Program-made: the position numbers and the translations under genes
Shown here: positions 1-47,389 of the stretch, one piece after another
How positions within the stretch are numbered: the stretch's first letter is position 1
Layout of the letters: every line of letters starts with the position of its first letter
NCBI RefSeq assembly: GCF_036507355.1
Contig: NZ_AP027879.1
Source: Escherichia coli
Lineage (GTDB): Bacteria > Pseudomonadota > Gammaproteobacteria > Enterobacterales > Enterobacteriaceae
Reading direction: 5' to 3' (one strand)
Length of the DNA stretch: 47,389 bases
The notes under the pieces: model-generated
Seen by the model: only the letters and a program-made list of their open reading frames with translations
The model's database searches: none
What the model was told of the DNA's origin: nothing

Positions 1-66
1 CTATTAGCCACACTCGCAAGCCAAGCAGAGTCGGCTTAAATTCTATTGAGTGTTGTAACTACTAGC

Positions 67-705
67 TTAAATGGCGTTCAACTTCCTCGATTTTACAGCA
101 CTACTAATTGTCCCTCGACTACAGGCCATAATTTTCTGTACCTGACTCCAGGAACTACCGCTATCGAGCAACCGATTGATGGCATCGTATCGCTCCTTAT
201 TGGCCTGTCGCCCCTTATACCTTCCCTCTTTTTGAGCTTTACTAATCCCCTGTCTTTGACGTTCCCGGCGTTGTTCATAGTCACGACGTGCCACAGCAGC
301 CAGCATGTCGAGCAACATATCGTTAATTGCAGCAAACATGCGGCTATCAAAATCATGGCTTCCTGAAGCTATCCATGTTGTCGGAACGTTGATGGCCATC
401 ACTCGTATATCTTTCTGCCTAATCAATTTTTTCAAGCTGTTCCAGTCTTCGCCAGTCAGACGTGAGAGCCGATCTACATCCTCAATTAAGAGAATATCGT
501 TGTGCCGGCAGTCTTTGAGCAACCTGAATAATTCAGGCCGGTCAAGCCTCGAACCAGATTCATTCTCAATGTAGTAATTGCAAATGTTCAGCCCACGTTC
601 CTCGGCAAAACTATCAATCGCAGCCAGAGCGCGAGAAGCATCTTGTTCAGATGTAGAGGCGCGTAAATAAGCCCGGACAAAGCCTTTCGGTACAGTTTGA
701 GTCAC
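67..705 (-). CDS. Serine recombinase / multimer-resolution resolvase (ResD-like)
   Basis: 212-aa ORF with N-terminal catalytic motif YLRASTSEQ (active-site Ser) and resolvase-like C-terminus. Confidence 0.8.
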   Translation of the reverse strand: MTQTVPKGFVRAYLRASTSEQDASRALAAIDSFAEERGLNICNYYIENESGSRLDRPELFRLLKDCRHNDILLIEDVDRLSRLTGEDWNSLKKLIRQKDIRVMAINVPTTWIASGSHDFDSRMFAAINDMLLDMLAAVARRDYEQRRERQRQGISKAQKEGRYKGRQANKERYDAINRLLDSGSSWSQVQKIMACSRGTISSAVKSRKLNAI

Positions 706-844
706 AGTGTAGAACCAGTTCGATTTAGGTAGTTAAAGCATAACTATACAGTACCCGTTATGGGTGGTATTTAAAAGGCATACTCAAAAAGAACCAGAAA
801 ACAGACCTCCGACCATAAAGTGACAATGTCACACAGAAATTTAC

Positions 845-1072
845 AACATAAAGATGATGTAAAGACGGTCTCAGATTTACCACGTAAAGCCACTATAAAT
901 ACACACAAATCTTTACACAATAAAGATAACATAAATACAAGCTTATCTTTATTTGTGCTTTACATGGTAAATCATGTGTAATATAAAGACACTGTAAAGA
1001 CAAAATAATCTTTACGAACAACACACAATGTAAAGATAAGACAGTCTTTACATAATCTTTACGTCATAAAGA
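845..1072. repeat. Array of about 14 TCTTTAC/GTAAAGA hexamer-core repeats in both orientations upstream of parA; candidate centromere or operator
   Basis: Motif recurs every 10-25 bp across about 230 bp immediately 5' of the ParA start. Confidence 0.5.
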
Positions 1073-1085
1073 GAGGAATTCTGAA

Positions 1086-1748
1086 ATGGGTAAAATCTTG
1101 CTTGTCGTATCAGATAAGGGTGGTGTAGGCAAAAGCACCTACGTGGCTAACACAGGCTCAATGCTGGTCAATAAAGGTAAGTCGGTAATTATCCTCAAGA
1201 CAGATAAAAACCACGATCTGTTGAGCTGGAACGAAAAGCGGACAGATAACGGCTTACTCACTATCCCGGTTCACGCAGCTTACGGAAACGTCAGCAATGA
1301 AATTAAGCGACTTAGTAAGCTGTGTGAAGTCCTCATTGTCGATTGCCCCGGCCACGACAGCCAGGAGTTCCGTAGCGCCCTGACAGTATCAGATATCGTG
1401 GTAACACTGGTTAAGCCGTCCTCTGATTTCGAAAGCGAAACTCTGACCAGTGTTACAGAGAAAATCCGCACCGCTCAGAAAGCTAACGCAGCCCTGGAAC
1501 CGTGGGTGCTGTTCACCAGAATCAACTCAGCGAAACCCCGCCACAGAAAAGCGGCCATTGATCTGGATAAATTACTGCGTTCGGACAACATCTGGATTCA
1601 ACCTCTTAAAACCCGGATATCCGAGCTGGATGTGTATGAAAGCGCCTGTAATGAAGGGGCAGGGGTACATGACGTTAGCCGGGCATCAAGCCTTTCAACA
1701 GCGAAAGCACAGATTGAACTAGTGGCGCAGGAAATTGGAATTTTATAG
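1086..1748 (+). CDS. parA: ParA/ParF-family partition ATPase (small type Ib)
   Basis: 220 aa; deviant Walker A KGGVGKST near N-terminus. Confidence 0.85.
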   Translation: MGKILLVVSDKGGVGKSTYVANTGSMLVNKGKSVIILKTDKNHDLLSWNEKRTDNGLLTIPVHAAYGNVSNEIKRLSKLCEVLIVDCPGHDSQEFRSALTVSDIVVTLVKPSSDFESETLTSVTEKIRTAQKANAALEPWVLFTRINSAKPRHRKAAIDLDKLLRSDNIWIQPLKTRISELDVYESACNEGAGVHDVSRASSLSTAKAQIELVAQEIGIL

Positions 1749-1767
1749 TAATATCAATACCATCTAT

Positions 1768-1786
1768 AAATCTTTACATTGTAAAG
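1768..1786. promoter_or_regulatory. 19-bp palindrome ATCTTTACATTGTAAAGAT between parA and the RHH gene
   Basis: Perfect inverted repeat with the same TCTTTAC core as the upstream array. Confidence 0.35.
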
Positions 1787-1845
1787 ATAATATAAAGATA
1801 GTATGATATTTACTATTAATGCATACCGTACAAGGGGAAATTGTC

Positions 1846-2127
1846 ATGGCTTTAAAACTAAACCGTCCGAACATCGATGAATCTCAGCAACCAGCAACAA
1901 ACGCAGAAACCGCGCGTTTTATCTCCGGCGCTACCAGAGCGCCTGTAGTGGGTAAACCAAAGTTGATGAACTTCAGACTTTCAGCCCATTTTGAGGACAT
2001 ACTGGAAGCTGAAGCTATCAGAACAGGGCAGAGCAAAACAACCGTTCTCAAAGCGGCGCTGGCGATGTACAACAGCCAGGATGAAAACATAAAGAATCAC
2101 TGGTTGCTTGAGTCTGCAAAATTCTAA
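1846..2127 (+). CDS. Small ribbon-helix-helix protein, ParG-like partition or repressor protein
   Basis: About 93 aa from MALKLN (purine-rich stretch upstream); C-terminal KPKLMNFRLSAHFEDILEAEAIRTGQSKTTVLKAAL resembles an RHH fold; sits directly after parA. Confidence 0.55.
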   Translation: MALKLNRPNIDESQQPATNAETARFISGATRAPVVGKPKLMNFRLSAHFEDILEAEAIRTGQSKTTVLKAALAMYNSQDENIKNHWLLESAKF

Positions 2128-2151
2128 CCATAGAAGCATGGATGAAAATCT

Positions 2152-3129
2152 ATGAGATATTTAACCGAATTGATCTGTGACCTCTACAGGTTGACAGATC
2201 ACCATAAACTGACCACAGCAACGTTTAAAAATCTTGCTGATATTAAGTTATTTAAACCTACAGCAGATGCAGACACCATATTGCAGCTTGAAAATATATT
2301 TAGCGAATACTCACTGAGATATATTGACAAGGATCTGGCTGAAATTCTGAGCAACTTAATAACTACAGATAAGAAACACTCTCTGGACTTCGATTTTAAC
2401 AAAATACAATCTCTGACTGACTCGAAAAGTTTCGGTTGTGGATGGAGCAAGGTAATAAATGGTAGTTGGTTCAAAGATCTTTATTCTTGGGGAGAGGGGA
2501 TGTATCCTGCCGAAAATCTGAAAGCTGAAAATATTTTAGACTGGAAAGATAATATATGGCACATTGAGCATGAAGGTTTCCCCCCACGCCCCCCTATTAA
2601 TGTTAAATATTATTCTTGGTTTGACCGATATGTAGCTTCAAACAGTGGTGGCTCACATCATGCAGCAATGGTTGTATATCAATCAGTCAGAGACGGGTTA
2701 GAGTATAAAAGAGAAGCTGTTATTAAACAACTGAGTATAGACCCAGGCACTGTTGAAATACTTGATAAGAATTACTATTCATTCATATTCCAGATCAAAA
2801 CCCTTAATAAAGAAACTAGAATTTATACATCTGAATACGAGTTTACAGATGCTTTAAAAGACTTTGGACAAAACAGACATACCATACTTAAACCTGTTAA
2901 TTACGTTTCCAACATAAAATTAGTATTTATTCCAAAAGATGCATTAAAAACAAATAGCGAGACATTCCGCAACTGGTTTCATTCTGCAATTAGCTGCGGA
3001 AAAATAATATCACTCCCTGATTATCTGAAAAATCCAGCACATTATCATACACTTCATTACTCACATGAAGTAGACTCAATAACACTTGGCGACCCAAGCA
3101 GAAAATTTAAACTGAAAGGAGATTCTTAG
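2152..3129 (+). CDS. Hypothetical protein, 325 aa, AT-rich, no recognised family
   Basis: Long uninterrupted ORF; no motif I can assign. Confidence 0.6.
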   Translation: MRYLTELICDLYRLTDHHKLTTATFKNLADIKLFKPTADADTILQLENIFSEYSLRYIDKDLAEILSNLITTDKKHSLDFDFNKIQSLTDSKSFGCGWSKVINGSWFKDLYSWGEGMYPAENLKAENILDWKDNIWHIEHEGFPPRPPINVKYYSWFDRYVASNSGGSHHAAMVVYQSVRDGLEYKREAVIKQLSIDPGTVEILDKNYYSFIFQIKTLNKETRIYTSEYEFTDALKDFGQNRHTILKPVNYVSNIKLVFIPKDALKTNSETFRNWFHSAISCGKIISLPDYLKNPAHYHTLHYSHEVDSITLGDPSRKFKLKGDS

Positions 3130-3482
3130 CTTTTATATAAAAAATCAATGTTATCATTTGTCAGAAGATCAGCGAGGGTAATACATTCAAGAACCACAAT
3201 ATTTGTTCCTTCCAACAAACTGGCATCAAGTATCTTATCGAAGCTGATAATCATCATTGGCTTGCGTTGTGTTAAATCAAAGATTACCAATGGAAGTATT
3301 ACACTGTTAATTAATTCAAACTCTTTAAAGAAAGCATCAGTGCCATACTCACTGGCTGGAAAAAGAATCTCAATTAATCTCACACCATAAAAAACATGGT
3401 AGTTTTCTTTAAGGTTATCCTTTAAAATATTAACAGCCTTAGTATATTTTTCGTTAATAAACTCTCTCACCTGATATTCCAT
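3126..3482 (-). CDS. Hypothetical protein, about 119 aa, convergent with the 325-aa ORF
   Basis: Likely start MEYQVREF at 3482 preceded by GGAG; ORF track extends to 3551; stop codons of the two genes overlap in ttag at 3126-3129. Confidence 0.5.
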   Translation of the reverse strand: MEYQVREFINEKYTKAVNILKDNLKENYHVFYGVRLIEILFPASEYGTDAFFKEFELINSVILPLVIFDLTQRKPMMIISFDKILDASLLEGTNIVVLECITLADLLTNDNIDFLYKS

Positions 3483-3618
3483 AAAATTCTCCGACAAGAA
3501 CCGACTGTAGGTCACCGGGCAAACGTTGCAGAATGGCGTCAGAGACGTCATTTTGCGGCGTTTGCCCTATCCTGCATCGCAGTGAAAAGGCAGGGACTGG
3601 CATAACTGCTGAGTAGCA

Positions 3619-3882
3619 TCATTGCTGGCTTATCTCGCTACTGTTCTCGGTGCTTTCGTCCGCAGGTTCGGGAACAAGTAACTTGTGCCAAGGCATAGTT
3701 TTGTTGAGCAGCTCCATCAGAGGCTCAGCCAGCAGTCCCAAAATCCAGGTTGCCGTAATCACCGGTATAGTCAGATTTTGTGGCGTCCATAACTGGTGAT
3801 CGAGATGATACCAAGTGATGACACACAAAATACCACCCAGCCAGAATACAGCCCATTTAAACGCACCAAGAATGGCTAACAC
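3619..3882 (-). CDS. Small hydrophobic membrane protein; possibly the C-terminal part of a gene interrupted by an in-frame TGA
   Basis: 87-aa hydrophobic ORF with GTG start; an in-frame upstream ORF (ATG at 4065, MAKIYQFPQGEERAKF, 41 codons) ends at TGA 3942-3940. Confidence 0.45.
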   Translation of the reverse strand: MLAILGAFKWAVFWLGGILCVITWYHLDHQLWTPQNLTIPVITATWILGLLAEPLMELLNKTMPWHKLLVPEPADESTENSSEISQQ

Positions 3883-4104
3883 AAAAACAAAGATAAAATG
3901 TAAAACACTCGCGACAAGAAGACGAAGATAAAACCATCCTCAGCCAAGCCACTTAACAAAAGTGCTCCCTGTTTTCACTGCAAAACGTTTCTTACGCTCC
4001 CTGGCAATTTCTTTCCTGAATTTAGCACGTTCTTCCCCCTGAGGGAATTGATAGATTTTAGCCATGAGCTACCTCATTTCGATCTCAAAACGAAGTTTAT
4101 GCAA

Positions 4105-4941
4105 TTATCCTCTGAAACCGTATGGTATTCTGATATCTAAGCCCTCACTTTCTTTATCTATTTTATAAGAAAACCTTAGCTTTGATGCTCTTCTTGCGAC
4201 TCTCTCAACGATTTTAACTTCGAGATGATTAATCTCTGTATATTGATTTATTTTTTCAATATTTTTTTGCAGAAAAACCTTATTAAAATCCTTAAAATTC
4301 TGATAAAGGTAAACTTTTTCGCCATTATCTATTCTGAATAATTCAAGTTCATCCTTTAATACATCTACTTCAATGTCGAAAAATGTCTTTTTACCACTGC
4401 TGTATTGTTTCCTGATAAACTGATAAAGCATATTTGAATTTTGATCAGCGAGTCTTACAGACGATATCAAAACCTGAGTAGTGTAAGAATCCTTTAACAT
4501 CGTGATATATGGCTCAATGACATGTGAAAAAGCAATATCAATATATCCTTCACTTTCAACATAATCACAAAACGCAGTCAGGTTCATAAGCCTGACTGCA
4601 TCAGAAGGTAATTTACCTCTCTTCTTCGTATGTCCAGAGCTTTGATTGCCCTGAGGTGTGAGAAGTTGATTTCGAGGAATGCGAATAACACTGGCCTGAA
4701 GTTCTTCTGCCCCCTCTTTCAACTGCCGGTAAGCACCTGTTACATCAATATCAGCGATAAATGCATATTCCCGAGCCGTAATACGAAAGGTTGCCCCCTC
4801 AGATAACTCTTCACGTGAATCAATCTGCGCCATAGCCATAAACAAAATTCTTCTGGCAGACAAAGGCAACGATGAGAATGTGCTGTTAATTTCATTTCTG
4901 TGGCGAATTTTTGTTTTCTTTGTAACGCTCAGTAAGTTCAT
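4105..4941 (-). CDS. repB: Rep_3-family iteron-plasmid replication initiator
   Basis: 278 aa; family assigned from overall resemblance to iteron-plasmid initiators; iterons and DnaA boxes lie directly upstream. Confidence 0.85.
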   Translation of the reverse strand: MNLLSVTKKTKIRHRNEINSTFSSLPLSARRILFMAMAQIDSREELSEGATFRITAREYAFIADIDVTGAYRQLKEGAEELQASVIRIPRNQLLTPQGNQSSGHTKKRGKLPSDAVRLMNLTAFCDYVESEGYIDIAFSHVIEPYITMLKDSYTTQVLISSVRLADQNSNMLYQFIRKQYSSGKKTFFDIEVDVLKDELELFRIDNGEKVYLYQNFKDFNKVFLQKNIEKINQYTEINHLEVKIVERVARRASKLRFSYKIDKESEGLDIRIPYGFRG

Positions 4942-5193
4942 ACATTACCTGTGGTTTTTAAGTTCTGATGGTGAAATCATAACCACAAAGGCGGAAATAT
5001 GTAAAGTGGTTTATCCACCTTATGTATTTCCACCAAAACACGGATCACATGAAAGAATTTTTATCATTTATATTCAATATGATAGAAATGCGCAGGTATC
5101 CACCTTTTAACGTCATACGTTAAATTAGAGCACTATAAAGAACTAAAGAAATGAAGATACAAAGATACGAATATCTGAATAAAAACAGAAAAA

Positions 5194-5313
5194 TGCGTAC
5201 CCATCCACCTTTCAGTGCGTACCCATCCACCTTTCAGTGCGCAGCCATCCACCTTTCATGAAAATTACAGTGCGTACCCATCCACCTTTCAGTGCGTACC
5301 CATCCACCTTTCA
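5194..5313. repeat. Five 22-bp iterons (TGCGTACCCATCCACCTTTCAG) of the Rep_3 replicon
   Basis: Five near-identical direct repeats, two plus one plus two with an 11-bp spacer. Confidence 0.75.
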
Positions 5314-5484
5314 TTTTGAGGCGACAAAAAACAACACCTATCTTAATGAAATTATTGATAAAAAAGCTGGCACAATGTTTGCAGAATAAGTTAAAGTAAG
5401 TTAAAGATCTTAAAGTAGATCTACCGATCTACATTTAAGATCTTAAAAACAAGAAGTTTAATAAGCAAAAAAACACAAAAAATC

Positions 5485-5532
5485 TGTGGATAACTCTGCT
5501 CAAAACAAAAAATTCACAGCGCCTGTGGATAA
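5485..5532. promoter_or_regulatory. Two DnaA boxes (TGTGGATAA) beside an AT-rich stretch; part of oriV
   Basis: TTATCCACA consensus at 5485-5493 and 5524-5532; AT-rich region 5340-5480. Confidence 0.5.
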
Positions 5533-6174
5533 CTTTGCGTAAACCCGGAGGACAGATCACTCTGAACCAAGACAACCACACATAAAAACAATATGCTCAT
5601 TTTTTAACCACTGTGCGTAAGTGCCTAATGTAATCCCTGTGCTATTCCGCTTCCTCGCTCACTAACTCGCTACACTCGGTCGTTCGGCTGCGGCGAGCGG
5701 TGTCTCCTTTCTCAAAACCAGAAGAGTTCAGCTCATACGATCCGTTGATTGATCCTTTTTGGATCTTTCACTGAGAAGCCCTGAATCGCTTTCTGCCGCT
5801 TCGTTCGATACAACCATGGTGAAACCATGCGAAATCGAAAAAATCGCTCAGAATGCGATACAGCGCGTTTTAGAGGGTATTTACAAAACAGTCGTTGCCT
5901 TGAGGAAATTTTGATCAAGATTGAACTCCTATCCGGATCATGGCAACAGATCACAGCAACAAGGCCGCTAAAAAGCGTTGAGCGGCGTTAAAAACCGTTA
6001 AACCGTAGCTGACTACAACGAAACGGGAAAAAACGCTCAGAACGCGTTACAGAGCGTTTTAAGGCGATGTCGGAAAGAGCCATATCTCACCTGTTCTGAT
6101 GTTTTTCTCAACATAAGCACTTTTAAGAGTGCTTTTAAAGATGCTATTATGCCAATGAGACAAGCGGAGGGCTT

Positions 6175-6426
6175 ATGAGCTATCAAATTCTGACAACTAC
6201 AGCGGCCAGTATTACTGACCTGAAAAAAAATCCTATGGGAACCGTAGCTGAAGGTGAAGGGGACGCTGTTGCGATCCTGAACCGAAACGAACCGGCGTTC
6301 TATTGCGTTCCACCAAAACTTTACGCCTACTATCGGGAACTCGCTGAAGATGCTGAGTTAAACGCTGTTGCTGATGAGCGCATGAAAAACCCGGAAATTG
6401 TGAAGGTTAACCTGGATGACCTATGA
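6175..6426 (+). CDS. stbD: Phd/YefM-family antitoxin
   Basis: 83 aa; overlaps the downstream toxin gene in typical TA arrangement. Confidence 0.85.
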   Translation: MSYQILTTTAASITDLKKNPMGTVAEGEGDAVAILNRNEPAFYCVPPKLYAYYRELAEDAELNAVADERMKNPEIVKVNLDDL

Positions 6427-6697
6427 ACTGGCTTTTGACCGTAGAGCACTGAAGGAATGGCAGAAACTCGGCCACACCATCCGTGAACAATTCAAAAAGA
6501 AACTGGCAGAACGGCTGGAAAATCCACGCGTACCCGCAGCCCGGTTACATGGTCATGCTGATCGCTATAAAATCAAACTTCGTGCATCTGGCTACAGACT
6601 TGTATACCAAGTCATTGATGAGAAAGTCGTTTTACTCGTTATTGCCGTTGGAAGAAGGGAAAGCAGCGAAGTCTATCAGATCGCAGATTTGCGCTAA
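6416..6697 (+). CDS. stbE: RelE/ParE-family toxin
   Basis: 93 aa; 11-bp overlap with stbD. Confidence 0.85.
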   Translation: MTYELAFDRRALKEWQKLGHTIREQFKKKLAERLENPRVPAARLHGHADRYKIKLRASGYRLVYQVIDEKVVLLVIAVGRRESSEVYQIADLR

Positions 6698-6771
6698 GAT
6701 TAATCATCAAATGATTGGTGATGCTGCCAACTTACTGATTTAGTGTATGATGGTGTTTTTGAGGTGCTCCA

Positions 6772-7047
6772 GTGGCTTCTGTTTCTATCAGCTGTCCCTC
6801 CTGTTCAGCTACTGACGGGGTGGTGCGTAACGGCAAAAGCACCGCCGGACATCAGCGCTATCTCTGCTCTCACTGCCGTAAAACATGGCAACTGCAGTTC
6901 ACTTACACCGCTTCTCAACCCGGTACGCACCAGAAAATCATTGATATGGCCATGAATGGCGTTGGATGCCGGGCAACAGCCCGCATTATGGGCGTTGGCC
7001 TCAACACGATTTTACGTCACTTAAAAAACTCAGGCCGCAGTCGGTAA
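6772..7047 (+). CDS. insA: IS1 InsA
   Basis: 91-aa zinc-finger protein [16 protein letters not shown]. Confidence 0.85.
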
Positions 7048-7469
7048 CCTCGCGCATACAGCCGGGCAGTGACGTCATCGTCTGCGCGGAAATGGACGAA
7101 CAGTGGGGCTATGTCGGGGCTAAATCGCGCCAGCGCTGGCTGTTTTACGCGTATGACAGGCTCCGGAAGACGGTTGTTGCGCACGTATTCGGTGAACGCA
7201 CTATGGCGACGCTGGGGCGTCTTATGAGCCTGCTGTCACCCTTTGACGTGGTGATATGGATGACGGATGGCTGGCCGCTGTATGAATCCCGCCTGAAGGG
7301 AAAGCTGCACGTAATCAGCAAGCGATATACGCAGCGAATTGAGCGGCATAACCTGAATCTGAGGCAGCACCTGGCACGGCTGGGACGGAAGTCGCTGTCG
7401 TTCTCAAAATCGGTGGAGCTGCATGACAAAGTCATCGGGCATTATCTGAACATAAAACACTATCAGTAA
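6966..7469 (+). CDS. insB: IS1 InsB frame (expressed as InsAB by -1 frameshift)
   Basis: InsB-like translation in the -1 frame overlapping the insA 3' end. Confidence 0.8.
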
Positions 7470-7484
7470 GTTGGAGTCATTACC

Positions 7485-7787
7485 AACCAGTTCACCACCT
7501 ACTCGCTCCGCGATTGTGGCAGTCTTCGAAATCCCCGGACGATCCGCCTTTATGAAAGTCTTGCTCAATTCAAATCTTCAGGCTTATGGGTTACTACTCA
7601 TGCTTGGTTAAATGACCGTTTCGTCTTACCGGAATCCCAGCAGAAGAACTTGGCAGAGTTGAAACGATCTTTCCTTGATCCTGCACTCAAGCAGATAAAT
7701 GAGAAAACACCTTTACTTGCTAAGTATAGTATTGATGATTCAGGAAAATTTCTGTTCTCAATAATTGATAAGCAAAATCCCGTCTGA
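7485..7787 (+). pseudogene. repA: 3' remnant of a second replication initiator gene, 5'-truncated by IS1
   Basis: Open frame from the IS1 junction encoding a Rep-like C-terminus (WLNDRFVLPESQQKNLAELKRSF...) followed by 37-bp iterons. Confidence 0.5.
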
Positions 7788-7837
7788 CATAAATCAGCAC
7801 ACATGAGCCTGTCATTTGACAAATTTTTGTCATGAAG

Positions 7838-8370
7838 ATGGGCGGATTTCCACACAGCACCGGCGCCCGGTAAGGTGGGCGGATTTCCACACAGCACCGG
7901 CGCCCGGCAAGGTGGGCGGATTCCCACACGGCACCGGCGCGCGGCAAGGTGGGCGGATTCCCACACGGCACCGGCGCGCGGCAAGGTGGGCGGATTTCCA
8001 CACAGCACCGGCGCCCGGCAAGGTGGGCGGATTCCCACACGGCACCGGCGCGCGGCAAGGTGGGCGGATTCCCACACGGCACCGGCGCGCGGCAAGGTGG
8101 GCGGATTTCCACACAGCACCGGCGCCCGGCAAGGTGGGCGGATTCCCACACGGCACCGGCGCGCGGCAAGGTGGGCGGATTCCCACACGGCACCGGCGCG
8201 CGGCAAGGTGGGCGGATTTCCACACAGCACCGGCGCCCGGCAAGGTGGGCGGATTCCCACACGGCACCGGCGCGCGGCAAGGTGGGCGGATTCCCACACG
8301 GCACCGGCGCGCGGCAAGGTGGGCGGATTTCCACACGGCACCGGCGCCCGGCAAGGTGGGCCGATTCCCA
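7838..8370. repeat. About 14 tandem 37-bp iterons (GGGCGGATTYCCACACRGCACCGGCGCSCGGCAAGGT); IncN-like origin array
   Basis: Head-to-tail direct repeats with two alternating variants; no spacers. Confidence 0.75.
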
Positions 8371-8861
8371 TATCGACATGTATGTAGCTTGTGTTATCTG
8401 TGGATTGTGCAGCTCAGCGGGTCGCTGGTCGTATGGCGGAGTGTCCCCCGTAACCGGCCGCGTGCGGCCGCTAACGCGCAGTACGGCGCCGCGTCCCGCA
8501 GACGGGCCGCCGTTCCCGCGCGCAGCACTGCGCACCCCCGTGGGGGACGTACGGCAGCTGCGTGGCGGTGAGCGGGATTAGGGCTTTGCAGCTACCGTGT
8601 TAAGTTCCCTGGTGTCGCTGAAATAGTTGATGAACATCCCCCTAAGCGTCAGCAGCAAGCTGCCGCCGCTTAGGCCCCGGAAATCACGCCCTTTACGTCG
8701 TAAACGCCGTAAAGCCCGCTCACCGGGGTTAAAAGGGATTACTTTGACTTCTTCATTGCTGTTCGCGAGTTAAGGCTAATCAGGGCAGGGGGTAGGGTGG
8801 CAGAATTTATAGCCCGGCAACCGGCTACGCCGGGCTTTCGGCGCCATTTTACAACACAGAC

Positions 8862-9918
8862 GGCTTTGTTGAATAAATCGAACTTTTGCTGAGTTGAAGG
8901 ATCAGATCACGCATCTTCCCGACAACGCAGACCATTCCGTGGCAAAGCAAAAGTTCAAAATAACCAACTGGCCCACCTACAATAAAGCCCTCATCAACCG
9001 TGGCTCCATAACTTTCTGGCTGGATGATGAAGCTATTCAGGCCTGGTATGAGTCGGCAACGCCTTCATCACGGGGAAGACCTCAGCGCTATTCTGATCTC
9101 GCCATCACCACCGTTCTGGTCATTAAACGCGTGTTCAGGTTGACCCTGCGGGCTGCACAGGGTTTTATTGATTCCATTTTTACACTGATGAATGTTCCGT
9201 TGCGCTGCCCGGATTACACCAGTGTCAGCAAGCGCGCAAAGTCGGTTAATGTCAGTTTCAAAACGTTCACCCGGGGTGAAATCGCGCATCTGGTGATTGA
9301 TTCCACCGGGCTGAAGGTCTTTGGTGAAGGCGAATGGAAAGTCAAAAAGCATGGCCAGGAACGCCGTCGTATATGGCGAAAGTTGCATCTGGCAGTTGAC
9401 AGCAACACACATGAAATCATCTGTGCAAACCTGTCGCTGAACAATGTGACGGACTCAGAAGCCTTCCCGGGTCTTATCCGGCAGACTCACAGAAAAATCA
9501 GGGCAGCATCGGCAGACGGCGCTTACGACACCCAACTCTGTCACGATGAACTGCGGCGTAAGAAAATCAGCGCGCTTATCCCGCCCCGAAAAGGCGCGGG
9601 TTACTGGCCCGGTGAATATGCAGACCGTAACCGTGCTGTTGCGAATCAGCGGCTGACCGGGAGTAATGCGCGGTGGAAATGGACAACAGATTACAACCGT
9701 CGCTCGATAGCGGAAACGGCGATGTACCGGGTAAAACAGCTGTTCGGAGGTTCACTGACACTGCGTGACTACGATGGTCAGGTTGCAGAGGCTATGGCCC
9801 TGGTACGAGCGCTGAACAAAATGACGAAAGCAGGTATGCCTGAAAGCGTGCGTATTGCCTGAAAACACAACCCGCTACGGGGGAGACTTACCCGAAATCT
9901 GATTTATTCAACAAAGCC
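8862..9918 (+). mobile_element. IS903-group insertion sequence (IS5 family), complete, 1057 bp
   Basis: 18-bp terminal inverted repeats GGCTTTGTTGAATAAATC; length matches IS903. Confidence 0.85.
8939..9862 (+). CDS. tnpA: IS903 transposase, 307 aa
   Basis: GTG start at VAKQKFKITNW; DDE transposase of the IS5 family. Confidence 0.85.
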   Translation: MAKQKFKITNWPTYNKALINRGSITFWLDDEAIQAWYESATPSSRGRPQRYSDLAITTVLVIKRVFRLTLRAAQGFIDSIFTLMNVPLRCPDYTSVSKRAKSVNVSFKTFTRGEIAHLVIDSTGLKVFGEGEWKVKKHGQERRRIWRKLHLAVDSNTHEIICANLSLNNVTDSEAFPGLIRQTHRKIRAASADGAYDTQLCHDELRRKKISALIPPRKGAGYWPGEYADRNRAVANQRLTGSNARWKWTTDYNRRSIAETAMYRVKQLFGGSLTLRDYDGQVAEAMALVRALNKMTKAGMPESVRIA

Positions 9919-10001
9919 GCGCGGGGCTAACAGGTAAGATGAAATTAAGGTTTTACGAACACTGCCACTGTAATTAATTACCGCTACTTTCATAAATCAC
10001 C

Positions 10002-10388
10002 TCAGAATTTTTTGTTGAACTTCTTAGGGTCGAAATTCTCACCGATTTTCTTGAAGAATTCTTTATCAATAATGCCGGGACTCTCTGCTTTTTTACTTTC
10101 CTGCACTTCAGGCTCAGACGGTTGTGTATTGTGCAATACACTTTCCGCTGCACCCTTCGCGCTACTCTTATCATGCGTATTGTGCAATACATTTTTTCGG
10201 TTTTGCCGCGTTCTATACAGTGCCATCTCAAGCCCTTTGGCTGTTACCGAAAAGCTGTATTCGCTGTCGAGGATTTCAGCAATTTCATGCCGCGTTAGCC
10301 CTCTGTCCAGCCAGTTCTCGATTTCATTTAGGCGCAATCTGACAGCAGCCGATAAGTTGCGGGGTTTCAGATCTGCTGGTTTATTCAT
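10002..10388 (-). CDS. Hypothetical DNA-binding protein with predicted HTH, 128 aa
   Basis: N-terminal region LDRGLTRHEIAEILD; lysine-rich C-terminus; repeat array directly upstream. Confidence 0.5.
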   Translation of the reverse strand: MNKPADLKPRNLSAAVRLRLNEIENWLDRGLTRHEIAEILDSEYSFSVTAKGLEMALYRTRQNRKNVLHNTHDKSSAKGAAESVLHNTQPSEPEVQESKKAESPGIIDKEFFKKIGENFDPKKFNKKF

Positions 10389-10445
10389 AACCCCCTCCGT
10401 TGTATGAAAATGACTCTACAACACTCGTAAGAAGGGGTCAATCGA

Positions 10446-10610
10446 GTTTTGTAGTTTATCTGTAGTTTTATTGTAGTCTATTTGTAGTCTGTCACGTTTT
10501 TTGTAGTTTATTTGTAGTTTTATTGTAGTCTATTTGTAGTCTTACAACACTAAGGCAAAACGTTTTTTGTAGTTTATCTGTAGTTTATCTGTAGTTTTTG
10601 GTTGCTCAGA
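10446..10610. repeat. Array of about 11 direct repeats of an 11-bp unit (YTGTAGTYTWT)
   Basis: Contiguous repeats upstream of the HTH gene; 22-bp palindrome ATGGTCATGCAAGCATGACCAT follows at 10610-10631. Confidence 0.6.
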
Positions 10611-10936
10611 TGGTCATGCAAGCATGACCATCAAAGAATAGGACGCTTTTTAGCCAAATGCCCCTTAACCTACGGAGATCGCCCTACCAAAAAAAGATGA
10701 TTTTTTATCCCTTAACCTGCTATACACCTAACGCAGCGTGATAAATCACGCTATCGCACTGATTTAAAAGAAAAAAAACAAAATTTAGCCATGCTGCGGT
10801 ATTACCCAGGTATTACAAATCAAATCTAAATTACTGATTTAAATAACTTTTTATTTATTACTTTGGTAATACTATGATTTCACCGTATTAGACACCCTTT
10901 TTTCGTTTAAAAAATGCACAAATTGAGGACTGAATG

Positions 10937-11870
10937 GGCTTTGTTGAATAAATCGAACTTTTGCTGAGTTGAAGGATCAGATCACGCATCTTCCCGACAA
11001 CGCAGACCGTTCCGTGGCAAAGCAAAAGTTCAAAATAACCAACTGGCCCACCTACAATAAAGCCCTCATCAACCGTGGCTCCATAACTTTCTGGCTGGAT
11101 GATGAAGCTATTCAGGCCTGGTATGAGTCAGCAACACCTTCTTCACGAGGCAGACCTCAGCGCTATTCTGACCTTGCCATCACGACTGTGCTGGTCATTA
11201 AACGCGTATTCAGGCTGACCCTGCGCGCTGCGCAGGGCTTTATTGATTCCATTTTTTCTCTGATGAACGTTCCGCTACGCTGCCCGGATTACAGCTGTGT
11301 CAGCAGGCGGGCAAAGTCGGTTAACGTCAGTTTCAAAACGTTCACCCGGGGTGAAATCGCGCATCTGGTGATTGATTCCACCGGGCTGAAGGTCTTTGGT
11401 GAAGGCGAGTGGAAAGTCAAAAAGCATGGCCAGGAACGCCGTCGTATATGGCGAAAGTTGCATCTGGCAGTTGACAGCAACACACATGAAATCATCTGTG
11501 CAGACCTGTCGCTGAACAATGTGACGGACTCAGAAGCCTTCCCGGGTCTTATCCGGCAGACTCACAGAAAAATCAGGGCAGCATCGGCAGACGGCGCTTA
11601 CGACACCCGGCTCTGTCACGATGAACTGCGGCGTAAGAAAATCAGCGCGCTTATCCCTCCCCGAAAAGGTGCGGGTTACTGGCCCGGTGAATATGCAGAC
11701 CGTAACCGTGCAGTGGCTAATCAGCGAATGACCGGGAGTAATGCGCGGTGGAAATGGACAACAGATTACAACCGTCGCTCGATAGCGGAAACGGCGATGT
11801 ACCGGGTAAAACAGCTGTTCGGGGGTTCACTGACGCTGCGTGACTACGATGGTCAGGTTGCGGAGGCTAT
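10937..11870 (+). mobile_element. Second IS903-group copy, 3'-truncated, lacks right IR
   Basis: Left IR intact; homology ends near 11870 where the Tn5393-type IR begins; several aa differences from copy 1. Confidence 0.75.
11014..11870 (+). pseudogene. tnpA: IS903-group transposase, 3'-truncated
   Basis: Reading frame runs into Tn5393 IR sequence after aa about 286. Confidence 0.6.
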
Positions 11871-11950
11871 GGGGTCGTTTGCGGGAGAGGGCGAAATCCT
11901 ACGCTAAGGCTTTGGCCAGCGATATTCTCCGGTAAGATTGATGTGTTCCC
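11870..11950. repeat. Tn5393-type 81-bp terminal inverted repeat
   Basis: GGGGTCGTTTGCGGGA... immediately downstream of the strB stop; a second, slightly divergent copy at 28388-28468. Confidence 0.55.
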
Positions 11951-11976
11951 AGGGGATAGGAGAAGTCGCTTGATAT

Positions 11977-12688
11977 CTAGTATGACGTCTGTCGCACCTG
12001 CTTGATCGCGGCCGCGATAGCTAGATCGCGTTGCTCCTCTTCTCCATCCGCGTTCCAAGCTGCGGAAAGGCACCCATAAGCGTACGCCTGGTCGAGCAGG
12101 CGACGCGGATCGACGTCCAGCGCACGAGAGAATGCGTCCGCCATCTGTGCAATGCGTCTAGGATCGAGACAAAGGTCGTCTCTGTCAGCCGGATCGTAGA
12201 ACATATTGGCGGCGCCAAAGCCCACTTCACCGACCAGACCGACGGGATCTATCACCAGCCAGCCGCGACTGGAGAACATGATGTTTTCATGATGCAGATC
12301 GCCATGTAGCCCACGCAGTTCCGAGGCATTGCTCATCATTTGATCGGCTATAATCGCCGCGTGGACGTAGTCAGTTTGACAACCTGCGTTTTGATCATCG
12401 CGCGCCCGCTGAAACAAAGCTGCAAAGCGATCCCGGATCGGGAGAAGGGCAGAAGGCAGGGGTTCCTCAGATGCGGCATACAGCTTCGCCATTAGTTCCG
12501 CTGCAATTTCGGTCGCCTGGTAGTCGCCGTGCTCGGCAACGATGTGAGAGAGCATTCGCTCCCCGGCATATTCGAGCAACATCAGATTGTTCTCACGACC
12601 GAGCAACCGGACTGCTCCCCTCCCATTGCGCCATACCAGATAGTCGGCCCCGCGCAGTTCATCAGCAATGTCTTCTATAGGTTTCAAT
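11977..12688 (-). pseudogene. strB: aph(6)-Id (strB), 5'-truncated by IS26
   Basis: Matches the C-terminal 237 aa of the full StrB at 27526-28362; N-terminal codons derive from the IS26 end. Confidence 0.85.
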
Positions 12689-13508
12689 GGCACTGTTGCA
12701 AAGTTAGCGATGAGGCAGCCTTTTGTCTTATTCAAAGGCCTTACATTTCAAAAACTCTGCTTACCAGGCGCATTTCGCCCAGGGGATCACCATAATAAAA
12801 TGCTGAGGCCTGGCCTTTGCGTAGTGCACGCATCACCTCAATACCTTTGATGGTGGCGTAAGCCGTCTTCATGGATTTAAATCCCAGCGTGGCGTTGATT
12901 ATCCGTTTCAGTTTGCCATGATCGCATTCAATCACGTTGTTCCGGTACTTAATCTGTCGGTGTTCAACGTCAGACGGGCACCGGCCTTCGCGTTTGAGCA
13001 GAGCAAGCGCGCGACCATAGGCGGGCGCTTTATCCGTGTTGATGAATCGCGGGATCTGCCACTTCTTCACGTTGTTGAGGATTTTACCCAGAAACCGGTA
13101 TGCAGCTTTGCTGTTACGACGGGAGGAGAGATAAAAATCGACAGTGCGGCCCCGGCTGTCGACGGCCCGGTACAGATACGCCCAGCGGCCATTGACCTTC
13201 ACGTAGGTTTCATCCATGTGCCACGGGCAAAGATCGGAAGGGTTACGCCAGTACCAGCGCAGCCGTTTTTCCATTTCAGGCGCATAACGCTGAACCCAGC
13301 GGTAAATCGTGGAGTGATCGACATTCACTCCGCGTTCAGCCAGCATCTCCTGCAGCTCACGGTAACTGATGCCGTATTTGCAGTACCAGCGTACGGCCCA
13401 CAGAATGATGTCACGCTGAAAATGCCGGCCTTTGAATGGGTTCATGTGCAGCTCCATCAGCAAAAGGGGATGATAAGTTTATCACCACCGACTATTTGCA
13501 ACAGTGCC
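12689..13508 (-). mobile_element. IS26, complete, 820 bp (copy a)
   Basis: 14-bp terminal IRs GGCACTGTTGCAAA; Tnp26 ORF. Confidence 0.95.
12741..13445 (-). CDS. tnp26: IS26 transposase Tnp26, N at position 184
   Basis: [18 protein letters not shown]...; residue 184 is N ([10 protein letters not shown]). Confidence 0.95.
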   Translation of the reverse strand: MNPFKGRHFQRDIILWAVRWYCKYGISYRELQEMLAERGVNVDHSTIYRWVQRYAPEMEKRLRWYWRNPSDLCPWHMDETYVKVNGRWAYLYRAVDSRGRTVDFYLSSRRNSKAAYRFLGKILNNVKKWQIPRFINTDKAPAYGRALALLKREGRCPSDVEHRQIKYRNNVIECDHGKLKRIINATLGFKSMKTAYATIKGIEVMRALRKGQASAFYYGDPLGEMRLVSRVFEM

Positions 13509-13561
13509 CGCTCCAGATAGTCATCACCGATGAATCAGGCTCCAGTCGAACGGAGGAACTG

Positions 13562-14890
13562 ATGACAATCCAGAAATCAGGGGAGACCCGGAACGACATC
13601 GGATTATCGGTGTCAGAATCCAAGCTGTTGCTGAATACGGTCCAGCAGTCGGTGGTCCAGCTGCAGGCAGACGAATATACTCAACACCATATCCGGTGCC
13701 CTCACTGCCTTGCTGCGCGCAGAATCAAAGGCAAACAGAAAATACGGTACCGGACGCTGTTTGGCGTTATTCCGGTATCCGGGCTTCGGGTGTACCGGTG
13801 CCGTTGTGAAGAGAGTGATACAAAGACAGTCAGTTTGCTCAGCGACTGGGCCGGCGATTATTCTCACCCGGCACTGAAATATATTGAAACCCGCTGGGCC
13901 TCGATGATCTCCTATGAAATGACGACTCGTCTGCTGAAAGATATTCTGCCGGTGGGCCACAGCCTGAATGCCTCAACGGTGAGGAATCATTTATGCCAGG
14001 TGGCGCAGCGTCTTGACGCTGAGGCTGAAGCTCATTCAGGTTTTCTTTCCGGCTGCCCCCGCGACTGGGGGAACCTGCCCAGGCCAGGAAAACCGCTTGT
14101 GGTGGGTATAGATGGTGGTTATGTTCGCGATCGGGATGACAAAAAGCGTAATTTTGAAATTATTGCCGGGAAGTCTTTTTCCGTTGGTGCGCCTGCTGAC
14201 ACCCGCCGCTTCGGTTTTGTTCAGAAGGATGACTGTCATCCGGAACGCAGGCTCATGACCCACCTTTCAGCGCAGGGAATGCAGGCCAACCAGCAGATAT
14301 TTTTTCTGTCCGACGGCGCGGATAATCTCAGGGACCTCCAGTTCGGTATGTACCCTGAGTCAACGCATGTGCTGGACTGGTTTCATATCACCATGAGGCT
14401 GAAGGTGCTCATGCAATATGCCCGGGGACTGCTGGTATCAGATCCAGAGGCGGGGAGTAAAGTTCTGGCACTGCTGGAAAGCATTAAACGATATCTCTGG
14501 CATGGCAATGTTGTCGCTGCGCTGGAACATATTGATAATTGCGTTATGTATTGCGATGACCCTGAACTCAGCTATCCTAGCCTGAAATCCCTGCAAAAAC
14601 ATCTGGATGAAATGTATACCTACATCCGGAATAATAAGATGATGATCCCAAACTACGGCGAAATGCGTCGGTACGGAGAGCCGGTATCAACCGCGTTTGT
14701 GGAATCCACGATCAATGAAGTGATCGCCAGACGAATGGCCAAAAAGCAGCAGATGCAGTGGAGCAGAAAAGGGGCTCATTATTTGTTACAGACCCGGACC
14801 GCCGTTTTGAATAACGAACTGCAGGATAAATTTGTCTGCTGGTATCCGGGTTTTCAAAGTGACGGGAAGGGACCAGCGATGGCAGCATAG
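13562..14890 (+). CDS. Transposase with N-terminal zinc ribbon, about 443 aa; ISKra4-like (ISKpn19-like), family uncertain
   Basis: ATG after GGAGG just beyond the IS26 end; CPHC...CRC motif; qnrS1 neighbourhood. Confidence 0.5.
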   Translation: MTIQKSGETRNDIGLSVSESKLLLNTVQQSVVQLQADEYTQHHIRCPHCLAARRIKGKQKIRYRTLFGVIPVSGLRVYRCRCEESDTKTVSLLSDWAGDYSHPALKYIETRWASMISYEMTTRLLKDILPVGHSLNASTVRNHLCQVAQRLDAEAEAHSGFLSGCPRDWGNLPRPGKPLVVGIDGGYVRDRDDKKRNFEIIAGKSFSVGAPADTRRFGFVQKDDCHPERRLMTHLSAQGMQANQQIFFLSDGADNLRDLQFGMYPESTHVLDWFHITMRLKVLMQYARGLLVSDPEAGSKVLALLESIKRYLWHGNVVAALEHIDNCVMYCDDPELSYPSLKSLQKHLDEMYTYIRNNKMMIPNYGEMRRYGEPVSTAFVESTINEVIARRMAKKQQMQWSRKGAHYLLQTRTAVLNNELQDKFVCWYPGFQSDGKGPAMAA

Positions 14891-14913
14891 CTCACGCTGC
14901 CCCAATATTTTTT

Positions 14914-15351
14914 ATGCTCTCGGTCGTATGGAAGCTGGACCGCCTCGGTCGTGATCTTCGTCATCTCATTAATACAGTGCACGACCTGACCGCGAGGGGG
15001 ACCGGTCTGAAAGTGCTGACCGGTCACGGGGCGACTATCGACACAACAACGGCCGCTGGCAAGCTTGTCTTCGGTATCTTTGCCGCACTGGCGGAGTTTG
15101 AGCGCGAACTGATTGCTGAAAGAACGACTGCAGGTCTGGCATCAGCAAGAGCCCGTGGGCGGAACGGCGGCCGACCTTATAAAATGACGCCAGTCAAACT
15201 GCGACTGGCAATGGCATCAATGGGACAATCAGAAACAAAGGTCAGTACGCTATGCCAGGAACTTGGGATAACCCGGCAAACTTTGTACAGGCATATTTCC
15301 CCTGTTGGTCAACTGCGGGCGGACGGGATCAAGCTGCTCAACCGTGGATAA
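14914..15351 (+). pseudogene. tnpR: Serine resolvase (tnpR-like), 5'-truncated
   Basis: Frame begins mid-domain at LDRLGRD and lacks the catalytic Ser region; C-terminal HTH retained. Confidence 0.6.
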
Positions 15352-15408
15352 TTTGAACGGACGGAAAAATCTGGGGTTCCGGCGTAGTACCCCTATCACC
15401 TCCACATT

Positions 15409-15422
15409 TTTGCAACAGTGCC
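15409..15422. repeat. Solo 14-bp IS26/IS6-family terminal repeat (TTTGCAACAGTGCC)
   Basis: Exact match to the IS26 IR with no adjoining IS26 sequence. Confidence 0.4.
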
Positions 15423-15669
15423 TTATAAATGGCAGCCTTATGTTTACTTGCCAAGATGGGCTACCATATGATGTTTTATACTGAGCAATATTAATATTAT
15501 CTTTAATGGAAAAATTAAGCCCACTAAGTGACCCACTGCTATATGGCTCTATTGTGAAGACGCCTGAGGGTAAAAATTTATACATGGTTGTCCCTATGTC
15601 TATTATTGCAAGGTTGACAATATTATTCGTTTTATAAATTTGAGCGTTTAAAATCACACATCAAAGCAA

Positions 15670-16326
15670 TTAGTCAGGATAAACAACAATACCCAGTGCT
15701 TCGAGAATCAGTTCTTGCTGCCAGGCTGCAATTTTGATACCTGATGTATCGACTTTGCGGGGATCTAAACCGTCGAGTTCGGCGTGGCATAAATTGGCAC
15801 CCTGTAGGCTAAATTGCCCCCAGACATCTTCGGAAAAAACACCTCGACTTAAGTCTGACTCTTTCAGTGATGCACCCGCTAGGTTCGTTCCTATCCAGCG
15901 ATTTTCAAACAACTCACATTTTTCTAAACAAACCCTCTCCATATTGGCATAGGAAAGATTACATCCAGAAATAAATGCTGAGCAAAAGTACATACGATTA
16001 CTCACTTGATGGGCAAAGTTTGTTCGGGAAAAGTTGGCACCTTTTAAATCACACGCACGGAACTCTATACCGTAGCAATTGGCATTACTGAAGTTTGCCA
16101 TCGCAAGTTGGCATTGTTGGAAACTTGCATCACGAAGATCTGCGACATCAAAGTGGCAGCCTTCGATATCACCCTGTTCAATGAACTTGCAGTTGACGAA
16201 TGTCGTATCACGCAAGTTAGCACGTCGAAAGTCGCTGCGAATGAATGTGCAAGCGGTGAAGGTGAGATCACTTAAGTCTTTATGTGAAAAGTTGTGGTGC
16301 CGATATGTATGATTGTAGGTTTCCAT
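15670..16326 (-). CDS. qnrS1: Pentapeptide-repeat quinolone-resistance protein QnrS1
   Basis: 218 aa starting METYNHTYRHHNFSHKDL; pentapeptide repeats throughout. Confidence 0.95.
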   Translation of the reverse strand: METYNHTYRHHNFSHKDLSDLTFTACTFIRSDFRRANLRDTTFVNCKFIEQGDIEGCHFDVADLRDASFQQCQLAMANFSNANCYGIEFRACDLKGANFSRTNFAHQVSNRMYFCSAFISGCNLSYANMERVCLEKCELFENRWIGTNLAGASLKESDLSRGVFSEDVWGQFSLQGANLCHAELDGLDPRKVDTSGIKIAAWQQELILEALGIVVYPD

Positions 16327-16693
16327 GAGTACTCCTTGTTGAAAGGAGGGCTAGACTACCATTATACATATGCCAAGACATTAAAATAAAAGCCTGTTAC
16401 ATCAACACATTACAACCCCTCAATTTACCTGTTTTAAGTGGTCAAATTGGCGCGTAGAGCGCCTATCGCTCTTGCATTGGCACGCGGCCCTGTTGAAAAA
16501 AGTTATTCGCTTTAGATAGGGTTAGGAGAGCCGTGCTTCGCCGGTAAAAAATCGGACTATCCGACGCAGGGCGGACTCATCGGCGGAGAAGCAAACTTTG
16601 ACTATATCTCCCTACACTTGGAAGAGGGCTAGACTGGCCCCATAGATCACCAGACACTTCGACTCTCTTAAAATAAGAGGTAGTCTTGGAACT

Positions 16694-17089
16694 ATGTTTA
16701 ATACCAGTCAGAACGATAAGATGGTTGAAGTGTTATCAGGACCTGAGCGGCGTCGGCGTCGTACACCGCAGGAAAAAATTGCCATTATTCAGCAGACTAT
16801 GGAGCCCGGTATGACCGTGTCTCATGTCGCGCGCCTGCATGGCATCAATGCAAACCAGATATTCAAATGGCGCAAGCAATATTAAGACGGTTCACTGACG
16901 GCTGTTGCATCGGGCGAGGAAGTGGTGCCGGCCTCCGAACTCGCTGCCGCCAATAAGCAAATTCGCGAACTCCAGCGCCTTCTGGGCAAAAAGACGATGG
17001 AAGCCGAGATACTCAAAGAGGCCGTGGAGTTCGGCCGGGCAAAAAAATGGATTGCGCATGCGCCCTCGTTGCCTGGGAACGACGAATAA
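16694..17089 (+). pseudogene. IS2-like orfA containing an in-frame TAA at 16883-16885
   Basis: MFNTSQ...KWRKQY stop [12 protein letters not shown]...PGNDE; same frame continues for 67 codons after the stop. Confidence 0.5.
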
Positions 17090-17202
17090 GCGACGTTTGC
17101 AGAAGTCTTGGCGTGTCGCGTGCGCAGTTGAGCATTCGGGTTCACCGGCCATCTGACTGACAGGATCGCAGACGGCAGCCCCGTTCTGACGATACCACCG
17201 TA

Positions 17203-17745
17203 TTGTCCCGGATAAACATGGCGGTGGCTGACCTGCCGACGTATGGTTATCGCCGTGTGTGGGCGCTGCTGCGACGGGAGTCGGAGCGGGACGGCCTGCC
17301 TGTGGTTAATGCAAAGCGGGTGTATCGCATTATGAGAACGCATAATCTGCTTCTTGAACGTAAACCCGCTGATCCTTGCCGTAAGCGGGCCCATAAGGGG
17401 CGCGTAGCAGTAGCGGAAAGTAACCGGCGCTGGTGCTCAGATGGCTTTGAGTTCCGCTGTGATAATGGCGAAAAGCTGCGGGTGACCTTCGCGCAGGACT
17501 GCTGCGACAGGGAGATCATTGACTGGGCAGCGAGCACCGGAGGCTATGACAAAGAAACGGTGCAGGATGTCATGCTGGGTGCGGTGGAAAAACGCTTCGG
17601 AAGGCAGTTGCCAACAGTGCCGGCGTTCGCCCGGTTGCTGGGACTGGAGCCTTGTACGACAGCAGTGCGAAGCCCGGAAAGCAATGGCATAGCAGAAAGC
17701 TTCGTGATGACGATAAAACGGGACTACATCAGCATCAGGATTTTA
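17203..17745 (+). pseudogene. IS2-like orfB, 3'-truncated
   Basis: 183-aa catalytic-domain fragment ending where the Tn3 IR starts. Confidence 0.6.
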
Positions 17746-17783
17746 GGGGTCTGACGCTCAGTGGAACGAAAACTCACGTTAAG
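17746..17783. repeat. Tn3/Tn2 38-bp terminal inverted repeat
   Basis: GGGGTCTGACGCTCAGTGGAACGAAAACTCACGTTAAG. Confidence 0.85.
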
Positions 17784-19081
17784 CAACGTTTTCTGCCTCT
17801 GACGCCTCTTTTAATGGTCTCAGATGTCCTTTGGTCACCAGTTCTGCCAGCGTGAAGGAATAATGGCCGAGCATATTGATATGTCCGTGGCAAAGCGGGG
17901 AGAGGCGTGCGATATCTTCATCATTCAGTGTTTCACCCTGCGCCCGGAGATGATCCAGGGCTGCCTGCATATAAATAGTGTTCCATAACACGACGGCGTT
18001 AGTGACCAGCCCCAGTGTGCCCAGTTGATCTTCCTGACCGTCGGTATATCGTTTTCTTATCTCACCTTTTTGACCGTGACAGATGGCTCTGGCAACGGCA
18101 TGGCGACTTTCTCCCCGATTAAGCTGGGTCAGAATGCGCCGGCGGTAATCTTCATCATCAATATAATTAAGCAGATACAGCGTTTTGTTGATGCGCCCCA
18201 CTTCAATGATTGCCTGAGTCAGTCCGGAAGGACGTTCACTTTTCAGCAATGAACGGACCAGCACTGAAACCTGTACTTTGCCCAGCTTCAGGGAGCCAGC
18301 GGTCCGGATCATTTCGTCCCACTGAAGGACTATTTTTCGGGGATCTGATTGCCCTCTGGCAATATCATTCAGCACGCCATAGTCGGCATCATGGTCCATT
18401 CGCCAGAAAACCGAAGCACCGGCATCAGCCAGGCGTGGAGAAAACTGGTATCCCAGCAGCCAGAAAAGGCCAAAGACAAGTTCGCTGGCACCTGCTGTAT
18501 CGGTCATAATTTCGGTTGGATTCAGCCCGGTCTCCTGTTCCAGAAGACCTTCCAGCACAAAGATAGAGTCCCTCAGCGTCCCCGGTATAACGATGCCATG
18601 AAAGCCGGAATACTGATCGGACACAAAGTTGTACCAGGTGATCCCTCTGTTATTACCAAAGTATTTGCGGTTCGGTCCGGCATTGATTGTTCTGACTGGC
18701 GTAACAAAGCGCATTCCATCTGCAGATGCCACTTCTCCTCCACCCCATATCTGTGCCAGTGGCAGCGTTGCCTGAAAATCAACCAGTCTGGCATTAGCGC
18801 TGGTGATAGTTTCAGCCCGCAGATAGTTCGCTTTTGTCCAGTTCAGCCGGTGTCGGGTCAGTGCAGGAACATTTGATCTGATCAGTGGTTCCAGACCGAT
18901 ATTGCAGGCTTCAGCCATCAGCACGGCGCTGATGCTGACGGGCAGATCATCAACTCTGGCACTGGCTTCACTAGCATGGAAAAACTCATCAGCAAATCCG
19001 GTATGGGCGTTAATTTCGAGCAGCAACTCCGTTAAATCCACCGGAGGGAGTAGATCACTGATCATTTTGCTCAGTCGTTTC
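17779..19081 (-). pseudogene. tnpA: Tn3-family transposase TnpA (Tn2/Tn3), 5'-truncated by IS26
   Basis: 435-aa C-terminal portion ending inside the Tn3 IR; N-terminus replaced by IS26. Confidence 0.85.
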
Positions 19082-19901
19082 GGCACTGTTGCAAATAGTC
19101 GGTGGTGATAAACTTATCATCCCCTTTTGCTGATGGAGCTGCACATGAACCCATTCAAAGGCCGGCATTTTCAGCGTGACATCATTCTGTGGGCCGTACG
19201 CTGGTACTGCAAATACGGCATCAGTTACCGTGAGCTGCAGGAGATGCTGGCTGAACGCGGAGTGAATGTCGATCACTCCACGATTTACCGCTGGGTTCAG
19301 CGTTATGCGCCTGAAATGGAAAAACGGCTGCGCTGGTACTGGCGTAACCCTTCCGATCTTTGCCCGTGGCACATGGATGAAACCTACGTGAAGGTCAATG
19401 GCCGCTGGGCGTATCTGTACCGGGCCGTCGACAGCCGGGGCCGCACTGTCGATTTTTATCTCTCCTCCCGTCGTAACAGCAAAGCTGCATACCGGTTTCT
19501 GGGTAAAATCCTCAACAACGTGAAGAAGTGGCAGATCCCGCGATTCATCAACACGGATAAAGCGCCCGCCTATGGTCGCGCGCTTGCTCTGCTCAAACGC
19601 GAAGGCCGGTGCCCGTCTGACGTTGAACACCGACAGATTAAGTACCGGAACAACGTGATTGAATGCGATCATGGCAAACTGAAACGGATAATCAACGCCA
19701 CGCTGGGATTTAAATCCATGAAGACGGCTTACGCCACCATCAAAGGTATTGAGGTGATGCGTGCACTACGCAAAGGCCAGGCCTCAGCATTTTATTATGG
19801 TGATCCCCTGGGCGAAATGCGCCTGGTAAGCAGAGTTTTTGAAATGTAAGGCCTTTGAATAAGACAAAAGGCTGCCTCATCGCTAACTTTGCAACAGTGC
19901 C
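19082..19901 (+). mobile_element. IS26, complete (copy b)
   Basis: 14-bp IRs, 820 bp. Confidence 0.95.
19145..19849 (+). CDS. tnp26: IS26 transposase Tnp26, N at position 184
   Basis: Identical protein to copy a. Confidence 0.95.
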   Translation: MNPFKGRHFQRDIILWAVRWYCKYGISYRELQEMLAERGVNVDHSTIYRWVQRYAPEMEKRLRWYWRNPSDLCPWHMDETYVKVNGRWAYLYRAVDSRGRTVDFYLSSRRNSKAAYRFLGKILNNVKKWQIPRFINTDKAPAYGRALALLKREGRCPSDVEHRQIKYRNNVIECDHGKLKRIINATLGFKSMKTAYATIKGIEVMRALRKGQASAFYYGDPLGEMRLVSRVFEM

Positions 19902-20600
19902 GTTTATTCTTCCTATACGTGCCGCGTTCCAGGCGGCGACTATGAGGGCTATGTCGATGCCCATGTGCGCCGGCTGGAGGCGCTACGCCGGGCCGGTATC
20001 GTCGAGCGGATCGACGCCGACCAATGGCGCATCCCCGATGATCTGGTCAGCCGTGCCGCCGCCCATGACGCCGGCCGAGACAGTCAGGCCAGCGTTCGCG
20101 TCCTTTCCCCGGTCGATCTGAACAAACAGATCGGATCGGACGGCGCGACCTGGCTGGACCGGCGGCTGATCCACGGCGAGACGGCCGACCTTGCGCCAAC
20201 CGGCTTCGGGCAACAAGTCCGCGAAGCCATGGACCAGCGCCGCGAGCACCATATCGAACAGGGCGACGCCACCCGCAGCCGGGACAGCCGCGTCTTCTAC
20301 CGGCGCAACCTTCTCGCCATCCTGCGGGAGCGCGAGGTAGCCGGCGTCGGATCGGATATGGCTTTGAGTAAGGGCCTGCCGTTCCGCGCCGCCACGGACG
20401 GCGAGAGCGTCAGCGGCAAGTTTACCGGAACCGTGCATCTATCGAGCGGCAAGTTCGCCGTGGTCGAGAAATCCCATGAGTTCACCCTTGTCCCGTGGCG
20501 GCCGATCATCGACCGCCAACTCGGCCGCGAGGTTATGGGCATCGTGCAGGGCGGGTCGGTGTCGTGGCAGTTAGGGCGGCAGAGGGGGCTGGAACGCTGA
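19902..20600 (+). pseudogene. Relaxase-like (VirD2-type) C-terminal fragment, as seen upstream of floR
   Basis: Frame is open from the IS26 boundary; no intact start; GC-rich. Confidence 0.4.
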
Positions 20601-20816
20601 GTGCGCCCATGCCGCATTGCGAAGCAAAAGATAATCGGATAAAATGTAGCAATTCATATTCGTAAGCGTGGAGTAATCAGATGGGAAATTCCAAGTCAGC
20701 AGACAAGTAAGCCGCAACAACCAGTATTGTTGTTGCGGCGCTCTGTAAGGCTAGTCTCATCTGATTGCTGACGAGCAGACGTCGCCCGGTATTCCTTAAT
20801 CGAGGGTTGATTCGTC

Positions 20817-22031
20817 ATGACCACCACACGCCCCGCGTGGGCCTATACGCTGCCGGCAGCACTGCTGCTGATGGCTCCTTTCGACATCCTCGCTTCACTG
20901 GCGATGGATATTTATCTCCCTGTCGTTCCAGCGATGCCCGGCATCCTGAACACGACGCCCGCTATGATCCAACTCACGTTGAGCCTCTATATGGTGATGC
21001 TCGGCGTGGGCCAGGTGATTTTTGGTCCGCTCTCAGACAGAATCGGGCGACGGCCAATTCTACTTGCGGGCGCAACGGCTTTCGTCATTGCGTCTCTGGG
21101 AGCAGCTTGGTCTTCAACTGCACCGGCCTTTGTCGCTTTCCGTCTACTTCAAGCAGTGGGCGCGTCGGCCATGCTGGTGGCGACGTTCGCGACGGTTCGC
21201 GACGTTTATGCCAACCGTCCTGAGGGTGTCGTCATCTACGGCCTTTTCAGTTCGATTCTGGCGTTCGTGCCTGCGCTCGGCCCTATCGCCGGAGCATTGA
21301 TCGGCGAGTTCTTGGGATGGCAGGCGATATTCATTACTTTGGCTATACTGGCGATGCTCGCACTCCTAAATGCGGGTTTCAGGTGGCACGAAACCCGCCC
21401 TCTGGATCAAGTCAAGACGCGCCGATCTGTCTTGCCGATCTTCGCGAGTCCGGCTTTTTGGGTTTACACTGTCGGCTTTAGCGCCGGTATGGGCACCTAC
21501 TTCGTCTTCTTCTCGACGGCTACCCGTGTGCTCATAGGCCAAGCGGAATATTCCGAGATCGGATTCAGCTTTGCCTTCGCCACTGTCGCGCTTGTAATGA
21601 TCGTGACAGCCCGTTTCGCGAAGTCCTTTGTCGCCAGATGGGGCATCGCAGGATGCGTGGCGCGTGGGATGGCGTTGCTTGTTTGCGGAGCGGTCCTGTT
21701 GGGGATCGGCGAACTTTACGGCTCGCCGTCATTCCTCACCTTCATCCTACCGATGTGGGTTGTCGCGGTCGGTATTGTCTTCACGGTGTCCGTTACCGCG
21801 AACGGCGCTTTGGCAGAGTTCGACGACATCGCGGGATCAGCGGTCGCGTTCTACTTCTGCGTTCAAAGCCTGATAGTCAGCATTGTCGGGACATTGGCGG
21901 TGGCACTTTTAAACGGTGACACAGCGTGGCCCGTGATCTGTTACGCCACGGCGATGGCGGTACTGGTTTCGTTGGGGCTGGTGCTCCTTCGGCTCCGTGG
22001 GGCTGCCACCGAGAAGTCGCCAGTCGTCTAA
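20817..22031 (+). CDS. floR: Florfenicol/chloramphenicol MFS exporter FloR
   Basis: 404 aa starting MTTTRPAWAYTLPAALLLMAPFDIL; 12-TM MFS. Confidence 0.95.
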   Translation: MTTTRPAWAYTLPAALLLMAPFDILASLAMDIYLPVVPAMPGILNTTPAMIQLTLSLYMVMLGVGQVIFGPLSDRIGRRPILLAGATAFVIASLGAAWSSTAPAFVAFRLLQAVGASAMLVATFATVRDVYANRPEGVVIYGLFSSILAFVPALGPIAGALIGEFLGWQAIFITLAILAMLALLNAGFRWHETRPLDQVKTRRSVLPIFASPAFWVYTVGFSAGMGTYFVFFSTATRVLIGQAEYSEIGFSFAFATVALVMIVTARFAKSFVARWGIAGCVARGMALLVCGAVLLGIGELYGSPSFLTFILPMWVVAVGIVFTVSVTANGALAEFDDIAGSAVAFYFCVQSLIVSIVGTLAVALLNGDTAWPVICYATAMAVLVSLGLVLLRLRGAATEKSPVV

Positions 22032-22058
22032 CCGACGACTGGTAGCAGGCCCGCTCCG

Positions 22059-22364
22059 ATGCGGCGCACTAACCATCGAAACCTCGTGAATGTCGGTATC
22101 CTGTCTGGCAGGATACCGCTCATTTCCCTTGTTCAGTTCATCGCCGTCGCCGAGCATCTGAATTTTCGGCATGCGGCCAAGGCACTTGGTATCAGCCAGT
22201 CGAGCGTCAGCGCGCGTGTGAAAGCGCTGGAGGATAACCTTGGTGTCCTGCTATTTGAGCGCCATGCGCGGGGCGTTCGGCTAACAGACGCAGGCAGGCA
22301 CTTCATGGAGCGTGTCACGGCGGGTGTCGATCAACTCGATCACGCAGTGAAGACCGCGGAGTGA
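22059..22364 (+). pseudogene. lysR: LysR-family regulator, N-terminal HTH fragment
   Basis: 101 aa with HTH region only; effector domain missing. Confidence 0.6.
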
Positions 22365-22369
22365 CGGGC

Positions 22370-24193
22370 ACTGGCTGGCAATGTCTAGCAACGGCAGGCA
22401 TTTCGGCTGAGGGTAAAAGAACTTTCCGCTAAGCGATAGACTGTATGTAAACACAGTATTGCAAGGACGCGGAACATGCCTCATGTGGCGGCCAGGACGG
22501 CCAGCCGGGATCGGGATACTGGTCGTTACCAGAGCCACCGACCCGAGCAAACCCTTCTCTATCAGATCGTTGACGAGTATTACCCGGCATTCGCTGCGCT
22601 TATGGCAGAGCAGGGAAAGGAATTGCCGGGCTATGTGCAACGGGAATTTGAAGAATTTCTCCAATGCGGGCGGCTGGAGCATGGCTTTCTACGGGTTCGC
22701 TGCGAGTCTTGCCACGCCGAGCACCTGGTCGCTTTCAGCTGTAAGCGTCGCGGTTTCTGCCCGAGCTGTGGGGCGCGGCGGATGGCCGAAAGTGCCGCCT
22801 TGCTGGTTGATGAAGTACTGCCTGAACAACCCATGCGTCAGTGGGTGTTGAGCTTCCCGTTTCAGCTGCGTTTCCTGTTTGCCAGCCGGCCCGAGATCAT
22901 GGGGTGGGTGCTGGGCATCGTTTACCGCGTCATTGCCACGCACCTGGTCAAGAAAGCGGGCCATACCCACCAAGTGGCCAAGACGGGCGCGGTCACCCTG
23001 ATCCAGCGTTTTGGATCGGCGCTCAATCTGAATGTTCACTTCCACATGCTGTTTCTCGACGGTGTGTATGTCGAGCAATCCCACGGCTCAGCGCGTTTCC
23101 GCTGGGTCAAGGCGCCGACCAGCCCAGAGCTCACCCAGCTGACGCACACCATCGCCCACCGGGTGGGTCGCTATCTGGAACGGCAAGGCCTGCTGGAACG
23201 GGATGTCGAAAACAGCTATCTGGCCTCGGATGCGGTGGATGACGACCCGATGACACCCCTGCTGGGGCACTCGATCACTTACCGTATCGCTGTCGGTTCA
23301 CAGGCGGGGCGAAAGGTGTTCACTTTGCAAACTCTGCCGACCAGTGGTGATCCGTTCGGTGACGGGATTGGCAAGGTAGCCGGGTCCAGCCTGCACGCCG
23401 GCGTGGCGGCCAGGGCCGATGAACGCAAGAAGCTCGAACGGCTGTGCCGGTACATCAGCCGCCCGGCGGTATCCGAGAAGCGGCTGTCGTTAACACGAGG
23501 CGGCAACGTGCGCTACCAGCTCAAGACGCCGTACCGGGACGGCACCACGCACGTCATTTTCGAACCATTGGATTTCATTGCAAGGCTGGCCGCCCTGGTA
23601 CCGAAGCCCAGAGTCAACCTAACCCGCTTCCACGGGGTGTTCGCACCCAACAGTCGGCACCGGGCGTTGGTCACGCCGGCAAAACGGGGCAGGGGCAACA
23701 AGGTCAGGGTGGCTGATGAACCGGCAACACCAGCACAACGGCGAGCGTCGATGACATGGGCGCAACGGCTCAAGCGTGTTTTCAATATCGACATCGAGAC
23801 CTGCAGCGGCTGCGGCGGCGCCATGAAAGTCATCGCCTGCATTGAAGACCCTATAGTGATCAAGCAGATCCTTGATCACCTGAAGCACAAAGCCGAAACC
23901 AGCGGGACCAGGGCGTTACCCGAAAGCCGGGCGCCACCGGCTGAGCTGCTCCTGGGTCTGTTTGACTGACGAGCCTGAAGGCCAACGATACCAATCAAAA
24001 TGCTGCGTTCACAGCGCCGCGGCAGGGATCCGCCGTGCTGGTTGTCGGAAAAGGAGCCGCTAGTGGGAAAGAGGAGGGTAAATTTTCAGCGTTGCTGGCT
24101 CCCCGTCAGCCGGATTGGGTTGCATCGCAGGGGTGTCGAAAGAGTCAACTGCGGTCCAAAGCTGTTGGACTTGGGTGAAAAGGGCGTTTATTC
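22370..24193 (+). mobile_element. ISCR2 (IS91-like rolling-circle element); boundaries approximate
   Basis: Contains the ISCR2 transposase; right side ends at an IS26 fragment. Confidence 0.5.
22476..23969 (+). CDS. ISCR2 rolling-circle transposase
   Basis: 497 aa with HUH/zinc-binding motifs (CESCHAEHLVAFSCKRRGFCPSCGARRM). Confidence 0.9.
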   Translation: MPHVAARTASRDRDTGRYQSHRPEQTLLYQIVDEYYPAFAALMAEQGKELPGYVQREFEEFLQCGRLEHGFLRVRCESCHAEHLVAFSCKRRGFCPSCGARRMAESAALLVDEVLPEQPMRQWVLSFPFQLRFLFASRPEIMGWVLGIVYRVIATHLVKKAGHTHQVAKTGAVTLIQRFGSALNLNVHFHMLFLDGVYVEQSHGSARFRWVKAPTSPELTQLTHTIAHRVGRYLERQGLLERDVENSYLASDAVDDDPMTPLLGHSITYRIAVGSQAGRKVFTLQTLPTSGDPFGDGIGKVAGSSLHAGVAARADERKKLERLCRYISRPAVSEKRLSLTRGGNVRYQLKTPYRDGTTHVIFEPLDFIARLAALVPKPRVNLTRFHGVFAPNSRHRALVTPAKRGRGNKVRVADEPATPAQRRASMTWAQRLKRVFNIDIETCSGCGGAMKVIACIEDPIVIKQILDHLKHKAETSGTRALPESRAPPAELLLGLFD

Positions 24194-24447
24194 GGCACTG
24201 TTGCAAATAGTCGGTGGTGATAAACTTATCATCCCCTTTTGCTGATGGAGCTGCACATGAACCCATTCAAAGGCCGGCATTTTCAGCGTGACATCATTCT
24301 GTGGGCCGTACGCTGGTACTGCAAATACGGCATCAGTTACCGTGAGCTGCAGGAGATGCTGGCTGAACGCGGAGTGAATGTCGATCACTCCACGATTTAC
24401 CGCTGGGTTCAGCGTTATGCGCCTGAAATGGAAAAACGGCTGCGCTG
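24194..24447 (+). mobile_element. IS26 fragment (first about 254 bp including IRL and tnp 5' end)
   Basis: Identical to the IS26 left end; interrupted by inverted complete IS26 copy c. Confidence 0.8.
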
Positions 24448-24448
24448 G

Positions 24449-25268
24449 GGCACTGTTGCAAAGTTAGCGATGAGGCAGCCTTTTGTCTTATTCAAAGGCC
24501 TTACATTTCAAAAACTCTGCTTACCAGGCGCATTTCGCCCAGGGGATCACCATAATAAAATGCTGAGGCCTGGCCTTTGCGTAGTGCACGCATCACCTCA
24601 ATACCTTTGATGGTGGCGTAAGCCGTCTTCATGGATTTAAATCCCAGCGTGGCGTTGATTATCCGTTTCAGTTTGCCATGATCGCATTCAATCACGTTGT
24701 TCCGGTACTTAATCTGTCGGTGTTCAACGTCAGACGGGCACCGGCCTTCGCGTTTGAGCAGAGCAAGCGCGCGACCATAGGCGGGCGCTTTATCCGTGTT
24801 GATGAATCGTGGGATCTGCCACTTCTTCACGTTGTTGAGGATTTTACCCAGAAACCGGTATGCAGCTTTGCTGTTACGACGGGAGGAGAGATAAAAATCG
24901 ACAGTGCGGCCCCGGCTGTCGACGGCCCGGTACAGATACGCCCAGCGGCCATTGACCTTCACGTAGGTTTCATCCATGTGCCACGGGCAAAGATCGGAAG
25001 GGTTACGCCAGTACCAGCGCAGCCGTTTTTCCATTTCAGGCGCATAACGCTGAACCCAGCGGTAAATCGTGGAGTGATCGACATTCACTCCGCGTTCAGC
25101 CAGCATCTCCTGCAGCTCACGGTAACTGATGCCGTATTTGCAGTACCAGCGTACGGCCCACAGAATGATGTCACGCTGAAAATGCCGGCCTTTGAATGGG
25201 TTCATGTGCAGCTCCATCAGCAAAAGGGGATGATAAGTTTATCACCACCGACTATTTGCAACAGTGCC
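24449..25268 (-). mobile_element. IS26, complete (copy c)
   Basis: 14-bp IRs, 820 bp. Confidence 0.95.
24501..25205 (-). CDS. tnp26: IS26 transposase Tnp26, N at position 184
   Basis: Same protein as copies a and b. Confidence 0.95.
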
Positions 25269-25600
25269 CCGGTAACTATCAACTTGAGTCCAACCCGGAA
25301 AGACACGACAAAACGCCACTGGCAGCAGCCATTAGTAACAGGAGTGCACGAGAAGATAGATTAAGAGGTCTTGAAGTAGAGGCCTGACTGCGGCTACACT
25401 GAAAGAACAGTTTTGGTAATGGCGGTCTCGTGAACCCTGTTACCGGGTTAAGCAGTTCCCCAACTGACTTAACCTTCGAACAAACCGCCTCCCCAGGCGG
25501 TTTTTTCGTTTACAGAGCAAGAGATTACGATTCATTGAAAAGGATCTCAAGAAGATCCTTTGTAGATTACTATCAATTAATCTTCCGAACATGACACCAG
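25269..25600 (+). other. ColE1-type replicon remnant (RNAI/RNAII control region); origin proper deleted by IS26
   Basis: Colinear with the pBR322-type ori region from CGGTAACTATC..TTGAGTCCAACCCGG through AAAGGATCTCAAGAAGATCCTTTG. Confidence 0.5.
25407..25506 (+). ncRNA. RNAI-like antisense RNA of the ColE1-type remnant
   Basis: Position matches RNAI in ColE1-type origins; ends in hairpin plus T-run CCGCCTCCCCAGGCGGTTTTTT. Confidence 0.4.
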
Positions 25601-25846
25601 TCACTGTTGATTACGGTTAAACCGCTCCGTAACAGGTTTCCCTCGTATTGGTGACTTGCAGCACCAAAGAAGCAAAAAAGATAAATATATCTACTTATTG
25701 AGAGATGATATATTTATTTCCAAAATGCTACAGATACATCATCATGAAACGGATCACCGCAAACAGGTTACTCGCCTGGGGATTCCCTTTCGACCCGAGC
25801 ATCCGTATGATACTCATGCTCGATTATTATTATTATAGAAGCCCCC

Positions 25847-26662
25847 ATGAATAAATCGCTCATCATTTTCGGCATCGTCAACATAACCTCGGACAGTTTC
25901 TCCGATGGAGGCCGGTATCTGGCGCCAGACGCAGCCATTGCGCAGGCGCGTAAGCTGATGGCCGAGGGGGCAGATGTGATCGACCTCGGTCCGGCATCCA
26001 GCAATCCCGACGCCGCGCCTGTTTCGTCCGACACAGAAATCGCGCGTATCGCGCCGGTGCTGGACGCGCTCAAGGCAGATGGCATTCCCGTCTCGCTCGA
26101 CAGTTATCAACCCGCGACGCAAGCCTATGCCTTGTCGCGTGGTGTGGCCTATCTCAATGATATTCGCGGTTTTCCAGACGCTGCGTTCTATCCGCAATTG
26201 GCGAAATCATCTGCCAAACTCGTCGTTATGCATTCGGTGCAAGACGGGCAGGCAGATCGGCGCGAGGCACCCGCTGGCGACATCATGGATCACATTGCGG
26301 CGTTCTTTGACGCGCGCATCGCGGCGCTGACGGGTGCCGGTATCAAACGCAACCGCCTTGTCCTTGATCCCGGCATGGGGTTTTTTCTGGGGGCTGCTCC
26401 CGAAACCTCGCTCTCGGTGCTGGCGCGGTTCGATGAATTGCGGCTGCGCTTCGATTTGCCGGTGCTTCTGTCTGTTTCGCGCAAATCCTTTCTGCGCGCG
26501 CTCACAGGCCGTGGTCCGGGGGATGTCGGGGCCGCGACACTCGCTGCAGAGCTTGCCGCCGCCGCAGGTGGAGCTGACTTCATCCGCACACACGAGCCGC
26601 GCCCCTTGCGCGACGGGCTGGCGGTATTGGCGGCGCTGAAAGAAACCGCAAGAATTCGTTAA
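25847..26662 (+). CDS. sul2: Sulfonamide-resistant dihydropteroate synthase Sul2
   Basis: 271 aa starting MNKSLIIFGIVNITSDSFSDGG. Confidence 0.95.
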   Translation: MNKSLIIFGIVNITSDSFSDGGRYLAPDAAIAQARKLMAEGADVIDLGPASSNPDAAPVSSDTEIARIAPVLDALKADGIPVSLDSYQPATQAYALSRGVAYLNDIRGFPDAAFYPQLAKSSAKLVVMHSVQDGQADRREAPAGDIMDHIAAFFDARIAALTGAGIKRNRLVLDPGMGFFLGAAPETSLSVLARFDELRLRFDLPVLLSVSRKSFLRALTGRGPGDVGAATLAAELAAAAGGADFIRTHEPRPLRDGLAVLAALKETARIR

Positions 26663-26722
26663 CTGCACATTCGGGATATTTCTCTATATTCGCGCTTCAT
26701 CAGAAAACTGAAGGAACCTCCA

Positions 26723-27526
26723 TTGAATCGAACTAATATTTTTTTTGGTAAATCGCATTCTGACTGGTTGCCTGTCAGAGGCGGAGAATCTGGTGATTTT
26801 GTTTTTCGACGTGGTGACGGGCATGCCTTCGCGAAAATCGCACCTGCTTCCCGCCGCGGTGAGCTCGCTGGAGAGCGTGACCGCCTCATTTGGCTCAAAG
26901 GTCGAGGTGTGGCTTGCCCCGAGGTCATCAACTGGCAGGAGGAACAGGAGGGTGCATGCTTGGTGATAACGGCAATTCCGGGAGTACCGGCGGCTGATCT
27001 GTCTGGAGCGGATTTGCTCAAAGCGTGGCCGTCAATGGGGCAGCAACTTGGCGCTGTTCACAGCCTATCGGTTGATCAATGTCCGTTTGAGCGCAGGCTG
27101 TCGCGAATGTTCGGACGCGCCGTTGATGTGGTGTCCCGCAATGCCGTCAATCCCGACTTCTTACCGGACGAGGACAAGAGTACGCCGCAGCTCGATCTTT
27201 TGGCTCGTGTCGAACGAGAGCTACCGGTGCGGCTCGACCAAGAGCGCACCGATATGGTTGTTTGCCATGGTGATCCCTGCATGCCGAACTTCATGGTGGA
27301 CCCTAAAACTCTTCAATGCACGGGTCTGATCGACCTTGGGCGGCTCGGAACAGCAGATCGCTATGCCGATTTGGCACTCATGATTGCTAACGCCGAAGAG
27401 AACTGGGCAGCGCCAGATGAAGCAGAGCGCGCCTTCGCTGTCCTATTCAATGTATTGGGGATCGAAGCCCCCGACCGCGAACGCCTTGCCTTCTATCTGC
27501 GATTGGACCCTCTGACTTGGGGTTGA
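26723..27526 (+). CDS. strA: Aminoglycoside 3''-phosphotransferase APH(3'')-Ib
   Basis: 267 aa; classic sul2-strA-strB order. Confidence 0.95.
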   Translation: MNRTNIFFGKSHSDWLPVRGGESGDFVFRRGDGHAFAKIAPASRRGELAGERDRLIWLKGRGVACPEVINWQEEQEGACLVITAIPGVPAADLSGADLLKAWPSMGQQLGAVHSLSVDQCPFERRLSRMFGRAVDVVSRNAVNPDFLPDEDKSTPQLDLLARVERELPVRLDQERTDMVVCHGDPCMPNFMVDPKTLQCTGLIDLGRLGTADRYADLALMIANAEENWAAPDEAERAFAVLFNVLGIEAPDRERLAFYLRLDPLTWG

Positions 27527-28362
27527 TGTTCATGCCGCCTGTTTTTCCTGCTCATTGGCACGTTTCGCAACCTGTTCTCATTGCGGACACCTTTTCCAGC
27601 CTCGTTTGGAAAGTTTCATTGCCAGACGGGACTCCTGCAATCGTCAAGGGATTGAAACCTATAAAAGACATTGCTGATGAACTGCGCGGGGCCGACTATC
27701 TGGTATGGCGCAATGGGAGGGGAGCAGTCCGGTTGCTCGGTCGTGAGAACAATCTGATGTTGCTCGAATATGCCGGGGAGCGAATGCTCTCTCACATCGT
27801 TGCCGAGCACGGCGACTACCAGGCGACCGAAATTGCAGCGGAACTAATGGCGAAGCTGTATGCCGCATCTGAGGAACCCCTGCCTTCTGCCCTTCTCCCG
27901 ATCCGGGATCGCTTTGCAGCTTTGTTTCAGCGGGCGCGCGATGATCAAAACGCAGGTTGTCAAACTGACTACGTCCACGCGGCGATTATAGCCGATCAAA
28001 TGATGAGCAATGCCTCGGAACTGCGTGGGCTACATGGCGATCTGCATCATGAAAACATCATGTTCTCCAGTCGCGGCTGGCTGGTGATAGATCCCGTCGG
28101 TCTGGTCGGTGAAGTGGGCTTTGGCGCCGCCAATATGTTCTACGATCCGGCTGACAGAGACGACCTTTGTCTCGATCCTAGACGCATTGCACAGATGGCG
28201 GACGCATTCTCTCGTGCGCTGGACGTCGATCCGCGTCGCCTGCTCGACCAGGCGTACGCTTATGGGTGCCTTTCCGCAGCTTGGAACGCGGATGGAGAAG
28301 AGGAGCAACGCGATCTAGCTATCGCGGCCGCGATCAAGCAGGTGCGACAGACGTCATACTAG
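27526..28362 (+). CDS. strB: Aminoglycoside 6-phosphotransferase APH(6)-Id
   Basis: 278 aa from MFMPPVFPAHW; 1-bp overlap with the strA stop. Confidence 0.95.
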   Translation: MFMPPVFPAHWHVSQPVLIADTFSSLVWKVSLPDGTPAIVKGLKPIKDIADELRGADYLVWRNGRGAVRLLGRENNLMLLEYAGERMLSHIVAEHGDYQATEIAAELMAKLYAASEEPLPSALLPIRDRFAALFQRARDDQNAGCQTDYVHAAIIADQMMSNASELRGLHGDLHHENIMFSSRGWLVIDPVGLVGEVGFGAANMFYDPADRDDLCLDPRRIAQMADAFSRALDVDPRRLLDQAYAYGCLSAAWNADGEEEQRDLAIAAAIKQVRQTSY

Positions 28363-28387
28363 ATATCAAGCGACTTCTCCTATCCCC

Positions 28388-28468
28388 TGGGAACACATCA
28401 ATCTCACCGGAGAATATCGCTGGCCAAAGCCTTAGCGTAGGATTCCGCCCCTTCCCGCAAACGACCCC
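28388..28468. repeat. Tn5393-type 81-bp terminal inverted repeat downstream of strB
   Basis: Reverse complement begins GGGGTCGTTTGCGGGAAGGGG. Confidence 0.5.
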
Positions 28469-28717
28469 TTTCTGGCGCGTTTGCAGGGCCATAGACGGCC
28501 GCCAGCCCAGCGGCGAGGGCAACCAGCCCGGTGAGCGTCGGAAAGGCGCTGGAAGCCCCGTAGCGACGCGGAGAGGGGCGAGACAAGCCAAGGGCGCAGG
28601 CTCGATGCGCAGCACGACATAGCCGGTTCTCGCAAGGACGAGAATTTCCCTGCGGTGCCCCTCAAGTGTCAATGAAAGTTTCCAACGCGAGCCATTCGCG
28701 AGAGCCTTGAGTCCACG
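28469..28717. other. Short non-coding segment joining the strB/IR end to the tet module; origin uncertain (contains GCCCCTCAAGTGTCA)
   Basis: No ORF; ends exactly where tetR-upstream sequence begins without a Tn1721 IR. Confidence 0.3.
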
Positions 28718-29032
28718 CTAGATCTATCTCATCTGCGCAAGGCAGAACGTGAAGACGGCCGCCCTGGACCTCGCCCGCGAGCGCCAGGCGCACGAGGCCG
28801 GCGCGCGGACCCGCGCCACGGCCCACGAGCGGACGCCGCAGCAGGAGCGCCAGAAGGCCGCCAGAGAGGCCGAGCGCGGCCGTGAGGCTTGGACGCTAGG
28901 GCAGGGCATGAAAAAGCCCGTAGCGGGCTGCTACGGGCGTCTGACGCGGTGGAAAGGGGGAGGGGATGTTGTCTACATGGCTCTGCTGTAGTGAGTGGGT
29001 TGCGCTCCGGCAGCGGTCCTGAGCGGTCCTGA

Positions 29033-29683
29033 TCAATCGTCACCCTTTCTCGGTCCTTCAACGTTCCTGACAACGAGCCTCCTTTTCGCCAATCCATCGA
29101 CAATCACCGCGAGTCCCTGCTCGAACGCTGCGTCCGGACGGGCTTCGTCGAAGGCGTCTATCGCGGCCCGCAACAGCGGCGAGAGCGGAGCCTGTTCAAC
29201 GGTGCCGCCGCGCTCGCCGGCATCGCTGTCGCCGGCCTGCTCCTCAAGCACGGCCCCAACAGTGAAGTAGCTGATTGTCATCAGCGCATTGACGGCGTCC
29301 CCGGCCGAAAAACCCGCCTCGCAGAGGAAGCGAAGCTGCGCGTCGGCCGTTTCCATCTGCGGTGCGCCCGGTCGCGTGCCGGAATGGATGCGCGCGCCAT
29401 CGCGGTAGGCGAGCAGCGCCTGCCTGAAGCTGCGGGCATTCCCGATCAGAAATGAGCGCCAGTCGTCGTCGGCTCTCGGCACCGAATGCGTATGATTCTC
29501 CGCCAGCATGGCTTCGGCCAGTGCGTCGAGCAGCGCCCGCTTGTTCCTGAAGTGCCAGTAAAGCGCCGGCTGCTGAACCCCCAACCGTTCCGCCAGTTTG
29601 CGTGTCGTCAGACCGTCTACGCCGACCTCGTTCAACAGGTCCAGGGCGGCACGGATCACTGTATTCGGCTGCAACTTTGTCAT
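29033..29683 (-). CDS. tetR: Tetracycline repressor TetR, class A (variant copy)
   Basis: 216 aa from MTKLQPNTVIRAALDLL; differs from the second copy at two residues. Confidence 0.95.
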   Translation of the reverse strand: MTKLQPNTVIRAALDLLNEVGVDGLTTRKLAERLGVQQPALYWHFRNKRALLDALAEAMLAENHTHSVPRADDDWRSFLIGNARSFRQALLAYRDGARIHSGTRPGAPQMETADAQLRFLCEAGFSAGDAVNALMTISYFTVGAVLEEQAGDSDAGERGGTVEQAPLSPLLRAAIDAFDEARPDAAFEQGLAVIVDGLAKRRLVVRNVEGPRKGDD

Positions 29684-29692
29684 GCTTGACAC

Positions 29693-29788
29693 TTTATCAC
29701 TGATAAATATAATATGTCCACCAACTTATCAGTGATAAAGAATCCGCGCGTTCAATCGGACCAGCGGAGGCTGGTCCGGAGGCCAGAC
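29693..29788. promoter_or_regulatory. tetR/tetA divergent promoter region with tet operator palindromes
   Basis: ACTTTATCACTGATAAA and CTTATCAGTGATAAAG between the divergent genes. Confidence 0.7.
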
Positions 29789-30988
29789 GTGAAACCCAAC
29801 AGACCCCTGATCGTAATTCTGAGCACTGTCGCGCTCGACGCTGTCGGCATCGGCCTGATTATGCCGGTGCTGCCGGGCCTCCTGCGCGATCTGGTTCACT
29901 CGAACGACGTCGCCGCCCACTATGGCATTCTGCTGGCGCTGTATGCGTTGATGCAATTTGCCTGCGCACCTGTGCTGGGTGCGCTGTCGGATCGTTTCGG
30001 GCGGCGGCCGGTCTTGCTCGTCTCGCTGGCCGGCGCTGCTGTCGACTACGCCATCATGGCGACGGCGCCTTTCCTTTGGGTTCTCTATATCGGGCGGATC
30101 GTGGCCGGCATCACCGGGGCGACTGGGGCGGTAGCCGGCGCTTATATTGCCGATATCACTGATGGCGATGAGCGCGCGCGGCACTTCGGCTTCATGAGCG
30201 CCTGTTTCGGGTTCGGGATGGTCGCGGGACCTGTGCTCGGTGGGCTGATGGGCGGTTTCTCCCCCCACGCTCCGTTCTTCGCCGCGGCAGCCTTGAACGG
30301 CCTCAATTTCCTGACGGGCTGTTTCCTTTTGCCGGAGTCGCACAAAGGCGAACGCCGGCCGTTACGCCGGGAGGCTCTCAACCCGCTCGCTTCGTTCCGG
30401 TGGGCCCGGGGCATGACCGTCGTCGCCGCCCTGATGGCGGTCTTCTTCATCATGCAACTTGTCGGACAGGTGCCGGCCGCGCTTTGGGTCATTTTCGGCG
30501 AGGATCGCTTTCACTGGGACGCGACCACGATCGGCATTTCGCTTGCCGCATTTGGCATTCTGCATTCACTCGCCCAGGCAATGATCACCGGCCCTGTAGC
30601 CGCCCGGCTCGGCGAAAGGCGGGCACTCATGCTCGGAATGATTGCCGACGGCACAGGCTACATCCTGCTTGCCTTCGCGACACGGGGATGGATGGCGTTC
30701 CCGATCATGGTCCTGCTTGCTTCGGGTGGCATCGGAATGCCGGCGCTGCAAGCAATGTTGTCCAGGCAGGTGGATGAGGAACGTCAGGGGCAGCTGCAAG
30801 GCTCACTGGCGGCGCTCACCAGCCTGACCTCGATCGTCGGACCCCTCCTCTTCACGGCGATCTATGCGGCTTCTATAACAACGTGGAACGGGTGGGCATG
30901 GATTGCAGGCGCTGCCCTCTACTTGCTCTGCCTGCCGGCGCTGCGTCGCGGGCTTTGGAGCGGCGCAGGGCAACGAGCCGATCGCTGA
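29789..30988 (+). CDS. tetA: Tetracycline efflux MFS pump TetA, class A (variant copy)
   Basis: 399 aa from GTG at VKPNRPLIVILSTVALDAVGIG; three aa differences from the second copy. Confidence 0.95.
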   Translation: MKPNRPLIVILSTVALDAVGIGLIMPVLPGLLRDLVHSNDVAAHYGILLALYALMQFACAPVLGALSDRFGRRPVLLVSLAGAAVDYAIMATAPFLWVLYIGRIVAGITGATGAVAGAYIADITDGDERARHFGFMSACFGFGMVAGPVLGGLMGGFSPHAPFFAAAALNGLNFLTGCFLLPESHKGERRPLRREALNPLASFRWARGMTVVAALMAVFFIMQLVGQVPAALWVIFGEDRFHWDATTIGISLAAFGILHSLAQAMITGPVAARLGERRALMLGMIADGTGYILLAFATRGWMAFPIMVLLASGGIGMPALQAMLSRQVDEERQGQLQGSLAALTSLTSIVGPLLFTAIYAASITTWNGWAWIAGAALYLLCLPALRRGLWSGAGQRADR

Positions 30989-31359
30989 TAGAGGTTTATA
31001 GCGGCTTCGTTCCCTTCCGCAACCGTCAGCATGATCTGCTCCACATGCTCGCGGCCATAGTCTATCACCGCCCGCAGCAGCATACCGGCGACCCCTCGGC
31101 CTCGCTGTTCGGGCTCCACGAAAACGCCGGACAGATGCGCCTTGTGAGCGTCCTTGGGGCCGTCCTCCTGTTTGAAGACCGACAGCCCAATGATCTCGCC
31201 GTCGATGTAGGCGCCGAATGCCACGGCATCTCGCAACCGTTCAGCGAACGCCTCCATGGGCTTTTTCTCCTCGTGCTCGTAAACGGACCCGAACATCTCT
31301 GGAGCTTTCTTCAGGGCCGACAATCGGATCTCGCCGAAATGCCTGCCGTTGCTAGACAT
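30989..31359 (-). pseudogene. GNAT-family N-acetyltransferase, 3'-truncated at the tetA boundary
   Basis: First about 123 codons GNAT-like (QRGRGVAGMLLRAVIDYGRE); frame continues into antisense tetA. Confidence 0.5.
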
Positions 31360-31364
31360 TGCCA

Positions 31365-31847
31365 GCCAGTGCCCGTCACTCCCGTACTAACTGTCACGAA
31401 CCCCTGCAATAACTGTCACGCCCCCCTGCAATAACTGTCACGAACCCCTGCAATAACTGTCACGCCCCCAAACCTGCAAACCCAGCAGGGGCGGGGGCTG
31501 GCGGGGTGTTGGAAAAATCCATCCATGATTATCTAAGAATAATCCACTAGGCGCGGTTATCAGCGCCCTTGTGGGGCGCTGCTGCCCTTGCCCAATATGC
31601 CCGGCCAGAGGCCGGATAGCTGGTCTATTCGCTGCGCTAGGCTACACACCGCCCCACCGCTGCGCGGCAGGGGGAAAGGCGGGCAAAGCCCGCTAAACCC
31701 CACACCAAACCCCGCAGAAATACGCTGGAGCGCTTTTAGCCGCTTTAGCGGCCTTTCCCCCTACCCGAAGGGTGGGGGCGCGTGTGCAGCCCCGCAGGGC
31801 CTGTCTCGGTCGATCATTCAGCCCGGCTCATCCTTCTGGCGTGGCGG
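31365..31847. other. IncQ1 (RSF1010-type) oriV fragment with direct iterons, GC-rich and AT-rich segments
   Basis: Iterons CTGTCACGAACCCCTGCAATAA at about 31386-31470, then GC-rich block and AT-rich CCATCCATGATTATCTAAGAATAATCC; identification from recalled RSF1010 sequence. Confidence 0.55.
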
Positions 31848-32770
31848 ATGATAACGGCCAGCATGGCGTCCAGAACGTCCAATGCATCATCCAGCGCCAG
31901 CGTTTCCCATGCAAGGACAAAGGCAACCAGAACCGCCATCCTTTTCTGCGGTGACATCCTGGCAATATTGAACACCGAAGTCATACCAGCATAACGTGCG
32001 AGATTTTTCAGGCGCACAGCCGGGAGTGTACTCAGGTTTTCAGCATGCAGGCCAAAATCGTTCAGAGTTTTCCAGCGTTCAATTGCTTCATTAAACGCCG
32101 GACCACTGATGGTCACAGGGCCCTTTTTCAGTGATTCCAGTAAAGACAGGCGGCTGCAATCAGTTGGCCCCAGCAGCATCTCCAGCTGTGAACGCTGTTC
32201 GGCTGACGGTATCAGTGCCAGTTTGTTCCACAGGCGCAACGTCGCCTTTTCCCTTACCTCTGAAATCAACCGGGTCAGCGTAGTGGCTCCGGGGAGAATA
32301 ATACGATGTTGCATAAGCCACCCTGTCGCCAGATCGAAAAGCAGGCCAGGACGTTCGTTGCTTATCCAGCTCCGGGTATATAAAAGACGGGTAAGGCGAA
32401 ATGTCCAGGGCCAGGCAAATTCACGATACTGATAGTGCTGACGTATCAGCGCTGCATGCTCACGGCGGGTATTTTCCCTCTGACCGTATTCTGCAAGAAC
32501 GGTGATATCACGAATCCCGAGCTGTCTGGCGGTAAAATGCCGGACGCCGGAAGGAATATGATTCATATCGGTGAGGAAGGTGCCCAGAAAACGGACACAT
32601 CCAATTTGCAGGGCAATGCCCAGACGGTTGTGATCACCTCTGCTTTTTCCGATAAATTCCTTGTCTGCTTCATCAAGGTGAAAATATCGTGCCAGCTGAA
32701 GCTCATCCGGTTCACCGGTGAATCTGCCATAGCTTTCAGTCTGCTCAGTGGTCAGAAAGTCAACGGGCAT
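31848..32770 (-). pseudogene. tnpA: Tn2/Tn3 transposase TnpA, N-terminal about 307 codons only (3'-truncated)
   Basis: MPVDFLTTEQTESYGRFTGEPDELQLARYFHL...; frame runs into oriV-fragment sequence. Confidence 0.85.
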
Positions 32771-33491
<721 letters not shown>

Positions 33492-33603
33492 TACGCCTAT
33501 TTTTATAGGTTAATGTCATGATAATAATGGTTTCTTAGACGTCAGGTGGCACTTTTCGGGGAAATGTGCGCGGAACCCCTATTTGTTTATTTTTCTAAAT
33601 ACA

Positions 33604-33632
33604 TTCAAATATGTATCCGCTCATGAGACAAT
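33604..33632 (+). promoter_or_regulatory. blaTEM P3-type promoter (-35 TTCAAA, 17-bp spacer, -10 GACAAT)
   Basis: Hexamers located about 40 bp upstream of the blaTEM start. Confidence 0.5.
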
Positions 33633-33661
33633 AACCCTGGTAAATGCTTCAATAATATTGA

Positions 33662-34534
<873 letters not shown>

Positions 34535-34643
34535 CTGTCAGACCAAGTTTACTCATATATACTTTAGATTGATTTAAAACTTCATTTTTAATTTAAAAGG
34601 ATCTAGGTGAAGATCCTTTTTGATAATCTCATGACCAAAATCC

Positions 34644-34681
34644 CTTAACGTGAGTTTTCGTTCCACTGAGCGTCAGACCCC
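34644..34681. repeat. Tn3/Tn2 right 38-bp inverted repeat
   Basis: CTTAACGTGAGTTTTCGTTCCACTGAGCGTCAGACCCC. Confidence 0.85.
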
Positions 34682-34791
34682 TATGATTACCCTCTTAGTA
34701 ACAGTTCGAAAGATCCAGACCTAAGTCAAGTACGCCAACACAACTTCAGAGCAAGTATAGCATATTCATTTAGAAAGCTAAAAAAATAAAA

Positions 34792-35583
34792 CTAACCTAG
34801 GGCTTTGGATATTTTCAAGGCATCTGATAAAGACTTAACATCATGGGTGCGGAGATAATCTGCACCTTTTTTGTATGCATACATTTCTGCTGCAAGAGTT
34901 GGTGCTAAACGAGATTTCACATCGGTTCCAGTTATTTTACCTAAGAATGATTTCCGTGACACTGCAATCATTACTTGCAAATTAAAAGCTTCTTGAATTT
35001 CAGGGAAACGCTTCAAAACAAGAATAGATGTTTCTGGATTAGAGCCTAAAAAGAAGCCCATACCCGGATCAAGAATAATTCGTTCACGCTTTACACCAGC
35101 CTCAACTAAAGCAGCAATTCTTTCTTTAAAAAATTCCATCATGGAAGTAAAAACCTCTTCCGGATTCGTTTCAACTTTAGTAGCTGCACCAATTCGCTGA
35201 ACGGAGTGCATCAACACAAGTTTGCAATCTGACTTTGCCAAGCCTGAATAAATCTCAGGATAAGGAAAACCTTGAATATCATTAATAAAATCAACCTTTT
35301 GTTCTATGCAAAAACTCTGAACCTCAGGTTTAAATGTATCAACAGAAATAGAAATGCCTTTTTCTTTTAAAGCCTTAATGACAGGTTTGAGTCTTTTGAT
35401 TTCTTCCACAACGCCCACTTCAGTTGTATCAGGATTACTGGAAGCGGCTCCCAAATCAATCACATCTGCTCCATCTTCAACCAAATGCAGAGCATGCTCA
35501 ATTGCCTTATCTGTATCTAAATAAAGTCCTCCATCGGAAAAACTATCGGTGGTTATATTTACGATTCCAAAAATCTTGCTCAT
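34792..35583 (-). CDS. sul3: Sulfonamide-resistant dihydropteroate synthase Sul3
   Basis: 263 aa, AT-rich, MSKIFGIVNITTDSFSDGG; flanked by SDR gene, MFS fragment and IS26. Confidence 0.85.
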   Translation of the reverse strand: MSKIFGIVNITTDSFSDGGLYLDTDKAIEHALHLVEDGADVIDLGAASSNPDTTEVGVVEEIKRLKPVIKALKEKGISISVDTFKPEVQSFCIEQKVDFINDIQGFPYPEIYSGLAKSDCKLVLMHSVQRIGAATKVETNPEEVFTSMMEFFKERIAALVEAGVKRERIILDPGMGFFLGSNPETSILVLKRFPEIQEAFNLQVMIAVSRKSFLGKITGTDVKSRLAPTLAAEMYAYKKGADYLRTHDVKSLSDALKISKALG

Positions 35584-36051
35584 ATCATTTTGCTTTGATT
35601 ACAAAAGTAGCATTTATCTTAATTGACTAATTATCACTTACGCAAATTGACACATTTTCCCTATCTTTGCAGCCTAATTTTTTTGTTTTAATTCATTATG
35701 AAAACTGATAGGAACTGTCATTTCGAGTTTTTCGCGGTTTTGGGTCAAAATTCGGTTTTTTCCCCGAACTACGACTGTTTTCGCACCCCGAACAACTAAT
35801 CCAATCAGAATTTTCCGGCAACGCCGACTCCAAGAAGTGTAATTCCAGTCTATTTCTGCCGTCAACCCCTGATTCGCGTTAATGCGACAAAGCTCAAACA
35901 CATAACTCCCCCACGAAGCCATATAAACTCCGATTTCGAGGTGTTATCCTGTTCCGCATAAACTTCGTTTTTGGGTATTATACCTACACCAAAGCAAGAA
36001 GATTATGGGTCCAAACTTCATTTGTATATTTTGCAAACAAATATCTGCCTG

Positions 36052-36297
36052 TCATATCTGTCGGAGTGTGGTGATACTCCTTTGCATTAAAAATGCGCTG
36101 ATAAAAGGTAGTTCAGCAAAAGGCGAAACGCCAATAAATATATCTATAACCGGTTTCGCCCGTTGATTGGGTATCGCCGTGCTTCCGATATGTTCAATGG
36201 CTACGGCATGAGAACCGAAAAAATGGAGCAATTTTATTTTCTCTTCTTCAAAATTCTTTGTCCAATCCGGGTTATATTCCATAATTTCAATTTTCAT
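36052..36297 (-). pseudogene. GrpB-like (UPF0157) N-terminal fragment
   Basis: 81-aa ORF with GSTAIP motif; much shorter than full-length family members. Confidence 0.3.
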
Positions 36298-36334
36298 GAT
36301 AGTTTCGTCCTTGCCTCAAAAACCATGTTTGGTA

Positions 36335-37198
36335 TTATACTCCATATCTCTCCGGTGCAGGAATAGCCTTTTCTGATGCACGGCTAACAGCTTCCCATTC
36401 TTCCCAGGTAGCCATCCGTGCTTTTAAGGTATCCATCGCCAAATCGTATACCATGCTGCCAAGGATAAGCCTCAAAGGCGGATTATTGCTGGCTACTAAT
36501 TTCATAAGGGCTTCCGCTGCCAAGGAAGGATCACTATCGACCGAATCTTCGGAATACTGTTTCGCCAGCTCATCGCGCAGTGTACCGTATGAATCTAATG
36601 GATTGCTGTAACTCATCGAAGTGTATAAATCTGTCCAATATCCTCCTGGTTCCACCATAGTGAGTTTCACTCCGAAATGTTCCGCTTCTTTTGCTAAGGC
36701 TTCACTCATTCCTTCCAGCGCAAATTTACTTGCACTGTAAATACCAGACATCGGACCCGAGATAATAGCGCCAATGCTTGTAATCTGTATGATATGTCCA
36801 GAACGCTGCGACCTCAAATAGGGCATCACTGCCTGACAAACCCAAAGAGCTCCAAAAAAGTTTGTGTCCATTAGTTTCCGAGCATCGGATTCGTTTAGTT
36901 CTTCAATCATACCCATAGTCATGATACCCGCATTATTAACAACAATATCAAGCCTACCGAAATGTTTAACTGCTGTTTCAACCGTAGAAAAAACAGCCTC
37001 CCTATCTGTAACATCGAGGTTTAATGGCAGTAAGCTCTCTTGATATGTTTCTTCTAGCTTCGCCAAATTATCGATAGTCCTTGCAACTGCAACAACTTTA
37101 TCCCCGGCTTTCAAGGCGGCGCATGTAAAAGCATAGCCAAGCCCCTTGCTTGCTCCGGTAATAAACCATACTCTTTTATTTTCGCTATTAGGTATCAT
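36335..37198 (-). CDS. Short-chain dehydrogenase/reductase (SDR)
   Basis: 287 aa; TGASKGLG Rossmann motif and YSASK catalytic motif. Confidence 0.75.
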   Translation of the reverse strand: MIPNSENKRVWFITGASKGLGYAFTCAALKAGDKVVAVARTIDNLAKLEETYQESLLPLNLDVTDREAVFSTVETAVKHFGRLDIVVNNAGIMTMGMIEELNESDARKLMDTNFFGALWVCQAVMPYLRSQRSGHIIQITSIGAIISGPMSGIYSASKFALEGMSEALAKEAEHFGVKLTMVEPGGYWTDLYTSMSYSNPLDSYGTLRDELAKQYSEDSVDSDPSLAAEALMKLVASNNPPLRLILGSMVYDLAMDTLKARMATWEEWEAVSRASEKAIPAPERYGV

Positions 37199-37326
37199 AG
37201 ATATTCTCCTTTAGGCTATTATAGAAAGATTATTATAAGCGAAATTAATACCGTTAAACGCCATGAGCCCGACAATTTTGAGCACTTTGTTTTGTACTCC
37301 CAGAAGCTCACTACTACAAATTATCA

Positions 37327-37595
37327 TCAACCCGGTCCTTTTTTCAGTCCACTTGCGGTTTTCATTGTTACTTTGTCATAGCGTCGTGTCAGAATGCGGC
37401 AGAGAACAGCGTTTACTATCAACGCAACACCAGACCAGAAAAACCATGTATTAACACCTATAACCTCAACAACCGGACCTGCAACAAGTAAGCCTATCGG
37501 CATAGAAAGAGTCATGGCGGTCATCAAAAGGGAAAACACCTTGCCCATCATTTCAGGGGCAATGCTTTCTTGAACATAAGCCATAACAGGAACAT
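37327..37595 (-). pseudogene. mefB: MFS efflux pump C-terminal fragment (likely mef(B)), 5'-truncated by IS26
   Basis: Hydrophobic TM-like C-terminus; frame opens at the IS26 boundary. Confidence 0.45.
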
Positions 37596-38415
37596 GGCAC
37601 TGTTGCAAAGTTAGCGATGAGGCAGCCTTTTGTCTTATTCAAAGGCCTTACATTTCAAAAACTCTGCTTACCAGGCGCATTTCGCCCAGGGGATCACCAT
37701 AATAAAATGCTGAGGCCTGGCCTTTGCGTAGTGCACGCATCACCTCAATACCTTTGATGGTGGCGTAAGCCGTCTTCATGGATTTAAATCCCAGCGTGGC
37801 GCCGATTATCCGTTTCAGTTTGCCATGATCGCATTCAATCACGTTGTTCCGGTACTTAATCTGTCGGTGTTCAACGTCAGACGGGCACCGGCCTTCGCGT
37901 TTGAGCAGAGCAAGCGCGCGACCATAGGCGGGCGCTTTATCCGTGTTGATGAATCGCGGGATCTGCCACTTCTTCACGTTGTTGAGGATTTTACCCAGAA
38001 ACCGGTATGCAGCTTTGCTGTTACGACGGGAGGAGAGATAAAAATCGACAGTGCGGCCCCGGCTGTCGACGGCCCGGTACAGATACGCCCAGCGGCCATT
38101 GACCTTCACGTAGGTTTCATCCATGTGCCACGGGCAAAGATCGGAAGGGTTACGCCAGTACCAGCGCAGCCGTTTTTCCATTTCAGGCGCATAACGCTGA
38201 ACCCAGCGGTAAATCGTGGAGTGATCGACATTCACTCCGCGTTCAGCCAGCATCTCCTGCAGCTCACGGTAACTGATGCCGTATTTGCAGTACCAGCGTA
38301 CGGCCCACAGAATGATGTCACGCTGAAAATGCCGGCCTTTGAATGGGTTCATGTGCAGCTCCATCAGCAAAAGGGGATGATAAGTTTATCACCACCGACT
38401 ATTTGCAACAGTGCC
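37596..38415 (-). mobile_element. IS26, complete (copy d)
   Basis: 14-bp IRs, 820 bp. Confidence 0.95.
37648..38352 (-). CDS. tnp26: IS26 transposase Tnp26, G at position 184
   Basis: [10 protein letters not shown]. Confidence 0.95.
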   Translation of the reverse strand: MNPFKGRHFQRDIILWAVRWYCKYGISYRELQEMLAERGVNVDHSTIYRWVQRYAPEMEKRLRWYWRNPSDLCPWHMDETYVKVNGRWAYLYRAVDSRGRTVDFYLSSRRNSKAAYRFLGKILNNVKKWQIPRFINTDKAPAYGRALALLKREGRCPSDVEHRQIKYRNNVIECDHGKLKRIIGATLGFKSMKTAYATIKGIEVMRALRKGQASAFYYGDPLGEMRLVSRVFEM

Positions 38416-38598
38416 GTCCTGCGAATATGTGAGTTTTGACCTAATGAGCCACAAAAACTCATTTTCGCCCACGATAATTTTTCTACTTCCTTTCTTTGGA
38501 ATGCTCATTTCAATATTCACATAACGTCGCTATCAATCGCGGAAAAGGCGTAGTGCGCGAAGCGAACGAAGCTTTTTGCCGTCGATTGCATAGCTTTG
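38416..38598 (-). other. Region downstream of the dfrA cassette, expected to hold its attC; truncated by IS26
   Basis: Position between dfrA stop and IS26; attC not delimited. Confidence 0.3.
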
Positions 38599-39081
38599 TT
38601 AACCCTTTTTCCAAATTTGATAGCAATAGTTAATGTTTGAAGTAAAGTGTTGCTCAAAAACAACTTCGAAGGTATTTGGAATACTCGGGAAGAAAACATC
38701 CCCCTCTGGCTCGATGTCGATCGTCGATAAGTGGAGCGTAGAGGCCATGGGTAATGTTTCTCGGTAAATTTCTCCGCCACCAGACACTATAACGTGACCG
38801 GTGAATTCAGCTAGCCTGTCCATGGCCTCTTCGATTGACTGAAATACAACTACATTGTCATCATTTGATGTCCAACCTGAGCGGGTAACGACCGCGTATT
38901 TCCTATTGGGGAGTGCGCCCATAGATTCAAACGTCTTGCGACCCACCAGAAGCCACTGATTGTAGGTCAATGCTTTAAAAAGTAGCTGCTCCCCTTTCGC
39001 GGACCAGGGTATGTCTGGACCGCAACCAATCACGCCGTTTTTCGCTTTCGCAGCCATCAATGATACTTTCAAGGTTCTCAT
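38599..39081 (-). CDS. dfrA14: Trimethoprim-resistant dihydrofolate reductase DfrA (dfrA14/dfrA5 group)
   Basis: 160-aa ORF; type B DHFR; allele assignment from recalled sequence is tentative. Confidence 0.8.
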
Positions 39082-39227
39082 CCTGGGTTAACTTTGTTTT
39101 AGGGCGACTGCCCTGCTGCGTAACATCGTTGCTGCTCCATAACATCAAACATCGACCCACGGCGTAACGCGCTTGCTGCTTGGATGCCCGAGGCATAGAC
39201 TGTACAAAAAAACAGTCATAACAAGCC
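39082..39227. promoter_or_regulatory. attI1 recombination site region of a class 1 integron
   Basis: GCCCTAAAACAAAGTTAACC between intI1 start and the first cassette. Confidence 0.6.
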
Positions 39228-40233
39228 ATGAAAACCGCCACTGCGCCGTTACCACCGCTGCGTTCGGTCAAGGTTCTGGACCAGTTGCGTGAGCGCATAC
39301 GCTACTTGCATTACAGTTTACGAACCGAACAGGCTTATGTCCACTGGGTTCGTGCCTTCATCCGTTTCCACGGTGTGCGTCACCCGGCAACCTTGGGCAG
39401 CAGCGAAGTCGAGGCATTTCTGTCCTGGCTGGCGAACGAGCGCAAGGTTTCGGTCTCCACGCATCGTCAGGCATTGGCGGCCTTGCTGTTCTTCTACGGC
39501 AAGGTGCTGTGCACGGATCTGCCCTGGCTTCAGGAGATCGGAAGACCTCGGCCGTCGCGGCGCTTGCCGGTGGTGCTGACCCCGGATGAAGTGGTTCGCA
39601 TCCTCGGTTTTCTGGAAGGCGAGCATCGTTTGTTCGCCCAGCTTCTGTATGGAACGGGCATGCGGATCAGTGAGGGTTTGCAACTGCGGGTCAAGGATCT
39701 GGATTTCGATCACGGCACGATCATCGTGCGGGAGGGCAAGGGCTCCAAGGATCGGGCCTTGATGTTACCCGAGAGCTTGGCACCCAGCCTGCGCGAGCAG
39801 CTGTCGCGTGCACGGGCATGGTGGCTGAAGGACCAGGCCGAGGGCCGCAGCGGCGTTGCGCTTCCCGACGCCCTTGAGCGGAAGTATCCGCGCGCCGGGC
39901 ATTCCTGGCCGTGGTTCTGGGTTTTTGCGCAGCACACGCATTCGACCGATCCACGGAGCGGTGTCGTGCGTCGCCATCACATGTATGACCAGACCTTTCA
40001 GCGCGCCTTCAAACGTGCCGTAGAACAAGCAGGCATCACGAAGCCCGCCACACCGCACACCCTCCGCCACTCGTTCGCGACGGCCTTGCTCCGCAGCGGT
40101 TACGACATTCGAACCGTGCAGGATCTGCTCGGCCATTCCGACGTCTCTACGACGATGATTTACACGCATGTGCTGAAAGTTGGCGGTGCCGGAGTGCGCT
40201 CACCGCTTGATGCGCTGCCGCCCCTCACTAGTG
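39228..40233 (+). CDS. intI1: Class 1 integron integrase IntI1, last two codons and stop replaced by IS26
   Basis: [27 protein letters not shown]...; native frame ends at LDALPPLTS where IS26 begins. Confidence 0.9.
39315..39343 (-). promoter_or_regulatory. Integron cassette promoter Pc, PcH1-type (-35 TGGACA, -10 TAAACT)
   Basis: Hexamers on the cassette strand inside the intI1 5' coding region, 17-bp spacing. Confidence 0.6.
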
Positions 40234-41053
40234 GGCACTGTTGCAAAGTTAGCGATGAGGCAGCCTTTTGTCTTATTCAAAGGCCTTACATTTCAAAAAC
40301 TCTGCTTACCAGGCGCATTTCGCCCAGGGGATCACCATAATAAAATGCTGAGGCCTGGCCTTTGCGTAGTGCACGCATCACCTCAATACCTTTGATGGTG
40401 GCGTAAGCCGTCTTCATGGATTTAAATCCCAGCGTGGCGCCGATTATCCGTTTCAGTTTGCCATGATCGCATTCAATCACGTTGTTCCGGTACTTAATCT
40501 GTCGGTGTTCAACGTCAGACGGGCACCGGCCTTCGCGTTTGAGCAGAGCAAGCGCGCGACCATAGGCGGGCGCTTTATCCGTGTTGATGAATCGCGGGAT
40601 CTGCCACTTCTTCACGTTGTTGAGGATTTTACCCAGAAACCGGTATGCAGCTTTGCTGTTACGACGGGAGGAGAGATAAAAATCGACAGTGCGGCCCCGG
40701 CTGTCGACGGCCCGGTACAGATACGCCCAGCGGCCATTGACCTTCACGTAGGTTTCATCCATGTGCCACGGGCAAAGATCGGAAGGGTTACGCCAGTACC
40801 AGCGCAGCCGTTTTTCCATTTCAGGCGCATAACGCTGAACCCAGCGGTAAATCGTGGAGTGATCGACATTCACTCCGCGTTCAGCCAGCATCTCCTGCAG
40901 CTCACGGTAACTGATGCCGTATTTGCAGTACCAGCGTACGGCCCACAGAATGATGTCACGCTGAAAATGCCGGCCTTTGAATGGGTTCATGTGCAGCTCC
41001 ATCAGCAAAAGGGGATGATAAGTTTATCACCACCGACTATTTGCAACAGTGCC
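40234..41053 (-). mobile_element. IS26, complete (copy e)
   Basis: 14-bp IRs, 820 bp. Confidence 0.95.
40286..40990 (-). CDS. tnp26: IS26 transposase Tnp26, G at position 184
   Basis: Same protein as copy d. Confidence 0.95.
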
Positions 41054-41869
41054 CCGTTCAGCACCCGCGTGGTGAATGTCGGCGTCCGCGATTCCACCTA
41101 TGTGCTCGACGGCCTGCTGTACCACGAGTCCGACCTGCGGATCGAGGAGCACTACACCGACACGGCCGGCTTCACCGATCACGTCTTTGCCCTGATGCAC
41201 CTGCTAGGCTTCCGCTTCGCGCCGCGCATCCGCGACCTCGGCGAAACCAAGCTGTACGTGCCGCAGGGCGTGCAAGCCTACCCGACGTTGCGCCCGCTGA
41301 TCGGCGGCACCCTGAACATCAAGCACGTGCGTGCCCACTGGGACGACATCCTGCGCCTGGCCAGCTCGATCAAGCAGGGCACCGTCACCGCCTCGCTGAT
41401 GCTGCGCAAGCTCGGCAGCTACCCGCGCCAGAACGGACTGGCCGTGGCCCTGCGCGAGCTGGGCCGGATCGAGCGCACGCTGTTCATCCTGGACTGGCTG
41501 CAAAGTGTTGAACTGCGCCGCCGCGTGCATGCCGGCCTGAACAAAGGTGAGGCGCGCAACTCGCTGGCCAGGGCGGTGTTCTTCAACCGCCTTGGGGAAA
41601 TCAGGGATCGGAGCTTCGAGCAGCAGCGCTACCGGGCCAGCGGCCTCAACCTGGTGACGGCGGCTATCGTGCTGTGGAACACGGTGTACCTGGAACGCGC
41701 CACCCAGGGGTTGGTCGAGGCCGGCAAGCCGGTGGACGGCGAGCTGCTGCAATTCCTGTCGCCGCTGGGCTGGGAGCACATCAACCTAACCGGCGATTAC
41801 GTCTGGCGGCAGAGCCGCAGACTGGAAGACGGGAAGTTTCGGCCCTTACGGATGCCCGGAAAACCTTAG
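41054..41869 (+). pseudogene. tnpA: Tn1721-type TnpA, 3' 271 codons only (5'-truncated by IS26)
   Basis: Identical to the C-terminal part of the fragment at 45595-47357; ends in the Tn1721 IR. Confidence 0.8.
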
Positions 41870-41902
41870 CGTACGATTTTTTCCGAATTCTGCGGGCTCC
41901 CC
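41865..41902. repeat. Tn1721 38-bp inverted repeat (internal IR preceding the tet module)
   Basis: Reverse complement GGGGAGCCCGCAGAATTCGGAAAAAATCGTACGCTAAG. Confidence 0.8.
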
Positions 41903-42200
41903 TATCTCATCTGCGCAAGGCAGAACGTGAAGACGGCCGCCCTGGACCTCGCCCGCGAGCGCCAGGCGCACGAGGCCGGCGCGCGGACCCGCGCCACGGC
42001 CCACGAGCGGACGCCGCAGCAGGAGCGCCAGAAGGCCGCCAGAGAGGCCGAGCGCGGCCGTGAGGCTTGGACGCTAGGGCAGGGCATGAAAAAGCCCGTA
42101 GCGGGCTGCTACGGGCGTCTGACGCGGTGGAAAGGGGGAGGGGATGTTGTCTACATGGCTCTGCTGTAGTGAGTGGGTTGCGCTCCGGCAGCGGTCCTGA

Positions 42201-42851
42201 TCAATCGTCACCCTTTCTCGGTCCTTCAACGTTCCTGACAACGAGCCTCCTTTTCGCCAATCCATCGACAATCACCGCGAGTCCCTGCTCGAACGCTGCG
42301 TCCGGATCGGCTTCGTCGAAGGCGTCTATCGCGGCCCGCAACAGCGGCGAGAGCGGAGCCTGTTCAACGGTGCCGCCGCGCTCGCCGGCATCGCTGTCGC
42401 CGGCCTGCTCCTCAAGCACGGCCCCAACAGTGAAGTAGCTGATTGTCATCAGCGCATTGACGGCGTCCCCGGCCGAAAAACCCGCCTCGCAGAGGAAGCG
42501 AAGCTGCGCGTCGGCCGTTTCCATCTGCGGTGCGCCCGGTCGCGTGCCGGCATGGATGCGCGCGCCATCGCGGTAGGCGAGCAGCGCCTGCCTGAAGCTG
42601 CGGGCATTCCCGATCAGAAATGAGCGCCAGTCGTCGTCGGCTCTCGGCACCGAATGCGTATGATTCTCCGCCAGCATGGCTTCGGCCAGTGCGTCGAGCA
42701 GCGCCCGCTTGTTCCTGAAGTGCCAGTAAAGCGCCGGCTGCTGAACCCCCAACCGTTCCGCCAGTTTGCGTGTCGTCAGACCGTCTACGCCGACCTCGTT
42801 CAACAGGTCCAGGGCGGCACGGATCACTGTATTCGGCTGCAACTTTGTCAT
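42201..42851 (-). CDS. tetR: Tetracycline repressor TetR, class A (Tn1721-type copy)
   Basis: 216 aa from MTKLQ. Confidence 0.95.
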   Translation of the reverse strand: MTKLQPNTVIRAALDLLNEVGVDGLTTRKLAERLGVQQPALYWHFRNKRALLDALAEAMLAENHTHSVPRADDDWRSFLIGNARSFRQALLAYRDGARIHAGTRPGAPQMETADAQLRFLCEAGFSAGDAVNALMTISYFTVGAVLEEQAGDSDAGERGGTVEQAPLSPLLRAAIDAFDEADPDAAFEQGLAVIVDGLAKRRLVVRNVEGPRKGDD

Positions 42852-42860
42852 GCTTGACAC

Positions 42861-42956
42861 TTTATCACTGATAAACATAATATGTCCACCAACTTATCAG
42901 TGATAAAGAATCCGCGCGTTCAATCGGACCAGCGGAGGCTGGTCCGGAGGCCAGAC
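42861..42956. promoter_or_regulatory. tetR/tetA divergent promoter and operators
   Basis: Same operator palindromes as in copy 1. Confidence 0.7.
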
Positions 42957-44156
42957 GTGAAACCCAACAGACCCCTGATCGTAATTCTGAGCACTGTCGC
43001 GCTCGACGCTGTCGGCATCGGCCTGATTATGCCGGTGCTGCCGGGCCTCCTGCGCGATCTGGTTCACTCGAACGACGTCACCGCCCACTATGGCATTCTG
43101 CTGGCGCTGTATGCGTTGATGCAATTTGCCTGCGCACCTGTGCTGGGCGCGCTGTCGGATCGTTTCGGGCGGCGGCCGGTCTTGCTCGTCTCGCTGGCCG
43201 GCGCTGCTGTCGACTACGCCATCATGGCGACGACGCCTTTCCTTTGGGTTCTCTATATCGGGCGGATCGTGGCCGGCATCACCGGGGCGACTGGGGCGGT
43301 AGCCGGCGCTTATATTGCCGATATCACTGATGGCGATGAGCGCGCGCGGCACTTCGGCTTCATGAGCGCCTGTTTCGGGTTCGGGATGGTCGCGGGACCT
43401 GTGCTCGGTGGGCTGATGGGCGGTTTCTCCCCCCACGCTCCGTTCTTCGCCGCGGCAGCCTTGAACGGCCTCAATTTCCTGACGGGCTGTTTCCTTTTGC
43501 CGGAGTCGCACAAAGGCGAACGCCGGCCGTTACGCCGGGAGGCTCTCAACCCGCTCGCTTCGTTCCGGTGGGCCCGGGGCATGACCGTCGTCGCCGCCCT
43601 GATGGCGGTCTTCTTCATCATGCAACTTGTCGGACAGGTGCCGGCCGCGCTTTGGGTCATTTTCGGCGAGGATCGCTTTCACTGGGACGCGACCACGATC
43701 GGCATTTCGCTTGCCGCATTTGGCATTCTGCATTCACTCGCCCAGGCAATGATCACCGGCCCTGTAGCCGCCCGGCTCGGCGAAAGGCGGGCACTCATGC
43801 TCGGAATGATTGCCGACGGCACAGGCTACATCCTGCTTGCCTTCGCGACACGGGGATGGATGGCGTTCCCGATCATGGTCCTGCTTGCTTCGGGTGGCAT
43901 CGGAATGCCGGCGCTGCAAGCAATGTTGTCCAGGCAGGTGGATGAGGAACGTCAGGGGCAGCTGCAAGGCTCACTGGCGGCGCTCACCAGCCTGACCTCG
44001 ATCGTCGGACCCCTCCTCTTCACGGCGATCTATGCGGCTTCTATAACAACGTGGAACGGGTGGGCATGGATTGCAAGCGCTGCCCTCTACTTGCTCTGCC
44101 TGCCGGCGCTGCGTCGCGGGCTTTGGAGCGGCGCAGGGCAACGAGCCGATCGCTGA
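42957..44156 (+). CDS. tetA: Tetracycline efflux MFS pump TetA, class A (Tn1721-type copy)
   Basis: 399 aa from GTG. Confidence 0.95.
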   Translation: MKPNRPLIVILSTVALDAVGIGLIMPVLPGLLRDLVHSNDVTAHYGILLALYALMQFACAPVLGALSDRFGRRPVLLVSLAGAAVDYAIMATTPFLWVLYIGRIVAGITGATGAVAGAYIADITDGDERARHFGFMSACFGFGMVAGPVLGGLMGGFSPHAPFFAAAALNGLNFLTGCFLLPESHKGERRPLRREALNPLASFRWARGMTVVAALMAVFFIMQLVGQVPAALWVIFGEDRFHWDATTIGISLAAFGILHSLAQAMITGPVAARLGERRALMLGMIADGTGYILLAFATRGWMAFPIMVLLASGGIGMPALQAMLSRQVDEERQGQLQGSLAALTSLTSIVGPLLFTAIYAASITTWNGWAWIASAALYLLCLPALRRGLWSGAGQRADR

Positions 44157-44187
44157 TCGTGGAAACGATAGGCCTATGCCATGCGGG

Positions 44188-45072
44188 TCAAGGCGACTTC
44201 CGGCAAGCTATACGCGCCCTAGGAGTGCGGTTGGAACGTTGGCCCAGCCAGATACTCCCGATCACGAGCAGGACGCCGATGATTTGAAGCGCACTCAGCG
44301 TCTGATCCAAGAACAACCATCCTAGCAACACGGCGGTCCCCGGGCTGAGAAAGCCCAGTAAGGAAACAACTGTAGGTTCGAGTCGCGAGATCCCCCGGAA
44401 CCAAAGGAAGTAGGTTAAACCCGCTCCGATCAGGCCGAGCCACGCCAGGCCGAGAACATTGGTTCCTGTAGGCATCGGGATTGGCGGATCAAACACTAAA
44501 GCTACTGGAACGAGCAGAAGTCCTCCGGCCGCCAGTTGCCAGGCGGTAAAGGTGAGCAGAGGCACGGGAGGTTGCCACTTGCGGGTCAGCACGGTTCCGA
44601 ACGCCATGGAAACCGCCCCCGCCAGGCCCGCTGCGACGCCGACAGGATCTAGCGCTGCGTTTGGTGTCAACACCAACAGCGCCACGCCCGCAGTTCCGCA
44701 AATAGCCCCCAGGACCGCCATCAATCGTATCGGGCTACCTAGCAGAGCGGCAGAGATGAACACGACCATCAGCGGCTGCACAGCGCCTACCGTCGCCGCG
44801 ACCCCGCCCGGCAGGCGGTAGACCGAAATAAACAACAAGCTCCAGAATAGCGAAATATTAAGTGCGCCGAGGATGAAGATGCGCATCCACCAGATTCCCG
44901 TTGGAATCTGTCGGACGATCATCACGAGCAATAAACCCGCCGGCAACGCCCGCAGCATCGCGACCGTCATCGGTGAGAAGTTCGGCAGGTATTGGGTGGT
45001 GACAATGTAGGTGCTGCCCCAAATGGCAGGTGCTATCGCTGTGAACAATAAATCGGGCGTGCGTAATGACAT
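44188..45072 (-). CDS. pecM: EamA/DMT-family transporter (PecM-like)
   Basis: 294-aa, 10-TM protein in the position pecM occupies downstream of tetA in Tn1721. Confidence 0.85.
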   Translation of the reverse strand: MSLRTPDLLFTAIAPAIWGSTYIVTTQYLPNFSPMTVAMLRALPAGLLLVMIVRQIPTGIWWMRIFILGALNISLFWSLLFISVYRLPGGVAATVGAVQPLMVVFISAALLGSPIRLMAVLGAICGTAGVALLVLTPNAALDPVGVAAGLAGAVSMAFGTVLTRKWQPPVPLLTFTAWQLAAGGLLLVPVALVFDPPIPMPTGTNVLGLAWLGLIGAGLTYFLWFRGISRLEPTVVSLLGFLSPGTAVLLGWLFLDQTLSALQIIGVLLVIGSIWLGQRSNRTPRARIACRKSP

Positions 45073-45209
45073 GCGATTACAAGACCTCCGCTACGGCGAT
45101 GGGTTTTTGAGAGTTGCAGGCGCCGCGATGACCGCACCCTGACTTGGACTGGCCCTGCCTCGCACCAATCCACCTGCGGCTATGGCCGCGATCATGCGAG
45201 GCCCGAAAA

Positions 45210-45480
45210 TTACACGACCTGTACACGTCCGCCGAACCCGGAACGCAACAGAGCTTCGTGGGCATCCCGATCCGGGTCGTAGCAGCAGTCCTGGACCAAA
45301 CGCACGTCGTAGTCCGCATCACTAGCCCAGGCGACGCTTGAAAGAACAACGCCGGTGGTGCTTATCCCGGCCATGACAAGCGTGCTTACGCCGCGCGTCC
45401 GAAGGTCGGCGTCGAGCGCCGTGCCATAAAAGACGCTGGCTCGCGGACATGCATAGAAAAGGTCGCCCCGTTCGATCGCA
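45210..45480 (-). pseudogene. Isochorismatase-family hydrolase C-terminal fragment
   Basis: Only the C-terminal part of the ORF is family-like (LVMAGISTTGVVLSS...DCCYDPDRDAHEALL). Confidence 0.3.
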
Positions 45481-45594
45481 AGCCCTTCGACGGGCAGACC
45501 GGTGCGAAATCGTCCGCTCGGGAGATACGGTGAGATTTGGCGATTCGTCGCCGGCGGCGCATGTTCATACTCTTCGCCGAGCGAAAAGTTGGGG

Positions 45595-47357
45595 AACAGC
45601 ACGGGCCGGCCGCGCAAGGCGTGCTGGCAGCCGTGCAGACCCTGCGTGAGATGAACGCCGACAACCTGCGCAAGGTGCCGGCCGATGCACCCACGGCCTT
45701 CATCAAGCCGCGCTGGAAGCCGCTGGTGATCACCCCGGAAGGCCTCGACCGGAAATTCTACGAAATCTGCGCCCTGTCCGAGCTGAAGAACGCCCTGCGC
45801 TCCGGCGACATCTGGGTCAAGGGCTCGCGGCAGTTCCGCGACTTCGACGACTACCTGCTGCCGGCCGAGAAGTTCGCCGCACTCAAGCGCGAGCAGGCCC
45901 TGCCCCTGGCGATCAACCCGAACAGCGACCAGTACCTGGAAGAGCGTTTGCAGCTGCTGGACGAGCAGTTGGCCACCGTCACCCGCCTGGCCAAGGACAA
46001 CGAGCTGCCCGATGCCATCCTCACCGAGTCAGGGCTGAAAATCACCCCGCTGGATGCGGCGGTGCCGGATCGGGCGCAGGCGCTGATCGACCAAACCAGC
46101 CAGTTACTGCCGCGCATCAAGATCACCGAACTGCTGATGGACGTGGACGACTGGACGGGCTTCAGCCGCCACTTCACCCACTTGAAGGACGGGGCCGAGG
46201 CCAAAGACAGGACGTTGCTGCTGTCCGCAATCCTCGGTGATGCGATCAACCTCGGGCTGACCAAGATGGCCGAGTCGAGCCCCGGCCTGACCTACGCCAA
46301 GCTGTCCTGGCTGCAAGCCTGGCACATCCGCGACGAAACCTATTCGGCGGCCTTGGCCGAGCTGGTCAACCACCAGTATCGCCACGCCTTTGCCGCCCAC
46401 TGGGGCGACGGCACGACCTCATCCTCCGATGGCCAGCGCTTCCGCGCGGGTGGCCGGGGCGAGAGCACCGGGCACGTCAACCCGAAGTACGGTAGCGAGC
46501 CGGGACGGCTGTTCTATACCCATATCTCCGACCAGTACGCGCCGTTCAGCACCCGCGTGGTGAATGTCGGCGTCCGCGATTCCACCTATGTGCTCGACGG
46601 CCTGCTGTACCACGAGTCCGACCTGCGGATCGAGGAGCACTACACCGACACGGCCGGCTTCACCGATCACGTCTTTGCCCTGATGCACCTGCTAGGCTTC
46701 CGCTTCGCGCCGCGCATCCGCGACCTCGGCGAAACCAAGCTGTACGTGCCGCAGGGCGTGCAAGCCTACCCGACGTTGCGCCCGCTGATCGGCGGCACCC
46801 TGAACATCAAGCACGTGCGTGCCCACTGGGACGACATCCTGCGCCTGGCCAGCTCGATCAAGCAGGGCACCGTCACCGCCTCGCTGATGCTGCGCAAGCT
46901 CGGCAGCTACCCGCGCCAGAACGGACTGGCCGTGGCCCTGCGCGAGCTGGGCCGGATCGAGCGCACGCTGTTCATCCTGGACTGGCTGCAAAGTGTTGAA
47001 CTGCGCCGCCGCGTGCATGCCGGCCTGAACAAAGGTGAGGCGCGCAACTCGCTGGCCAGGGCGGTGTTCTTCAACCGCCTTGGGGAAATCAGGGATCGGA
47101 GCTTCGAGCAGCAGCGCTACCGGGCCAGCGGCCTCAACCTGGTGACGGCGGCTATCGTGCTGTGGAACACGGTGTACCTGGAACGCGCCACCCAGGGGTT
47201 GGTCGAGGCCGGCAAGCCGGTGGACGGCGAGCTGCTGCAATTCCTGTCGCCGCTGGGCTGGGAGCACATCAACCTAACCGGCGATTACGTCTGGCGGCAG
47301 AGCCGCAGACTGGAAGACGGGAAGTTTCGGCCCTTACGGATGCCCGGAAAACCTTAG
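45595..47357 (+). pseudogene. tnpA: Tn1721-type TnpA, 3' portion (the tnpA' remnant of Tn1721)
   Basis: About 590 C-terminal codons of a Tn3-family transposase ending in the Tn1721 IR. Confidence 0.8.
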
Positions 47358-47389
47358 CGTACGATTTTTTCCGAATTCTGCGGGCTCCC
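47353..47389. repeat. Tn1721 right inverted repeat, cut one base short by the window end
   Basis: CTTAGCGTACGATTTTTTCCGAATTCTGCGGGCTCCC. Confidence 0.8.

Follow-up and report, generated by a model that had tools for sequence, protein, structure and literature searches.

Two probably separately acquired Tn5393 ends form an inverted repeat on an IncX1-type multidrug-resistance plasmid

The structure of Tn5393 and the naming of its IS1133-bearing form have been described, as has the divergence of RSF1010-type strAB from the strAB genes borne by Tn5393 (PMC10333595). An 81-bp TIRstr is found with strA/strB within the floR-tetA-strAB-sul2 segment of IncA/C and F33 plasmids (PMC6052338), and IS26 is described as acting by deletion or cointegrate-type events (PMC4196232). 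We have analysed a stretch of DNA from Escherichia coli (the window, 47,389 bp) in which strB and the neighbouring Tn5393 inverted repeat (IR) occur twice, in opposite orientation. The window is probably a complete circular IncX1-type multidrug-resistance plasmid, since its last 300 bases (47090–47389) and first 300 bases (1–300) are contiguous in plasmid pCD58-3-1, with 100% identity over 600 nt.

pCD58-3-1 (NZ_CP050037.1), found in E. coli from a broiler chicken, is a tet(X4) plasmid of IncX1 type with a pir-type rep, ddp1, stbA and relE/phd; about six similar plasmids are in PLSDB. It shares with the window the same backbone and a string of partial IS903B, Tn5393 IR, truncated strB, IS26, ISKpn19, qnrS1 and Tn3; positions 1–19089 of the window are collinear with it at 99.8–99.9% identity. 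Unlike the window, it carries an ISCR2-estT-tet(X4) region and lacks sul2-strA-strB, and hence the inverted repeat; a search of pCD58-3-1 for a second strB found none. Where pCD58-3-1 has 755 bp of Tn3 tnpA, the window has at 19082–31829 about 12.7 kb of IS26-floR-ISCR2-IS26-sul2-strAB-tetR-tet(A). We consider it very probable that two historically separate Tn5393 pieces have come together on one IncX1-type plasmid, the first (copy 1) being an inherited relic and the second (copy 2) belonging to a separate module.

The two copies and the 818-bp inverted repeat

The features of the region, in order along the window, are as follows.

10937–11870, plus strand: IS903B, partial (copy B), the first 934 of 1057 bp, with its left terminal repeat at 10937–10952; the right end is absent from the window
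11871–11951, minus strand: Tn5393 terminal inverted repeat, strB side, copy 1, 81 bp, haplotype T-C-T-T-C at five variable IR sites
11977–12688, minus strand: strB / aph(6)-Id pseudogene (from translation), the last 712 bp, with the first 125 nt (~42 codons) missing; stop codon 11977–11979
12689–13508, minus strand: IS26 cutting strB, 820 bp, with 14-bp ends GGCACTGTTGCAAA
12689–27650: segment between the arms, 14,962 bp, comprising IS26, ISKpn19, qnrS1, part of Tn3 tnpA, IS26, floR, ISCR2, an IS26 fragment, IS26, sul2, strA and the 5' 125 nt of strB (from collinearity with annotated relatives)
19082–19901 (inverted), 24449–25268, 37596–38415 and 40234–41053: other complete IS26 copies
25847–26662, plus strand: sul2 (NCBIfam Sul2, 615 bits against a cutoff of 575)
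26723–27526, plus strand: strA / aph(3'')-Ib (NCBIfam APH(3'')-Ib, 635.8 bits against a cutoff of 600)
27526–28362, plus strand: strB / aph(6)-Id, complete, 278 aa, Glu46Lys (translation; NCBIfam APH(6)-I, 383.6 bits against a cutoff of 325, full profile 1–270)
28388–28468, plus strand: Tn5393 IR, copy 2, 81 bp, haplotype C-C-C-C-T, abutting a Tn1721-type remnant upstream of tetR(A)
28469–30988: flank of copy 2, with the Tn1721-type remnant, tetR(A) (29033–29692, minus) and tet(A) (29714–30988, plus), taken from the annotation under 100% matches and from alignment to relatives

A repeat search of the window identified the arms 11871–12688 (minus) and 27651–28468 (plus) as an 818-nt inverted repeat, 99% complementary, with 14,962 nt between. 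An earlier note on this DNA had described an inverted, divergent pair of strB-plus-IR copies of about 800 bp, 15 kb apart, and the pair is real, although the outer ends had been placed one base off. Its statement that the truncated strB with its IR is nearly identical to the 3' end of the complete sul2-strA-strB cluster is borne out by an ungapped comparison, in which the 818 bp contain exactly five mismatches (99.4% identity). A match of this length and identity is far beyond chance. The same pairwise alignment, which the note had proposed as a means of recognising a simple duplication by identical copies, thus finds copies that are not identical. One of the five mismatches lies in strB (A at 27664 in copy 2, G in the strB sense at 12675 in copy 1) and four lie in the 81-bp IR (28405/11934, 28445/11894, 28451/11888 and 28452/11887), in agreement with the note, in which the IR copies differ at several bases. 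The longest perfect block shared by the arms is 740 bp. On one side homology breaks off sharply at the GGGG tip of the IR (11871 and 28468), on the other where IS26 begins (12689).

The coding part of the second arm is the last 712 bp of the complete strB, which is followed by a 25-bp spacer and then by the 81-bp IR ending ...CGACCCC at 28468. The StrB product of copy 1 scores 332.3 bits against the NCBIfam APH(6)-I equivalog (cutoff 325) and covers profile positions 36–270 only, and the same strB stretch in pCD58-3-1 is annotated by PGAP as "incomplete; missing N-terminus". Copy 1 strB is a pseudogene, because the profile is covered only from 36 to 270 and the N-terminal 42 residues are missing, and copy 1 as a whole is a predicted non-functional relic. 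An open reading frame at 11977–12735 (minus) is predicted to begin at a TTG in the end of IS26 and to encode 252 aa, made up of 16 IS26-derived residues and StrB residues 43–278.

Both strB copies carry the 81-bp IR ending in GGGG that marks the strB side of Tn5393. These 81 bp are the exact extent of matches to the tnpA-side IR (e.g. in pCFSAN059939, where no gene is annotated) and to solo IRs in other plasmids. Each context examined has its own sequence beyond the GGGG tip, which is what a transposon end should show. The strA-strB genes lie directly inside the IR as in Tn5393, strA and strB being whole in copy 2 and copy 1 retaining only the 3' 712 bp of strB. There are two IR copies only in the window, and BLAST of the Tn5393 interior and tnpA end against the window gave no matches to the tnpA end, tnpR or IS1133, so that no autonomous transposon is present. 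Both Tn5393 pieces are immobile remnants.

Around copy 2, the region from the end of strA to the end of tetR (27400–29100) is 100% identical in at least seven other plasmids and is at least 80% covered in 1047 plasmids. The longer sul2-strA-strB-IR stretch, including two variants at 26750 and 27664, is 100% identical in many Klebsiella plasmids. The 27664 variant gives StrB Glu46Lys (IKD for IED) and the 26750 variant is a G-to-A change in strA; both are missing from p9123, pX14-3-tetA and pAb5S9, and the identical stretch is found in E. coli plasmids as well as in many from Klebsiella. The two variants mark a circulating sub-lineage of the sul2-strAB cluster. Between the arms, the sub-segment 12689–25268 (IS26-qnrS1-part of Tn3-IS26-floR-ISCR2-IS26) is found again, as one block, in several E. 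coli plasmids that are unrelated.

Tn5393 insertion, IS26 truncation and the origin of the copies

The earlier note had placed the end of the second IS903 exactly where the IR begins. The element does stop there, at 11870/11871, but this is not its natural end; it is interrupted by Tn5393 at bp 934 of 1057. A search of the window for IS903 terminal repeats found only the left end of this copy, so it is not a complete element. Its transposase belongs to the IS5 family (NCBIfam, 345.8 bits), and the identical sequence in pCD58-3-1 is annotated by PGAP as "IS5-like element IS903B family transposase, incomplete". A complete IS903-like element (copy A) at 8862–9918 differs from copy B by 40 mismatches over 934 bp (95.7% identity).

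The other Tn5393 end is not in the window, and the target-site duplication is read by pairing the junction here with the reciprocal junction in other plasmids. A query joining the tnpA end and IR, GCTAT and IS903B 930–1057 found a 100% match in one piece in at least 15 plasmids, NZ_CP024857 among them, and coverage of at least 80% in 180 plasmids. In the window, IS903B ends ...GCTAT and then passes into the IR at 11866–11871, which pairs with that reciprocal junction. We therefore read GCTAT, present before the IR here and again at the reciprocal junction elsewhere, as the 5-bp target-site duplication typical of Tn3-family transposition. NZ_CP024857.1 (E. coli AR_0011 plasmid) has both: the same IS903B(934)/IR junction and strB, with one base different, and the reciprocal junction in the same record. 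It keeps the whole of strB, and beyond that gene lie strA, IS1133 (containing a group II intron) and tnpR, all of which would have been removed by IS26 in the window. NZ_CP024857 has the uncut ancestral form of copy 1, an IS1133-bearing Tn5393. The junction of partial IS903B with IR-strB occurs in 101 PLSDB records, about seven of which have the same IS26 cut and the others a full strB.

The five IS26 copies are all of 820 bp with the 14-bp terminal repeat GGCACTGTTGCAAA, and there are 0–2 mismatches among them. On the far side of the copy at 12689–13508 lies ISKpn19/qnrS1 and not the rest of strB, and matching 8-bp flanks, as left by a simple insertion, were found at none of the five IS26 copies. 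The truncation of strB is therefore attributed to an IS26-mediated deletion or cointegrate-type event rather than to simple insertion, and the lack of matching flanks at all five copies likewise points to a resistance region shuffled by IS26 through such events. At 24193–25268 the last 256 bp of an IS26, inverted, abut the left end of a complete IS26, which suggests that one IS26 was struck by another and then partly deleted. We also considered whether an intramolecular IS26 inversion could have split a single strB, and rejected it; such an event would not duplicate 818 bp, and the IR haplotypes differ.

The following haplotypes were found at the five variable IR sites.

C-C-C-C-T: copy 2; p9123 and pX14-3-tetA
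T-T-T-T-C: the IS903B-lineage relatives NZ_CP024857 and pCD58-3-1
T-C-T-T-C: copy 1

At 99% identity or more, about 2900 PLSDB records match the IR type of copy 2 and about 1500 that of copy 1. T-T-T-T-C is the usual type among sequences one mismatch away from copy 1. Classical Tn5393 carriers such as pPSR1, R64 and pTP10 have one mismatch from copy 1 over a 140-bp query, and T-T-T-T-C is presumably their IR type. The haplotype does not cleanly separate Tn5393 from sul2-cluster origin, being contradicted by pAb5S9, which has the classical haplotype downstream of sul2-strA-strB, and by pPK5074-tetX, which has the exact haplotype of copy 1 with sul2-strAB. The haplotype alone is no proof of origin, and the case for independent acquisition therefore rests mainly on the flanks.

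These flanks agree with the proposal of the earlier note that two independent strAB-bearing elements are involved. Copy 1 with both its flanks is found, one nucleotide different, in IncX1 plasmids without sul2-strAB; at least seven plasmids have copy 2 and its flanks with 100% identity; and the IR differences correspond to two widespread haplotypes. Over 10900–12760 the window differs from pCD58-3-1, and likewise from NZ_CP024857, at a single base (11919). Since these relatives match at all but 11919 and pCD58-3-1 has no other strB, copy 1 is an inherited relic of this plasmid lineage. The sequence comparison also supports separate acquisition of copies 1 and 2: all but one of the five differences fall in the IR, where they correspond to the two widespread haplotypes.

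Had the plasmid acquired only one copy, then duplicated its strB-IR end in inverted orientation and gathered five mutations, the 99.4% identity of the arms and their common IR tip would also be explained. We nevertheless regard this course of events as very unlikely. Each arm is present with its own flanks separately in other plasmids, and the sister plasmid pCD58-3-1 has copy 1 only. Moreover, four of the five arm differences are haplotypes of hundreds to thousands of unrelated records, which new mutations would not recreate, and the fifth (A at 27664) is common to many other plasmids. We have also to consider an assembly artefact, in which a collapsed or chimeric repeat has put a spurious strB fragment beside IS903B and IS26. 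With five IS26 and two tet(A) copies the region is repeat-dense and hard for assemblers, but every junction of both copies recurs at 99.9–100% identity in independent complete plasmid records, and an artefact is extremely improbable.

Under separate acquisition, an IS1133-bearing Tn5393 would have transposed into IS903B beside stbA on the ancestral plasmid backbone, duplicating GCTAT. A later IS26-mediated event would have removed all inward of strB codon 42, leaving the IR and 712 bp of strB between partial IS903B and IS26, and this relic would then have been inherited vertically, as its presence in sister plasmids such as pCD58-3-1 suggests. The copy 2 module would have arrived with other IS26/ISCR2-associated DNA, copy 2 being the end of what is predicted to be an intact, expressed sul2-strA-strB unit whose IR abuts tetR-tet(A). 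The order of events is inferred, the exact arrangement being absent from PLSDB and complete E. coli genomes: queries of 18–24 kb found neither the same nor the inverted arrangement in either.

Recombination between the copies

An 818-bp repeat that includes 740 bp of perfect match gives RecA ample homology, and a RecA crossover between the arms, which would flip 12689–27650, is feasible, as the earlier note had suggested. The products should again be one full strB, with strA and sul2 upstream, and one truncated strB. No change of phenotype would be expected, as exchange within the homologous strB/IR regenerates the same two forms. The strB pair is not a special substrate, because IS26 too forms inverted pairs, as long as this one and 100% identical (e.g. 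12686–13508 with 19082–19904). Inversion across the five IS26 copies is at least as likely as between the strB copies.

Neither junction of the inversion isomer was found in PLSDB. The best match to the first (IS26 end, truncated strB, copy 2 IR and tetR-side flank) had 94% coverage in three pieces over 1715 bp and a different structure. Best matches to the second (partial IS903B, IR and full strB-strA-sul2) consisted of two pieces with 333 extra bp, which are a complete IS903B plus other DNA, or of strAB-sul2 alone. On both sides, each copy has the neighbours seen in relatives (the parental arrangement); no such inversion has therefore taken place in this lineage.

An inverted repeat flanking a 15-kb segment might also be read as a programmed invertible switch that changes gene expression, but to this we give a close to negligible probability. 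Systems of the Hin, Gin and Fim type have short recombinase-specific sites and change expression on inversion, whereas the arms here are 818-bp relics of a resistance gene and a transposon end. From the anatomy, wherever in them a crossover fell, it would yield a whole strB, preceded as before by strA and sul2, and a truncated one, and neither isomer junction was found in PLSDB.

One small peculiarity is base 11919, at which copy 1 has the copy 2 base and NZ_CP024857, pCD58-3-1 and apparently all the top junction-bearing records do not. It raises the question of whether the two copies have already exchanged sequence, 11919 being copied from copy 2 by short-patch gene conversion, possibly by Vsr-type T:G repair in a transient heteroduplex. 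In favour, 11919 is the sole difference from pCD58-3-1 and NZ_CP024857 over 1.8 kb and carries the copy 2 base. The resulting haplotype is rare: it is found in eight of 4889 matching PLSDB records, and none of the 101 PLSDB records with the junction is 100% identical to that of copy 1. Vsr tolerates NTWGG. The context of the T variant, GTTGG, is one base off the Vsr target CTWGG (PMC2715241). Against conversion, the tract would need to be shorter than 40 bp, as 11894 and 11934 are unconverted, and pPK5074-tetX, with one copy only, bears this haplotype too. The base could have come from a simple T-to-C change or from a donor like pPK5074-tetX by recombination, either of which is at least as likely, and we regard conversion as possible but rather doubtful. 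If conversion did occur, the sequence itself would show directly that such relic repeats recombine in vivo.

Annotation and comparison with known elements

The stretch 11977–12688 should be annotated as an aph(6)-Id pseudogene, lest resistance-gene callers count two strB genes, and IS903B at 10937–11870 as interrupted by Tn5393. The string of partial IS903B, IR, truncated strB and IS26 is a handy marker of this IncX1 plasmid family. With the inverted repeat, five IS26 and two tet(A) copies, short-read assemblies will break or misjoin here, and structural isomers may coexist in culture. Two further repeats are direct: tetR(A)-tet(A) occurs twice in direct orientation about 13.2 kb apart (28724–30960 and 41902–44128), and Tn3-family tnpA fragments form an 850-bp direct repeat (~41051–41902 and 46539–47389, of which the first 300 nt were found in the repeat search). 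Both pairs are substrates for deletion or amplification.

At 7835–8370 there are 14.5 tandem copies of a 37-bp unit beside an IS1-interrupted replication-initiator remnant. The copy number of this array varies among related plasmids and is higher in three of them, including pX14-3-tetA. Iterons of 37 bp have been described in the IncN repA region in one paper, and the array looks like the leftover of a second replicon.

The two-copy arrangement is ordinary plasmid mosaicism, its parts being already in public sequences. Its anatomy is what Tn5393, IS903B and IS26 routinely produce on resistance plasmids, with copy 1 itself public but for one base, and its importance beyond annotation is little.

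Other contexts of the Tn5393 end bear comparison with the two described here. In pPK5074-tetX (NZ_CP072807.1, 3876–4001) the IR abuts IS903 in the same orientation but at bp 125, not 934, which could represent either a second insertion into IS903 or a deletion from the IR tip. In pX14-3-tetA, the 80 bp beside the IR tip (28469–28548 of the window) that are present in the window and most other carriers are missing, apparently through a deletion beside the transposon end. The RSF1010/p9123-type sul2-strA-strB shares the IR haplotype of copy 2 (C-C-C-C-T), and its genes are nearly identical, but its flank beyond the IR is different, and p9123 lacks the variants at 26750 and 27664. The closest correspondence of copy 2 is to the floR-tetA-strAB-sul2 segment known from IncA/C plasmids of the pAR060302 type and from F33:A-:B- plasmids (PMC6052338): seven plasmids carry this module at 100% identity to copy 2 and its flanks. 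Unlike the IncA/C pAR060302 type, the module here lies in an IncX1 plasmid, beside IS26 and ISCR2.

Follow-up and report, generated by a model that had tools for sequence, protein, structure and literature searches.

The window analysed here, a 47,389-nucleotide stretch of the Escherichia coli contig NZ_AP027879.1, carries qnrS1 next to the remains of a Tn3-family transposon and among several copies of IS26. The locus contains the following features.

12689-13508, - strand: nearest complete IS26, a possible source of transposase, with its outer inverted repeat (IR) at 12689 inverted relative to that of the relic
14922-15351, + strand: 3' part of tnpR, a Tn3-family resolvase gene (Pfam PF00239, E 6e-24)
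15356-15393, - strand: 38-bp terminal IR of a resolvase-carrying Tn3-family transposon, truncating the relic; reads GGGGTACTACGCCGGAACCCCAGATTTTTCCGTCCGTT on the - strand
15394-15422, - strand: 29-bp relic of an IS6-family element related to IS26, representing its IRL (transposase-proximal) end; reads GGCACTGTTGCAAAAATGTGGAGGTGATA on the - strand
15409-15422, + strand: exact 14-bp IS26-type terminal IR, found by exact match
15423-15657, - strand: 5' fragment of a Vibrio amidase gene whose chromosomal position is downstream of qnrS; about 78 codons are present
15670-16326, - strand: qnrS1, an ORF annotated as QnrS1 in matching plasmids
15423-16538, - strand: the whole Vibrio-derived block of 1,116 bp (amidase fragment, qnrS1 and 212 bp upstream), delimited by BLAST to chromosomal loci
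16486-16499, + strand: IR-like sequence GGCCCTGTTGAAAA (12/14), rejected as a partner IS end
16539-16629, no strand given: 91 bp between the Vibrio block and an IS3-family (ISEcl2-like) element, whose homology starts at 16630
12689-13508, 19082-19901, 24449-25268, 37596-38415 and 40234-41053: complete IS26 copies

The 14-mer TTTGCAACAGTGCC occurs exactly at 15409-15422 on the + strand, with 15422 as its outermost base, and corresponds without a mismatch to the 14-bp terminal IR of the IS6/IS26 family (GGCACTGTTGCAAA). The window contains 12 exact copies, ten of which are the ends of the five complete IS26 elements; the copy at 24194-24207 forms the end of a 255-bp IS26 fragment that a further IS26 interrupts, and the twelfth is the solo site. 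A BLAST comparison of IS26 with the window found no IS26 sequence adjoining 15409-15422. A second, inverted IR about 820 bp away from the solo 14-mer is absent, the nearest IRs being those of the IS26 at 12689-13508. A neighbouring gene for a DDE transposase (Tnp26-like, DDE_Tnp_IS240) is absent as well: the insertion sequence (IS) is represented by 29 bp only, and a Tn3-family IR starts at the very next base. The other end of the IS and the flank that adjoined it, where the second copy of an 8-bp target-site duplication would lie, have been lost, and searches for both turned up nothing. By chance, an exact 14-mer would be expected about 3.5e-4 times when both strands of the 47 kb are counted, and with up to two mismatches allowed 18 matches were observed against a mean of 0.53 in shuffled sequences. 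The initial annotation had described an exact 14-mer without adjoining IS26, located between a truncated resolvase and the 3' end of qnrS1, and had considered it improbable by chance. Exact matching and BLAST bear out the first point, the positions of the resolvase ORF end (15351) and the qnrS1 stop (15670) agree with the second, and the expectation and the shuffles support the third.

Similarity to the IRL end of IS26 extends over 29 bp and not 14, with five mismatches in the subterminal 15 bp (24/29), so that the near-identical subterminal sequence by which IS26 or an isoform would be recognised is lacking. A metagenome collection was scanned for occurrences of CACATTTTTGCAACAGTGCC in which the next base is not the T of the qnrS1 contexts, which gave ten matches, six of them the end of an IS26-like element; a full-length copy of 814-820 bp is present in four of those six (L085, L088, L089 and L093). 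The relic is identical at all 29 positions to the IRL ends of the IS copies in contigs L085 and L089, and at 28 of 29 to the IS in L088, L093, Serratia L095, Erwinia L100 and Serratia L102. Plasmids of Serratia liquefaciens (NZ_CP033894), Erwinia amylovora (NZ_HG813238) and Serratia marcescens (NZ_OY970407) carry relatives at 28/29, for which the annotation gives no more than 'IS6 family transposase'. BLAST of the parent-type elements against the window returned a 29-bp alignment at 100% running from 15422 to 15394, and otherwise only the IS26 copies. The next IS base past the relic is A or T, and the window has C at 15393, the tip of the Tn3-family IR; the identity thus covers the whole retained length and stops at a breakpoint, as in a fragment of an L085/L089-type element.

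In nucleotide sequence the parent-type elements share 89-92% identity with IS26 and among themselves. A 234-aa transposase is encoded by the intact copies (L088, L089 and L093), L085 having a disrupted reading frame, and the L089 protein, the sole one scanned, contains a DDE_Tnp_IS240 domain. IS26 shares with the parent the 14-bp terminal IR, the size (819-820 bp), the layout and the 234-aa DDE_Tnp_IS240 transposase, but differs from the relic at five of the 15 subterminal positions, and the relic has neither a transposase gene nor a second end. By the usual ISfinder naming thresholds the parent would rank as a separate IS and not as an IS26 isoform. The flanks of the IS in L085 and L089 resemble Pantoea or other Enterobacterales. 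Because of the 29/29 match to the parent and these enterobacterial flanks, the relic is assigned to a distinct relative of IS26; judged by its sequence, it is the end of an unnamed IS6-family element of about 820 bp from environmental Enterobacterales, in line with the earlier suggestion that the 14-mer is the end of a related IS. Unlike the relic, the Serratia and Erwinia plasmid elements and those of L085 and L089 are complete, and they lie in unrelated contexts, none beside qnrS1 or Vibrio DNA. The relic encodes nothing, no promoter- or terminator-like consensus site involving it was found, and most likely it has no present function.

On the inner side, the relic is bounded by an IR with the characters of the Tn3 family, namely a length of about 38 bp, GGGG at the tip and correspondence to a cognate transposase family. 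Between 33 and 34 of its bases match, with one mismatch, the IRs located after the Tn3-family tnpA stops in a Morganella plasmid (L001) and an E. coli plasmid (L008), and the tnpA 5' remnant linked to tnpR, seen in pP378-IMP (L006), is 85% identical to the tnpA of L008. The identical IR and tnpR end are also joined to a hisI-like gene in an unrelated contig (P0023), in which the 29-mer is absent. Because the IR matches tnpA-linked IRs and recurs at the hisI-like junction, 15393 is a true tip of the transposon, at which the IS sequence is cut. The tnpR gene, which encodes 204 aa where complete (L006), is itself cut at 14921/14922 by an ISKpn19 end, as determined by comparing the end sequence with L002 and L005. 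Since the cognate 38-bp IR directly follows tnpR, qnrS1 lies outside the original Tn3-family transposon. The other side of the Tn3-family insertion, expected to consist of IS interior, TATCA and GGGGTACTACG..., was sought and not found; pKOX105 was of no help. The other end of the transposon is said to be carried by pIMP-HZ1.

On the outer side, the relic abuts DNA of Vibrio origin. Relatives of QnrS1 were scanned in one genome per species, and among the resulting 75 loci the closest source is Vibrio mytili CAIM 528 (L009), 93% identical over 16538 to 15483. The identity amounts to 636/657 nt in the gene, 187/212 upstream of it, and 176/199 with one 12-bp indel in the 3' flank (15483-15669). 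The V. mytili contig lacks the last 55 bp before the 14-mer, ending at about 15477, and because of this early end the position of the exact junction rests on the more distant V. parahaemolyticus contig L084 (80% in the flank), which shows the same qnrS-amidase synteny. The first 70 residues of the plasmid ORF downstream of qnrS1 represent the N-terminus of an amidase, and the matching Vibrio protein of L084 (P0019) belongs to the Pfam family Amidase (PF01425, E 6e-42). The similarity at the protein level ends eight codons early because of a 1-nt frameshift near 15447.

The nucleotide alignment with the L084 amidase extends as far as ...ATTTATAA at 15423, where it ends. On the Vibrio side of this boundary the final 26 bp (...CATAAACATAAGGCTGCCATTTATAA) are identical to L084 (26/26); past it the plasmid continues with GGCACTGTTGC and the L084 chromosome with CGCCTTGTGTG, only 8 of 30 positions being identical, and the L084 sequence consists of further amidase codons (CGCCTTGTG...). 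Homology to the source therefore ends exactly at the outer base of the IR, as in a joint made by transposition. On this homology, 15422/15423 is a clean transposition joint with captured Vibrio DNA.

The opposite boundary of the block is of a different kind. Upstream homology of the V. mytili, Photobacterium ganghwense (L013) and Enterovibrio (L010) loci ends at 16538 in all three, and these chromosomal loci keep aligning to each other beyond that point, so 16538 is the capture boundary of the plasmid. The adjoining 91 bp (16539-16629) were encountered essentially only in qnrS1 contexts, with no independent occurrences, and neither this segment nor the boundary 16538/16539 showed similarity to IS26-like elements.

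The 318-bp region between the resolvase ORF and qnrS1 recurs at 100% identity in about 1,860 of the 1,995 plasmids that match it, with Klebsiella, Escherichia, Salmonella and Enterobacter among the hosts, and longer queries gave the same picture of conservation. Where the relic is missing, the context was truncated later by IS26, at about 15573 and 15589; further IS26 truncations occur at about 15478 and 15487 (P0009 and P0011). A longer remnant of the IS, exceeding 29 bp, was sought beside the qnrS1 flank with a chimeric query composed of IS interior, relic and flank against 72,556 plasmids. No such context was found, the matches to the chimeric query being merely two-piece coincidences with nearby IS26. 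The module consisting of the Tn3-family IR, the relic, the amidase fragment, qnrS1 and its upstream segment appears ancestral to essentially all known qnrS1 contexts. The comparison of contexts proposed in the initial annotation accordingly places the 14-mer in a conserved and longer, 29-bp, end. The view that it might belong to the conserved qnrS1 flank and have no IS relation holds as regards conservation, but the IS relation is clear. The idea of a footprint of a lost IS6-family element stands as far as the family is concerned; the body of the element was not lost by a simple deletion, since a Tn3-family IR cuts the inner side.

We consider it very probable that the 14-mer is the tip of a dead 29-bp IS6-family relic, left by an IS that was joined to a V. 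mytili-like segment and was subsequently truncated by a Tn3-family transposon. The relic is identical to the ends of the L085 and L089 elements, both of its boundaries are defined, the adjoining DNA is of Vibrio origin and the arrangement is conserved. According to this reading, the IS would once have been joined by this end to the V. mytili-like segment, inside the amidase gene just downstream of qnrS. A plasmid-borne copy of the IS may have landed by transposition in the amidase gene of a V. mytili-like host and taken the neighbouring segment along. A Tn3-family transposon (tnpA-res-tnpR) would later have inserted in the IS 29 bp from its end, and the rest of the IS would then have been lost. 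Elements of the IS26 family fuse replicons and carry adjacent DNA as translocatable units. By analogy, the IS was probably also the element that mobilised qnrS1, by the route of an IS26-type cointegrate or translocatable unit, a proposal to which we attach less confidence than to the identity of the relic. Because the boundary 16538/16539 has no IS6-type end, the origin of the block from a two-IS composite or a translocatable unit cannot be demonstrated.

An alternative is that the IS was a later bystander, inserted into a longer Vibrio fragment already resident on a plasmid, and took no part in the capture; all DNA on its far side, the remainder of the amidase gene included, would then have disappeared together with the IS body. 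The lack of an IS6-type end at the other boundary of the Vibrio block is consistent with this, and the flank is a busy target for insertion, having received IS26, Tn21-type IRs, a MITESen1-like element and ISKpn19. Moreover, the parent IS was found in Enterobacterales and not in Vibrio, and the literature has favoured ISEcl2 or Tn3-like structures as the vehicle. However, amidase sequence beyond 15423 was seen neither in the approximately 1,995 matching plasmids nor in the 22 protein clusters from public assemblies. The enterobacterial distribution is also compatible with capture, which would need just such an IS arriving in Vibrio on a broad-host-range plasmid, and IS26-family elements are well established as agents by which resistance genes are captured from chromosomes. 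A bystander insertion is regarded as unlikely, although it deserves serious consideration.

An origin of the 29 bp from IS26 itself by mutation is very improbable. Their outermost 14 bp agree fully with IS26 and the window contains five copies of that element, but the remnant would have to have acquired five differences in 15 subterminal bases, where the L085/L089 element has none, and complete conservation in about 1,860 plasmids makes local hypermutation implausible.

A further reading takes the 14-mer and the sequence at 16486-16499 as the two ends of a non-autonomous cassette resembling a mobile insertion cassette (mic) or a MITE. It draws on the 12/14 match on the other side of qnrS1 and on the fact that qnrS2 is known in a mobile insertion cassette. 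Nevertheless, the two repeats face the wrong way, so that both IS bodies would fall outside the pair, and 16486-16499 is part of a conserved segment, GCGAATAACTTTTTTCAACAG.GCCGCG, which precedes qnrS in the chromosomes of Vibrio, Photobacterium and Enterovibrio and also precedes qnrS2. The same sequence was for this reason rejected as a second IS end of a two-IS composite, in which it and the 14-mer would be inward-facing ends: it is conserved chromosomal sequence, through which homology runs to 16538. The qnrS2 cassette of Aeromonas plasmids likewise carries a qnrS gene with the conserved upstream block, but its repeats of about 22 bp are of a different, unrelated family, its 3' flank is unrelated from 6 bp past the stop, and it has no IS6-type end. 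Short IRs bracketing the gene together with a target-site duplication, the mark of a mic, were not found around qnrS1, there being no bracketing pair, and directly oriented IS bounding the DNA, as in a pseudo-compound transposon or translocatable unit, were likewise absent. The cassette reading is accordingly given hardly any weight. The proposal that the 14-mer is chance or native Vibrio sequence, for which the sole point is its position within a conserved flank, can practically be dismissed, in view of the expectation of about 3.5e-4, the 29/29 match to a real IS end and the cessation of Vibrio homology at the outer base.

Variants of the region in public assemblies, with three independent deletions of Vibrio DNA next to the relic, were exposed through protein clusters of the read-through ORF and confirmed at the DNA level.

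15423-15434: 12-bp deletion, four contigs including an NCBI assembly (L110, L111)
15423-15436: 14-bp deletion, four contigs, with L105-L107 from three separate sequencing runs
15423-15493: 71-bp deletion, one contig (L104)

All three deletions are flush with the terminus of the relic, the 14-bp case with an ambiguity of 1 bp, and none of the three endpoints can be put down to microhomology. The 22 protein clusters showed no further internal deletion of the flank. The junction between the relic and the Tn3-family IR is identical in all three variants, and since it has been kept, the deletions post-date the reduction of the IS to 29 bp. Nested deletions flush with an IS end are a signature of IS-mediated adjacent deletion, and true IS26 has made such deletions in the same flank (P0009 and P0011). 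An IS26-type transposase acting in trans may still use the solo end, for example by pairing the outer IR of an IS26 with the IR of the relic; we propose this tentatively, as an idea with somewhat less than an even chance of being correct. A conjectural role of the IS26 at 12689-13508 together with the relic would be one such case. The relic end joined to unrelated DNA was not found by a pattern scan of the metagenome collection or by a protein search with the read-through ORF, nor was a true IS26 located exactly at the site of the relic, as an exchange would produce. A local deletion hotspot might instead account for the three variants and is an alternative to use of the relic by a transposase.

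In reviews, the mobilisation of qnrS1 has been attributed to Tn3-like structures or ISEcl2 and its progenitor called unknown (PMC3270319). A V. mytili homologue has been noted in passing, at 95% (PMC9774513), and TIME-bounded composites have been described (PMC13367494). The structure 'Tn6292' has been presented as a single Tn3-family unit comprising tnpA-res-tnpR-qnrS1-ISEcl2 fragment-IS26-orf198 (PMC5027574), and an IS26-bounded blaLAP-2-qnrS1 unit has also been described (PMC7319535). Both share the tnpR-qnrS1-ISEcl2 fragment module with the window, but in the available portions of these accounts qnrS1 is treated as cargo downstream of tnpR and the IS26-like stub is not mentioned. The study of pEBG1 (2014) reported four '14 bp IS26-associated inverted repeats' near qnrS1 and read them as marking a putative transposable element (PMC4207749); two of these four cannot be ends of one IS26. 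A comparable capture junction is that of IS26 with blaSHV from the Klebsiella chromosome, according to the citing source (Ford and Avison 2004, cited in PMC8532951). As here, an end of the IS26 family directly abuts a fragment of chromosome with a resistance gene, but junctions of the blaSHV type have an intact IS, usually on either side, in contrast to the 29-bp stub on one side of qnrS1. In the accessible literature no description of the relic, the parent IS or the amidase junction was found; IS relics at gene-capture junctions are nothing out of the ordinary as a class, and this one appears to be undescribed.

Among the quinolone-resistance genes carried on plasmids qnrS1 is one of the most widespread, and the relic is informative about its history. 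The captured block, 15423-16538, is now defined to the base, with an amidase gene as its chromosomal neighbour and a V. mytili-like genome as the closest source found. The end of the IS26 relative is the only one that forms a clean transposition joint with the captured DNA, which makes this element, known here from environmental and plant-associated Enterobacterales, a candidate vehicle. For annotation, it follows that qnrS1 should not be described as cargo of the Tn3-family transposon, since an IR separates tnpR from qnrS1. If the flush deletions were indeed made by a transposase, the solo IS26-type ends that abound on resistance plasmids would be active substrates and not scars, and this would change the interpretation of rearrangements in such regions.

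Directly after the truncated resolvase gene tnpR (14922-15351, plus strand) lies its cognate 38-bp Tn3-family inverted repeat (IR; 15356-15393, minus strand), which places qnrS1 (15670-16326, minus strand) outside the tnpR-carrying Tn3-family transposon. This position conflicts with the model in which 'Tn6292', published as a unit transposon with a proposed far IRR (PMC5027574), carries the gene as part of one element. The proposed far IRR (GGGGTCTGAGG...ACGTTAAG, at about 12383-12420 of pP378-IMP) is of a type unlike the repeat at 15356-15393. The Tn3-family IR and tnpR end is also present elsewhere as an insertion in a hisI-like gene (contig protein P0023).

The outer neighbour of this repeat is a relic, a 29-bp IS26-like IRL end (15394-15422, minus strand), beyond which Vibrio-derived sequence begins. 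In public assemblies, three independent deletions of 12 bp (loci L110-L111), 14 bp (L105-L107) and 71 bp (L104) affect the Vibrio flank at 15423-15493, and all three have the terminus of the relic as an exact endpoint. No microhomology accounting for the deletion endpoints was found at these loci, and the deletions look like IS-type adjacent deletions generated from the 29-bp solo end. A second exact 'solo' IR in the window belongs to a 255-bp IS26 fragment (24194-24448), of which it forms the IRL end; this fragment is 100% identical to IS26 and is interrupted by a complete IS26 at 24449-25268.

ISKpn19 ends lie at or close to the tip of the Tn3-family IR in four loci:

L002, about 4001, ISKpn19 end
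L097, about 2527, ISKpn19 end
L098, about 2527, ISKpn19 end
L108, about 4030, ISKpn19 end

The four sites, equivalent to window positions 15388-15394, are 0-6 bp from the tip; the ISKpn19 ends occur in both orientations, and each locus represents a distinct context on a plasmid or contig. This clustering is far above the expectation for random insertion, which suggests that ISKpn19 either prefers the IR tip or repeatedly makes deletions terminating there. Further Tn3-derived elements are inserted in or beside the same short flank (L108, 3763-4022; L109, about 1105; protein P0010). They include a 256-bp MITESen1-like element, with a TAGGG duplication across the junction of the relic and the Tn3-family IR, and Tn21-type IRs (TIME244-like), with one joint reading ...TTTATAA|GGGG and another located at about 15467.

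On the other side of qnrS1, 91 bp (16539-16629) separate the Vibrio-derived block from the ISEcl2-like IS and are all but confined to qnrS1 contexts. Many plasmids have an ISKpn19 insertion within this stretch, at 16576|16577, and 33 bp of it have moved with ISKpn19 into a Proteus plasmid (L005). The sequence GGGCTAGACT is present twice: once at 16348-16357, a short distance upstream of the ribosome-binding region of qnrS1, where V. mytili has GGGCAAGCCT, and once at 16626-16635, across the left-hand terminus of the ISEcl2-like element; this double occurrence is probably due to chance.

Upstream of qnrS, the block GCGAATAACTTTTTTCAACAG.GCCGCG (qnrS strand; window 16486-16515) is strongly conserved within divergent flanking sequence. 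Common to chromosomal Vibrio, Photobacterium and Enterovibrio qnrS loci and to qnrS2, it is a candidate for a site that regulates the expression of qnrS. Twelve of 14 positions in the block coincidentally match the IS26 IR.

The closest qnrS homologue is found on V. mytili contig NZ_JXOK01000026.1 (L009), which terminates inside the amidase gene (3856-3863, the contig start), 55 bp before the plasmid-junction position. The last eight bases diverge, and a repeat or IS may be located where the contig terminates. Genes of the qnrS2 type are present in several unrelated marine genera, namely in Catenovulum (L011), Vibrio sinensis (L012) and Thalassotalea (L045), one of them on a contig of 1,061 bp. 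In the alignment of qnrS loci, their upstream flanks match the Aeromonas qnrS2 cassette column-for-column. These occurrences are consistent with circulation of the qnrS2 cassette among marine bacteria.

Follow-up and report, generated by a model that had tools for sequence, protein, structure and literature searches.

Among the 47,389 nucleotides of Escherichia coli DNA analysed here (contig NZ_AP027879.1; hereafter the window), an IS2-like element lies beside the qnrS1 gene, and its orfA is interrupted by an in-frame stop codon. Is this a functional insertion sequence with a naturally short OrfA or the remains of a dead one, and what removed its distal end? We are highly confident that window positions 16630-17737 are the fossil remains of an insertion sequence of the IS2 group (IS3 family), namely the ΔISEcl2 that belongs to the conserved qnrS1 resistance module. 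ISEcl2 is reportedly described originally by Poirel et al. 2007 (AAC 51:631). An earlier note on this DNA had proposed an inactivated IS2-like element beside qnrS1, and the left inverted repeat (IRL), the protein domains, a 303-bp spacing to qnrS1 and the lesions described below all agree with that proposal. The span it gave for the element, 16694-17745, has to be replaced at both ends, as the IRL starts at 16630 and homology to the IS ends at 17737. The remnant as such is already known: RefSeq annotates it as a pseudogene, and published work calls it ΔISEcl2 or a defective IS2-like element. What we add is the complete list of its lesions, an 8-bp IncX1 scar that corrects the supposed cut by a Tn3-type inverted repeat, the finding that the full-length, named ISEcl2 is dead in every sampled copy, and an intact sister IS, 95% identical, in Salmonella.

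The remnant beside qnrS1 and its lesions

The stretch 16630-17737 makes up the left part, 1,108 bp long, of an element of the IS2 group in the IS3 family. Its IRL (16630-16670, plus strand; TAGACTGGCCCCATAGATCACCAGACACTTCGACTCTCTTA) begins with the same 12 bp as the IRL of IS2, TAGACTGGCCCC, and pairs imperfectly, over about 41 bp, with the right inverted repeat (IRR) of a full-length copy in NZ_CP073375.1 (L003). From the IRL to the qnrS1 start codon (16326) there are 303 bp (16630 minus 16326 minus 1), which matches exactly the published spacing between ISEcl2 and this start codon (PMC9044524), and it is from this spacing, together with papers that postdate the original description, that we identify the element as ISEcl2. 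The qnrS1 gene (15670-16326, minus strand) is divergent from the IS, gives pentapeptide-repeat Pfam hits and is annotated as QnrS1 WP_001516695.1 in identical records. The gene order in the window is an ISKpn19 transposase gene (ending at 14890), a truncated resolvase gene (14914-15351), qnrS1 and the IS remnant; ΔISEcl2-qnrS1-ΔtnpR-ISKpn19 has been described as the core qnrS1 platform (PMC5027574, PMC5034289). The IS2-like element adjacent to qnrS1 has been termed 'defective', and ISAs17 and ISEcl1 were given as the best ISfinder matches of its orfs (PMC8953408), suggesting that ISEcl2 may be absent from ISfinder.

Used as a query, positions 16620-17760 (1,141 bp) have 100% matches in hundreds of plasmid records, which come from Klebsiella, Escherichia, Salmonella, Shigella and Enterobacter; 955 records cover at least 80% of the query. 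The RefSeq/PGAP annotation already describes a pseudogene: 'IS3 family transposase; frameshifted; internal stop; incomplete; missing C-terminus'.

The orfA pseudogene (16721-17089, plus strand; native stop at 17087-17089) belongs to HTH_Tnp_1 (Pfam PF01527, E = 1e-19), a match made on the conceptual read-through translation and covering positions 18-97 of the 131-aa conceptual OrfA. An in-frame ATG lies upstream at 16694; judging from homologues and from PGAP, the true start is likely ATG 16721. The open reading frame from ATG 16694 ends with ...FKWRKQY at a TAA codon (16883-16885, plus strand), and the frame then runs on to 17087-17089. This premature stop, which replaces an ancestral GAA (Glu), cuts OrfA to 54 aa (63 aa if counted from 16694). 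It is seen both in the sequence and in the list of open reading frames, as the earlier note had reported when it placed an in-frame stop directly after WRKQY. The comparison with InsC of IS2 in that note was accurate as well: in the E. coli IS2 copy that we fetched, the TAA aligns with CAG (Q), within WRKQYQEGSLTAV / ...KQYQEGSLTAV... at the protein level.

The two-ORF layout of the IS3 family is recognizable in the remnant, with orfA, an overlapping orfB in the -1 frame and an A-rich slippery heptamer. The latter, an A7 run (17041-17047, plus strand; GCA AAA AAA TGG), aligns with the A6G site of IS2, GGGCAAAAAAGTGG, and represents the programmed -1 frameshift site, the OrfAB fusions of relatives changing frame at this run (...GRAKK, then LDCAC...). 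The orfB pseudogene (17047-17737, plus strand), in the -1 frame relative to orfA, retains HTH_21 (PF13276) and a broken rve/DDE core (PF00665), and its 3' end is gone. Within it, a premature TGA (17158-17160, plus strand) stands in place of an ancestral TGG (Trp), the codon that IS2 and each of the four close relatives have. Further on, DNA alignments with IS2 and with the Salmonella relative, as well as the protein alignment, reveal an in-frame 51-bp deletion (junction at 17618-17624, plus strand), by which 17 codons, LEWLTDNGSAYRAHETR, have been lost and a Glu has been changed to Val at the junction. The deleted segment holds the second catalytic Asp of the DDE triad, an assignment made from the architecture of the rve/retroviral-integrase fold. 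Consistent with such a deletion, the rve match covers profile positions 3-66 of 102 in the window element versus 3-102 in an intact relative. The D-to-E spacing in the relatives is 36 residues, which fits a D,D(35)E core.

A complete DDE (rve) core is therefore absent from the orfB of the window, and membership in the IS3 family is one of descent, as a pseudogene, and not of function. The repaired conceptual OrfAB passed the IS3 family transposase model NF033516 (202.6 bits, cut-off 160), whereas it stayed below the cut-offs of the IS2-specific NCBIfam models NF006918 and NF006928, as did the intact relative; the scores against these IS2-specific cut-offs were 337 versus 597 and 185 versus 229. 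Two nonsense codons and a deleted catalytic Asp mean that no OrfAB transposase can be made. The suggestion in the earlier note that the element is doubly inactivated holds for the orfA stop and for the truncation of orfB, but the lesions are four: the TAA, the TGA, the 51-bp deletion and the loss of 174 bp together with the IRR. The 54-aa N-terminal fragment of OrfA, with its helix-turn-helix, may be expressed. We considered recoding or read-through of the TAA and rejected it, since orfB holds independent lethal lesions.

Full-length copies, intact relatives and the ancestral codon

Records that match only positions 1-1118 of the query hold a complete element next to blaLAP-2. In one of them, NZ_CP073375.1, where this blaLAP-2 context of ISEcl2 is present, the IS extends 174 bp further to an IS2-like right end, ...GTCTGGATATATAGGGTCAAATCCA, giving a total of 1,282 bp with imperfect inverted repeats of about 41 bp. 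Terminal inverted repeats are thus found at both ends of this copy, whereas the window copy has the IRL only. Window positions 16630-17737 are 100% identical to the NZ_CP073375.1 copy, so the full-length element carries the same TAA, TGA and deletion. It lies without a 5-bp target duplication (AGGGC on the left, at 3006-3010; CTGTA on the right, at 4293-4297), which suggests that its flanks were joined by recombination or by an adjacent rearrangement, and not by simple insertion. In the window copy, which has a single end, a 5-bp target duplication is impossible.

We then looked for copies without the lesions. A 321-bp query with both stops repaired reached at best 99.4% identity (two mismatches) among the records that include the site, approximately 1,566 from PLSDB and 647 from E. 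coli, and none of these plasmid or complete E. coli records had a sense codon at either stop. No PLSDB or complete E. coli record had the 51 bp restored, the matched span always being 1,282 bp; likewise, the best PLSDB matches of a repaired 1,333-bp query were all to the defective element of 1,282 bp, with the alignment split in two. Both nonsense codons are fixed throughout the sampled copies. In genome and metagenome contigs, a 31-mer spanning the stop gave 0 matches with a base other than T; the positive control, with T, also gave 0, meaning that those collections lack the element.

Elements that are intact were found at the protein level. A protein search with the repaired OrfB returned intact OrfAB of 401 aa, the best being from Salmonella at 90% identity (gap counted), and others at 82-85% from Erwinia, Citrobacter, Pantoea, Entomohabitans and Morganella. 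The Salmonella protein is encoded by a 1,333-bp IS, which is present at several chromosomal sites with 5-bp duplications (aaatg, gtttg, ccaac), one copy splitting proQ; this IS is evidently active. It is apparently unnamed, occurs in assemblies GCA_0014091xx-0014110xx and is annotated by PGAP as 'IS3 family transposase'. The Erwinia, Citrobacter and Entomohabitans elements, too, have GAA, TGG and the 51 bp. The codon at the position of the TAA is GAA (E) in the four closest intact relatives, indicating that the TAA is derived (G>T) and that OrfA is not naturally short.

Two remnants on Klebsiella plasmids were tried as further intact copies and rejected: L005, with patches of 83-95% identity, and L006, a 103-bp IRL piece. 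The former, on the K. pneumoniae plasmid NZ_CP057723.1 (L005 1630-2570), is a decayed IS2-group remnant of about 940 bp, the 3' part of which is 83% identical to ISEcl2 with a patch of 95% and keeps the segment that ISEcl2 lost, while the 5' part is 67% identical. This remnant may be of hybrid origin, or it may be a relative that decayed on its own.

The same TAA is present in every copy, including those that are complete from end to end over 1,282 bp, and the 54-aa product would keep the helix-turn-helix region, so one could read the TAA as the genuine end of a small regulatory OrfA and the element as a functional IS2-group variant. We consider this highly improbable. Every intact relative in the range of 87-95% nucleotide identity has GAA here and an uninterrupted frame, and the similarity does not stop at the TAA: the conceptual OrfA is 96% identical to the intact Salmonella OrfAB across it, and the 68 codons that follow are 96% identical in frame to the relatives, the frameshift site included. 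Moreover, the TGA in orfB and the lost second DDE aspartate would leave the element without a transposase regardless of OrfA, and in some plasmids the remnant ends at the stop or short of it (query ends 260, 159, 66 and 45), some of these cuts taking away the short orfA entirely, so that the short ORF is dispensable. The earlier note had named a reference element with the same stop as the observation that would speak for a natural short OrfA. The 1,282-bp ISEcl2 does carry the TAA, but the intact relatives have GAA, and a reference sharing the TAA does not mean a short OrfA because the named element is itself a pseudo-IS. The probability that an error of sequencing or assembly produced the stop in the window is negligible, as projects and platforms independent of one another yielded the same base, in approximately 1,566 PLSDB records and in 647 complete E. 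coli replicons; more than 2,000 concordant records exclude such an error. The TAA is thus best read as one of several inactivating mutations in a dead element.

To place these mutations in time, we polarised the differences between ISEcl2 and the Salmonella element with three outgroups (Erwinia, Citrobacter and Entomohabitans). The ISEcl2 branch received 32 changes, the coding ones comprising 19 synonymous and 6 non-synonymous changes, including the two nonsense codons. In these small numbers, the 19:6 ratio suggests that most of the divergence on the ISEcl2 branch took place under purifying selection and that the lesions may have come late.

The distal end of the remnant varies between plasmids (query ends 1118, 1037, 825, 734, 721, 521, 260, 159, 66 and 45), and the IRL side, proximal to qnrS1, is always retained in these distally cut copies. 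Variable distal cuts with a retained IRL side point to a passenger scar, not to a selected function.

The distal junction and the IncX1 scar

Homology to the IS stops at 17737, and the last 174 bp, including the IRR, are missing from the window. The next 8 bp, GGATTTTA (17738-17745), are not part of the IS, being bases of the IncX1 backbone that adjoin the target site of Tn2. Full-length ISEcl2 reads TGCCGAAA where the window has GGATTTTA, and the naive IncX1 backbone (L017) reads ...GGGGGGATTTTATGGG... / ...GGGGGGATTTTATGGGTG... uninterrupted. Directly after this filler stands an exact 38-bp terminal inverted repeat of the Tn3/Tn2 type (17746-17783, plus strand; GGGGTCTGACGCTCAGTGGAACGAAAACTCACGTTAAG), followed by the 3' part of a Tn3-type tnpA (17779-19086, minus strand; Pfam DDE_Tnp_Tn3, E = 1e-148), which is cut by IS26 at 19082. 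In the IncX1 plasmid NZ_CP020341.1 (L013), a complete Tn2 carrying blaTEM-1 has TTTTA on both sides, its target-site duplication, and IncX1 backbone beyond. Taken together, the TTTTA-flanked Tn2 and the naive backbone indicate that Tn2 went into the IncX1 backbone and not into the IS. The earlier note had orfB truncated by the Tn3-type inverted repeat at 17746. Its 3' truncation and the exact repeat are both there, but the IS joins IncX1 bases at 17737/17738, and it is this separate junction that truncated the IS.

No further IncX1 backbone is found elsewhere in the window, and the lone 8-bp stretch thus points to a scar that was imported together with the module. A search for an empty ISEcl2-IncX1 site, one lacking Tn2, gave no example that spans the junction, so that truncation followed by Tn2 and Tn2 followed by truncation are both possible.

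The sequence GGATTTTA occurs twice in NZ_CP020341.1 (3443-3450 and 9119-9126), as an 8-bp direct repeat around a 5.7-kb qnrS1 module, one copy lying at the backbone edge left of the module and the other between ΔISEcl2 and the IRL of Tn2. A search of the left edge of the module in this plasmid revealed no Tn3-family inverted repeat, nor is there an IS26. In the window, a second exact 38-bp inverted repeat of the Tn3 type is found at 34644-34681 (minus strand), beside the end of a blaTEM-type gene. On the outside it is flanked by ...GTAATCATA, not TTTTA, and this differing flank indicates that it comes from another Tn2/Tn3 insertion or fragment than the repeat at 17746.

History, mobility and comparison with known elements

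The qnrS1 segment (13509-19081) lies between two inverted copies of IS26, at 12689-13508 (tnpA on the minus strand) and 19082-19901 (tnpA on the plus strand), and this IS26-bounded arrangement recurs at 99.9% identity in plasmids of E. coli and Salmonella. Lacking a transposase and having only one end, the window remnant is neither autonomous nor mobilisable. Judging from the flanking copies alone, IS26 and the host plasmids are likely the agent of present-day movement. A promoter scan of 16250-16800 gave nothing above the shuffled expectation, and so no support for the IS end driving qnrS1.

From the demonstrated identity of the element, its four lesions, the fixation seen in the sampled copies and the ancestral states, we infer the order and timing of events and the mobilisation by IS26 as follows. 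The ancestor would have been a functional 1,333-bp IS, like the one that is still active in the chromosomes of Salmonella, and would have gained three lesions (GAA>TAA, TGG>TGA and the 51-bp deletion) shortly before or around its linkage to qnrS1. In the lineage of the window, the last 174 bp with the IRR would have been lost at a junction with IncX1 DNA that already carried, or later received, Tn2. The remnant, with no transposase and one end, would since have been inert and carried passively, the IS26 pair bracketing the qnrS1 segment being its likely vehicle.

A different route would be that the two-ended defective IS was moved in trans by the transposase of a close relative, such as the Salmonella IS, and in this way linked qnrS1 and blaLAP. 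The 1,282-bp form does keep both inverted repeats; it agrees with the Salmonella relative at every one of its last 33 bp, and the two have 3 differences in the first 41 positions of the IRL. A role of ISEcl2 in the acquisition of qnrS1 has, besides, been speculated on (PMC5027574). The route is inapplicable to the window, however, where the IRR is absent, the full-length copy bears no 5-bp target duplication, and the databases hold only a single qnrS1/blaLAP position, with no second insertion site; the chance that it was taken is very slim. A long shot, too, is the wider proposal that all ISEcl2 copies come from one already-dead element with an active sister in Salmonella, so that a functional ISEcl2 may never have been sampled, and that this element is mobilised in trans or that its 54-aa helix-turn-helix stub acts as a trans-repressor. 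If true, the dead ISEcl2 would have a residual role in assembling or stabilising the qnrS1/blaLAP module. We prefer the reading of the remnant as an inert passenger.

The surroundings of the segment are rich in IS26. There are five complete copies in the 47 kb (12689-13508, 19082-19901, 24449-25268, 37596-38415 and 40234-41053) and an orphan inverted repeat at 24194-24207, and the window as a whole is a multiresistance region built by IS26; as judged from matching plasmids, floR and other genes lie downstream. The left IS26 end (13508) covers the opening bases of the ISKpn19 transposase gene, for which the equivalent of the PGAP start is 13499; by this overlap, at 13499-13508, the left end of ISKpn19 is lost, and its start codon is probably lost as well. 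The 484-aa open reading frame listed from 13436 is a read-in from IS26. A solitary exact 14-bp terminal repeat of IS26, GGCACTGTTGCAAA, lies at 15409-15422 (minus strand), 247 bp beyond the qnrS1 stop codon, and a weaker similarity to the IS26 right end runs inward from it (..GGTGATA..). It is found in every qnrS1 context that we fetched (L001, L003, L004 and L013), and looks like the fossil of an old IS6-family end within the conserved module.

For annotators and epidemiologists, the current mobility of qnrS1 is not to be credited to ISEcl2, but probably to IS26 and the host plasmids. The remnant usefully marks the qnrS1 modules on plasmids across Enterobacterales as having a common ancestry, and the variable distal break-points together with the 8-bp IncX1 scar can be used for tracing transfer of the module between plasmid backbones. 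Beyond correct annotation, the importance of the remnant is small.

Of known elements, the 1,333-bp IS of Salmonella enterica (L007 1437-2769; OrfAB of 401 aa) is 95.2% identical in nucleotide sequence over 1,282 aligned bp and has the inverted-repeat ends, the orfA/orfB layout and the frameshift site as in ISEcl2. It differs in having GAA, TGG and the 51 bp, whereas the window element has three internal lesions and no right end. IS2 of E. coli (InsC/InsD) shares the A-rich -1 frameshift site, the helix-turn-helix and leucine-zipper region of OrfA and the DDE core of OrfB, with an OrfAB amino-acid identity of 73% to the window element and a DNA identity of about 70%, and has Q-E where the ISEcl2 lineage has E-D. 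A DNA identity of about 70%, together with IS2 models that stay below their cut-offs, makes the element a relative within the IS2 group and not IS2 itself. With the ISEcl2 qnrS1 platform, known from Tn6292-related qnrS1 regions (PMC5027574, PMC5034289), finally, the window shares position, orientation and neighbours (ISKpn19, the truncated resolvase gene, qnrS1, ΔISEcl2 and a Tn3-type or IS26 boundary). The window copy is truncated on the Tn2 side at 17737, whereas the copies linked to blaLAP-2 have the full 1,282 bp; in all else of substance, the window and the platform agree.

Follow-up and report, generated by a model that had tools for sequence, protein, structure and literature searches.

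The window analysed here, a 47,389-nucleotide stretch of Escherichia coli DNA (contig NZ_AP027879.1), carries a 4,292-bp floR-ISCR2 passenger between two IS26 ends. The features of this unit and of the IS26 copy that adjoins it are the following:

19082..19901, + strand: IS26 copy b, left boundary of the unit, complete (820 bp), 14-bp terminal repeats at both ends
19902..19909, no strand: left copy of the GTTTATTC duplication, from the sequence and flank comparison
19910..19920, + strand: ISCR2 oriIS end, last 11 bp (TTCCTATACGT), detached by IS26 from the remainder of ISCR2
19921..20600, + strand: 3' fragment of a relaxase gene (virD2/rlxS), annotated DUF3363, ORF 19965-20600
20817..22031, + strand: floR, chloramphenicol/florfenicol efflux gene, full-length match to NCBIfam FloR (893 bits against a cut-off of 700)
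22059..22364, + strand: truncated lysR-family regulator gene, 101 aa, N-terminal HTH part only
22476..23969, + strand: ISCR2 (ISVsa3) IS91-like transposase gene, 497 aa, intact
23970..24185, + strand: ISCR2 non-coding region toward the oriIS end, continuous with 19910 onward in uninterrupted copies
24186..24193, no strand: right copy of the GTTTATTC duplication, from the sequence and flank comparison
24194..24448, + strand: second IS26, 255-bp left-end fragment, identical to bases 1-255 of IS26 and oriented like copy b
24449..25268, − strand: IS26 copy c, inverted, complete, truncating the right-hand IS26

The IS26 of the unit has all its parts (820 bp, 14-bp terminal inverted repeats and tnp26, whose ORF in copy b is 19127-19849), and matching records annotate an IS26 family transposase; copy b served as the reference, from which the other copies in the window differ by 0-2 nt. 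The relaxase fragment aligns with positions 442-651 of the 654 in the NCBIfam RlxS relaxase profile and is a DUF3363 protein in the annotation of matching records, which name the lysR fragment a LysR family regulator. Among NCBIfam models the ISCR2 transposase matches ISCR clade Ia best (E = 1e-201); its 671 bits, however, stay below the curated cut-off of 925 for that model; the RefSeq name for the identical gene is IS91-like element ISCR2 family transposase. For the terIS end, the junction between the lysR fragment and ISCR2 was compared with other copies for identity. At the corresponding position in other plasmids the right-hand IS26 is complete, and the junction between copy c and the IS26 fragment also occurs in plasmids of E. 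coli strains B19 and ES6; copy c is a later event, outside the original unit.

An earlier note on this DNA had pointed out that the same 8 bp follow IS26 copy b and precede the IS26 fragment at 24194, and that these two IS26 share one orientation. The coordinates confirm both observations: GTTTATTC lies directly after copy b and again directly before the IS26 left end GGCACTGTTGCAAATAG, with copy b and the fragment both on the + strand. The copies thus stand in target-site duplication geometry, one past an IS26 right end and one ahead of an IS26 left end, and at each passenger end the IS26 terminal repeat begins at the very next base. GTTTATTC occurs three times in the window, the third copy being at 10379. 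When the flanks of 11 IS26 ends were compared in either sense (55 pairs), the GTTTATTC pair was the single match, with 0.0035 expected by chance, and the flanks of the other IS26 copies in the window gave no further matching pair. The repeated GTTTATTC is a genuine IS26 target-site duplication. In the literature we found nothing on GTTTATTC or its complement together with IS26. A hairpin upstream of GTTTATTC (GTCCAA/TTGGAC) was considered as a cause of target choice and rejected, its folding being no better than that of shuffled sequence (z = 0.58).

Joining the passenger ends with one GTTTATTC rebuilds an uninterrupted ISCR2 oriIS-to-relaxase junction, which is found at 100% identity in many IS26-free contexts, with 1,821 plasmid records covering at least 80% of the junction query. 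GTTTATTC sits within ISCR2, 11 bp from the oriIS tip; the position of the tip was set empirically from pR55, where the ISCR2 end ...GGGCGTTTATTCTTCCTATACGT is followed by a different relaxase sequence, its last base being ambiguous. Because the joined ends reproduce the junction of about 1,800 records, the 4,292-bp passenger is the known ISCR2-relaxase fragment-floR-lysR fragment unit in circularly permuted form, IS26 having opened it and duplicated 8 bp. The earlier note had proposed to drop the duplication if GTTTATTC proved to be the conserved ISCR2 end and to precede the relaxase fragment where IS26 is absent. Such is indeed the arrangement found, but the proposal was mis-specified and the duplication stands, because a true target must exist uninterrupted. 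Although the ISCR2 transposase gene in the window is intact, the oriIS end is not contiguous with the element, the passenger and IS26 lying between its last 11 bp (19910-19920) and the ISCR2 body. The resident ISCR2 is predicted to have lost function, in that it could not start rolling-circle transposition; since IS26 interrupts oriIS, floR should here rely for its mobility on IS26 instead.

Most probably, the region is an IS26-bounded pseudo-compound transposon, with the structure of a translocatable unit, whose passenger was captured via one copy-in event at GTTTATTC. Two direct IS26 bound the passenger, the right copy being only 255 bp here. Experimentally obtained IS26 cointegrates carry direct IS26 at each boundary together with an 8-bp target duplication (PMC4196232), and this signature is present, the duplicated target being uninterrupted elsewhere. 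As we propose it, a single copy-in (replicative) event at GTTTATTC within the ISCR2 oriIS end would have had as its target molecule a unit-length circular, or tandem-equivalent, form of the ISCR2-floR unit and would have produced IS26-GTTTATTC-unit-GTTTATTC-IS26. The unit would then have spread from replicon to replicon in the manner of IS26 translocatable units, through targeted conservative insertion beside other IS26, copy-in or homologous recombination. In the window the right IS26 was subsequently reduced to 255 bp by the inverted IS26. The high-frequency Tnp26-dependent route requires both transposase genes (PMC4196232) and would be lowered in the window, since the right IS26 is truncated. 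ISCR2-virD2-floR-lysR-ISCR2 arrays are documented (PMC6885840; PMC9045152), and a circular intermediate of tet(X4) mediated by ISCR2, detected by inverse PCR, has been reported citing earlier work (PMC9045152). The primary simple insertion, ISCR2...GTTTATTC-IS26-GTTTATTC-TTCC..., was absent from every record examined, and in pNT1N31-93k neither it nor tandem arrays were found.

The unit recurs in other plasmids with identical boundaries. We searched for its junctions with exact 54-nt queries, designed so that any 28-nt seed has to cross the junction; long IS26-containing queries were dropped, as they merged separate IS26 and ISCR2 pieces into one place. The left junction is present in 31 plasmid records and the right one in 18, all of which also have the left junction, at a spacing of 4,292 bp in 17; in the exception, pHS4_3, ISCR2 is longer by about 261 bp. 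Among the hosts are E. coli, Leclercia, Aeromonas, Citrobacter and Shigella, and seven different sequences lie to the left of the unit among 12 loci. The comparison with the floR contexts of other plasmids that the earlier note had called for thus places the unit in many contexts. In pS121-1a, from Aeromonas, an 8-bp duplication, CTATGGGC, flanks the IS26-unit-IS26 structure as a whole, and the empty site of this insertion is kept at 100% identity in three related plasmids. The IS26-bounded unit has evidently moved as a whole between contexts.

Other origins of the repeated 8 bp and of the segment ends have to be weighed against capture by one IS26 event. That two unrelated IS26 flanks agree by coincidence is an idea to which the shortness of an 8-mer and the third copy at 10379 lend some colour, but its probability is negligible given the chance expectation for the 55 flank pairs, and a chance product, unlike this one, would not have ends that are contiguous in uninterrupted sequences. 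It is very unlikely that ISCR2 rolling-circle transposition made the segment ends at oriIS and terIS, with IS26 merely adjoining them: the ISCR2 transposase gene is intact and ISCR2-mediated circles have been reported (PMC9045152), but the true oriIS tip lies 11 bp beyond GTTTATTC, as pR55 and the roughly 1,800 uninterrupted junctions indicate, the left end begins within ISCR2 rather than at terIS, and each end meets an IS26 terminal repeat exactly.

More deserving of consideration, if still improbable, are two independent IS26 events at a preferred GTTTATTC, one in each ISCR2 copy of a linear ISCR2-relaxase fragment-floR-lysR fragment-ISCR2 array, in which case the flanking 8-mers would come from different events or be native copies. 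GTTTATTC is native to each ISCR2, and its independent use by IS26 in the opposite orientation (p3_W5-6; IncC plasmid pIMP-PH114) suggests a preferred target; given that further independent event, separate insertions into the two copies could, on sequence alone, have taken place. However, this scheme requires two events where one suffices, no record has the outer halves attached (ISCR2...GTTTATTC-IS26 upstream or IS26-GTTTATTC-TTCC downstream), and all 18 right-junction records share the left junction, 17 of them at exactly the same spacing.

Capture of the passenger by one IS26 event leaves more than one order of steps. The earlier note had pictured IS26 inserting into a free circular floR-ISCR2 molecule that was then incorporated at an IS26. 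The duplication is real, and topologically the passenger corresponds to a circle cut open at GTTTATTC, as the junction shared with the uninterrupted records and the recurrent boundaries indicate, but a free circle followed by incorporation is only one of several equivalent orders of steps. Since GTTTATTC is native to each ISCR2 copy, a circular precursor is not strictly needed, and a linear ISCR2-floR-ISCR2 array, which yields the same product, can take the place of a free circle. One-step copy-in cointegration between an IS26-bearing replicon and an ISCR2-floR circle, and one IS26 insertion in such a linear array followed by ISCR2 x ISCR2 recombination, are equivalent routes that cannot be told apart. 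A further equivalent route, intramolecular deletion from an IS26 located 3,466 bp upstream (plus ISCR2 x ISCR2 recombination), predicts that hp-resolvase DNA should flank the unit on its right. None was found on that side at the six loci whose right-hand IS26 is complete (L002, L004-L007, L015), nor anywhere in the window, and the deletion route is accordingly unproven.

Among sequenced plasmids the IS26-bounded floR-ISCR2 module is already common, and the mechanism of its formation is well known. A 2017 paper described a "4,292-bp segment" whose two ends had been truncated by IS26, but mentioned neither the 8-bp repeat nor the contiguity of the ends. That segment has the same length and the same two IS26 boundaries as the passenger in the window, with 7 nucleotide differences, whereas the right IS26 in the window is only 255 bp. 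Our reading corrects this description: ISCR2 and the relaxase fragment would not have been truncated by IS26 independently, one IS26 event having split oriIS. As in the translocatable units and pseudo-compound transposons of Harmer, Moran and Hall (2014; PMC4196232), direct IS26 bound a resistance segment, the unit adjoins other IS26 in arrays, and copy-in gives 8-bp duplications. Here, however, the duplicated 8 bp lie on the passenger side of each IS26, marking capture of the passenger and not insertion of a finished unit, of which pS121-1a, with its outer duplication, is an example. The ISCR2-virD2-floR-lysR-ISCR2 arrays and the IS26-resolvase-ISCR2-virD2-floR progenitor (e.g. pUTAK-1-2) have the same genes in the same order but, unlike the window, an intact oriIS junction, GGGC-GTTTATTC-TTCCTATACG, with no IS26 inside oriIS; mobility of the arrays has been attributed to ISCR2 or to ISCR2 x ISCR2 recombination. 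The single-event reading would explain how floR travels in IS26 arrays, while its practical value is small and current understanding of IS26 or ISCR2 is unchanged.

The independent use of the same 8 bp in the opposite orientation is a mildly new point. In p3_W5-6 (CP032995), an IS26 intramolecular replicative transposition with inversion had the same GTTTATTC target in the ISCR2 oriIS. Unlike in the window unit, IS26 and GTTTATTC are each present as an inverted pair, and the 3,466 bp in between are flipped, this stretch being 100% identical to that of the progenitor. Direct GTTTATTC/IS26 junctions characterise the floR unit; inverted ones occur in p3_W5-6 and many IncC plasmids, the number of plasmid records with the opposite-orientation junction being bracketed between at least 21 and fewer than 234. 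We tentatively raise the possibility, which we hold to be less probable than its negation, that GTTTATTC in the ISCR2 oriIS is an IS26 hot-spot, used at least twice independently, once per orientation, with at least the inverted event having its source in an IS26 that lies 3,466 bp upstream in a progenitor arrangement that is very common. If so, ISCR2 would be disabled by IS26 time and again, with floR mobility passing to IS26 at a position that can be predicted, and the recurrent use of GTTTATTC offers a testable hint of an IS26 target preference.

IS26 is present in the window as five complete copies plus a fragment; of the complete ones, only copy b lies on the + strand. Copy b and the fragment bound a 4,292-bp floR passenger, whose gene order is backed by RefSeq annotation of identical DNA:

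19082-19901, + strand: complete IS26 copy b
19902-19909: left 8-mer GTTTATTC, directly after copy b
19910-19920: 11 bp TTCCTATACGT, first passenger piece after the left 8-mer
19965-20600: ORF, relaxase gene 3' part (virD2/rlxS, annotated DUF3363)
20817-22031: floR
22059-22364: truncated lysR-family gene
22476-23969: intact ISCR2 transposase gene, followed by 224 bp of ISCR2 non-coding DNA ending ...GAAAAGGGC-GTTTATTC
24186-24193: right 8-mer GTTTATTC, with an IS26 left end starting directly after it, at 24194
24194-24448: right-hand IS26 fragment, exact match to IS26 positions 1-255
24449-25268, inverted: complete IS26 copy c, which cuts off the right-hand fragment

The earlier note had reported the same 8 bp beside two directly oriented IS26 ends, and its positions, flanks and orientation proved correct in every detail. 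GTTTATTC occurs three times in the window, and comparison of the flanks of 11 IS26 ends (55 pairs, either sense) yielded one matching pair only, at GTTTATTC, against a chance expectation of 0.0035. Paired flanks were found for none of the remaining IS26 copies in the window, so their junctions come from deletion, inversion or recombination rather than simple insertion. For copy c, which interrupts the right-hand IS26 after position 255 (window 24441-24456), neither a matching nor an inverted 8-bp flank occurs elsewhere in the window, and the rest of the right-hand IS26 is absent from the other side of copy c.

A 200-nt query joining the passenger's last 100 bp to its first 100 bp, with one 8-mer kept, was compared with 72,556 plasmid records. 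Many IS26-free contexts contained this rejoined junction intact and 100% identical, and 1,821 plasmid records covered at least 80% of its length; the passenger ends are thus adjacent in the ancestral sequence, in which the 8-mer is a single-copy target. In pR55, the same ...GGGCGTTTATTCTTCCTATACGT is followed by a different relaxase sequence, which fixes the ISCR2 tip and places the 8-mer inside ISCR2, 11 bp from the oriIS end; on this comparison, the tip itself has been cut off from ISCR2 and lies at 19910-19920 (11 bp). Because its ends are contiguous elsewhere and the 8-mer lies inside ISCR2, the passenger is the well-known ISCR2-virD2-floR-lysR unit (PMC6885840; PMC9045152) in circularly permuted form. 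The unit was opened at GTTTATTC, and the resulting two copies of this 8-mer lie just inside the two IS26. Experimental IS26 copy-in cointegrates have the same geometry: both boundaries carry IS26 in direct orientation, and 8 bp of the target are duplicated (PMC4196232). The earlier note proposed that an 8-mer native to the ISCR2 end and preceding relaxase sequence without IS26 would speak against a duplication. The 8-mer does occur in this way, but the argument was mis-specified, since a genuine target duplication presupposes an uninterrupted 8-mer.

The best-supported account is that IS26 acted once, by copy-in, at GTTTATTC in an ISCR2-floR form of unit length, either circular or tandem-equivalent, after which the unit would have spread as a translocatable unit. 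The earlier interpretation, in which IS26 inserted into a circular floR-ISCR2 molecule that was then incorporated at an IS26, holds for the duplication and the circular permutation but over-specifies the route, as several routes would give an identical product and are not separable from sequence. An IS26-bearing replicon could attack a 4,284-bp ISCR2-floR circle in one step, or IS26 could enter one of the ISCR2 copies in a linear ISCR2-floR-ISCR2 array, with recombination between these copies to follow. A third route would be an intramolecular deletion-type event from an IS26 3,466 bp upstream, followed by ISCR2 recombination. The arrangement IS26-hp-resolvase-hp-ISCR2-virD2-floR, with IS26 at this distance, is very common (e.g. 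pUTAK-1-2, locus L013), and p3_W5-6 (locus L012, 7753-12876) documents a sibling of the deletion-type route: two inverted IS26, with both inverted-type junctions present and the 8-mer flanking as an inverted repeat, enclose 3,466 bp that match the IS26-to-target stretch of pUTAK-1-2, the progenitor, at 100% identity. This structure is what textbooks describe for IS26 intramolecular transposition with inversion, here into the same 8 bp. To the right of the unit, the flank expected from the deletion-type route (hp-resolvase DNA) was looked for and not found, either in the six loci whose right-hand IS26 is complete or anywhere in the window.

Exact 54-nt queries, with the seed forced to span the junction, detected the left junction (IS26 right end / GTTTATTC TTCC...) in 31 plasmid records and the right junction (...GGGC GTTTATTC / IS26 left end) in 18, all 18 of which also carry the left one. 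The two junctions lie 4,292 bp apart in 17 of the 18; in pHS4_3 (L007, ~11090-11565), ~261 bp extra in the ISCR2 3' part bring the spacing to 4,553 bp. Among the hosts of the unit are E. coli, Leclercia adecarboxylata and Aeromonas salmonicida, and the left junction alone is found in Shigella and Citrobacter plasmids too. Seven different sequences lie left of the unit among 12 loci examined, and full-length passengers differ from that of the window by 0-7 nt. In A. salmonicida pS121-1a (L004, 6200-12150), an 8-bp direct repeat, CTATGGGC, surrounds the complete IS26-unit-IS26. The unoccupied site, with one CTATGGGC, persists at 100% identity in three related Aeromonas plasmids, and this comparison is direct evidence for movement of the unit as an element associated with IS26.

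The window's exact right side (8-mer, 255-bp fragment, inverted IS26, sul2-strAB-tetA...) recurs in the E. coli B19 and ES6 plasmids; the sequence left of the unit in B19 is unlike the window's, marking the left IS26 as a recombination breakpoint. p3_115106 (L009) shares the window's left context (ISKpn19-qnrS1-truncated Tn3-IS26-unit), and its right-hand IS26 lies 120 bp further into ISCR2 (11200), consistent with a later IS26-mediated adjacent deletion. In pNT1N31-93k (L015, ~9060-9092), the 8 bp left of the unit's IS26 (GTCGTTTC) equal the window's truncated Tn3 junction, and the sequence upstream differs and resembles an IS1 terminal repeat; the Tn3 remnant appears to have been lost to IS1 except for these 8 bp.

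In p3_W5-6 and in IncC plasmids such as pIMP-PH114 (L003, 6195-7041), it is the left end of IS26 rather than the right that adjoins GTTTATTC-TTCC, and this opposite-orientation junction occurs in at least 21 plasmid records. To our knowledge, recombination within IS26 never alters which IS end joins a given flank, so these junctions must stem from a transposition event of their own, at an identical staggered cut. The 8-mer lies within the most AT-rich 20-mer (40-45% G+C) of a 60% G+C segment, and IS26 may have a local preference for GTTTATTC, a hypothesis at this stage because only two events are documented.

Since its oriIS is split, the resident ISCR2 is, from its anatomy, probably unable to start rolling-circle transposition, making floR mobility here IS26-dependent. 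High frequency of the Tnp26-dependent route needs both transposase genes (PMC4196232), and with only 255 bp of the right IS26, Tnp26-dependent excision should be impaired in the window. Possible alternatives are RecA-dependent recombination over the 255 bp and movement inside a larger unit with IS26 copies a and c, both on the minus strand, as its ends.

This structure is a known, widespread module produced by a textbook mechanism. 'floR-ISCR2-IS26' has been listed as an added unit (PMC6769106), and the reported 'IS26-ISCR2-floR-IS26-Tn3' (PMC11997318) has the element order of the window, where a truncated Tn3 tnpA sits left of copy b. Our literature search found no paper giving GTTTATTC or its complement together with IS26; the duplication thus appears not to have been remarked on before.

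Between ISKpn19 and qnrS1, 14 bp (TTTGCAACAGTGCC, window 15409-15422) match the IS26 terminal inverted repeat in isolation, with no more IS26 identity found adjoining them; they may be the remnant of an IS6-family element. The DNA between copy c and sul2 (window 25269-25846) begins with ccggtaactatcaacttgagtccaacccggaa, which we take to resemble a ColE1-type replication origin; a small ColE1-like plasmid is thus a possible source of the sul2-strAB block.

Follow-up and report, generated by a model that had tools for sequence, protein, structure and literature searches.

IS26 is reported to form cointegrates only, and never simple insertions (PMC8722046; PMC9602291). Its copy-in chemistry and adjacent deletion have been documented (PMC9602291, PMC8722046, PMC4471558), and an 8-bp stagger has been described (PMC4471558). 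Intramolecular deletions and inversions by IS26 were documented by He et al. 2015 (PMC4471558), and the generation of translocatable units by adjacent deletion was documented by Harmer and Hall (PMC9602291, PMC8722046). The G184N change in the transposase Tnp26 is reported to raise its activity, according to the part of PMC9019673 that cites Pong et al. 2019.

The locus described here belongs among these systems. Within the window, i.e. the whole 47,389-nucleotide stretch of Escherichia coli DNA that was analysed, a partial IS26 copy (p) directly adjoins the IRR end of an inverted complete copy (c), and the IRL of c adjoins ColE1-type DNA. The complete copy from which p derives is denoted P. 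The coordinates of the features are collected in Table 1.

Table 1. Features of the window around the p-c joint and in the wider resistance region
Feature	Position	Strand	Remarks
IS26 copy a, complete	12689-13508	-	BLAST of the window
qnrS1	within 13509-19081 segment		Resistance island
IS26 copy b, complete	19082-19901	+	Asn184 variant; left boundary of the floR-ISCR2 unit
Putatively captured unit	19902-24193	+	4,284 bp plus 8-bp duplication
Target-site duplication (8 bp), left copy	19902-19909		GTTTATTC; right of b
DUF3363 gene	19965-20600		In floR-ISCR2 unit; B19 annotation, offset +3699
floR	20817-22031		In floR-ISCR2 unit; B19 annotation, offset +3699
lysR-type gene	22059-22364		In floR-ISCR2 unit; B19 annotation, offset +3699
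ISCR2/ISVsa3 transposase gene	22476-23969		Unit continues 224 bp downstream; B19 annotation, offset +3699
Target-site duplication (8 bp), right copy	24186-24193		GTTTATTC; left of p
Partial IS26 p	24194-24448	+	IS26 nt 1-255; BLAST of the window
Putative 8-bp target of the IRR of c	24441-24448	+	TGCGCTGG; IS26 nt 248-255; 8-bp stagger (PMC4471558)
IS26 copy c, complete	24449-25268	-	BLAST of the window
Truncated ColE1-type origin region	25269-25706	+	Cut within RNAII
RNAI	25408-25509		Rfam RF00106, 73.9 bits against a gathering score of 47
sul2-strA-strB module	25707-28468	+	Directly continues the ColE1 fragment, as in pE2348-2
sul2	25847-26662	+	
strA/aph(3'')-Ib	26723-27526	+	
strB/aph(6)-Id	27526-28362	+	
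blaTEM	33674-34534		Resistance island
sul3	34792-35583		Resistance island
IS26 copy d, complete	37596-38415	-	BLAST of the window
intI1	39228-40340		Resistance island
IS26 copy e, complete	40234-41053	-	BLAST of the window

IS26 copies in the window

When an IS26 copy of the window was compared with the window by BLAST, five complete copies of 820 bp (a to e) and the partial copy p were found. There were no further IS26 fragments in the window and no piece corresponding to nt 248/256-820, so the rest of the interrupted copy is absent, as the initial annotation had stated. A partial plus-strand IS26 lying against a complete inverted copy had likewise been described correctly, except that its length is 255 bp and not 254 bp. 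The stub matched IS26 nt 1-255 with 255/255 identity (E 6e-132), and the match extends through window base 24448 (G), the counterpart of IS26 nt 255. At base 24449, where a continuing IS26 would have T (nt 256), the IRR terminus of c, GGCACTGTTGCAAAG, begins with its first G. Together p and c form a 1,075-bp IS26-derived structure bounded by two IRL termini, and p pairs perfectly with the IRL-proximal 255 bp of c as an inverted repeat, with 565 bp between the two arms.

Copy c is 820 bp long and has the 14-bp terminal inverted repeats GGCACTGTTGCAAA that identify it as IS26. Its tnp26 gene (24501-25205, minus strand) is an intact open reading frame for a single 234-aa transposase carrying the DDE_Tnp_IS240 domain (PF13610, E 5e-49). 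An 8-bp target-site duplication around c is not present, the flanks being GTTACCGG at the IRL and CCAGCGCA at the IRR. Such a duplication is not expected for copies taking part in intramolecular or cointegrate events, and the identity of c as IS26 is unaffected. Codon 184 (nt 613-615) is AAC (Asn) in copies a, b and c and GGC (Gly) in copies d and e. Among the IS26 copies of the window, c alone has A at nt 459, where b has G. The same 459A was found in the ColE1-linked IS26 copies of CP090262, pZ1322PEC0188-4, pTB422, B19 and ET665.

The stub p keeps the IRL, the native start of tnp26 and the first 64 codons of this gene, without the DDE domain and without the IRR. Its open reading frame encodes Tnp26 residues 1-64 followed by 53 unrelated read-through residues, and a domain search of the product gave no DDE match and only sub-threshold HTH matches. 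The two terminal inverted repeats and the catalytic domain of an autonomous element are thus not combined in p, and PGAP annotates the stub as an incomplete IS6-family transposase in the B19, ET665 and ES6 records. A promoter scan of 24100-25400 returned no consensus promoter and is uninformative. Several further readings of the structure are speculative and highly improbable: that a truncated Tnp26 from p, with a putative DNA-binding N-terminus, would modulate and likely inhibit transposition of the five intact copies, that p and c would move together as a 1,075-bp variant IS, or that the DNA just downstream of ISCR2 would be a genuine IS26 target hot spot.

The floR-ISCR2 unit

Copies b and p are directly oriented around the floR-ISCR2 unit and have the same 8 bp, GTTTATTC, at both inner junctions, which is the arrangement of a copy-in product or pseudo-compound transposon. 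The uninterrupted target GGGCGTTTATTCTTCC, with a single GTTTATTC, is present as an 80-mer in the compared loci L006, L009 and L010. As the octamer is shared by the two junctions and occurs once in uninterrupted targets, b and p are the two IS26 copies of one copy-in product, and the repeat implies that a putative circular floR-ISCR2 molecule, or translocatable unit, was captured by copy-in. At its other end, b is flanked on the IRL side by a Tn3-family tnpA remnant. A complete IS26 at exactly the site of p was found in many E. coli records (single-piece 1,220-bp matches). Copy p was once a complete IS26, and the view that the stub is the IRL-proximal part of such a copy was borne out.

Downstream of ISCR2, a stretch of about 23 bp holds three independent IS26 joints (window about 24165-24195; L009; L011). 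They are the joint of the present window at GTTTATTC (plus orientation), one at TTTATTCT in pYUYZPE165-1 (minus orientation, with full duplication; L009 6496-7315) and one at GTTGGACT in ET201 (plus orientation; L011 8473). The approximately 30 bp downstream of ISCR2 may be a local target hot spot for IS26.

The ColE1-derived flank

The 3,200 bp beyond the IRL of c (25269-28468), RNAI included, share 99.9 % identity with pE2348-2, a 6.1-kb ColE1-type plasmid (nt 5710-6147 and 1-2762), which represents the small ColE1-like sul2-strA-strB plasmids of the pE2348-2/p9123 type. The ColE1-like sequence reported beyond c was therefore recognised correctly, as the RNAI score also indicates, but the replicon is only a fragment in which RNAII and the origin are not complete. 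The origin proper is absent: the homology begins at nt 5710 of pE2348-2, and the preceding 250 bp are not beside c. Compared with pE2348-2, the window thus has part of the replicon, with IS26 cutting RNAII at nt 5710 and the rest of the backbone missing. A search for an IS26 lying between the two halves of the ColE1 origin with a CCGGTAAC duplication found none. In pEC213_1-OXA-181, an IS26 lies in the same origin at a different site, 238 bp away.

Occurrence of the p-c joint in other plasmids

A search of complete E. coli genomes for the same junction, which the initial annotation had proposed as a check, found the p-c joint in three other, independently assembled plasmids: B19, ET665 and ES6. 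In the plasmid of B19, which is from a sheep in Ningxia, the entire 1,901-bp query was matched at 100 % in one piece. ET665 and ES6 are both from frog farms in Guangdong. In ET665, the ISCR2 tail, p and c are followed by 15 bp of the ColE1 fragment, CCGGTAACTATCAAC (L003 13570-13584), and then by a further IS26 in minus orientation. As this 15-bp ColE1 remnant is kept after c, ET665 descends from a p-c-ColE1 arrangement. Next to the IRL of its further IS26 is the sequence that flanks the IRL of b in B19, and the layout fits an inversion, mediated by IS26, of an arrangement like that of B19. In ES6, the ISCR2 tail, p and c are followed by a flank that adjoins a downstream IS26 in B19. We considered that c of ES6 might be a recombinant of c and the downstream IS26 of B19, but the SNPs disagree: the downstream IS26 of B19 has 459A/553T and c of ES6 has neither. 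The shared right flank is the single point in favour of a deletion between direct copies in ES6.

In PLSDB, no single-piece match to the full-length ISCR2 tail-p-c or p-c-ColE1 arrangement was obtained with queries of 421, 90 and 1,101 bp; the matches listed were mostly two-piece IS26 artefacts, among which a p-c joint with another left flank could escape. The p-c joint had no match in exact 40-mer scans of GTDB representative genomes and JGI metagenome contigs.

IS26 occurs at six places in the window, and such repeats are a classic source of misassembly, so a collapse or mis-joining of IS26 repeats had been named as the finding that would overturn the interpretation. There is next to no likelihood that the joint arose in this way, since the identical ISCR2 tail-p-c joint is present in three independent assemblies from different hosts and regions. 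Derived forms also exist, namely the 15-bp ColE1 remnant of ET665 and the different IRL flank of ES6.

Relative age of the two junctions of c

According to the initial annotation, the ColE1-type DNA was brought next to c by an adjacent deletion that followed insertion. In this route IS26 would have inserted into P at nt 248-255, and an adjacent deletion from the IRL of c would then have made the c-ColE1 joint. The final structure is formally compatible with such events, and the distribution of the two junctions speaks for the opposite order. In PLSDB, 12 plasmids match the exact IS26(IRL)-ColE1 joint in a single piece, and the DNA on the IRR side of the IS26 is unrelated among them. The neighbour of the ColE1-linked IS26 on this side is IncFII backbone in pZ1322PEC0188-4 (cat, Korea), oqxB/rrf2 in pTB422 and an integron fragment in CP090262, and the joint is also present in an IncX3 Klebsiella plasmid. 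In ET201, the ColE1-linked IS26 is itself truncated (nt 1-330) and is adjoined by a complete IS26(+). The c-ColE1 joint is thus far commoner than the p-c joint, and various plasmids and hosts have the former without the latter.

One of the 12 plasmids, pPBS4 (H78), has the order sul2<-ColE1 fragment-IS26(+)-GTTTATTC-floR unit-GTTTATTC-IS26(+). Its ColE1-linked IS26 is the left boundary of the duplication-flanked floR-ISCR2 unit, and the IS26 at the site of p is complete. As pPBS4 carries the c-ColE1 joint beside a complete IS26 at this site, the ColE1-type DNA was not brought in by a later deletion. The 12 PLSDB records, pPBS4 among them, and ET201, set against the p-c joint in three other plasmids, show that ColE1 is the older flank of c and the IRR-side joint the new one. 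By this comparison the c-ColE1 joint dates back at least as far as P, and the p-c joint, which truncated P, is younger. The order of events in the initial annotation is probably wrong, and we regard this route as very improbable. It would require at least two events together with many secondary losses of p, and it begins with a simple insertion, which IS26 does not make (PMC8722046, PMC9602291).

Origin of the p-c joint

The joint falls exactly on the terminal base of the IRR of c and on a non-homologous internal position of the other IS26. This excludes homologous recombination as well as the end-targeted conservative reaction, and it agrees with the earlier description of IS26 joined into IS26 by a terminal inverted repeat, the signature of a transposition joint. 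We give about an even chance to an origin by copy-in attack of the IRR of c on P in the adjacent-deletion mode. In this sequence of events, copy-in (replicative) cointegration of an IS26 with a circular floR-ISCR2 molecule of 4,284 bp would have captured the unit, created the complete copy P and left GTTTATTC at either side of the unit. As a separate, older IS26, c would already have had its IRL joined to the truncated ColE1-sul2-strAB module from a small plasmid of the pE2348-2 type. Later, Tnp26 would have linked the IRR of c, by its 3' end, to nt 248-255 of P, and the intramolecular adjacent deletion would have released P nt 256-820 and the spacer between P and c in the form of a circle that was unable to replicate and was then lost. 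The end product would be IS26(1-255) against IRR-c-IRL, followed by ColE1. Catalysis by Tnp26, the 8-bp target and the topology of deletion over inversion are what we infer from the sequence.

The reciprocal joint, i.e. an IRL beside IS26 nt 248 onward (CGACTATTTGCAACAGTGCC|TGCGCTGGTACTGGCGTAAC), was absent from the window, from 86 kb of the B19 plasmid and from all other compared loci. Exact 40-mer scans of the GTDB representative genomes and of JGI metagenome contigs did not detect it either, and the reciprocal joint fused to the start of the floR unit had no single-piece match in E. coli complete genomes. On inspection, the E. coli matches with 69-70 % coverage in two pieces, which were considered as candidates for a reciprocal structure, turned out to be unrelated arrangements. 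As the deletion predicts that the reciprocal piece (nt 248-820) is lost, its absence from these sets favours the deletion mode. A layout of the precursor type is present in CP090262, where IS26(+), a 2.4-kb integron fragment, IS26(-) and ColE1-sul2 follow each other, and it is analogous only. A direct ancestor with complete P, the spacer and c in one molecule and with the exact sites was not found. Because a deletion leaves no second target octamer, the mode is unverifiable from the sequence.

The collinearity with pPBS4, against the deletion, fits an inversion at least as neatly. An inversion (trans mode) from a pPBS4-like ancestor, sul2<-ColE1-IS_L(+)-floR unit-IS_R(+), is a serious rival, although we consider it unlikely. 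Here IS_L would attack IS_R at nt 248-255. Daughter c would keep the ColE1 flank at its IRL and daughter b the unit-start flank at its IRR, while the unit and IS_R(1-255) would be flipped relative to the sul2 module; IS_R 248-820, left of b, would have been lost later. Window positions 19082-24448 are collinear with IS_L-unit-IS_R(1-255) of pPBS4 at 99.94 %, and 24449-33388 is the inverse of IS_L of pPBS4 and all that lies to its left, at 99.98 %. The two alignments share one IS26, and pPBS4 has exactly the predicted precursor structure. Compared with pPBS4, the putative daughters are inversely oriented and each has one old flank (c IRL-ColE1, b IRR-unit). In B19, b and c are identical in sequence, A at nt 459 included, but in the window they differ at this position (G and A, respectively).

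An inversion further predicts CCAGCGCA after an inverted IS26 820-256, immediately left of b (IRR flank GTTTATTCTTCC). This inverted 8-bp repeat, which would be diagnostic, is missing: instead of CCAGCGCA, b has GTCGTTTC next to its IRL in the window and GTTTTTTC there in B19. Nor was the reciprocal fragment found in any searched set, and at least one extra event is required. The IRL flank of b, however, differs among the window, B19 and ET201, so that this side has been repeatedly rearranged and the rearrangements could have erased the reciprocal joint. For this reason the inversion stays a serious rival.

Two other routes would reach the same structure. In one, a molecule with c-ColE1-sul2 would have formed an intermolecular cointegrate with the plasmid carrying P, and the second junction would have been lost; IS26 yields cointegrates as its sole primary product (PMC8722046). 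In the other, P would have attacked c at nt 248-255 and RecA would have flipped the 565-bp core, for which the 255-bp perfect inverted repeat could provide support. ET201 offers an event of the mirror type, with a complete IS26(+) against c truncated at nt 330. Both routes need extra steps, no second junction was found in the window, in B19 or in other compared loci, and no flipped isomer was among the top matches listed in E. coli complete genomes. We consider these routes improbable, and adjacent deletion remains our preferred reading of the p-c joint.

The wider resistance region

The first 12.5 kb of the window match small E. coli plasmids, e.g. CP125008, at 99.8 %. About 15-20 tandem 37-bp repeats at 7724-8500 lie beside a RepB-type replication initiator region and are iteron-like. 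At 11871-12688, adjoining the IRR of a, the 3' region of strB (27651-28468) recurs as an inverted copy of 818 bp. It was considered as the trace of a duplicative or dimer event, which was rejected because the identity reaches only 99.5 % and the copy appears to be part of the adjacent backbone rather than of a recent duplication. Two copies of the tetR(A)-tet(A) region are found (28724-30989 and 41902-44157), and a 300-bp Tn3-family segment is duplicated (41051-41350 and 46539-46838). Beside the floR region of CP090262 (L001 1-17700), six tandem IS26-blaCTX-M-55-wbuC units with a 2,933-bp period form an array that is an IS26-associated amplification.

The structure shows how the floR-ISCR2 unit was linked with the ColE1-derived sul2-strAB-tet(A) module in an animal-associated lineage of E. 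coli multidrug-resistance plasmids. The p-c joint, which is common to the window, B19, ET665 and ES6, provides a convenient marker of this lineage. The flank of an IS26 copy is unreadable as a deletion end-point until the spread of each of its junctions has been checked.

Comparison with known systems

The p-c structure is a textbook IS26 scar that is already known from public plasmid records, and a new element type or mechanism is not required. With the intramolecular copy-in products of IS26 (PMC4471558, PMC9602291, PMC8722046), it shares a terminal inverted repeat joined precisely to new DNA, the lack of a matching 8-bp duplication, inverse neighbour copies and the location in a plasmid multidrug-resistance region. 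It differs from them in that the target is another IS26, at nt 248-255, and in that it is known here without the excised circle or the reciprocal joint.

Scars of the same type, in which an IS26 stub adjoins a complete copy, are present in ET201 (nt 1-330) and pNT1N31-tetX4 (nt 1 to about 505), while the IS26 remnants of B19 (nt 1-301 and nt 590-820) adjoin non-IS26 DNA. The stubs of ET201, pNT1N31-tetX4 and B19 come from the same milieu, i.e. animal-associated E. coli plasmids from China with floR/ISCR2/tet(X4), and their breakpoints differ, so the events were independent.

The arrangement of b and p around the floR-ISCR2 unit, with its 8-bp duplication, is that of an IS26 pseudo-compound transposon, of which pPBS4 has the intact form with two IS26 copies. 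Unlike in the intact form, the right IS26 is here a 255-bp stub, and excision of the unit could use only 255 bp of homology.

Follow-up and report, generated by a model that had tools for sequence, protein, structure and literature searches.

A probable relic of a small ColE1-superfamily resistance plasmid, with its RNAI gene, between IS26 and sul2 in Escherichia coli

Results

A ColE1-type replicon stub lies between IS26 and sul2

We analyzed a 47,389-nucleotide stretch of Escherichia coli DNA (contig NZ_AP027879.1; hereafter the window). Positions 1-7500 are 100% identical to the IncX-type backbone of several E. coli and Salmonella plasmids, with genes for a RepB-family initiator, MipZ and DNA distortion polypeptide 3, so the window is plasmid-borne and not chromosomal; the carrier is presumably a low-copy IncX-type plasmid. 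Placed between a complete IS26 and sul2 is a replicon stub of 293 bases (25269-~25561). The features of this region are:

24194..24448, plus strand: truncated IS26, nt 1-255 only, interrupted by the adjoining IS26 (BLAST of IS26 against the window, 100% over 255 bp)
24449..25268, minus strand: complete IS26, 820 bp, with terminal GGCACTGTTGCAAA repeats (“copy c” of the first-pass annotation)
25269..25513, minus strand: RNAII 5′ part, ~nt 1-245 (alignment to ColE1 and CloDF13)
25371..25400, plus strand: RNAI promoter, -35 TTGAAG at 25371-25376, 18-nt spacer, -10 TACACT at 25395-25400
25407..25512, plus strand: RNAI antisense RNA gene, ~105 nt (Rfam RF00106, fold, terminator scan)
25522..25550, minus strand: RNAII promoter, -35 TTGAGA at 25550-25545, 17-nt spacer, -10 TAATCT at 25527-25522
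25562..25747, no strand assigned: AT-rich backbone segment without ColE1 homology, found only in the p9123 / pCERC1 / pSS046_spA family
25748..25846, plus strand: generic sul2 upstream segment, common to thousands of sul2 contexts
25847..26662, plus strand: sul2 (open reading frame list; colinear with the annotated sul2 of small plasmids L001, L002 and L003)
26723-27526, plus strand: strA, aph(3'')-Ib (open reading frame list; annotation of small plasmid L001)
27526-28362, plus strand: strB, aph(6)-Id (open reading frame list; annotation of small plasmid L001)

The element at 24449-25268 is labelled IS26 in the annotation of identical plasmids too. Its transposase gene, tnp26, runs from 25205 to 24501 on the minus strand, and it is the transposase-start end of IS26 that adjoins the replicon remnant, the junction reading …TTTGCAACAGTGCC on the IS26 side followed directly by CCGGTAACTATCAACTTGAG… on the remnant side.

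The RNAI gene of the stub is intact

RNAI is an RNA of ~105-108 nt that blocks primer formation in trans. An Rfam scan of the whole window matched RNAI (RF00106) to 25408-25509 on the plus strand with 73.9 bits against a gathering score of 47 (E = 8.4e-12), over the full length of the model (positions 1-102 of 102), and we placed the transcript start at A25407. Folded alone, 25407-25512 forms a single-stranded 5′ tail and three stem-loops, with identical minimum free energy and centroid structures; its folding energy is -44.3 kcal/mol (z = -6.6), and none of 200 shuffled sequences was equally stable. The third hairpin, at 25482-25503, is followed by a T-run that extends to 25511 and doubles as a terminator in our terminator scan. 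The gene is identical to the RNAI of pEC31-5, a replicating 6.2-kb plasmid (105/105), and to that of p9123 (NC_005324; 100%), and its promoter and terminator sequences are identical to those of intact small plasmids.

RNAI is antisense to the 5′ leader of RNAII, and the RNAII promoter faces it. In a five-plasmid alignment of the window, pEC31-5, pKP18-2172-3, CloDF13 and ColE1, both the RNAI hexamers (TTGAAG-18-TACACT) and the RNAII hexamers (TTGAGA-17-TAATCT) are invariant; we take these hexamers to be promoters from established knowledge of ColE1/pMB1, their conservation alone being what we examined here. At the level of sequence, the stub RNAI has every feature that defines RF00106, and transcription probably still yields RNAI (~105 nt) and a shortened RNAII. 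The first-pass annotation had described a ColE1-type replicon remnant with an apparently intact RNAI gene, its hairpins and a T-run terminator. The beyond-chance Rfam match, the three stem-loops, the terminator, the conserved hexamers and the identity to replicating 6.2-kb plasmids bear this description out, as does the alignment to ColE1-type replicons.

IS26 has truncated RNAII and the origin is absent

Alignment to ColE1 and CloDF13 places the RNAII +1 at ~25513, with RNAII running leftwards and its -35 hexamer inside a conserved palindrome, AAAGGATCTCAAGAAGATCCTTT (25540-25562). Colinearity with the ColE1 control region begins at 25269, right after IS26, as had been noted at first pass, and the motifs quoted then are all present, with TTGAGTCCAACCCGG at 25285-25299 and AAAGGATCTCAAGAAGATCCTTTG at 25540-25563. 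The remnant had also been drawn as extending to 25846. Its left part, 25269-~25561, stands; ColE1 homology ends at ~25561 on the right side, and 25562-25846 has no homology to ColE1-type replicons.

Full-length RNAII measures ~520-555 nt to the origin. In the window it is cut by IS26 at ~nt 245, at a junction equivalent to ColE1 ~902, and the part that is left keeps the RNAI target and lacks the G-run, the primer 3′ region and the origin. We located these missing elements by aligning an intact small plasmid to ColE1 in the RNAII sense (74% over 947 bp, together with a base-level alignment): beyond the junction, the intact plasmid continues into the G-run (GAACGGGGGGTTCGTGCA), a highly conserved primer block (AACAGGAGAGCGCACGAGGGAGCT…) and the GGAAAAACG region at the origin, and its origin-equivalent lies ~277 bp past 25269. 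By BLAST colinearity with the small plasmids, the G-run, the conserved primer/origin block and other ori-side DNA are absent throughout the window. Because RNAII is cut and the window holds no ori-side DNA, the stub cannot act as an origin, and we rejected a still-functional origin on these grounds. Of what a functional ColE1-type replicon comprises, the stub lacks full-length RNAII, the G-run, the primer 3′ block and the RNA-DNA switch region; the earlier statement that IS26 had removed the origin is thus confirmed.

A 52-aa open reading frame overlies the RNAII region in ColE1-type plasmids (L001 4308-4466; ColE1, L004, 784-942), where it is annotated as “replication initiation protein” or “hypothetical protein.” Its window equivalent would be 25229-25387, with the start removed by IS26. 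It belongs to no NCBIfam family, and we treated it as spurious, probably a propagated annotation.

The stub RNAI belongs to the CloDF13-like branch

Identity of the stub RNAI falls from 105/105 with pEC31-5 to 97/105 with a Klebsiella 5.6-kb plasmid, 88/106 (83%) with CloDF13 and 64/109 (59%) with ColE1, so that by sequence it is CloDF13-like rather than ColE1-like. CloDF13 has the same promoter hexamers, an identical stem-loop II, and a stem-loop III with the same loop and compensatory changes in the stem, whereas its stem-loop I is unlike that of the stub (18/30). ColE1/pMB1 shares the architecture of convergent RNAI and RNAII promoters, a three-stem-loop RNAI and a palindrome at the RNAII promoter, and the RNAII body of ColE1 is 74% identical to that of the stub’s intact relative. 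In contrast, RNAI loops II and III of ColE1 are unlike those of the stub, ColE1/pMB1 has the origin that the stub has lost, and no rom gene is annotated in the stub’s source family. Because the RNAI loops differ from those of ColE1, “ColE1-type” is right only in the broad sense.

Tomizawa and Itoh, and Lacatena and Cesareni, reportedly found in 1981 that RNAI specificity resides in the loops, and that single loop changes produce new compatibility groups. Any trans effect of the stub RNAI should reach only plasmids whose own RNAI is cognate or near-cognate, and an effect on ColE1, pMB1 or p15A-type plasmids is not expected. The first-pass suggestion that the retained RNAI could affect co-resident ColE1-type plasmids is, in this light, plausible but too broad.

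The resistance genes came from a p9123 / pCERC1 / pSS046_spA family plasmid

The 578 bp at 25269-25846 are 100% identical to pEC31-5 (6,200 bp) and 99.8% identical to many 6.2-kb sul2-strA-strB plasmids, to 6.8-kb pCERC1-like plasmids with dfrA14 in strA, and to the 8.4-kb Shigella sonnei plasmid pSS046_spA. This comparison with small sul2 plasmids had been proposed at first pass, and the matches are colinear. In BLAST, colinearity with pEC31-5 continues over 25269-28468 (3,200 bp, 99.94%) and ends at 28468; pSS046_spA is colinear with 25269-30960 through tetR-tet(A), except for 79 extra window bases at 28470-28548.

We next asked which part of this stretch is diagnostic of its source. Of the 4,195 PLSDB records that match 25513-25846, 182 cover at least 80% of it, and most start at 25748/25751; we set the sul2 upstream boundary from this spread of matches (query start 236/239). 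The DNA to the left of it differs in distribution: just ~182 PLSDB records share 25562-25747, and ~480 bp of the colinear stretch are confined to the p9123 / pCERC1 / pSS046_spA family. Since the near-identity includes these family-only ~480 bp, we conclude that sul2-strA-strB derives from a member of this family. Proof of a small-plasmid source lies in these left ~480 bp alone, because the DNA to the right of strB is generic, consisting of Tn5393 and Tn1721 pieces. That the cluster arrived on a small ColE1-like plasmid had been raised at first pass as a possibility; the 3,200 bp that are 99.9% colinear with p9123, pEC31-5 and pSS046_spA, in which near-identity extends to backbone-specific, non-resistance DNA, now identify this family as the donor.

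The small plasmids of the family all carry a full-length RNAI match of equal score and are typed as rep_cluster_2335 by MOB-suite. The family corresponds to Branger’s RelN_RNA type 1, which includes p9123 and pCERC1; sul2 is present in every member and strA/strB in most (PMC6807383). S. sonnei commonly harbours the spA plasmid (PMC8092226).

Identity alone gives no direction, and the small plasmids could conversely have taken the segment from a large IS26-rich plasmid. The two sides of the comparison are not symmetrical. p9123, pEC31-5, the pCERC1-like plasmids and pSS046_spA share with the window, colinearly, RNAI, both promoters, the spacer and the resistance genes, whereas in the window the remainder of RNAII, the origin and all of the backbone are missing and an IS26 terminal repeat takes their place, at 25268/25269. 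Because the small plasmids run on into a complete replicon while the window stops at the IS26 repeat, descent is from small to large plasmid. Reverse descent would require a truncated half, ending exactly at the IS26 terminal repeat, to yield a functional replicon, which it cannot; this is contradicted by the intact plasmid’s alignment to ColE1 (74% over the same 947 bp), in which the small-plasmid sequence passes seamlessly into the rest of RNAII and the origin. We give reverse descent almost no credence.

Other resistance DNA in the window was recorded alongside. The tetR-tet(A) Tn1721 fragment is present in two copies, at 28549-30960 and 41902-44128, and at the junction of Tn1721 with the DNA downstream of strB the window is ~37 bases longer than pTB422, at 28784-28820. 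A second strB fragment (11870-12688) adjoins IS26 at 12689. The window’s dfrA14 cassette (38520-39138, minus strand) is 99.5% identical to the cassette of a pCERC1-like plasmid; it lies in an integron context and not within strA, and adjoins an Rfam AAC_AAD_leader/attI match at 39066-39138 (64.2 bits).

The IS26 junction did not arise by simple insertion

The complete IS26 at 24449-25268 is flanked by TGCGCTGG and CCGGTAAC; these 8-mers differ, and there is no target-site duplication. Its left flank is a plus-strand IS26 cut at its nt 255 by the minus-strand copy. We therefore rejected simple IS26 insertion with target duplication: the unmatched flanks and the truncated IS26 on the left show that the junction came from a more complex IS26 event, namely insertion of IS26 into IS26, deletion, inversion or IS26-IS26 recombination. 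We also considered an IS26-bounded pseudo-compound transposon or translocatable unit: the closest IS26 on the right side, at 37596-38415, shares the orientation of the 24449-25268 copy, but the flanking 8-mers differ.

To the left of this junction, a floR-lysR-ISCR2 segment (19902-24193) lies between two direct plus-strand IS26 copies (window 19082-24448). The 8 bp GTTTATTC occur both to the right of the first of these copies and to the left of the second, around floR-lysR-ISCR2. The 19082-24448 stretch resembles either a translocatable unit of IS26 or an ISCR2 end that has been duplicated.

One junction is found on several plasmid backbones

Searching with a junction query (25189-25348, counted at a coverage of at least 80%), we found the identical IS26 junction in 13 of 72,556 PLSDB records and in 12 of 5,426 complete E. 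coli genomes; among the matches listed, all were plasmid-borne. The junction is found on IncFIB, IncX1, IncX3 and IncFIA/FIC backbones with different DNA to the left of IS26. Carriers include the IncFIB plasmid pTB422, with oqxAB to the left of IS26; the IncX1 plasmid pS163-2.2; the IncFIA/FIC plasmid pZ1322PEC0188-4; and a 171-kb plasmid with floR to the left. The IncX3 plasmid pKP5076-2 of K. pneumoniae (L010 1903-3067) has IS26 and the stub up to window-equivalent 25614, including RNAI and both promoters, and lacks sul2 and anything rightward. On the four remnant-bearing PLSDB plasmids that we inspected, MOB-suite called no Col-type replicon. That one junction recurs in so many left contexts suggests that truncation happened once and that its product then moved in linkage with IS26. 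In the literature searched, which did not extend to the pCERC1 paper (Anantham and Hall 2012), we found no explicit description of this junction between IS26 and truncated RNAII-sul2, and it is present, unremarked, in about two dozen deposited plasmids.

An uncut state is represented by pECW602 (NZ_CP058344, 95-kb), in which an entire p9123-like plasmid is integrated at ~7000-13200, with its backbone, origin, RNAI, sul2-strA-strB and ΔISCR2, between a complete ISCR2 and an ISCR2 fragment. By its sequence, pECW602 is a cointegrate whose ColE1-type origin may still function. It makes entry through the ISCR2 fragment, followed by IS26-mediated deletion, a credible route to the truncated stub.

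Copies of the remnant are mostly identical to the window. One copy has T>G at 25504, in the terminator T-run. In S163-2 (pS163-2.2), 5 of 6 mismatches over 4.9 kb fall inside the 293-bp stub, at window-equivalent 25281, 25313, 25334, 25512 and 25517, and by eye the A>G changes at 25281 and 25334 seem to equal the ColE1/pMB1 base. The S163-2 changes could reflect relaxed constraint, gene conversion with a ColE1-like patch, or a slightly different donor; the numbers are small. The ET665 copy, at 98% identity, comes from a record full of frameshifted genes, and we set its divergence aside as probable assembly errors.

Substitutions of this kind, with T>G at 25504 and the five changes in S163-2 as examples, would fit a stub that is fully silent and inert, neither RNA reaching a level that matters. 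The cognate plasmid is absent from most hosts, and what points to expression is promoter conservation only. However, plasmids whose copy control relies on the promoter, transcript and terminator have the very same sequences, and nothing upstream has changed so as to silence the RNAI promoter, so we regard a wholly inert stub as unlikely.

Discussion

A non-replicating relic with a limited predicted effect

We conclude, with a probability of roughly 85%, that the stub was left by a small ColE1-superfamily resistance plasmid, one of the p9123 / pCERC1 / pSS046_spA family, and no longer replicates. In the history that we propose, a small plasmid carrying sul2-strA-strB (plus tetA(A) in the spA form) would have joined a large plasmid. 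An IS26 event would then have deleted the backbone and the origin-proximal half of the replicon, leaving behind the RNAII promoter, the first ~245 nt of RNAII and the complete RNAI gene, including the promoter and terminator that belong to it. With IS26, the IS26-remnant-sul2-strAB-tet(A) block would subsequently have moved onto several backbones.

The relic would be unable to prime replication. In trans, the RNAI/RNAII copy-number circuit of a cognate plasmid would register it as an additional “copy” that does not replicate, and the copy number of that plasmid would be lowered only slightly, approximately in proportion to stub dosage; the effect would be small because the carrier is presumably low-copy. 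The retained RNAI is thus predicted to modify copy number at most weakly and in a narrow range of plasmids. The simplest account of the stub’s persistence would be that it hitch-hikes between IS26 and sul2 and is not selected.

Could the stub instead have been selected as a trans-acting incompatibility determinant, with an RNAI that depresses or displaces p9123-family plasmids sharing the cell and the resistance genes? Both RNAI and its promoter are intact and match replicating plasmids base for base, an isolated RNAI gene does lower the copy number of a cognate plasmid (PMC3478263), and pKP5076-2 has kept the stub despite losing sul2. Retention is nevertheless explained by a single event and IS26 linkage, as all copies share one junction; the low-copy carrier would supply a small dose, the stub also carries an RNAII decoy, and substitutions are seen in some copies, the terminator T-run included. 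Co-residence does not help to decide. The family origin (at least 99% identity) is found in 97 E. coli records, ~1.8% of genomes, and although none of the 12 stub-bearing E. coli strains appears among the 60 family-plasmid records listed, only ~0.2 co-occurrences would be expected among 12 genomes, so the comparison is powerless. On balance we find selection for incompatibility very unlikely.

The geometry of the junction raises another possibility, in which the key part of the stub is the RNAII promoter, reading into IS26 in the tnp26 sense, raising transposase expression and so aiding spread of the block. The promoter hexamers and their 17-nt spacing are conserved, and tnp26 lies on the same strand ~308 nt downstream of the RNAII +1. 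The sole terminator-like site between them (25329-25315; weak, with 6 pairs) lies in natural RNAII, where it must be read through for priming, and at least four types of backbone carry the block. Yet this argument is one of geometry; resistance DNA linked to IS26 ordinarily reaches a few backbones, and IS26 moves efficiently without external promoters. We consider a role in transposase expression highly doubtful. It is also improbable, from what the sequence offers, that two active promoters make the stub an RNAI “weapon” against p9123/spA-type rivals, a source of tnp26-boosting read-through, or both; if they did, a fossil replication-control module would be a functional accessory of an IS26 resistance unit.

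The preferred reading, a hitch-hiking relic, bears chiefly on provenance. The window’s sul2-strA-strB, probably together with tet(A), descends from the globally spread p9123/pCERC1/spA small plasmids, and a single IS26 junction has since reached IncF and IncX plasmids in E. coli, Shigella and Klebsiella. Replicon typing aimed at RNAI could be misled by such stubs, and the stub should be taken out where the region is cloned beside a cognate replicon. The stub leaves current understanding unchallenged.

Comparison with known systems

Well-described natural parallels are Tn6029 and Tn6026, where likewise a small-plasmid replicon fragment accompanies sul2-strAB beside IS26 in the resistance region of a large plasmid; Tn6029 is IS26-bounded and carries a partial IncQ (RSF1010) replicon with sul2-strAB (PMC3817090). 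The donor in these transposons was a protein-initiated IncQ plasmid, represented by repA/repC fragments, whereas the stub derives from an RNA-primed ColE1-type plasmid and has kept a complete antisense-RNA gene.

An engineered parallel is pSAMRNAI, a p15A vector that carries the RNAI of pBR322. As in the stub, an intact RNAI gene sits apart from its origin on another replicon, and a pBR322-type plasmid falls from 49 to 18 copies in its presence (PMC3478263). pSAMRNAI is, however, present at ~14-18 copies/cell, whereas the stub is natural, resides on an IncX-type and presumably low-copy carrier, and also retains the RNAII promoter with the RNAI target. The stub is therefore a kind of relic already known, from a donor family that is itself known and named.

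Follow-up and report, generated by a model that had tools for sequence, protein, structure and literature searches.

The Escherichia coli multidrug-resistance plasmid analyzed here is a circular record of 47,389 bp (the entire stretch, hereafter called the window) that carries two intact tetR-tetA(A) pairs, with both tetR genes and both tetA genes complete. Very probably, a single old tetR-tetA(A) determinant gave rise to the two modules along separate lines, and each reached the IncX1-type plasmid within its own resistance segment, assembled beforehand; the two segments were joined in Tn2 (Table 1). Each of the two mobile DNA pieces had already been published, and such an acquisition is ordinary for plasmids of this kind. 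The practical importance of the finding is small: the plasmid is a further mosaic of published resistance modules of Asian livestock-associated Enterobacteriaceae.

Table 1. Features in and around the two tetR-tetA(A) modules of the window
Feature	Position	Strand	Remarks
sul2	25847-26662	+	NCBIfam Sul2, 615 bits (cutoff 575)
strA	26723-27526	+	NCBIfam APH(3'')-Ib, 636 bits
strB	27526-28362	+	NCBIfam APH(6)-I, 384 bits
Tn5393 terminal inverted repeat	28388-28468		Downstream of strB; outer end 28468
Left flank of copy 1	28469-28723		255 bp, tet(A)-associated; absent from Tn1721
Copy 1, shared tetR-tetA(A) module	28724-30989		100% identical to p16EC-IncN
Tandem duplication, 10 bp	29012-29031		AGCGGTCCTG x2; one base past tetR stop codon
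tetR(A), copy 1	29033-29683	-	216 aa; A101S, G182R; NCBIfam TetR 301 bits (cutoff 265)
Divergent promoter/operator region, copy 1	29684-29788		T at 29708
tetA(A), copy 1	29789-30988	+	399 aa from GTG start; T42A; NCBIfam Tet(A) 890 bits (cutoff 840)
GNAT acetyltransferase gene, internal fragment	30990-31332	-	NCBIfam GNAT matches; about codons 17-133 of a 165-aa protein
RSF1010 (IncQ1) oriV fragment	31333-31847		100% identical to pRSF1010_SL1344 2254-2768
Truncated Tn2	31848-34681		Overlap of p16EC-IncN-like and pTB31P1-like stretches
Tn2 tnpA, 5' part	ORF 31814-32929	-	
tnpR	within ORF 32898-33491	+	
blaTEM-1	33674-34534	+	
sul3	34792-35583	-	Followed by an SDR gene
IS26	37596-38415		
dfrA14	within ORF 38599-39081	-	
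intI1	39228-40233		Cut by IS26
IS26	40234-41053		
Tn1721/Tn1722 tnpA, 3' end	41054-41864	+	Cut by IS26; Tn3-transposase profile positions 697-954 of 954
Inner IR of Tn1721	41865-41902		38 bp, exact match; module directly after
Copy 2 module	41903-44157		BLAST against copy 1
tetR, copy 2	42201-42851	-	G182D; NCBIfam TetR 304.7 bits
tetA, copy 2	42957-44156	+	A93T, G374S; NCBIfam Tet(A) 888.6 bits
pecM	44188-45072	-	EamA-family transporter
Partial tnpA duplicate	45537-47357	+	Tn3-transposase profile positions 384-954 of 954
Outer IR of Tn1721	47353-47389 plus base 1		Crosses origin of circular record

A single BLAST alignment joins 28724-30989 to 41902-44157 (2266 columns, 99.2% identity, eight mismatches, and one 10-bp gap). 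The copies are thus direct repeats that lie eight substitutions and one 10-bp tandem duplication apart, and they are offset by 13178 bp to the left of the indel and by 13168 bp to its right. An initial annotation of this DNA had described two diverged tetR-tetA(A) modules with a few residue differences in both proteins, arranged as 2.3-kb direct repeats about 13 kb apart, and the alignment bears out this description, including the same orientation. Because the copies are not identical, their reading as an assembly duplication fails the alignment check. Homology between the copies stops one base past the tetA TGA (30986-30988 and 44154-44156), which agrees with the proposal that copy 1 ends at this stop codon. 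At the other end, the shared sequence starts at 41903 because the Tn1721 IR fills 41865-41902, with a one-base ambiguity in that 28724 is a C, as is the final base of the IR. Copy 1 does begin at the same base following the IR position, as had been suggested, but its start is 28724, about 6 bp to the right of the proposed 28718.

In the 399-aa numbering, the TetA proteins differ at three residues (T42A in copy 1; A93T and G374S in copy 2), and the TetR proteins differ at position 101 (S in copy 1, A in copy 2) and position 182 (R and D, respectively). Both TetA copies exceed the Tet(A) NCBIfam cutoff of 840 (890.2 and 888.6 bits for copies 1 and 2), both TetR copies exceed the TetR cutoff of 265 (301.4 and 304.7 bits), and proteins named Tet(A) and TetR(A) match both pairs exactly or nearly so. 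In each copy, tetR and tetA are divergent and separated by a 105-bp spacer that holds a shared operator region. By the family cutoffs and the divergent arrangement, each copy encodes a class A Tet(A) efflux pump together with the cognate TetR(A) repressor. In this class, TetA works as a tetracycline/H+ antiporter, and TetR blocks the divergent promoters as long as no tetracycline is bound to it. The two copies are expected to function in this usual class A manner, and with a single base of difference between their intergenic regions, each TetR is predicted to act at both modules.

Other plasmids, each with only one of the two forms, share the indel and all but one of the eight substitutions. 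Most of the residue differences are therefore markers of two widespread lineages rather than products of divergence within this plasmid. The sole substitution that is not a lineage marker is TetA G374S (at 44076), which is private to this record; because it occurs in no other record, a sequencing error at this site is possible. The exact TetA and TetR proteins of copy 1 were found on 997 and 63 contigs, respectively, and the exact TetA of copy 2 on one contig only, which is as long as the window (47,389 bp) and is presumably this record. Duplication of AGCGGTCCTG is limited to copy 1 and p16EC-IncN. A tigecycline-associated tet(A) variant was rejected as the source of the differences because the copies are identical at residues 201-203, where both carry the ASF motif that we take to be the Tn1721 type of TetA.

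A search permitting up to four mismatches found no Tn1721 IR around copy 1. The initial annotation had correctly placed the module beside strAB and an IncQ-type oriV (strA, strB, and the RSF1010 oriV flank it) and had noted the lack of both an adjacent IR and a downstream pecM, and a GNAT gene fragment stands in place of the latter. Its idea of a place "where the IR would be" holds for the shared start but not as a precise loss of the IR, as 255 bp of tet(A)-associated DNA continue leftward. This flank includes one iteron of the IncP-1 oriV type, TGACACTTGAGGGGC, on the minus strand at 28657-28671. At least 1114 PLSDB records have the junction between flank and tetR (28624-28823) intact and free of an IR, and the flank is joined to tetR-tetA-pecM without an IR in pKJK5, pSal6919a, and p16EC-p0111. 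To the left of 28469, the unrelated plasmids pKJK5, pSal6919a, and KSB1_5D share one common sequence that differs from the window. Furthermore, a diverged tet(A) locus (L005; 93% identical, or ~7% diverged) is 84% identical to the flank from 28573 on, in an alignment that crosses 28723|28724, the IR insertion point; this locus also aligns to copy 2 for 47 bp beyond the tetA stop. Because the flank and tetR are joined without an IR in many plasmids and in this ~7% diverged lineage, the shared start is seen as the place where the Tn1722 end (IR) interrupts an older sequence. The flank, as judged from these alignments, is older than Tn1721, and copy 1 is not a trimmed Tn1721. Among open-access papers, we found none that states this argument.

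Comparison with RSF1010 (pRSF1010_SL1344 was used as the reference) yields matches in the window only at 25748-28468 (sul2-strAB) and 31333-31847 (oriV, with iterons at about 31385-31470), and the strA-strB region is 99.9% identical. The 2864 bp between these matches (28469-31332) stand in place of 473 unrelated bp of RSF1010, from the strB-side Tn5393 end to oriV. That 28468 is the end of Tn5393, whose terminal inverted repeat we take to be 81 bp long, is indicated by the loss of RSF1010 identity there and by an inverted partial strB copy (11871-12688) that ends at the same base. Clean insertion of the module into RSF1010 was rejected, as no record joins both flanks and 2864 bp replace 473 bp. 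The oriV is present without repA, repB, repC, or mob genes, and the region is therefore an RSF1010 fragment and not a second replicon. The first ~50 bp of the oriV fragment also adjoin lysR/floR-ISCR2 modules.

The GNAT fragment is fused to the antisense strand of the tetA 3' end. It is 90% identical (tblastn) to residues 17-135 of a full-length homolog, P0035, for whose genomic context nothing is on record; an origin of the fragment in RSF1010 DNA was rejected by comparison with RSF1010. The tetA|GNAT junction also occurs in 87 plasmid records and in a trfA-adjacent contig (L009) that could represent an IncP-1/RK2-like context, although this single 2.9-kb read-assembly contig could be an RK2-derived vector. 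When the ancestral order tetA-pecM-GNAT was tested, the 3' end of the GNAT gene was not found beside pecM in copy 2, and the age order of pecM and GNAT downstream of tetA is inferred from only 47 bp of one outgroup (L005).

Two published plasmids account for the DNA that carries and separates the copies. Positions 25269-34681 are 100% identical to p16EC-IncN (9.4 kb), and positions 32682-47389 are 99.97% identical to pTB31P1 (14.7 kb). Because these stretches overlap by ~2 kb in Tn2, we conclude that two known modules were joined within this element. The resistance genes expected between the copies (blaTEM-1, sul3, and dfrA14) are located there, and the Tn1721 layout ascribed to copy 2 was recovered in full (IR, tetR, tetA, pecM, partial tnpA, IR). 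Its tet region lies within 38-bp IRs of the Tn21 subgroup in the order tetR-tetA-pecM-partial tnpA, and the tnpA 3' ends are repeated (41051-41901 and 46539-47389; 851 bp, one mismatch, 99.9% identical). The Tn1722 half is incomplete: the IS26 at 40234-41053 leaves only tnpA positions 697-954. The setting of copy 2 is thus an IS26-truncated Tn1721 remnant and not an active transposon.

In the history that we favor, copy 2 is the Tn1721 form: the Tn1722 end (38-bp IR) adjoins the module on its left, and IS26 has removed the remainder of the transposon. Copy 1 is the non-Tn1721 form (termed RP1/RK2-like), which kept 255 bp of the older left flank up to the insertion point of Tn5393 (strAB) and lost pecM, so that the tetA stop abuts the GNAT gene fragment. 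The 2.86-kb segment with copy 1 took the place of 473 bp of RSF1010 on the stretch from strB to oriV, an arrangement shared with pSTU288-2-type IncQ1 plasmids. It is highly improbable that copy 1 is instead a Tn1721 fragment left by a precise IR deletion and a second deletion of pecM, with both copies ultimately from Tn1721. Such a fragment would suit the limits of the homology, which are the base next to the IR on one side and the base next to the tetA stop on the other, and surveys routinely label every tet(A) as Tn1721 derived (e.g., PMC7407071). However, a precise IR deletion would not restore the flank sequence, which lacks an IR in the 1114 or more plasmids noted above, is longer in pKJK5-type plasmids, and remains conserved in the diverged tet(A) lineage, in an alignment that spans the site expected for the IR.

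We also consider it very unlikely that one copy is an assembly artefact, in which a repeat was placed twice or two plasmids were merged. Repeat-rich resistance regions are prone to misassembly, the whole arrangement is absent from PLSDB and from 5426 complete E. coli genomes, and one of the TetA substitutions is private to the record. Against this stand the eight differing positions and the indel, flanks that differ on both sides, the matches of the two halves to independent published plasmids with an overlap in Tn2, and a circle that closes exactly within the Tn1721 IR. Duplication of the module inside this plasmid, with divergence afterward, is the kind of event that direct repeats on one replicon might suggest, but we give it almost no credence: the flanks are unrelated, and nearly all of the differences recur in plasmids that have one form only.

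RecA could act on the copies as direct repeats of 2.26 kb, and their recombination would delete 13,168 or 13,178 bp (blaTEM-1, sul3, and dfrA14) or amplify this segment. Deletion or amplification by this route is plausible, and three IS26 copies in the same orientation (24449, 37596, and 40234) offer an equally likely route to the loss of these genes. The architecture expected of the deletion product is common and is seen in plasmid p16EC-p0111. This plasmid could be a deletion product, or else a precursor or an inter-plasmid recombinant; its architecture is no proof of deletion because it is indistinguishable from the ancestral or inter-plasmid recombinant form. No open-access paper on tet(A) amplification by tet-tet recombination was found. 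Together, the repeats and the three IS26 copies leave the blaTEM-1/sul3/dfrA14 block prone to loss or amplification, so instability is possible in the resistance phenotypes of such isolates and in their short-read assemblies.

It is possible, although unlikely, that the copy 1 lineage represents an adapted form of tet(A) and not simply a neutral one, as might be proposed from its consensus -10 box, TetA T42A, and two TetR changes. A C-to-T change at 29708 makes the tetA -10 box a perfect consensus (TTGACA-16-TATAAT on the tetA strand, which matches the consensus at all 12 positions), compared with CATAAT and 11 of 12 positions in copy 2; the T allele is present in 30 of 4124 plasmid records. 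The same TetR glycine codon (182) has been changed twice, to R in copy 1 and to D in copy 2, and we take A101S to adjoin the inducer-binding histidine. If the copy 1 changes raise expression or alter induction, mixed TetR dimers would act on two promoters of unequal strength, which could shift resistance to newer tetracyclines.

The non-Tn1721 flank is carried by about a third of tet(A) plasmids, which may be routinely mislabeled as having Tn1721 fragments. Because DNA that Tn1721 lacks is retained, a tet(A) beside strB or RSF1010 should not be named a Tn1721 remnant, and the choice of label matters when the spread of tet(A) is followed.

Among known systems, Tn1721 has been described with three 38-bp IRs, a partial tnpA duplication, and pecM-tetA-tetR (PMC6205034). 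The copy 2 region (41054-47389 plus base 1) shares its exact 38-bp IRs, gene order, and duplicated tnpA 3' end and matches the corresponding pTB31P1 region at 99.97% identity. It differs from Tn1721 in lacking mcp, res, tnpR, and most of tnpA, which were removed by IS26 at 41053, and in carrying TetR G182D and TetA A93T (both also in pTB31P1) and the unique TetA G374S.

Copy 1 has other relatives. The IncP-1 plasmid pKJK5 and pSal6919a carry the same flank from 28469 and the same module without a Tn1721 IR (99.4% identical to copy 1 and 99.9% to copy 2), within a flank-tetR-tetA-pecM region in the tni region of a class 1 integron. Unlike copy 1, they have a longer leftward flank with two more iteron-like repeats, keep pecM, and lack Tn5393. 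IncC ARI-B islands and an 8.4-kb Shigella/E. coli spA-type plasmid resemble copy 1 in the order of strB, the Tn5393 end, part of the flank, and tetR-tetA, but they lack 28470-28548 and depart from the window at 30960, 28 bp before the tetA end, without running into the GNAT fragment. IncQ1 plasmids with strAB, tetAR, and sul2 have been described (PMC9008345), and one such replicon, pSTU288-2 (CP004059), aligns end to end with 28300-31847 (99.4-100%). It shares the junctions Tn5393 end|flank (28468|28469) and GNAT|RSF1010 (~31332|31333), as well as tetA|GNAT. Compared with pSTU288-2, the window holds a fragment that lacks repA, repC, and mob genes and has IS26 and a floR-ISCR2 remnant upstream, and copy 1 departs from it by five more substitutions and by the 10-bp duplication, each of which p16EC-IncN shares.

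Self-comparison of the window revealed one long direct repeat formed by the two tetR-tetA(A) modules, termed copy 1 and copy 2. The alignment spans 2,266 columns with 99.2% identity and includes eight mismatches and a single 10-bp gap, which reflects a tandem duplication of AGCGGTCCTG in copy 1 (29012-29031) one base past the tetR stop codon. A 2.26-kb repeat this similar does not arise by chance. Because the copies are not identical, the one outcome named in the initial annotation as speaking against two diverged modules does not apply. All four encoded proteins (see table) score above the curated NCBIfam thresholds for Tet(A) or TetR. As had also been described, both proteins differ at a few residues: TetA by three changes (T42A in copy 1; A93T and G374S in copy 2) and TetR by three changes at two positions (A101S and G182R in copy 1; G182D in copy 2). 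The TetR G182 codon was hit twice (29139-29140 and 42307-42308). Two further substitutions have no coding effect, one synonymous (29980) and one intergenic (29708).

Coordinates of the tet(A) modules and surrounding features
Feature	Coordinates	Strand	Description
Copy 1 module	28724-30989		
tetR copy 1	29033-29683	minus	intact, 216 aa
tetA copy 1	29789-30988	plus	intact, 399 aa counted from GTG start
Copy 2 module	41902-44157		
tetR copy 2	42201-42851	minus	intact, 216 aa
tetA copy 2	42957-44156	plus	intact, 399 aa counted from GTG start
pecM	44188-45072	minus	after tetA copy 2
First IR	41865-41902		exact, 38 bp, directly ahead of copy 2
Second IR	47353-47389 + base 1		after partial tnpA
RSF1010 identity, left	25748-28468		sul2, strA, strB, Tn5393 end
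Copy 1 left flank	28469-28723		255 bp
RSF1010 identity, right	31333-31847		oriV
Second strB copy	11871-12688		818 bp, partial, inverted, with Tn5393 end; 99% identical to 27651-28468; abuts IS26 at 12689
Full IS26 copies	12689, 19082 (inverted), 24449, 37596, 40234		
Partial IS26 pieces	24194-24448, 19079-19336		255 bp; adjoin full copies
37-bp tandem array	7835-8370		14.5 copies of AAGGTGGGCGGATTCCCACACGGCACCGGCGCGCGGC, 94% matches
Backbone direct repeat	8862-9161 / 10937-11236		300 bp, 95% identity

These differences were polarised against five other plasmids and an outgroup, L005, a diverged tet(A) locus on an Enterobacter IncHI2 plasmid (NZ_CP091482.1; 5945-8241 in locus coordinates). The tetR-tetA genes of L005 are ~93% identical to the common module; upstream of tetR, ~144 bp are missing from the locus, and a shikimate dehydrogenase gene lies downstream of the pair. 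The 10-bp duplication, TetR A101S, and TetR G182R occur only in copy 1 and plasmid p16EC-IncN, whereas 29708T, TetA T42A, and 29980T are also present in p16EC-p0111. TetR G182D and TetA A93T are shared by copy 2 and plasmid pTB31P1, and TetA G374S is found only in copy 2. Exact-sequence look-ups agree with this distribution: copy 1 TetA is found in 997 contigs, copy 2 TetR in at least 1,000, copy 1 TetR (G182R with A101S) in 63, and copy 2 TetA in one, which has the length of the window (47,389 bp) and is presumably this record. The 29708 C-to-T substitution (copy 2 counterpart, 42876) yields a predicted tetA-strand promoter, TTGACA-16-TATAAT, that matches 12 of 12 positions of the sigma-70 consensus, whereas other alleles have CATAAT as the -10 element. 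An exact 59-mer with 29708T is present in 30 of the 4,124 plasmid records having the region. Many 29708T records, including small IncQ1-type plasmids and Edwardsiella pEIB202, also carry the right junction of copy 1 described below.

Copy 2 is a remnant of the tet transposon Tn1721, and every element of the layout proposed for it (IR, tetR, tetA, pecM, partial tnpA, IR) was found. The IR query was the reverse complement of GGGGAGCCCGCAGAATTCGGAAAAAATCGTACGCTAAG, which we take to be the Tn1721 38-bp IR. Located 5' of the first IR is a Tn3-family tnpA that IS26 has truncated at 41053, leaving its final 811 bp; the partial tnpA after pecM covers positions 384-954 of a 954-position transposase profile. 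The second IR ends on base 1, which makes the record circular with an origin that falls within this outer IR, one base short of its end. These surroundings match the published Tn1721 layout (PMC6205034), but the Tn1722 half is missing.

Copy 1 is embedded in sequence identical to RSF1010 (native reference, pRSF1010_SL1344), where 2,864 bp stand in place of 473 bp. The IncQ1 plasmid pSTU288-2 carries the same replacement, and IncQ1 plasmids that combine strAB, tetAR, and sul2 have been described as a group (PMC9008345). IncC ARI-B and spA-type forms have strB and a portion of the left flank in common with copy 1, from which they diverge 28 bp before the tetA end. A ~54-bp stretch where RSF1010 resumes (31330-31383) is probably an ISCR2 terminus; it occurs in more than 3,000 plasmid records beside lysR/floR-ISCR2 modules, and also inverted near floR in p16EC-IncN. 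A second strB copy is listed in the table.

The initial annotation correctly held that copy 1 starts at the same base as copy 2 without an IR, but the meaning of this shared start is refined by the left flank. A trimmed Tn1721 could share this start point, yet that origin is contradicted by the flank, which is absent from Tn1721 and nonetheless associated with tet(A). Of 3,414 plasmid records matching any part of the junction (28624-28823), at least 1,114 contain it uninterrupted, and in pKJK5 (IncP-1), pSal6919a, and KSB1_5D this flank leads into tetR-tetA without an IR. Even L005, from a lineage 93% identical, aligns from 28573 across 28723|28724 with 84% identity. Therefore, the shared start point marks the Tn1722 end sitting in older sequence. 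Leftward beyond 28469, the flank continues as one sequence common to these three records, and 28468|28469 is the Tn5393 insertion point in that same older sequence. The flank includes TGACACTTGAGGGGC (28657-28671), which we take to be an IncP-1 oriV iteron, and two further repeats of this kind lie in the extended flank of pKJK5-type plasmids. Judged by its sequence, copy 1 thus represents a non-Tn1721 lineage with IncP-1-type flanks.

One base past the tetA stop codon, copy 1 enters a piece from within a GNAT acetyltransferase gene; the piece covers approximately residues 17-135 of a protein of 165 aa and is 90% identical to a homologue from Sinorhizobium. The identical junction was found in 87 plasmid records and in one contig assembled from reads. 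In that contig, the 5' end of the GNAT gene is preserved and the gene adjoins a trfA fragment, an IncP-1/RK2-like setting. Because L005 tracks Tn1721 for 47 bp beyond the tetA stop, the pecM arrangement probably came first and a later deletion probably produced the GNAT junction, as judged from those 47 bp.

Window positions 25269-34681 are 100% identical (9,413 bp) to p16EC-IncN (pig E. coli, China), and positions 32682-47389 are 99.97% identical (14,708 bp) to pTB31P1 (E. fergusonii, China), with the two stretches overlapping in Tn2 tnpR-blaTEM-1. The simplest account is that two known resistance segments, each with its own tet(A), were joined through recombination in Tn2. The backbone at 1-12 kb is IncX1-like and contains the 300-bp direct repeat and, between IS1 and an IS5-like element, the 37-bp array; a stretch 96% identical to this array adjoins a replication gene in p16EC-IncN.

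In class A tet determinants, TetA pumps out tetracycline-metal complexes and takes up protons in return, and TetR dimers hold two operators between the genes until tetracycline binding frees them. Given two intact modules with control regions that differ by one base, each repressor should act on both pumps, with gene dosage doubled. Homologous recombination between the direct repeats would delete 13,178 bp (crossover left of the 10-bp duplication) or 13,168 bp (crossover right of it), removing the oriV fragment, blaTEM-1, sul3, dfrA14, and intI1 and leaving strB-flank-tetR-tetA-pecM-partial tnpA-IR. p16EC-p0111, which to judge by its name may come from the isolate that carried p16EC-IncN, has this architecture. 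Its module is a mosaic of the copy 1 and copy 2 allele sets, and therefore such modules recombine in nature, although the mosaic does not give the direction of change. A competing route to loss of these genes is provided by the IS26 copies at 24449, 37596, and 40234, which share one orientation.

The full two-copy arrangement was found in no PLSDB record and in 0 of 5,426 complete E. coli genomes. All features in the initial annotation were located, and its finding as a whole is correct and well described. What the plasmid carries is already known, namely two common, published forms of one resistance determinant that meet on a single mosaic plasmid. The sole addition made here is an account of why the two copies share a start point, which places copy 1 in a lineage distinct from Tn1721.

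Follow-up and report, generated by a model that had tools for sequence, protein, structure and literature searches.

The segment at positions 30989-31847 of the window (the whole 47,389-nt stretch of Escherichia coli DNA analysed here) very probably carries an intact, stranded IncQ1 oriV, which forms the right end of a 6.1-kb pNUC-type fragment; this fragment lies on an IncX1 plasmid, in a multiresistance unit between two IS26 copies. The segment was bounded by the stop codon of tetA(A) on the left and by a truncated Tn2/Tn3-family tnpA on the right. The first-pass annotation had described an orphan IncQ-type origin beside a truncated GNAT acetyltransferase gene. Our analysis supports this reading with refinements: the fragment to which the origin belongs is larger, and the GNAT gene was cut at both ends and arrived together with tetA.

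Identity to IncQ1 plasmids

The IncQ1 reference was pSS2017-3, an RSF1010-like plasmid of 8,688 bp that stands in for RSF1010 (NC_001740). It is typed as IncQ1 and has repA, repB, repC, mobABC, sul2 and strAB. In a three-way alignment, the region 31333-31847 was identical at 515 of 515 positions to both pSS2017-3 and pNUC; pSS2017-3 matched the window at 31330-31847 only. The complete segment 30989-31847 (859 bp) showed 100% identity to eleven plasmids of ~11 kb, ten of them from Salmonella. Among these eleven, pNUC (the one examined) is typed as IncQ1, and eight others carried mobC under the match. The same 859 bp were also 100% identical to large plasmids of E. coli, Klebsiella, Shigella and Edwardsiella. 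The iterons with the adjacent GC- and AT-rich blocks had earlier been assigned to the RSF1010 oriV, and the 515-bp perfect identity to an RSF1010-like IncQ1 plasmid bears this out. The alignment against an IncQ oriV that had been proposed as a check, in which a lack of significant identity was to speak against the assignment, returned 100% identity.

Organization of the origin

Five elements were located on the iteron side of the mobC remnant and up to it:

31391-31466, plus strand: IncQ1 iterons, three 20-bp repeats (31391, 31413 and 31435) at 22-bp spacing, followed by a half repeat at 31457-31466
31485-31512, plus strand: G+C-rich oriV block, 28 bp, 82% G+C, 3' of the iterons
31513-31543, plus strand: A+T-rich oriV block, 31 bp, directly 3' of the G+C-rich block
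31640-31679, minus strand: ssiB, 40-nt RepB' primase initiation site of the bottom strand
31752-31791, plus strand: ssiA, 40-nt RepB' primase initiation site of the top strand

In IncQ1 plasmids, the iterons are the binding sites of RepC. The iteron quoted in the first-pass annotation, CTGTCACGAACCCCTGCAATAA, corresponds to 31391-31412. TRF reported a 22-bp unit in 3.5 copies at 31388-31464 (score 140). A degenerate iteron pattern matched the window three times, always within this array, with 0.01 matches expected by chance. The sizes of the two blocks are those expected in the RSF1010 oriV, namely 28 bp for the G+C-rich and 31 bp for the A+T-rich block, the latter being the presumed opening site and the point of entry of the RepA helicase.

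The ssiA site had a six-nt leader, a hairpin formed by nt 7-27, C28, C30 and the G31-T32-G33 triplet, in agreement with the published description. The ssiB site, inverted relative to ssiA, had a CCTTTC leader, a predicted hairpin and GTG at nt 31-33. These features of the RepB' priming sites, including the G31-T32-G33 start triplet, were reported in PMC8567376. The stability of the ssiA and ssiB hairpins showed no significant excess over that of shuffled sequence (z about -1), and the hairpins are used here solely to show agreement with the description in the literature, not as independent evidence. Moreover, the primers published for oriV qPCR of the synthetic IncQ plasmid pQGS (PMC6925257) found exact matches at 31614-31634 and 31712-31729. 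Judged from sequence, all cis elements of an IncQ1 oriV are present and unmutated, and the origin is complete.

The pNUC-type fragment and the missing replication genes

The origin belongs to a longer region that is collinear with pNUC and ends within a transposase gene:

25748-31847, plus strand: pNUC-collinear fragment, 6.1 kb, equal to pNUC 7902-11069 plus 1-2922 (blastn)
31821-31847, minus strand: mobC remnant, the last 9 codons (tblastn, MobC residues 86-94, 100% identity)
31848-32929, minus strand: 5' part of a Tn2/Tn3-family tnpA, followed by tnpR and blaTEM-1 (ORFs)

The gene order of the fragment was sul2-strA-strB-tetR(A)-tetA(A)-GNAT fragment-CR2 remnant-oriV-mobC 3' end, with 30 bp of mobC included. 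It aligned with pNUC in two contiguous blocks at 99.5-99.9% identity (blastn), with the differences confined to 29012-29980 and none in the GNAT-oriV part. The strB-tetR, tetA-GNAT and GNAT-CR2 junctions were identical to those of pNUC; pSS2017-3 has neither the tet module nor the GNAT fragment. On grounds of parsimony, we take a pNUC-type plasmid to be the source of the window fragment and do not invoke a common ancestor of the two. The pNUC homology on the left starts only 99 bp 5' of sul2, so the sul2-strAB part could come from another sul2 context. We also observed a 10-bp insertion (AGCGGTCCTG) relative to pNUC at 29012-29021, 12 bp 3' of the tetR stop codon, and five point differences, all of which fell in tetR-tetA (29140-29980).

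The remaining part of pNUC (2923-7901), with most of mobC, oriT, mobA/repB, mobB, E, F, repA and repC, had no counterpart in the window by blastn. Likewise, tblastn searches of the window with RepA, RepC, MobA/RepB, MobB, E and F gave a best E value of 0.23. Both searches are in line with the earlier statement that repA, repB and repC are missing from the window. The IncQ1-derived DNA ends at the mobC remnant, and oriT, mobA/repB, repA and repC are all deleted. Because the window holds no cognate repA, repB or repC, the segment is, as read from its sequence, an origin and not an autonomous IncQ1 replicon.

The mobC/tnpA junction was mapped by a three-way alignment of the window, an intact Tn3-family tnpA and the RSF1010-like plasmid. 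The end of mobC (ATCCTTCTGGCGTGGCGG) and the interior of tnpA (ATCTTTCTGGCGTCACGG) met at the microhomology ATCYTTCTGGCGTSRCGG, in which 15 of 18 bases are shared, and the crossover lay in the final CGG (31845-31847). We found no insertion sequence at the mobC/tnpA junction, which points to an illegitimate, microhomology-mediated deletion or fusion. Deletions of repBAC with short homologies at their flanks have been reported for RSF1010 copies integrated in bee-gut bacteria (PMC9063374).

The GNAT reading frame and the CR2 remnant

Between tetA(A) and the iterons, the segment is a composite of short remnants:

29714-30988, plus strand: tetA(A) (ORF list; annotation of pNUC and p13C1065T-3), with the TGA stop at 30986-30988
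30919-31359, minus strand: chimeric ORF, 146 aa, WP_025732385, named "GNAT family N-acetyltransferase" in RefSeq
30990-31332, minus strand: internal GNAT fragment, without ~19 N-terminal and ~30 C-terminal codons relative to 165-aa homologues
31333-31382, minus strand: remnant of an ISCR2 (CR2) end, 50 bp from the transposase-upstream end, supplying the ATG of the chimeric ORF

The chimeric ORF consists of 9 CR2-derived codons (including the ATG), 114 GNAT codons and a 23-codon tail that is antisense to tetA. The Pfam Acetyltransf_1 profile matched residues 25-126 of the 146-aa product (E = 5e-19). In the alignment, true homology to the 165-aa GNATs began at residue 10 (EIRLSALKK) and ended at about residue 125. 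The nearest full-length homologue is a 165-aa protein, 90% identical and labelled Sinorhizobium meliloti. Both termini are replaced by unrelated sequence, and the product does not amount to a complete ~165-aa GNAT fold.

The identity to the second tetA copy in the window ended at 30989, one base past the TGA, which places the tetA/GNAT junction within 30988-30990. In this respect, the first-pass annotation was correct that the GNAT gene loses its 3' end exactly at the tetA stop codon; it missed that the 5' end is lost too. The second tetR-tetA(A) copy (41902-44157) shared 99.9% identity with the first. Its tetA is followed, in the manner of Tn1721, by a pecM-type EamA transporter gene (44188-45072) and further on, at 45537-47357, by a fragment of a Tn3-family tnpA. 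The two tetR-tetA copies form 2.2-kb direct repeats 13 kb apart, through which the intervening DNA could be deleted or amplified.

A search for the GNAT gene in IncQ-like plasmids, also suggested earlier, found it in pNUC and not in the RSF1010-like pSS2017-3. The fragment is thus not part of the IncQ backbone. On the metagenomic contig L004, tetA and GNAT are joined in the same way and the GNAT 5' end is intact; a tetR fragment and a trfA fragment lie in front of it. The same arrangement was found in trfA-annotated plasmids and in IncP-1alpha plasmids (60,095-bp RP4-sized records and pBS228). The IncP-1alpha order, tetA(A)-GNAT remnant-tetR remnant-trfA, shares the tetA stop/GNAT junction with the window, and its GNAT is 99% identical; however, it keeps its own 5' end, which the GNAT gene in the window lost when it recombined with the CR2 remnant. 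The shared junction suggests that the GNAT remnant travelled with the tetA(A) module. PMC8953408 attributes the tet genes of the pNUC group to Tn1721. The tet(A) module of the pNUC lineage differs from a plain Tn1721 end: downstream of tetA, the former has the IncP-1alpha-type tetA/GNAT junction, the latter a pecM-type EamA transporter gene.

The 50 bp at 31333-31382 were identical to 22358-22407, a stretch 69 bp upstream of the gene for the ISCR2 transposase. We take this transposase-upstream end to be the terIS side in the usual ISCR nomenclature. In pSS2017-3, the same CR2 remnant also abuts the iterons and is much longer. About 2,900 PLSDB records matched the CR2 remnant piece only, because the RSF1010-type plasmid carries the longer remnant. 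The GNAT/CR2 junction fell within a GC(C/G)GAAAT microhomology. The window also contains a complete ISCR2 (tnp at 22476-23969) next to floR (20817-22031). The two 50-bp CR2 copies (22358-22407 and 31333-31382) are inverted and represent a possible substrate for inversion by homologous recombination, though a very short one.

The IS26 unit and the IncX1 carrier

The carrier is recognizable by its backbone genes, and the resistance unit by two copies of IS26:

67-705: IncX1 backbone, resolvase-like gene
1086-1748: IncX1 backbone, ParA-like gene
4105-4941: IncX1 backbone, RepB-family initiator gene
24449-25268, minus strand: left boundary IS26, with terminal inverted repeats and the tnp ORF at the same offset as in the right copy
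37596-38415, minus strand: right boundary IS26, with terminal inverted repeats, in the same orientation as the left copy

The two directly oriented IS26 copies flank a segment of 12.3 kb (25269-37595), as in a pseudo-compound transposon or translocatable unit. Besides the pNUC-type fragment, this unit includes sul3, a ColE1-type origin fragment and a truncated Tn2 that carries blaTEM-1. Positions 1-6500 of the window were 100% identical to several small IncX1 plasmids, e.g. pO189_X1, which shares the sul3-blaTEM-1-IS26 region and is without the IncQ fragment.

The ColE1-type origin fragment (25269-25747), between IS26 and sul2, is a second stranded replication relic in the unit. It contains a full RNAI gene (Rfam RF00106, 25408-25509, 73.9 bits) and might still express the incompatibility RNA. 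Judged by eye against the pUC/pBR322 origin, IS26 presumably cuts this fragment at ~+300 of RNAII, so that the origin proper would be missing. Elsewhere in the window, an inverted 818-bp strB fragment (11871-12688) abuts an IS26 (12689-13508), and qnrS1 (15670-16326) adjoins an ISKra4-family transposase gene at 13436-14890 (ISKpn19 in matching records). Lone IS26 ends were seen at 15409-15422 and 24194-24207. The region 38599-40340 carries intI1 and a dfrA cassette for trimethoprim resistance that is DfrA1-like and goes by the name dfrA14 in the corresponding region of pO189_X1. Both are enclosed by the IS26 copies at 37596-38415 and 40234-41053, and the intI1 frame runs into the second of these.

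Distribution of the junction

The same oriV/tnpA junction was present in 19 PLSDB plasmid records. Among 5,426 complete E. coli genomes, 20 had it, one of these on the chromosome, and it was found in several species. The hosts, where recorded, were mostly poultry, frogs, other animals and humans. In p13C1065T-3, the same gene order extended from IS26 through blaTEM-1. None of the 20 junction genomes was also listed with IncQ1 repB-repA among the matches listed, with only ~0.2 overlaps expected by chance.

The record NZ_AP027868.1 (12,365 bp, deposited as circular) corresponds to positions 25829-37595 of the window (99.84%) plus an ISAba1 fragment. It has no typed replicon and no IS26, and the same strain has the module on a 111-kb plasmid. 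This circle may be an assembly artefact of the IS26-flanked repeat, an excised circle or an IncQ/ColE1 satellite. The configuration as such has already been sequenced many times and is a known, widespread relic in a common IS26 resistance mosaic; our literature search found no paper that discusses this particular orphan origin.

Proposed history and function of the orphan origin

The junctions suggest that the arrangement arose in the following way. In the ancestral RSF1010, the CR2 remnant would have been next to the iterons. A tetR-tetA(A) module, in which a GNAT gene without its 3' end was already joined to the stop codon of tetA as in IncP-1alpha plasmids, would then have recombined into the IncQ1 plasmid at the GC(C/G)GAAAT microhomology. 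This event would have left 50 bp of CR2 and removed the GNAT 5' end, giving rise to the pNUC lineage. A second microhomology event would have joined the mobC 3' end to the interior of the Tn2 tnpA, with the loss of oriT, mobA/repB, repA and repC.

IncQ initiation begins when RepC, bound to the iterons, opens the AT-rich DNA next to them; the RepA helicase then exposes ssiA and ssiB. From the ssi sites, RepB' primes leading-strand synthesis in both directions (PMC8567376). IncQ plasmids without repA or repC do not establish alone; they need a full-length helper and depress its copy number (PMC6925257). The iterons are the main incompatibility determinants of IncQ plasmids (PMC4948828). The carrier would replicate from its IncX1 replicon, with the IncQ origin as a silent passenger. 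If an IncQ1 plasmid entered the cell, the orphan iterons should bind RepC and the origin could fire. It should also compete with the incoming plasmid, seen as incompatibility or copy-number depression. Since the trans factors are absent, and in view of the published IncQ biology, the origin most likely stays silent in its carrier, and only the presence of an IncQ1 plasmid could allow it to fire or to titrate RepC.

A more active role would be that the orphan oriV is kept for use, either in helper-driven over-replication of the carrier or of an excised IS26-unit circle as a satellite, or in exclusion of, or incompatibility with, IncQ1 plasmids. We consider this improbable. All cis elements are intact and unmutated, rep-less IncQ derivatives that bear oriV do replicate when a helper is present and reduce the copy number of that helper (PMC6925257), and the junction recurs across several species and hosts. 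However, the neighbouring resistance DNA is equally near 100% identity, which argues that the conservation reflects recent spread, not selection. For the same reason, with the flanking resistance genes conserved as well, we rejected the 100% conservation as a sign of selection. The replicon-less circular record of 12,365 bp, equivalent to 25829-37595 of the window, would fit such a role, but it may be an assembly artefact, given that the strain has the module on the 111-kb plasmid. Moreover, strand-displacement initiation in a large theta-replicating plasmid could well be harmful. In its strongest form, the orphan oriV would be a working cis element, and alongside an IncQ1 plasmid the 12.3-kb IS26 unit, or circles such as NZ_AP027868, would behave as an IncQ satellite that depresses or excludes its helper. 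This also seems to us unlikely; if true, it would parallel in nature the IncQ satellite plasmids that evolved in the laboratory.

It is more doubtful still that the segment persists for the sake of the GNAT frame as a working acetyltransferase (e.g. a resistance enzyme), with the origin being incidental. The RefSeq annotation, the retained acetyl-CoA motif region and the Acetyltransf_1 match (E = 5e-19) are compatible with such an enzyme. Nevertheless, the ~19 N-terminal and ~30 C-terminal residues are lost and replaced by residues read from CR2 and from the tetA antisense strand. The ORF owes its start codon solely to the junction and overlaps tetA on the opposite strand.

Finally, it is extremely unlikely that the likeness to IncQ is accidental or that the repeats belong to another iteron replicon, e.g. 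that of the carrier, which has its own RepB-family initiator, as the perfect identity over 515 bp to IncQ1 includes ssiA and ssiB, no other part of the window contains the iteron pattern and the IncX1 initiator gene (4105-4941) is 26 kb away; chance resemblance was ruled out by the 515/515 alignment to IncQ1 plasmids.

Comparison with known systems

The stranded IncQ1 origin is organized as in RSF1010/R1162/R300B (IncQ1), with 3.5 iterons, the 28-bp GC and 31-bp AT blocks, ssiB, ssiA and a CR2 remnant abutting the iterons. In contrast to the RSF1010 oriV, it has no linked repA, repB or repC, the oriT and mob genes are gone and CR2 is cut to 50 bp. It also sits on an IncX1 plasmid, whereas RSF1010 is an IncQ plasmid of 8.7 kb. 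The plasmids pNUC and pSTU288-2 represent a group of ~11-kb IncQ1 plasmids according to Oliva et al. 2017, as cited in PMC8953408. Unlike in pNUC, the fragment in the window is joined on the left to the ColE1-type fragment and IS26, and on the right to the truncated Tn2.

An analogous situation was reported for the E. coli resistance loci of pO26-CRL125 and pO111-CRL115, where an orphan IncP-1alpha oriV lies next to tetA(A) without trfA and was judged non-functional by the authors (PMC3817090). As in the window, a complete broad-host-range origin is located by tetA(A) without its initiator gene. However, that origin is of the IncP type and depends on TrfA and DnaA, whereas ours is of the IncQ type, with RepA/B/C and strand displacement, and the junctions are different. 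The IncQ satellites (PMC6925257) and the RSF1010 remnants of bee-gut bacteria (PMC9063374) similarly keep oriV with the rep genes deleted. The satellites, in contrast, are free circles sustained by a helper, whereas the remnant described here is embedded in another replicon.

Implications

The practical value of these observations lies in annotation and replicon typing. The RefSeq label "GNAT family N-acetyltransferase" is, at this locus, a junction artefact. Typing or PCR schemes aimed at the IncQ oriV will call this IncX1 plasmid IncQ-positive, despite there being no IncQ replicon. We must also note, more speculatively, that if the orphan origin responds to IncQ Rep proteins, the establishment of IncQ1 plasmids would be affected in strains that carry the module.
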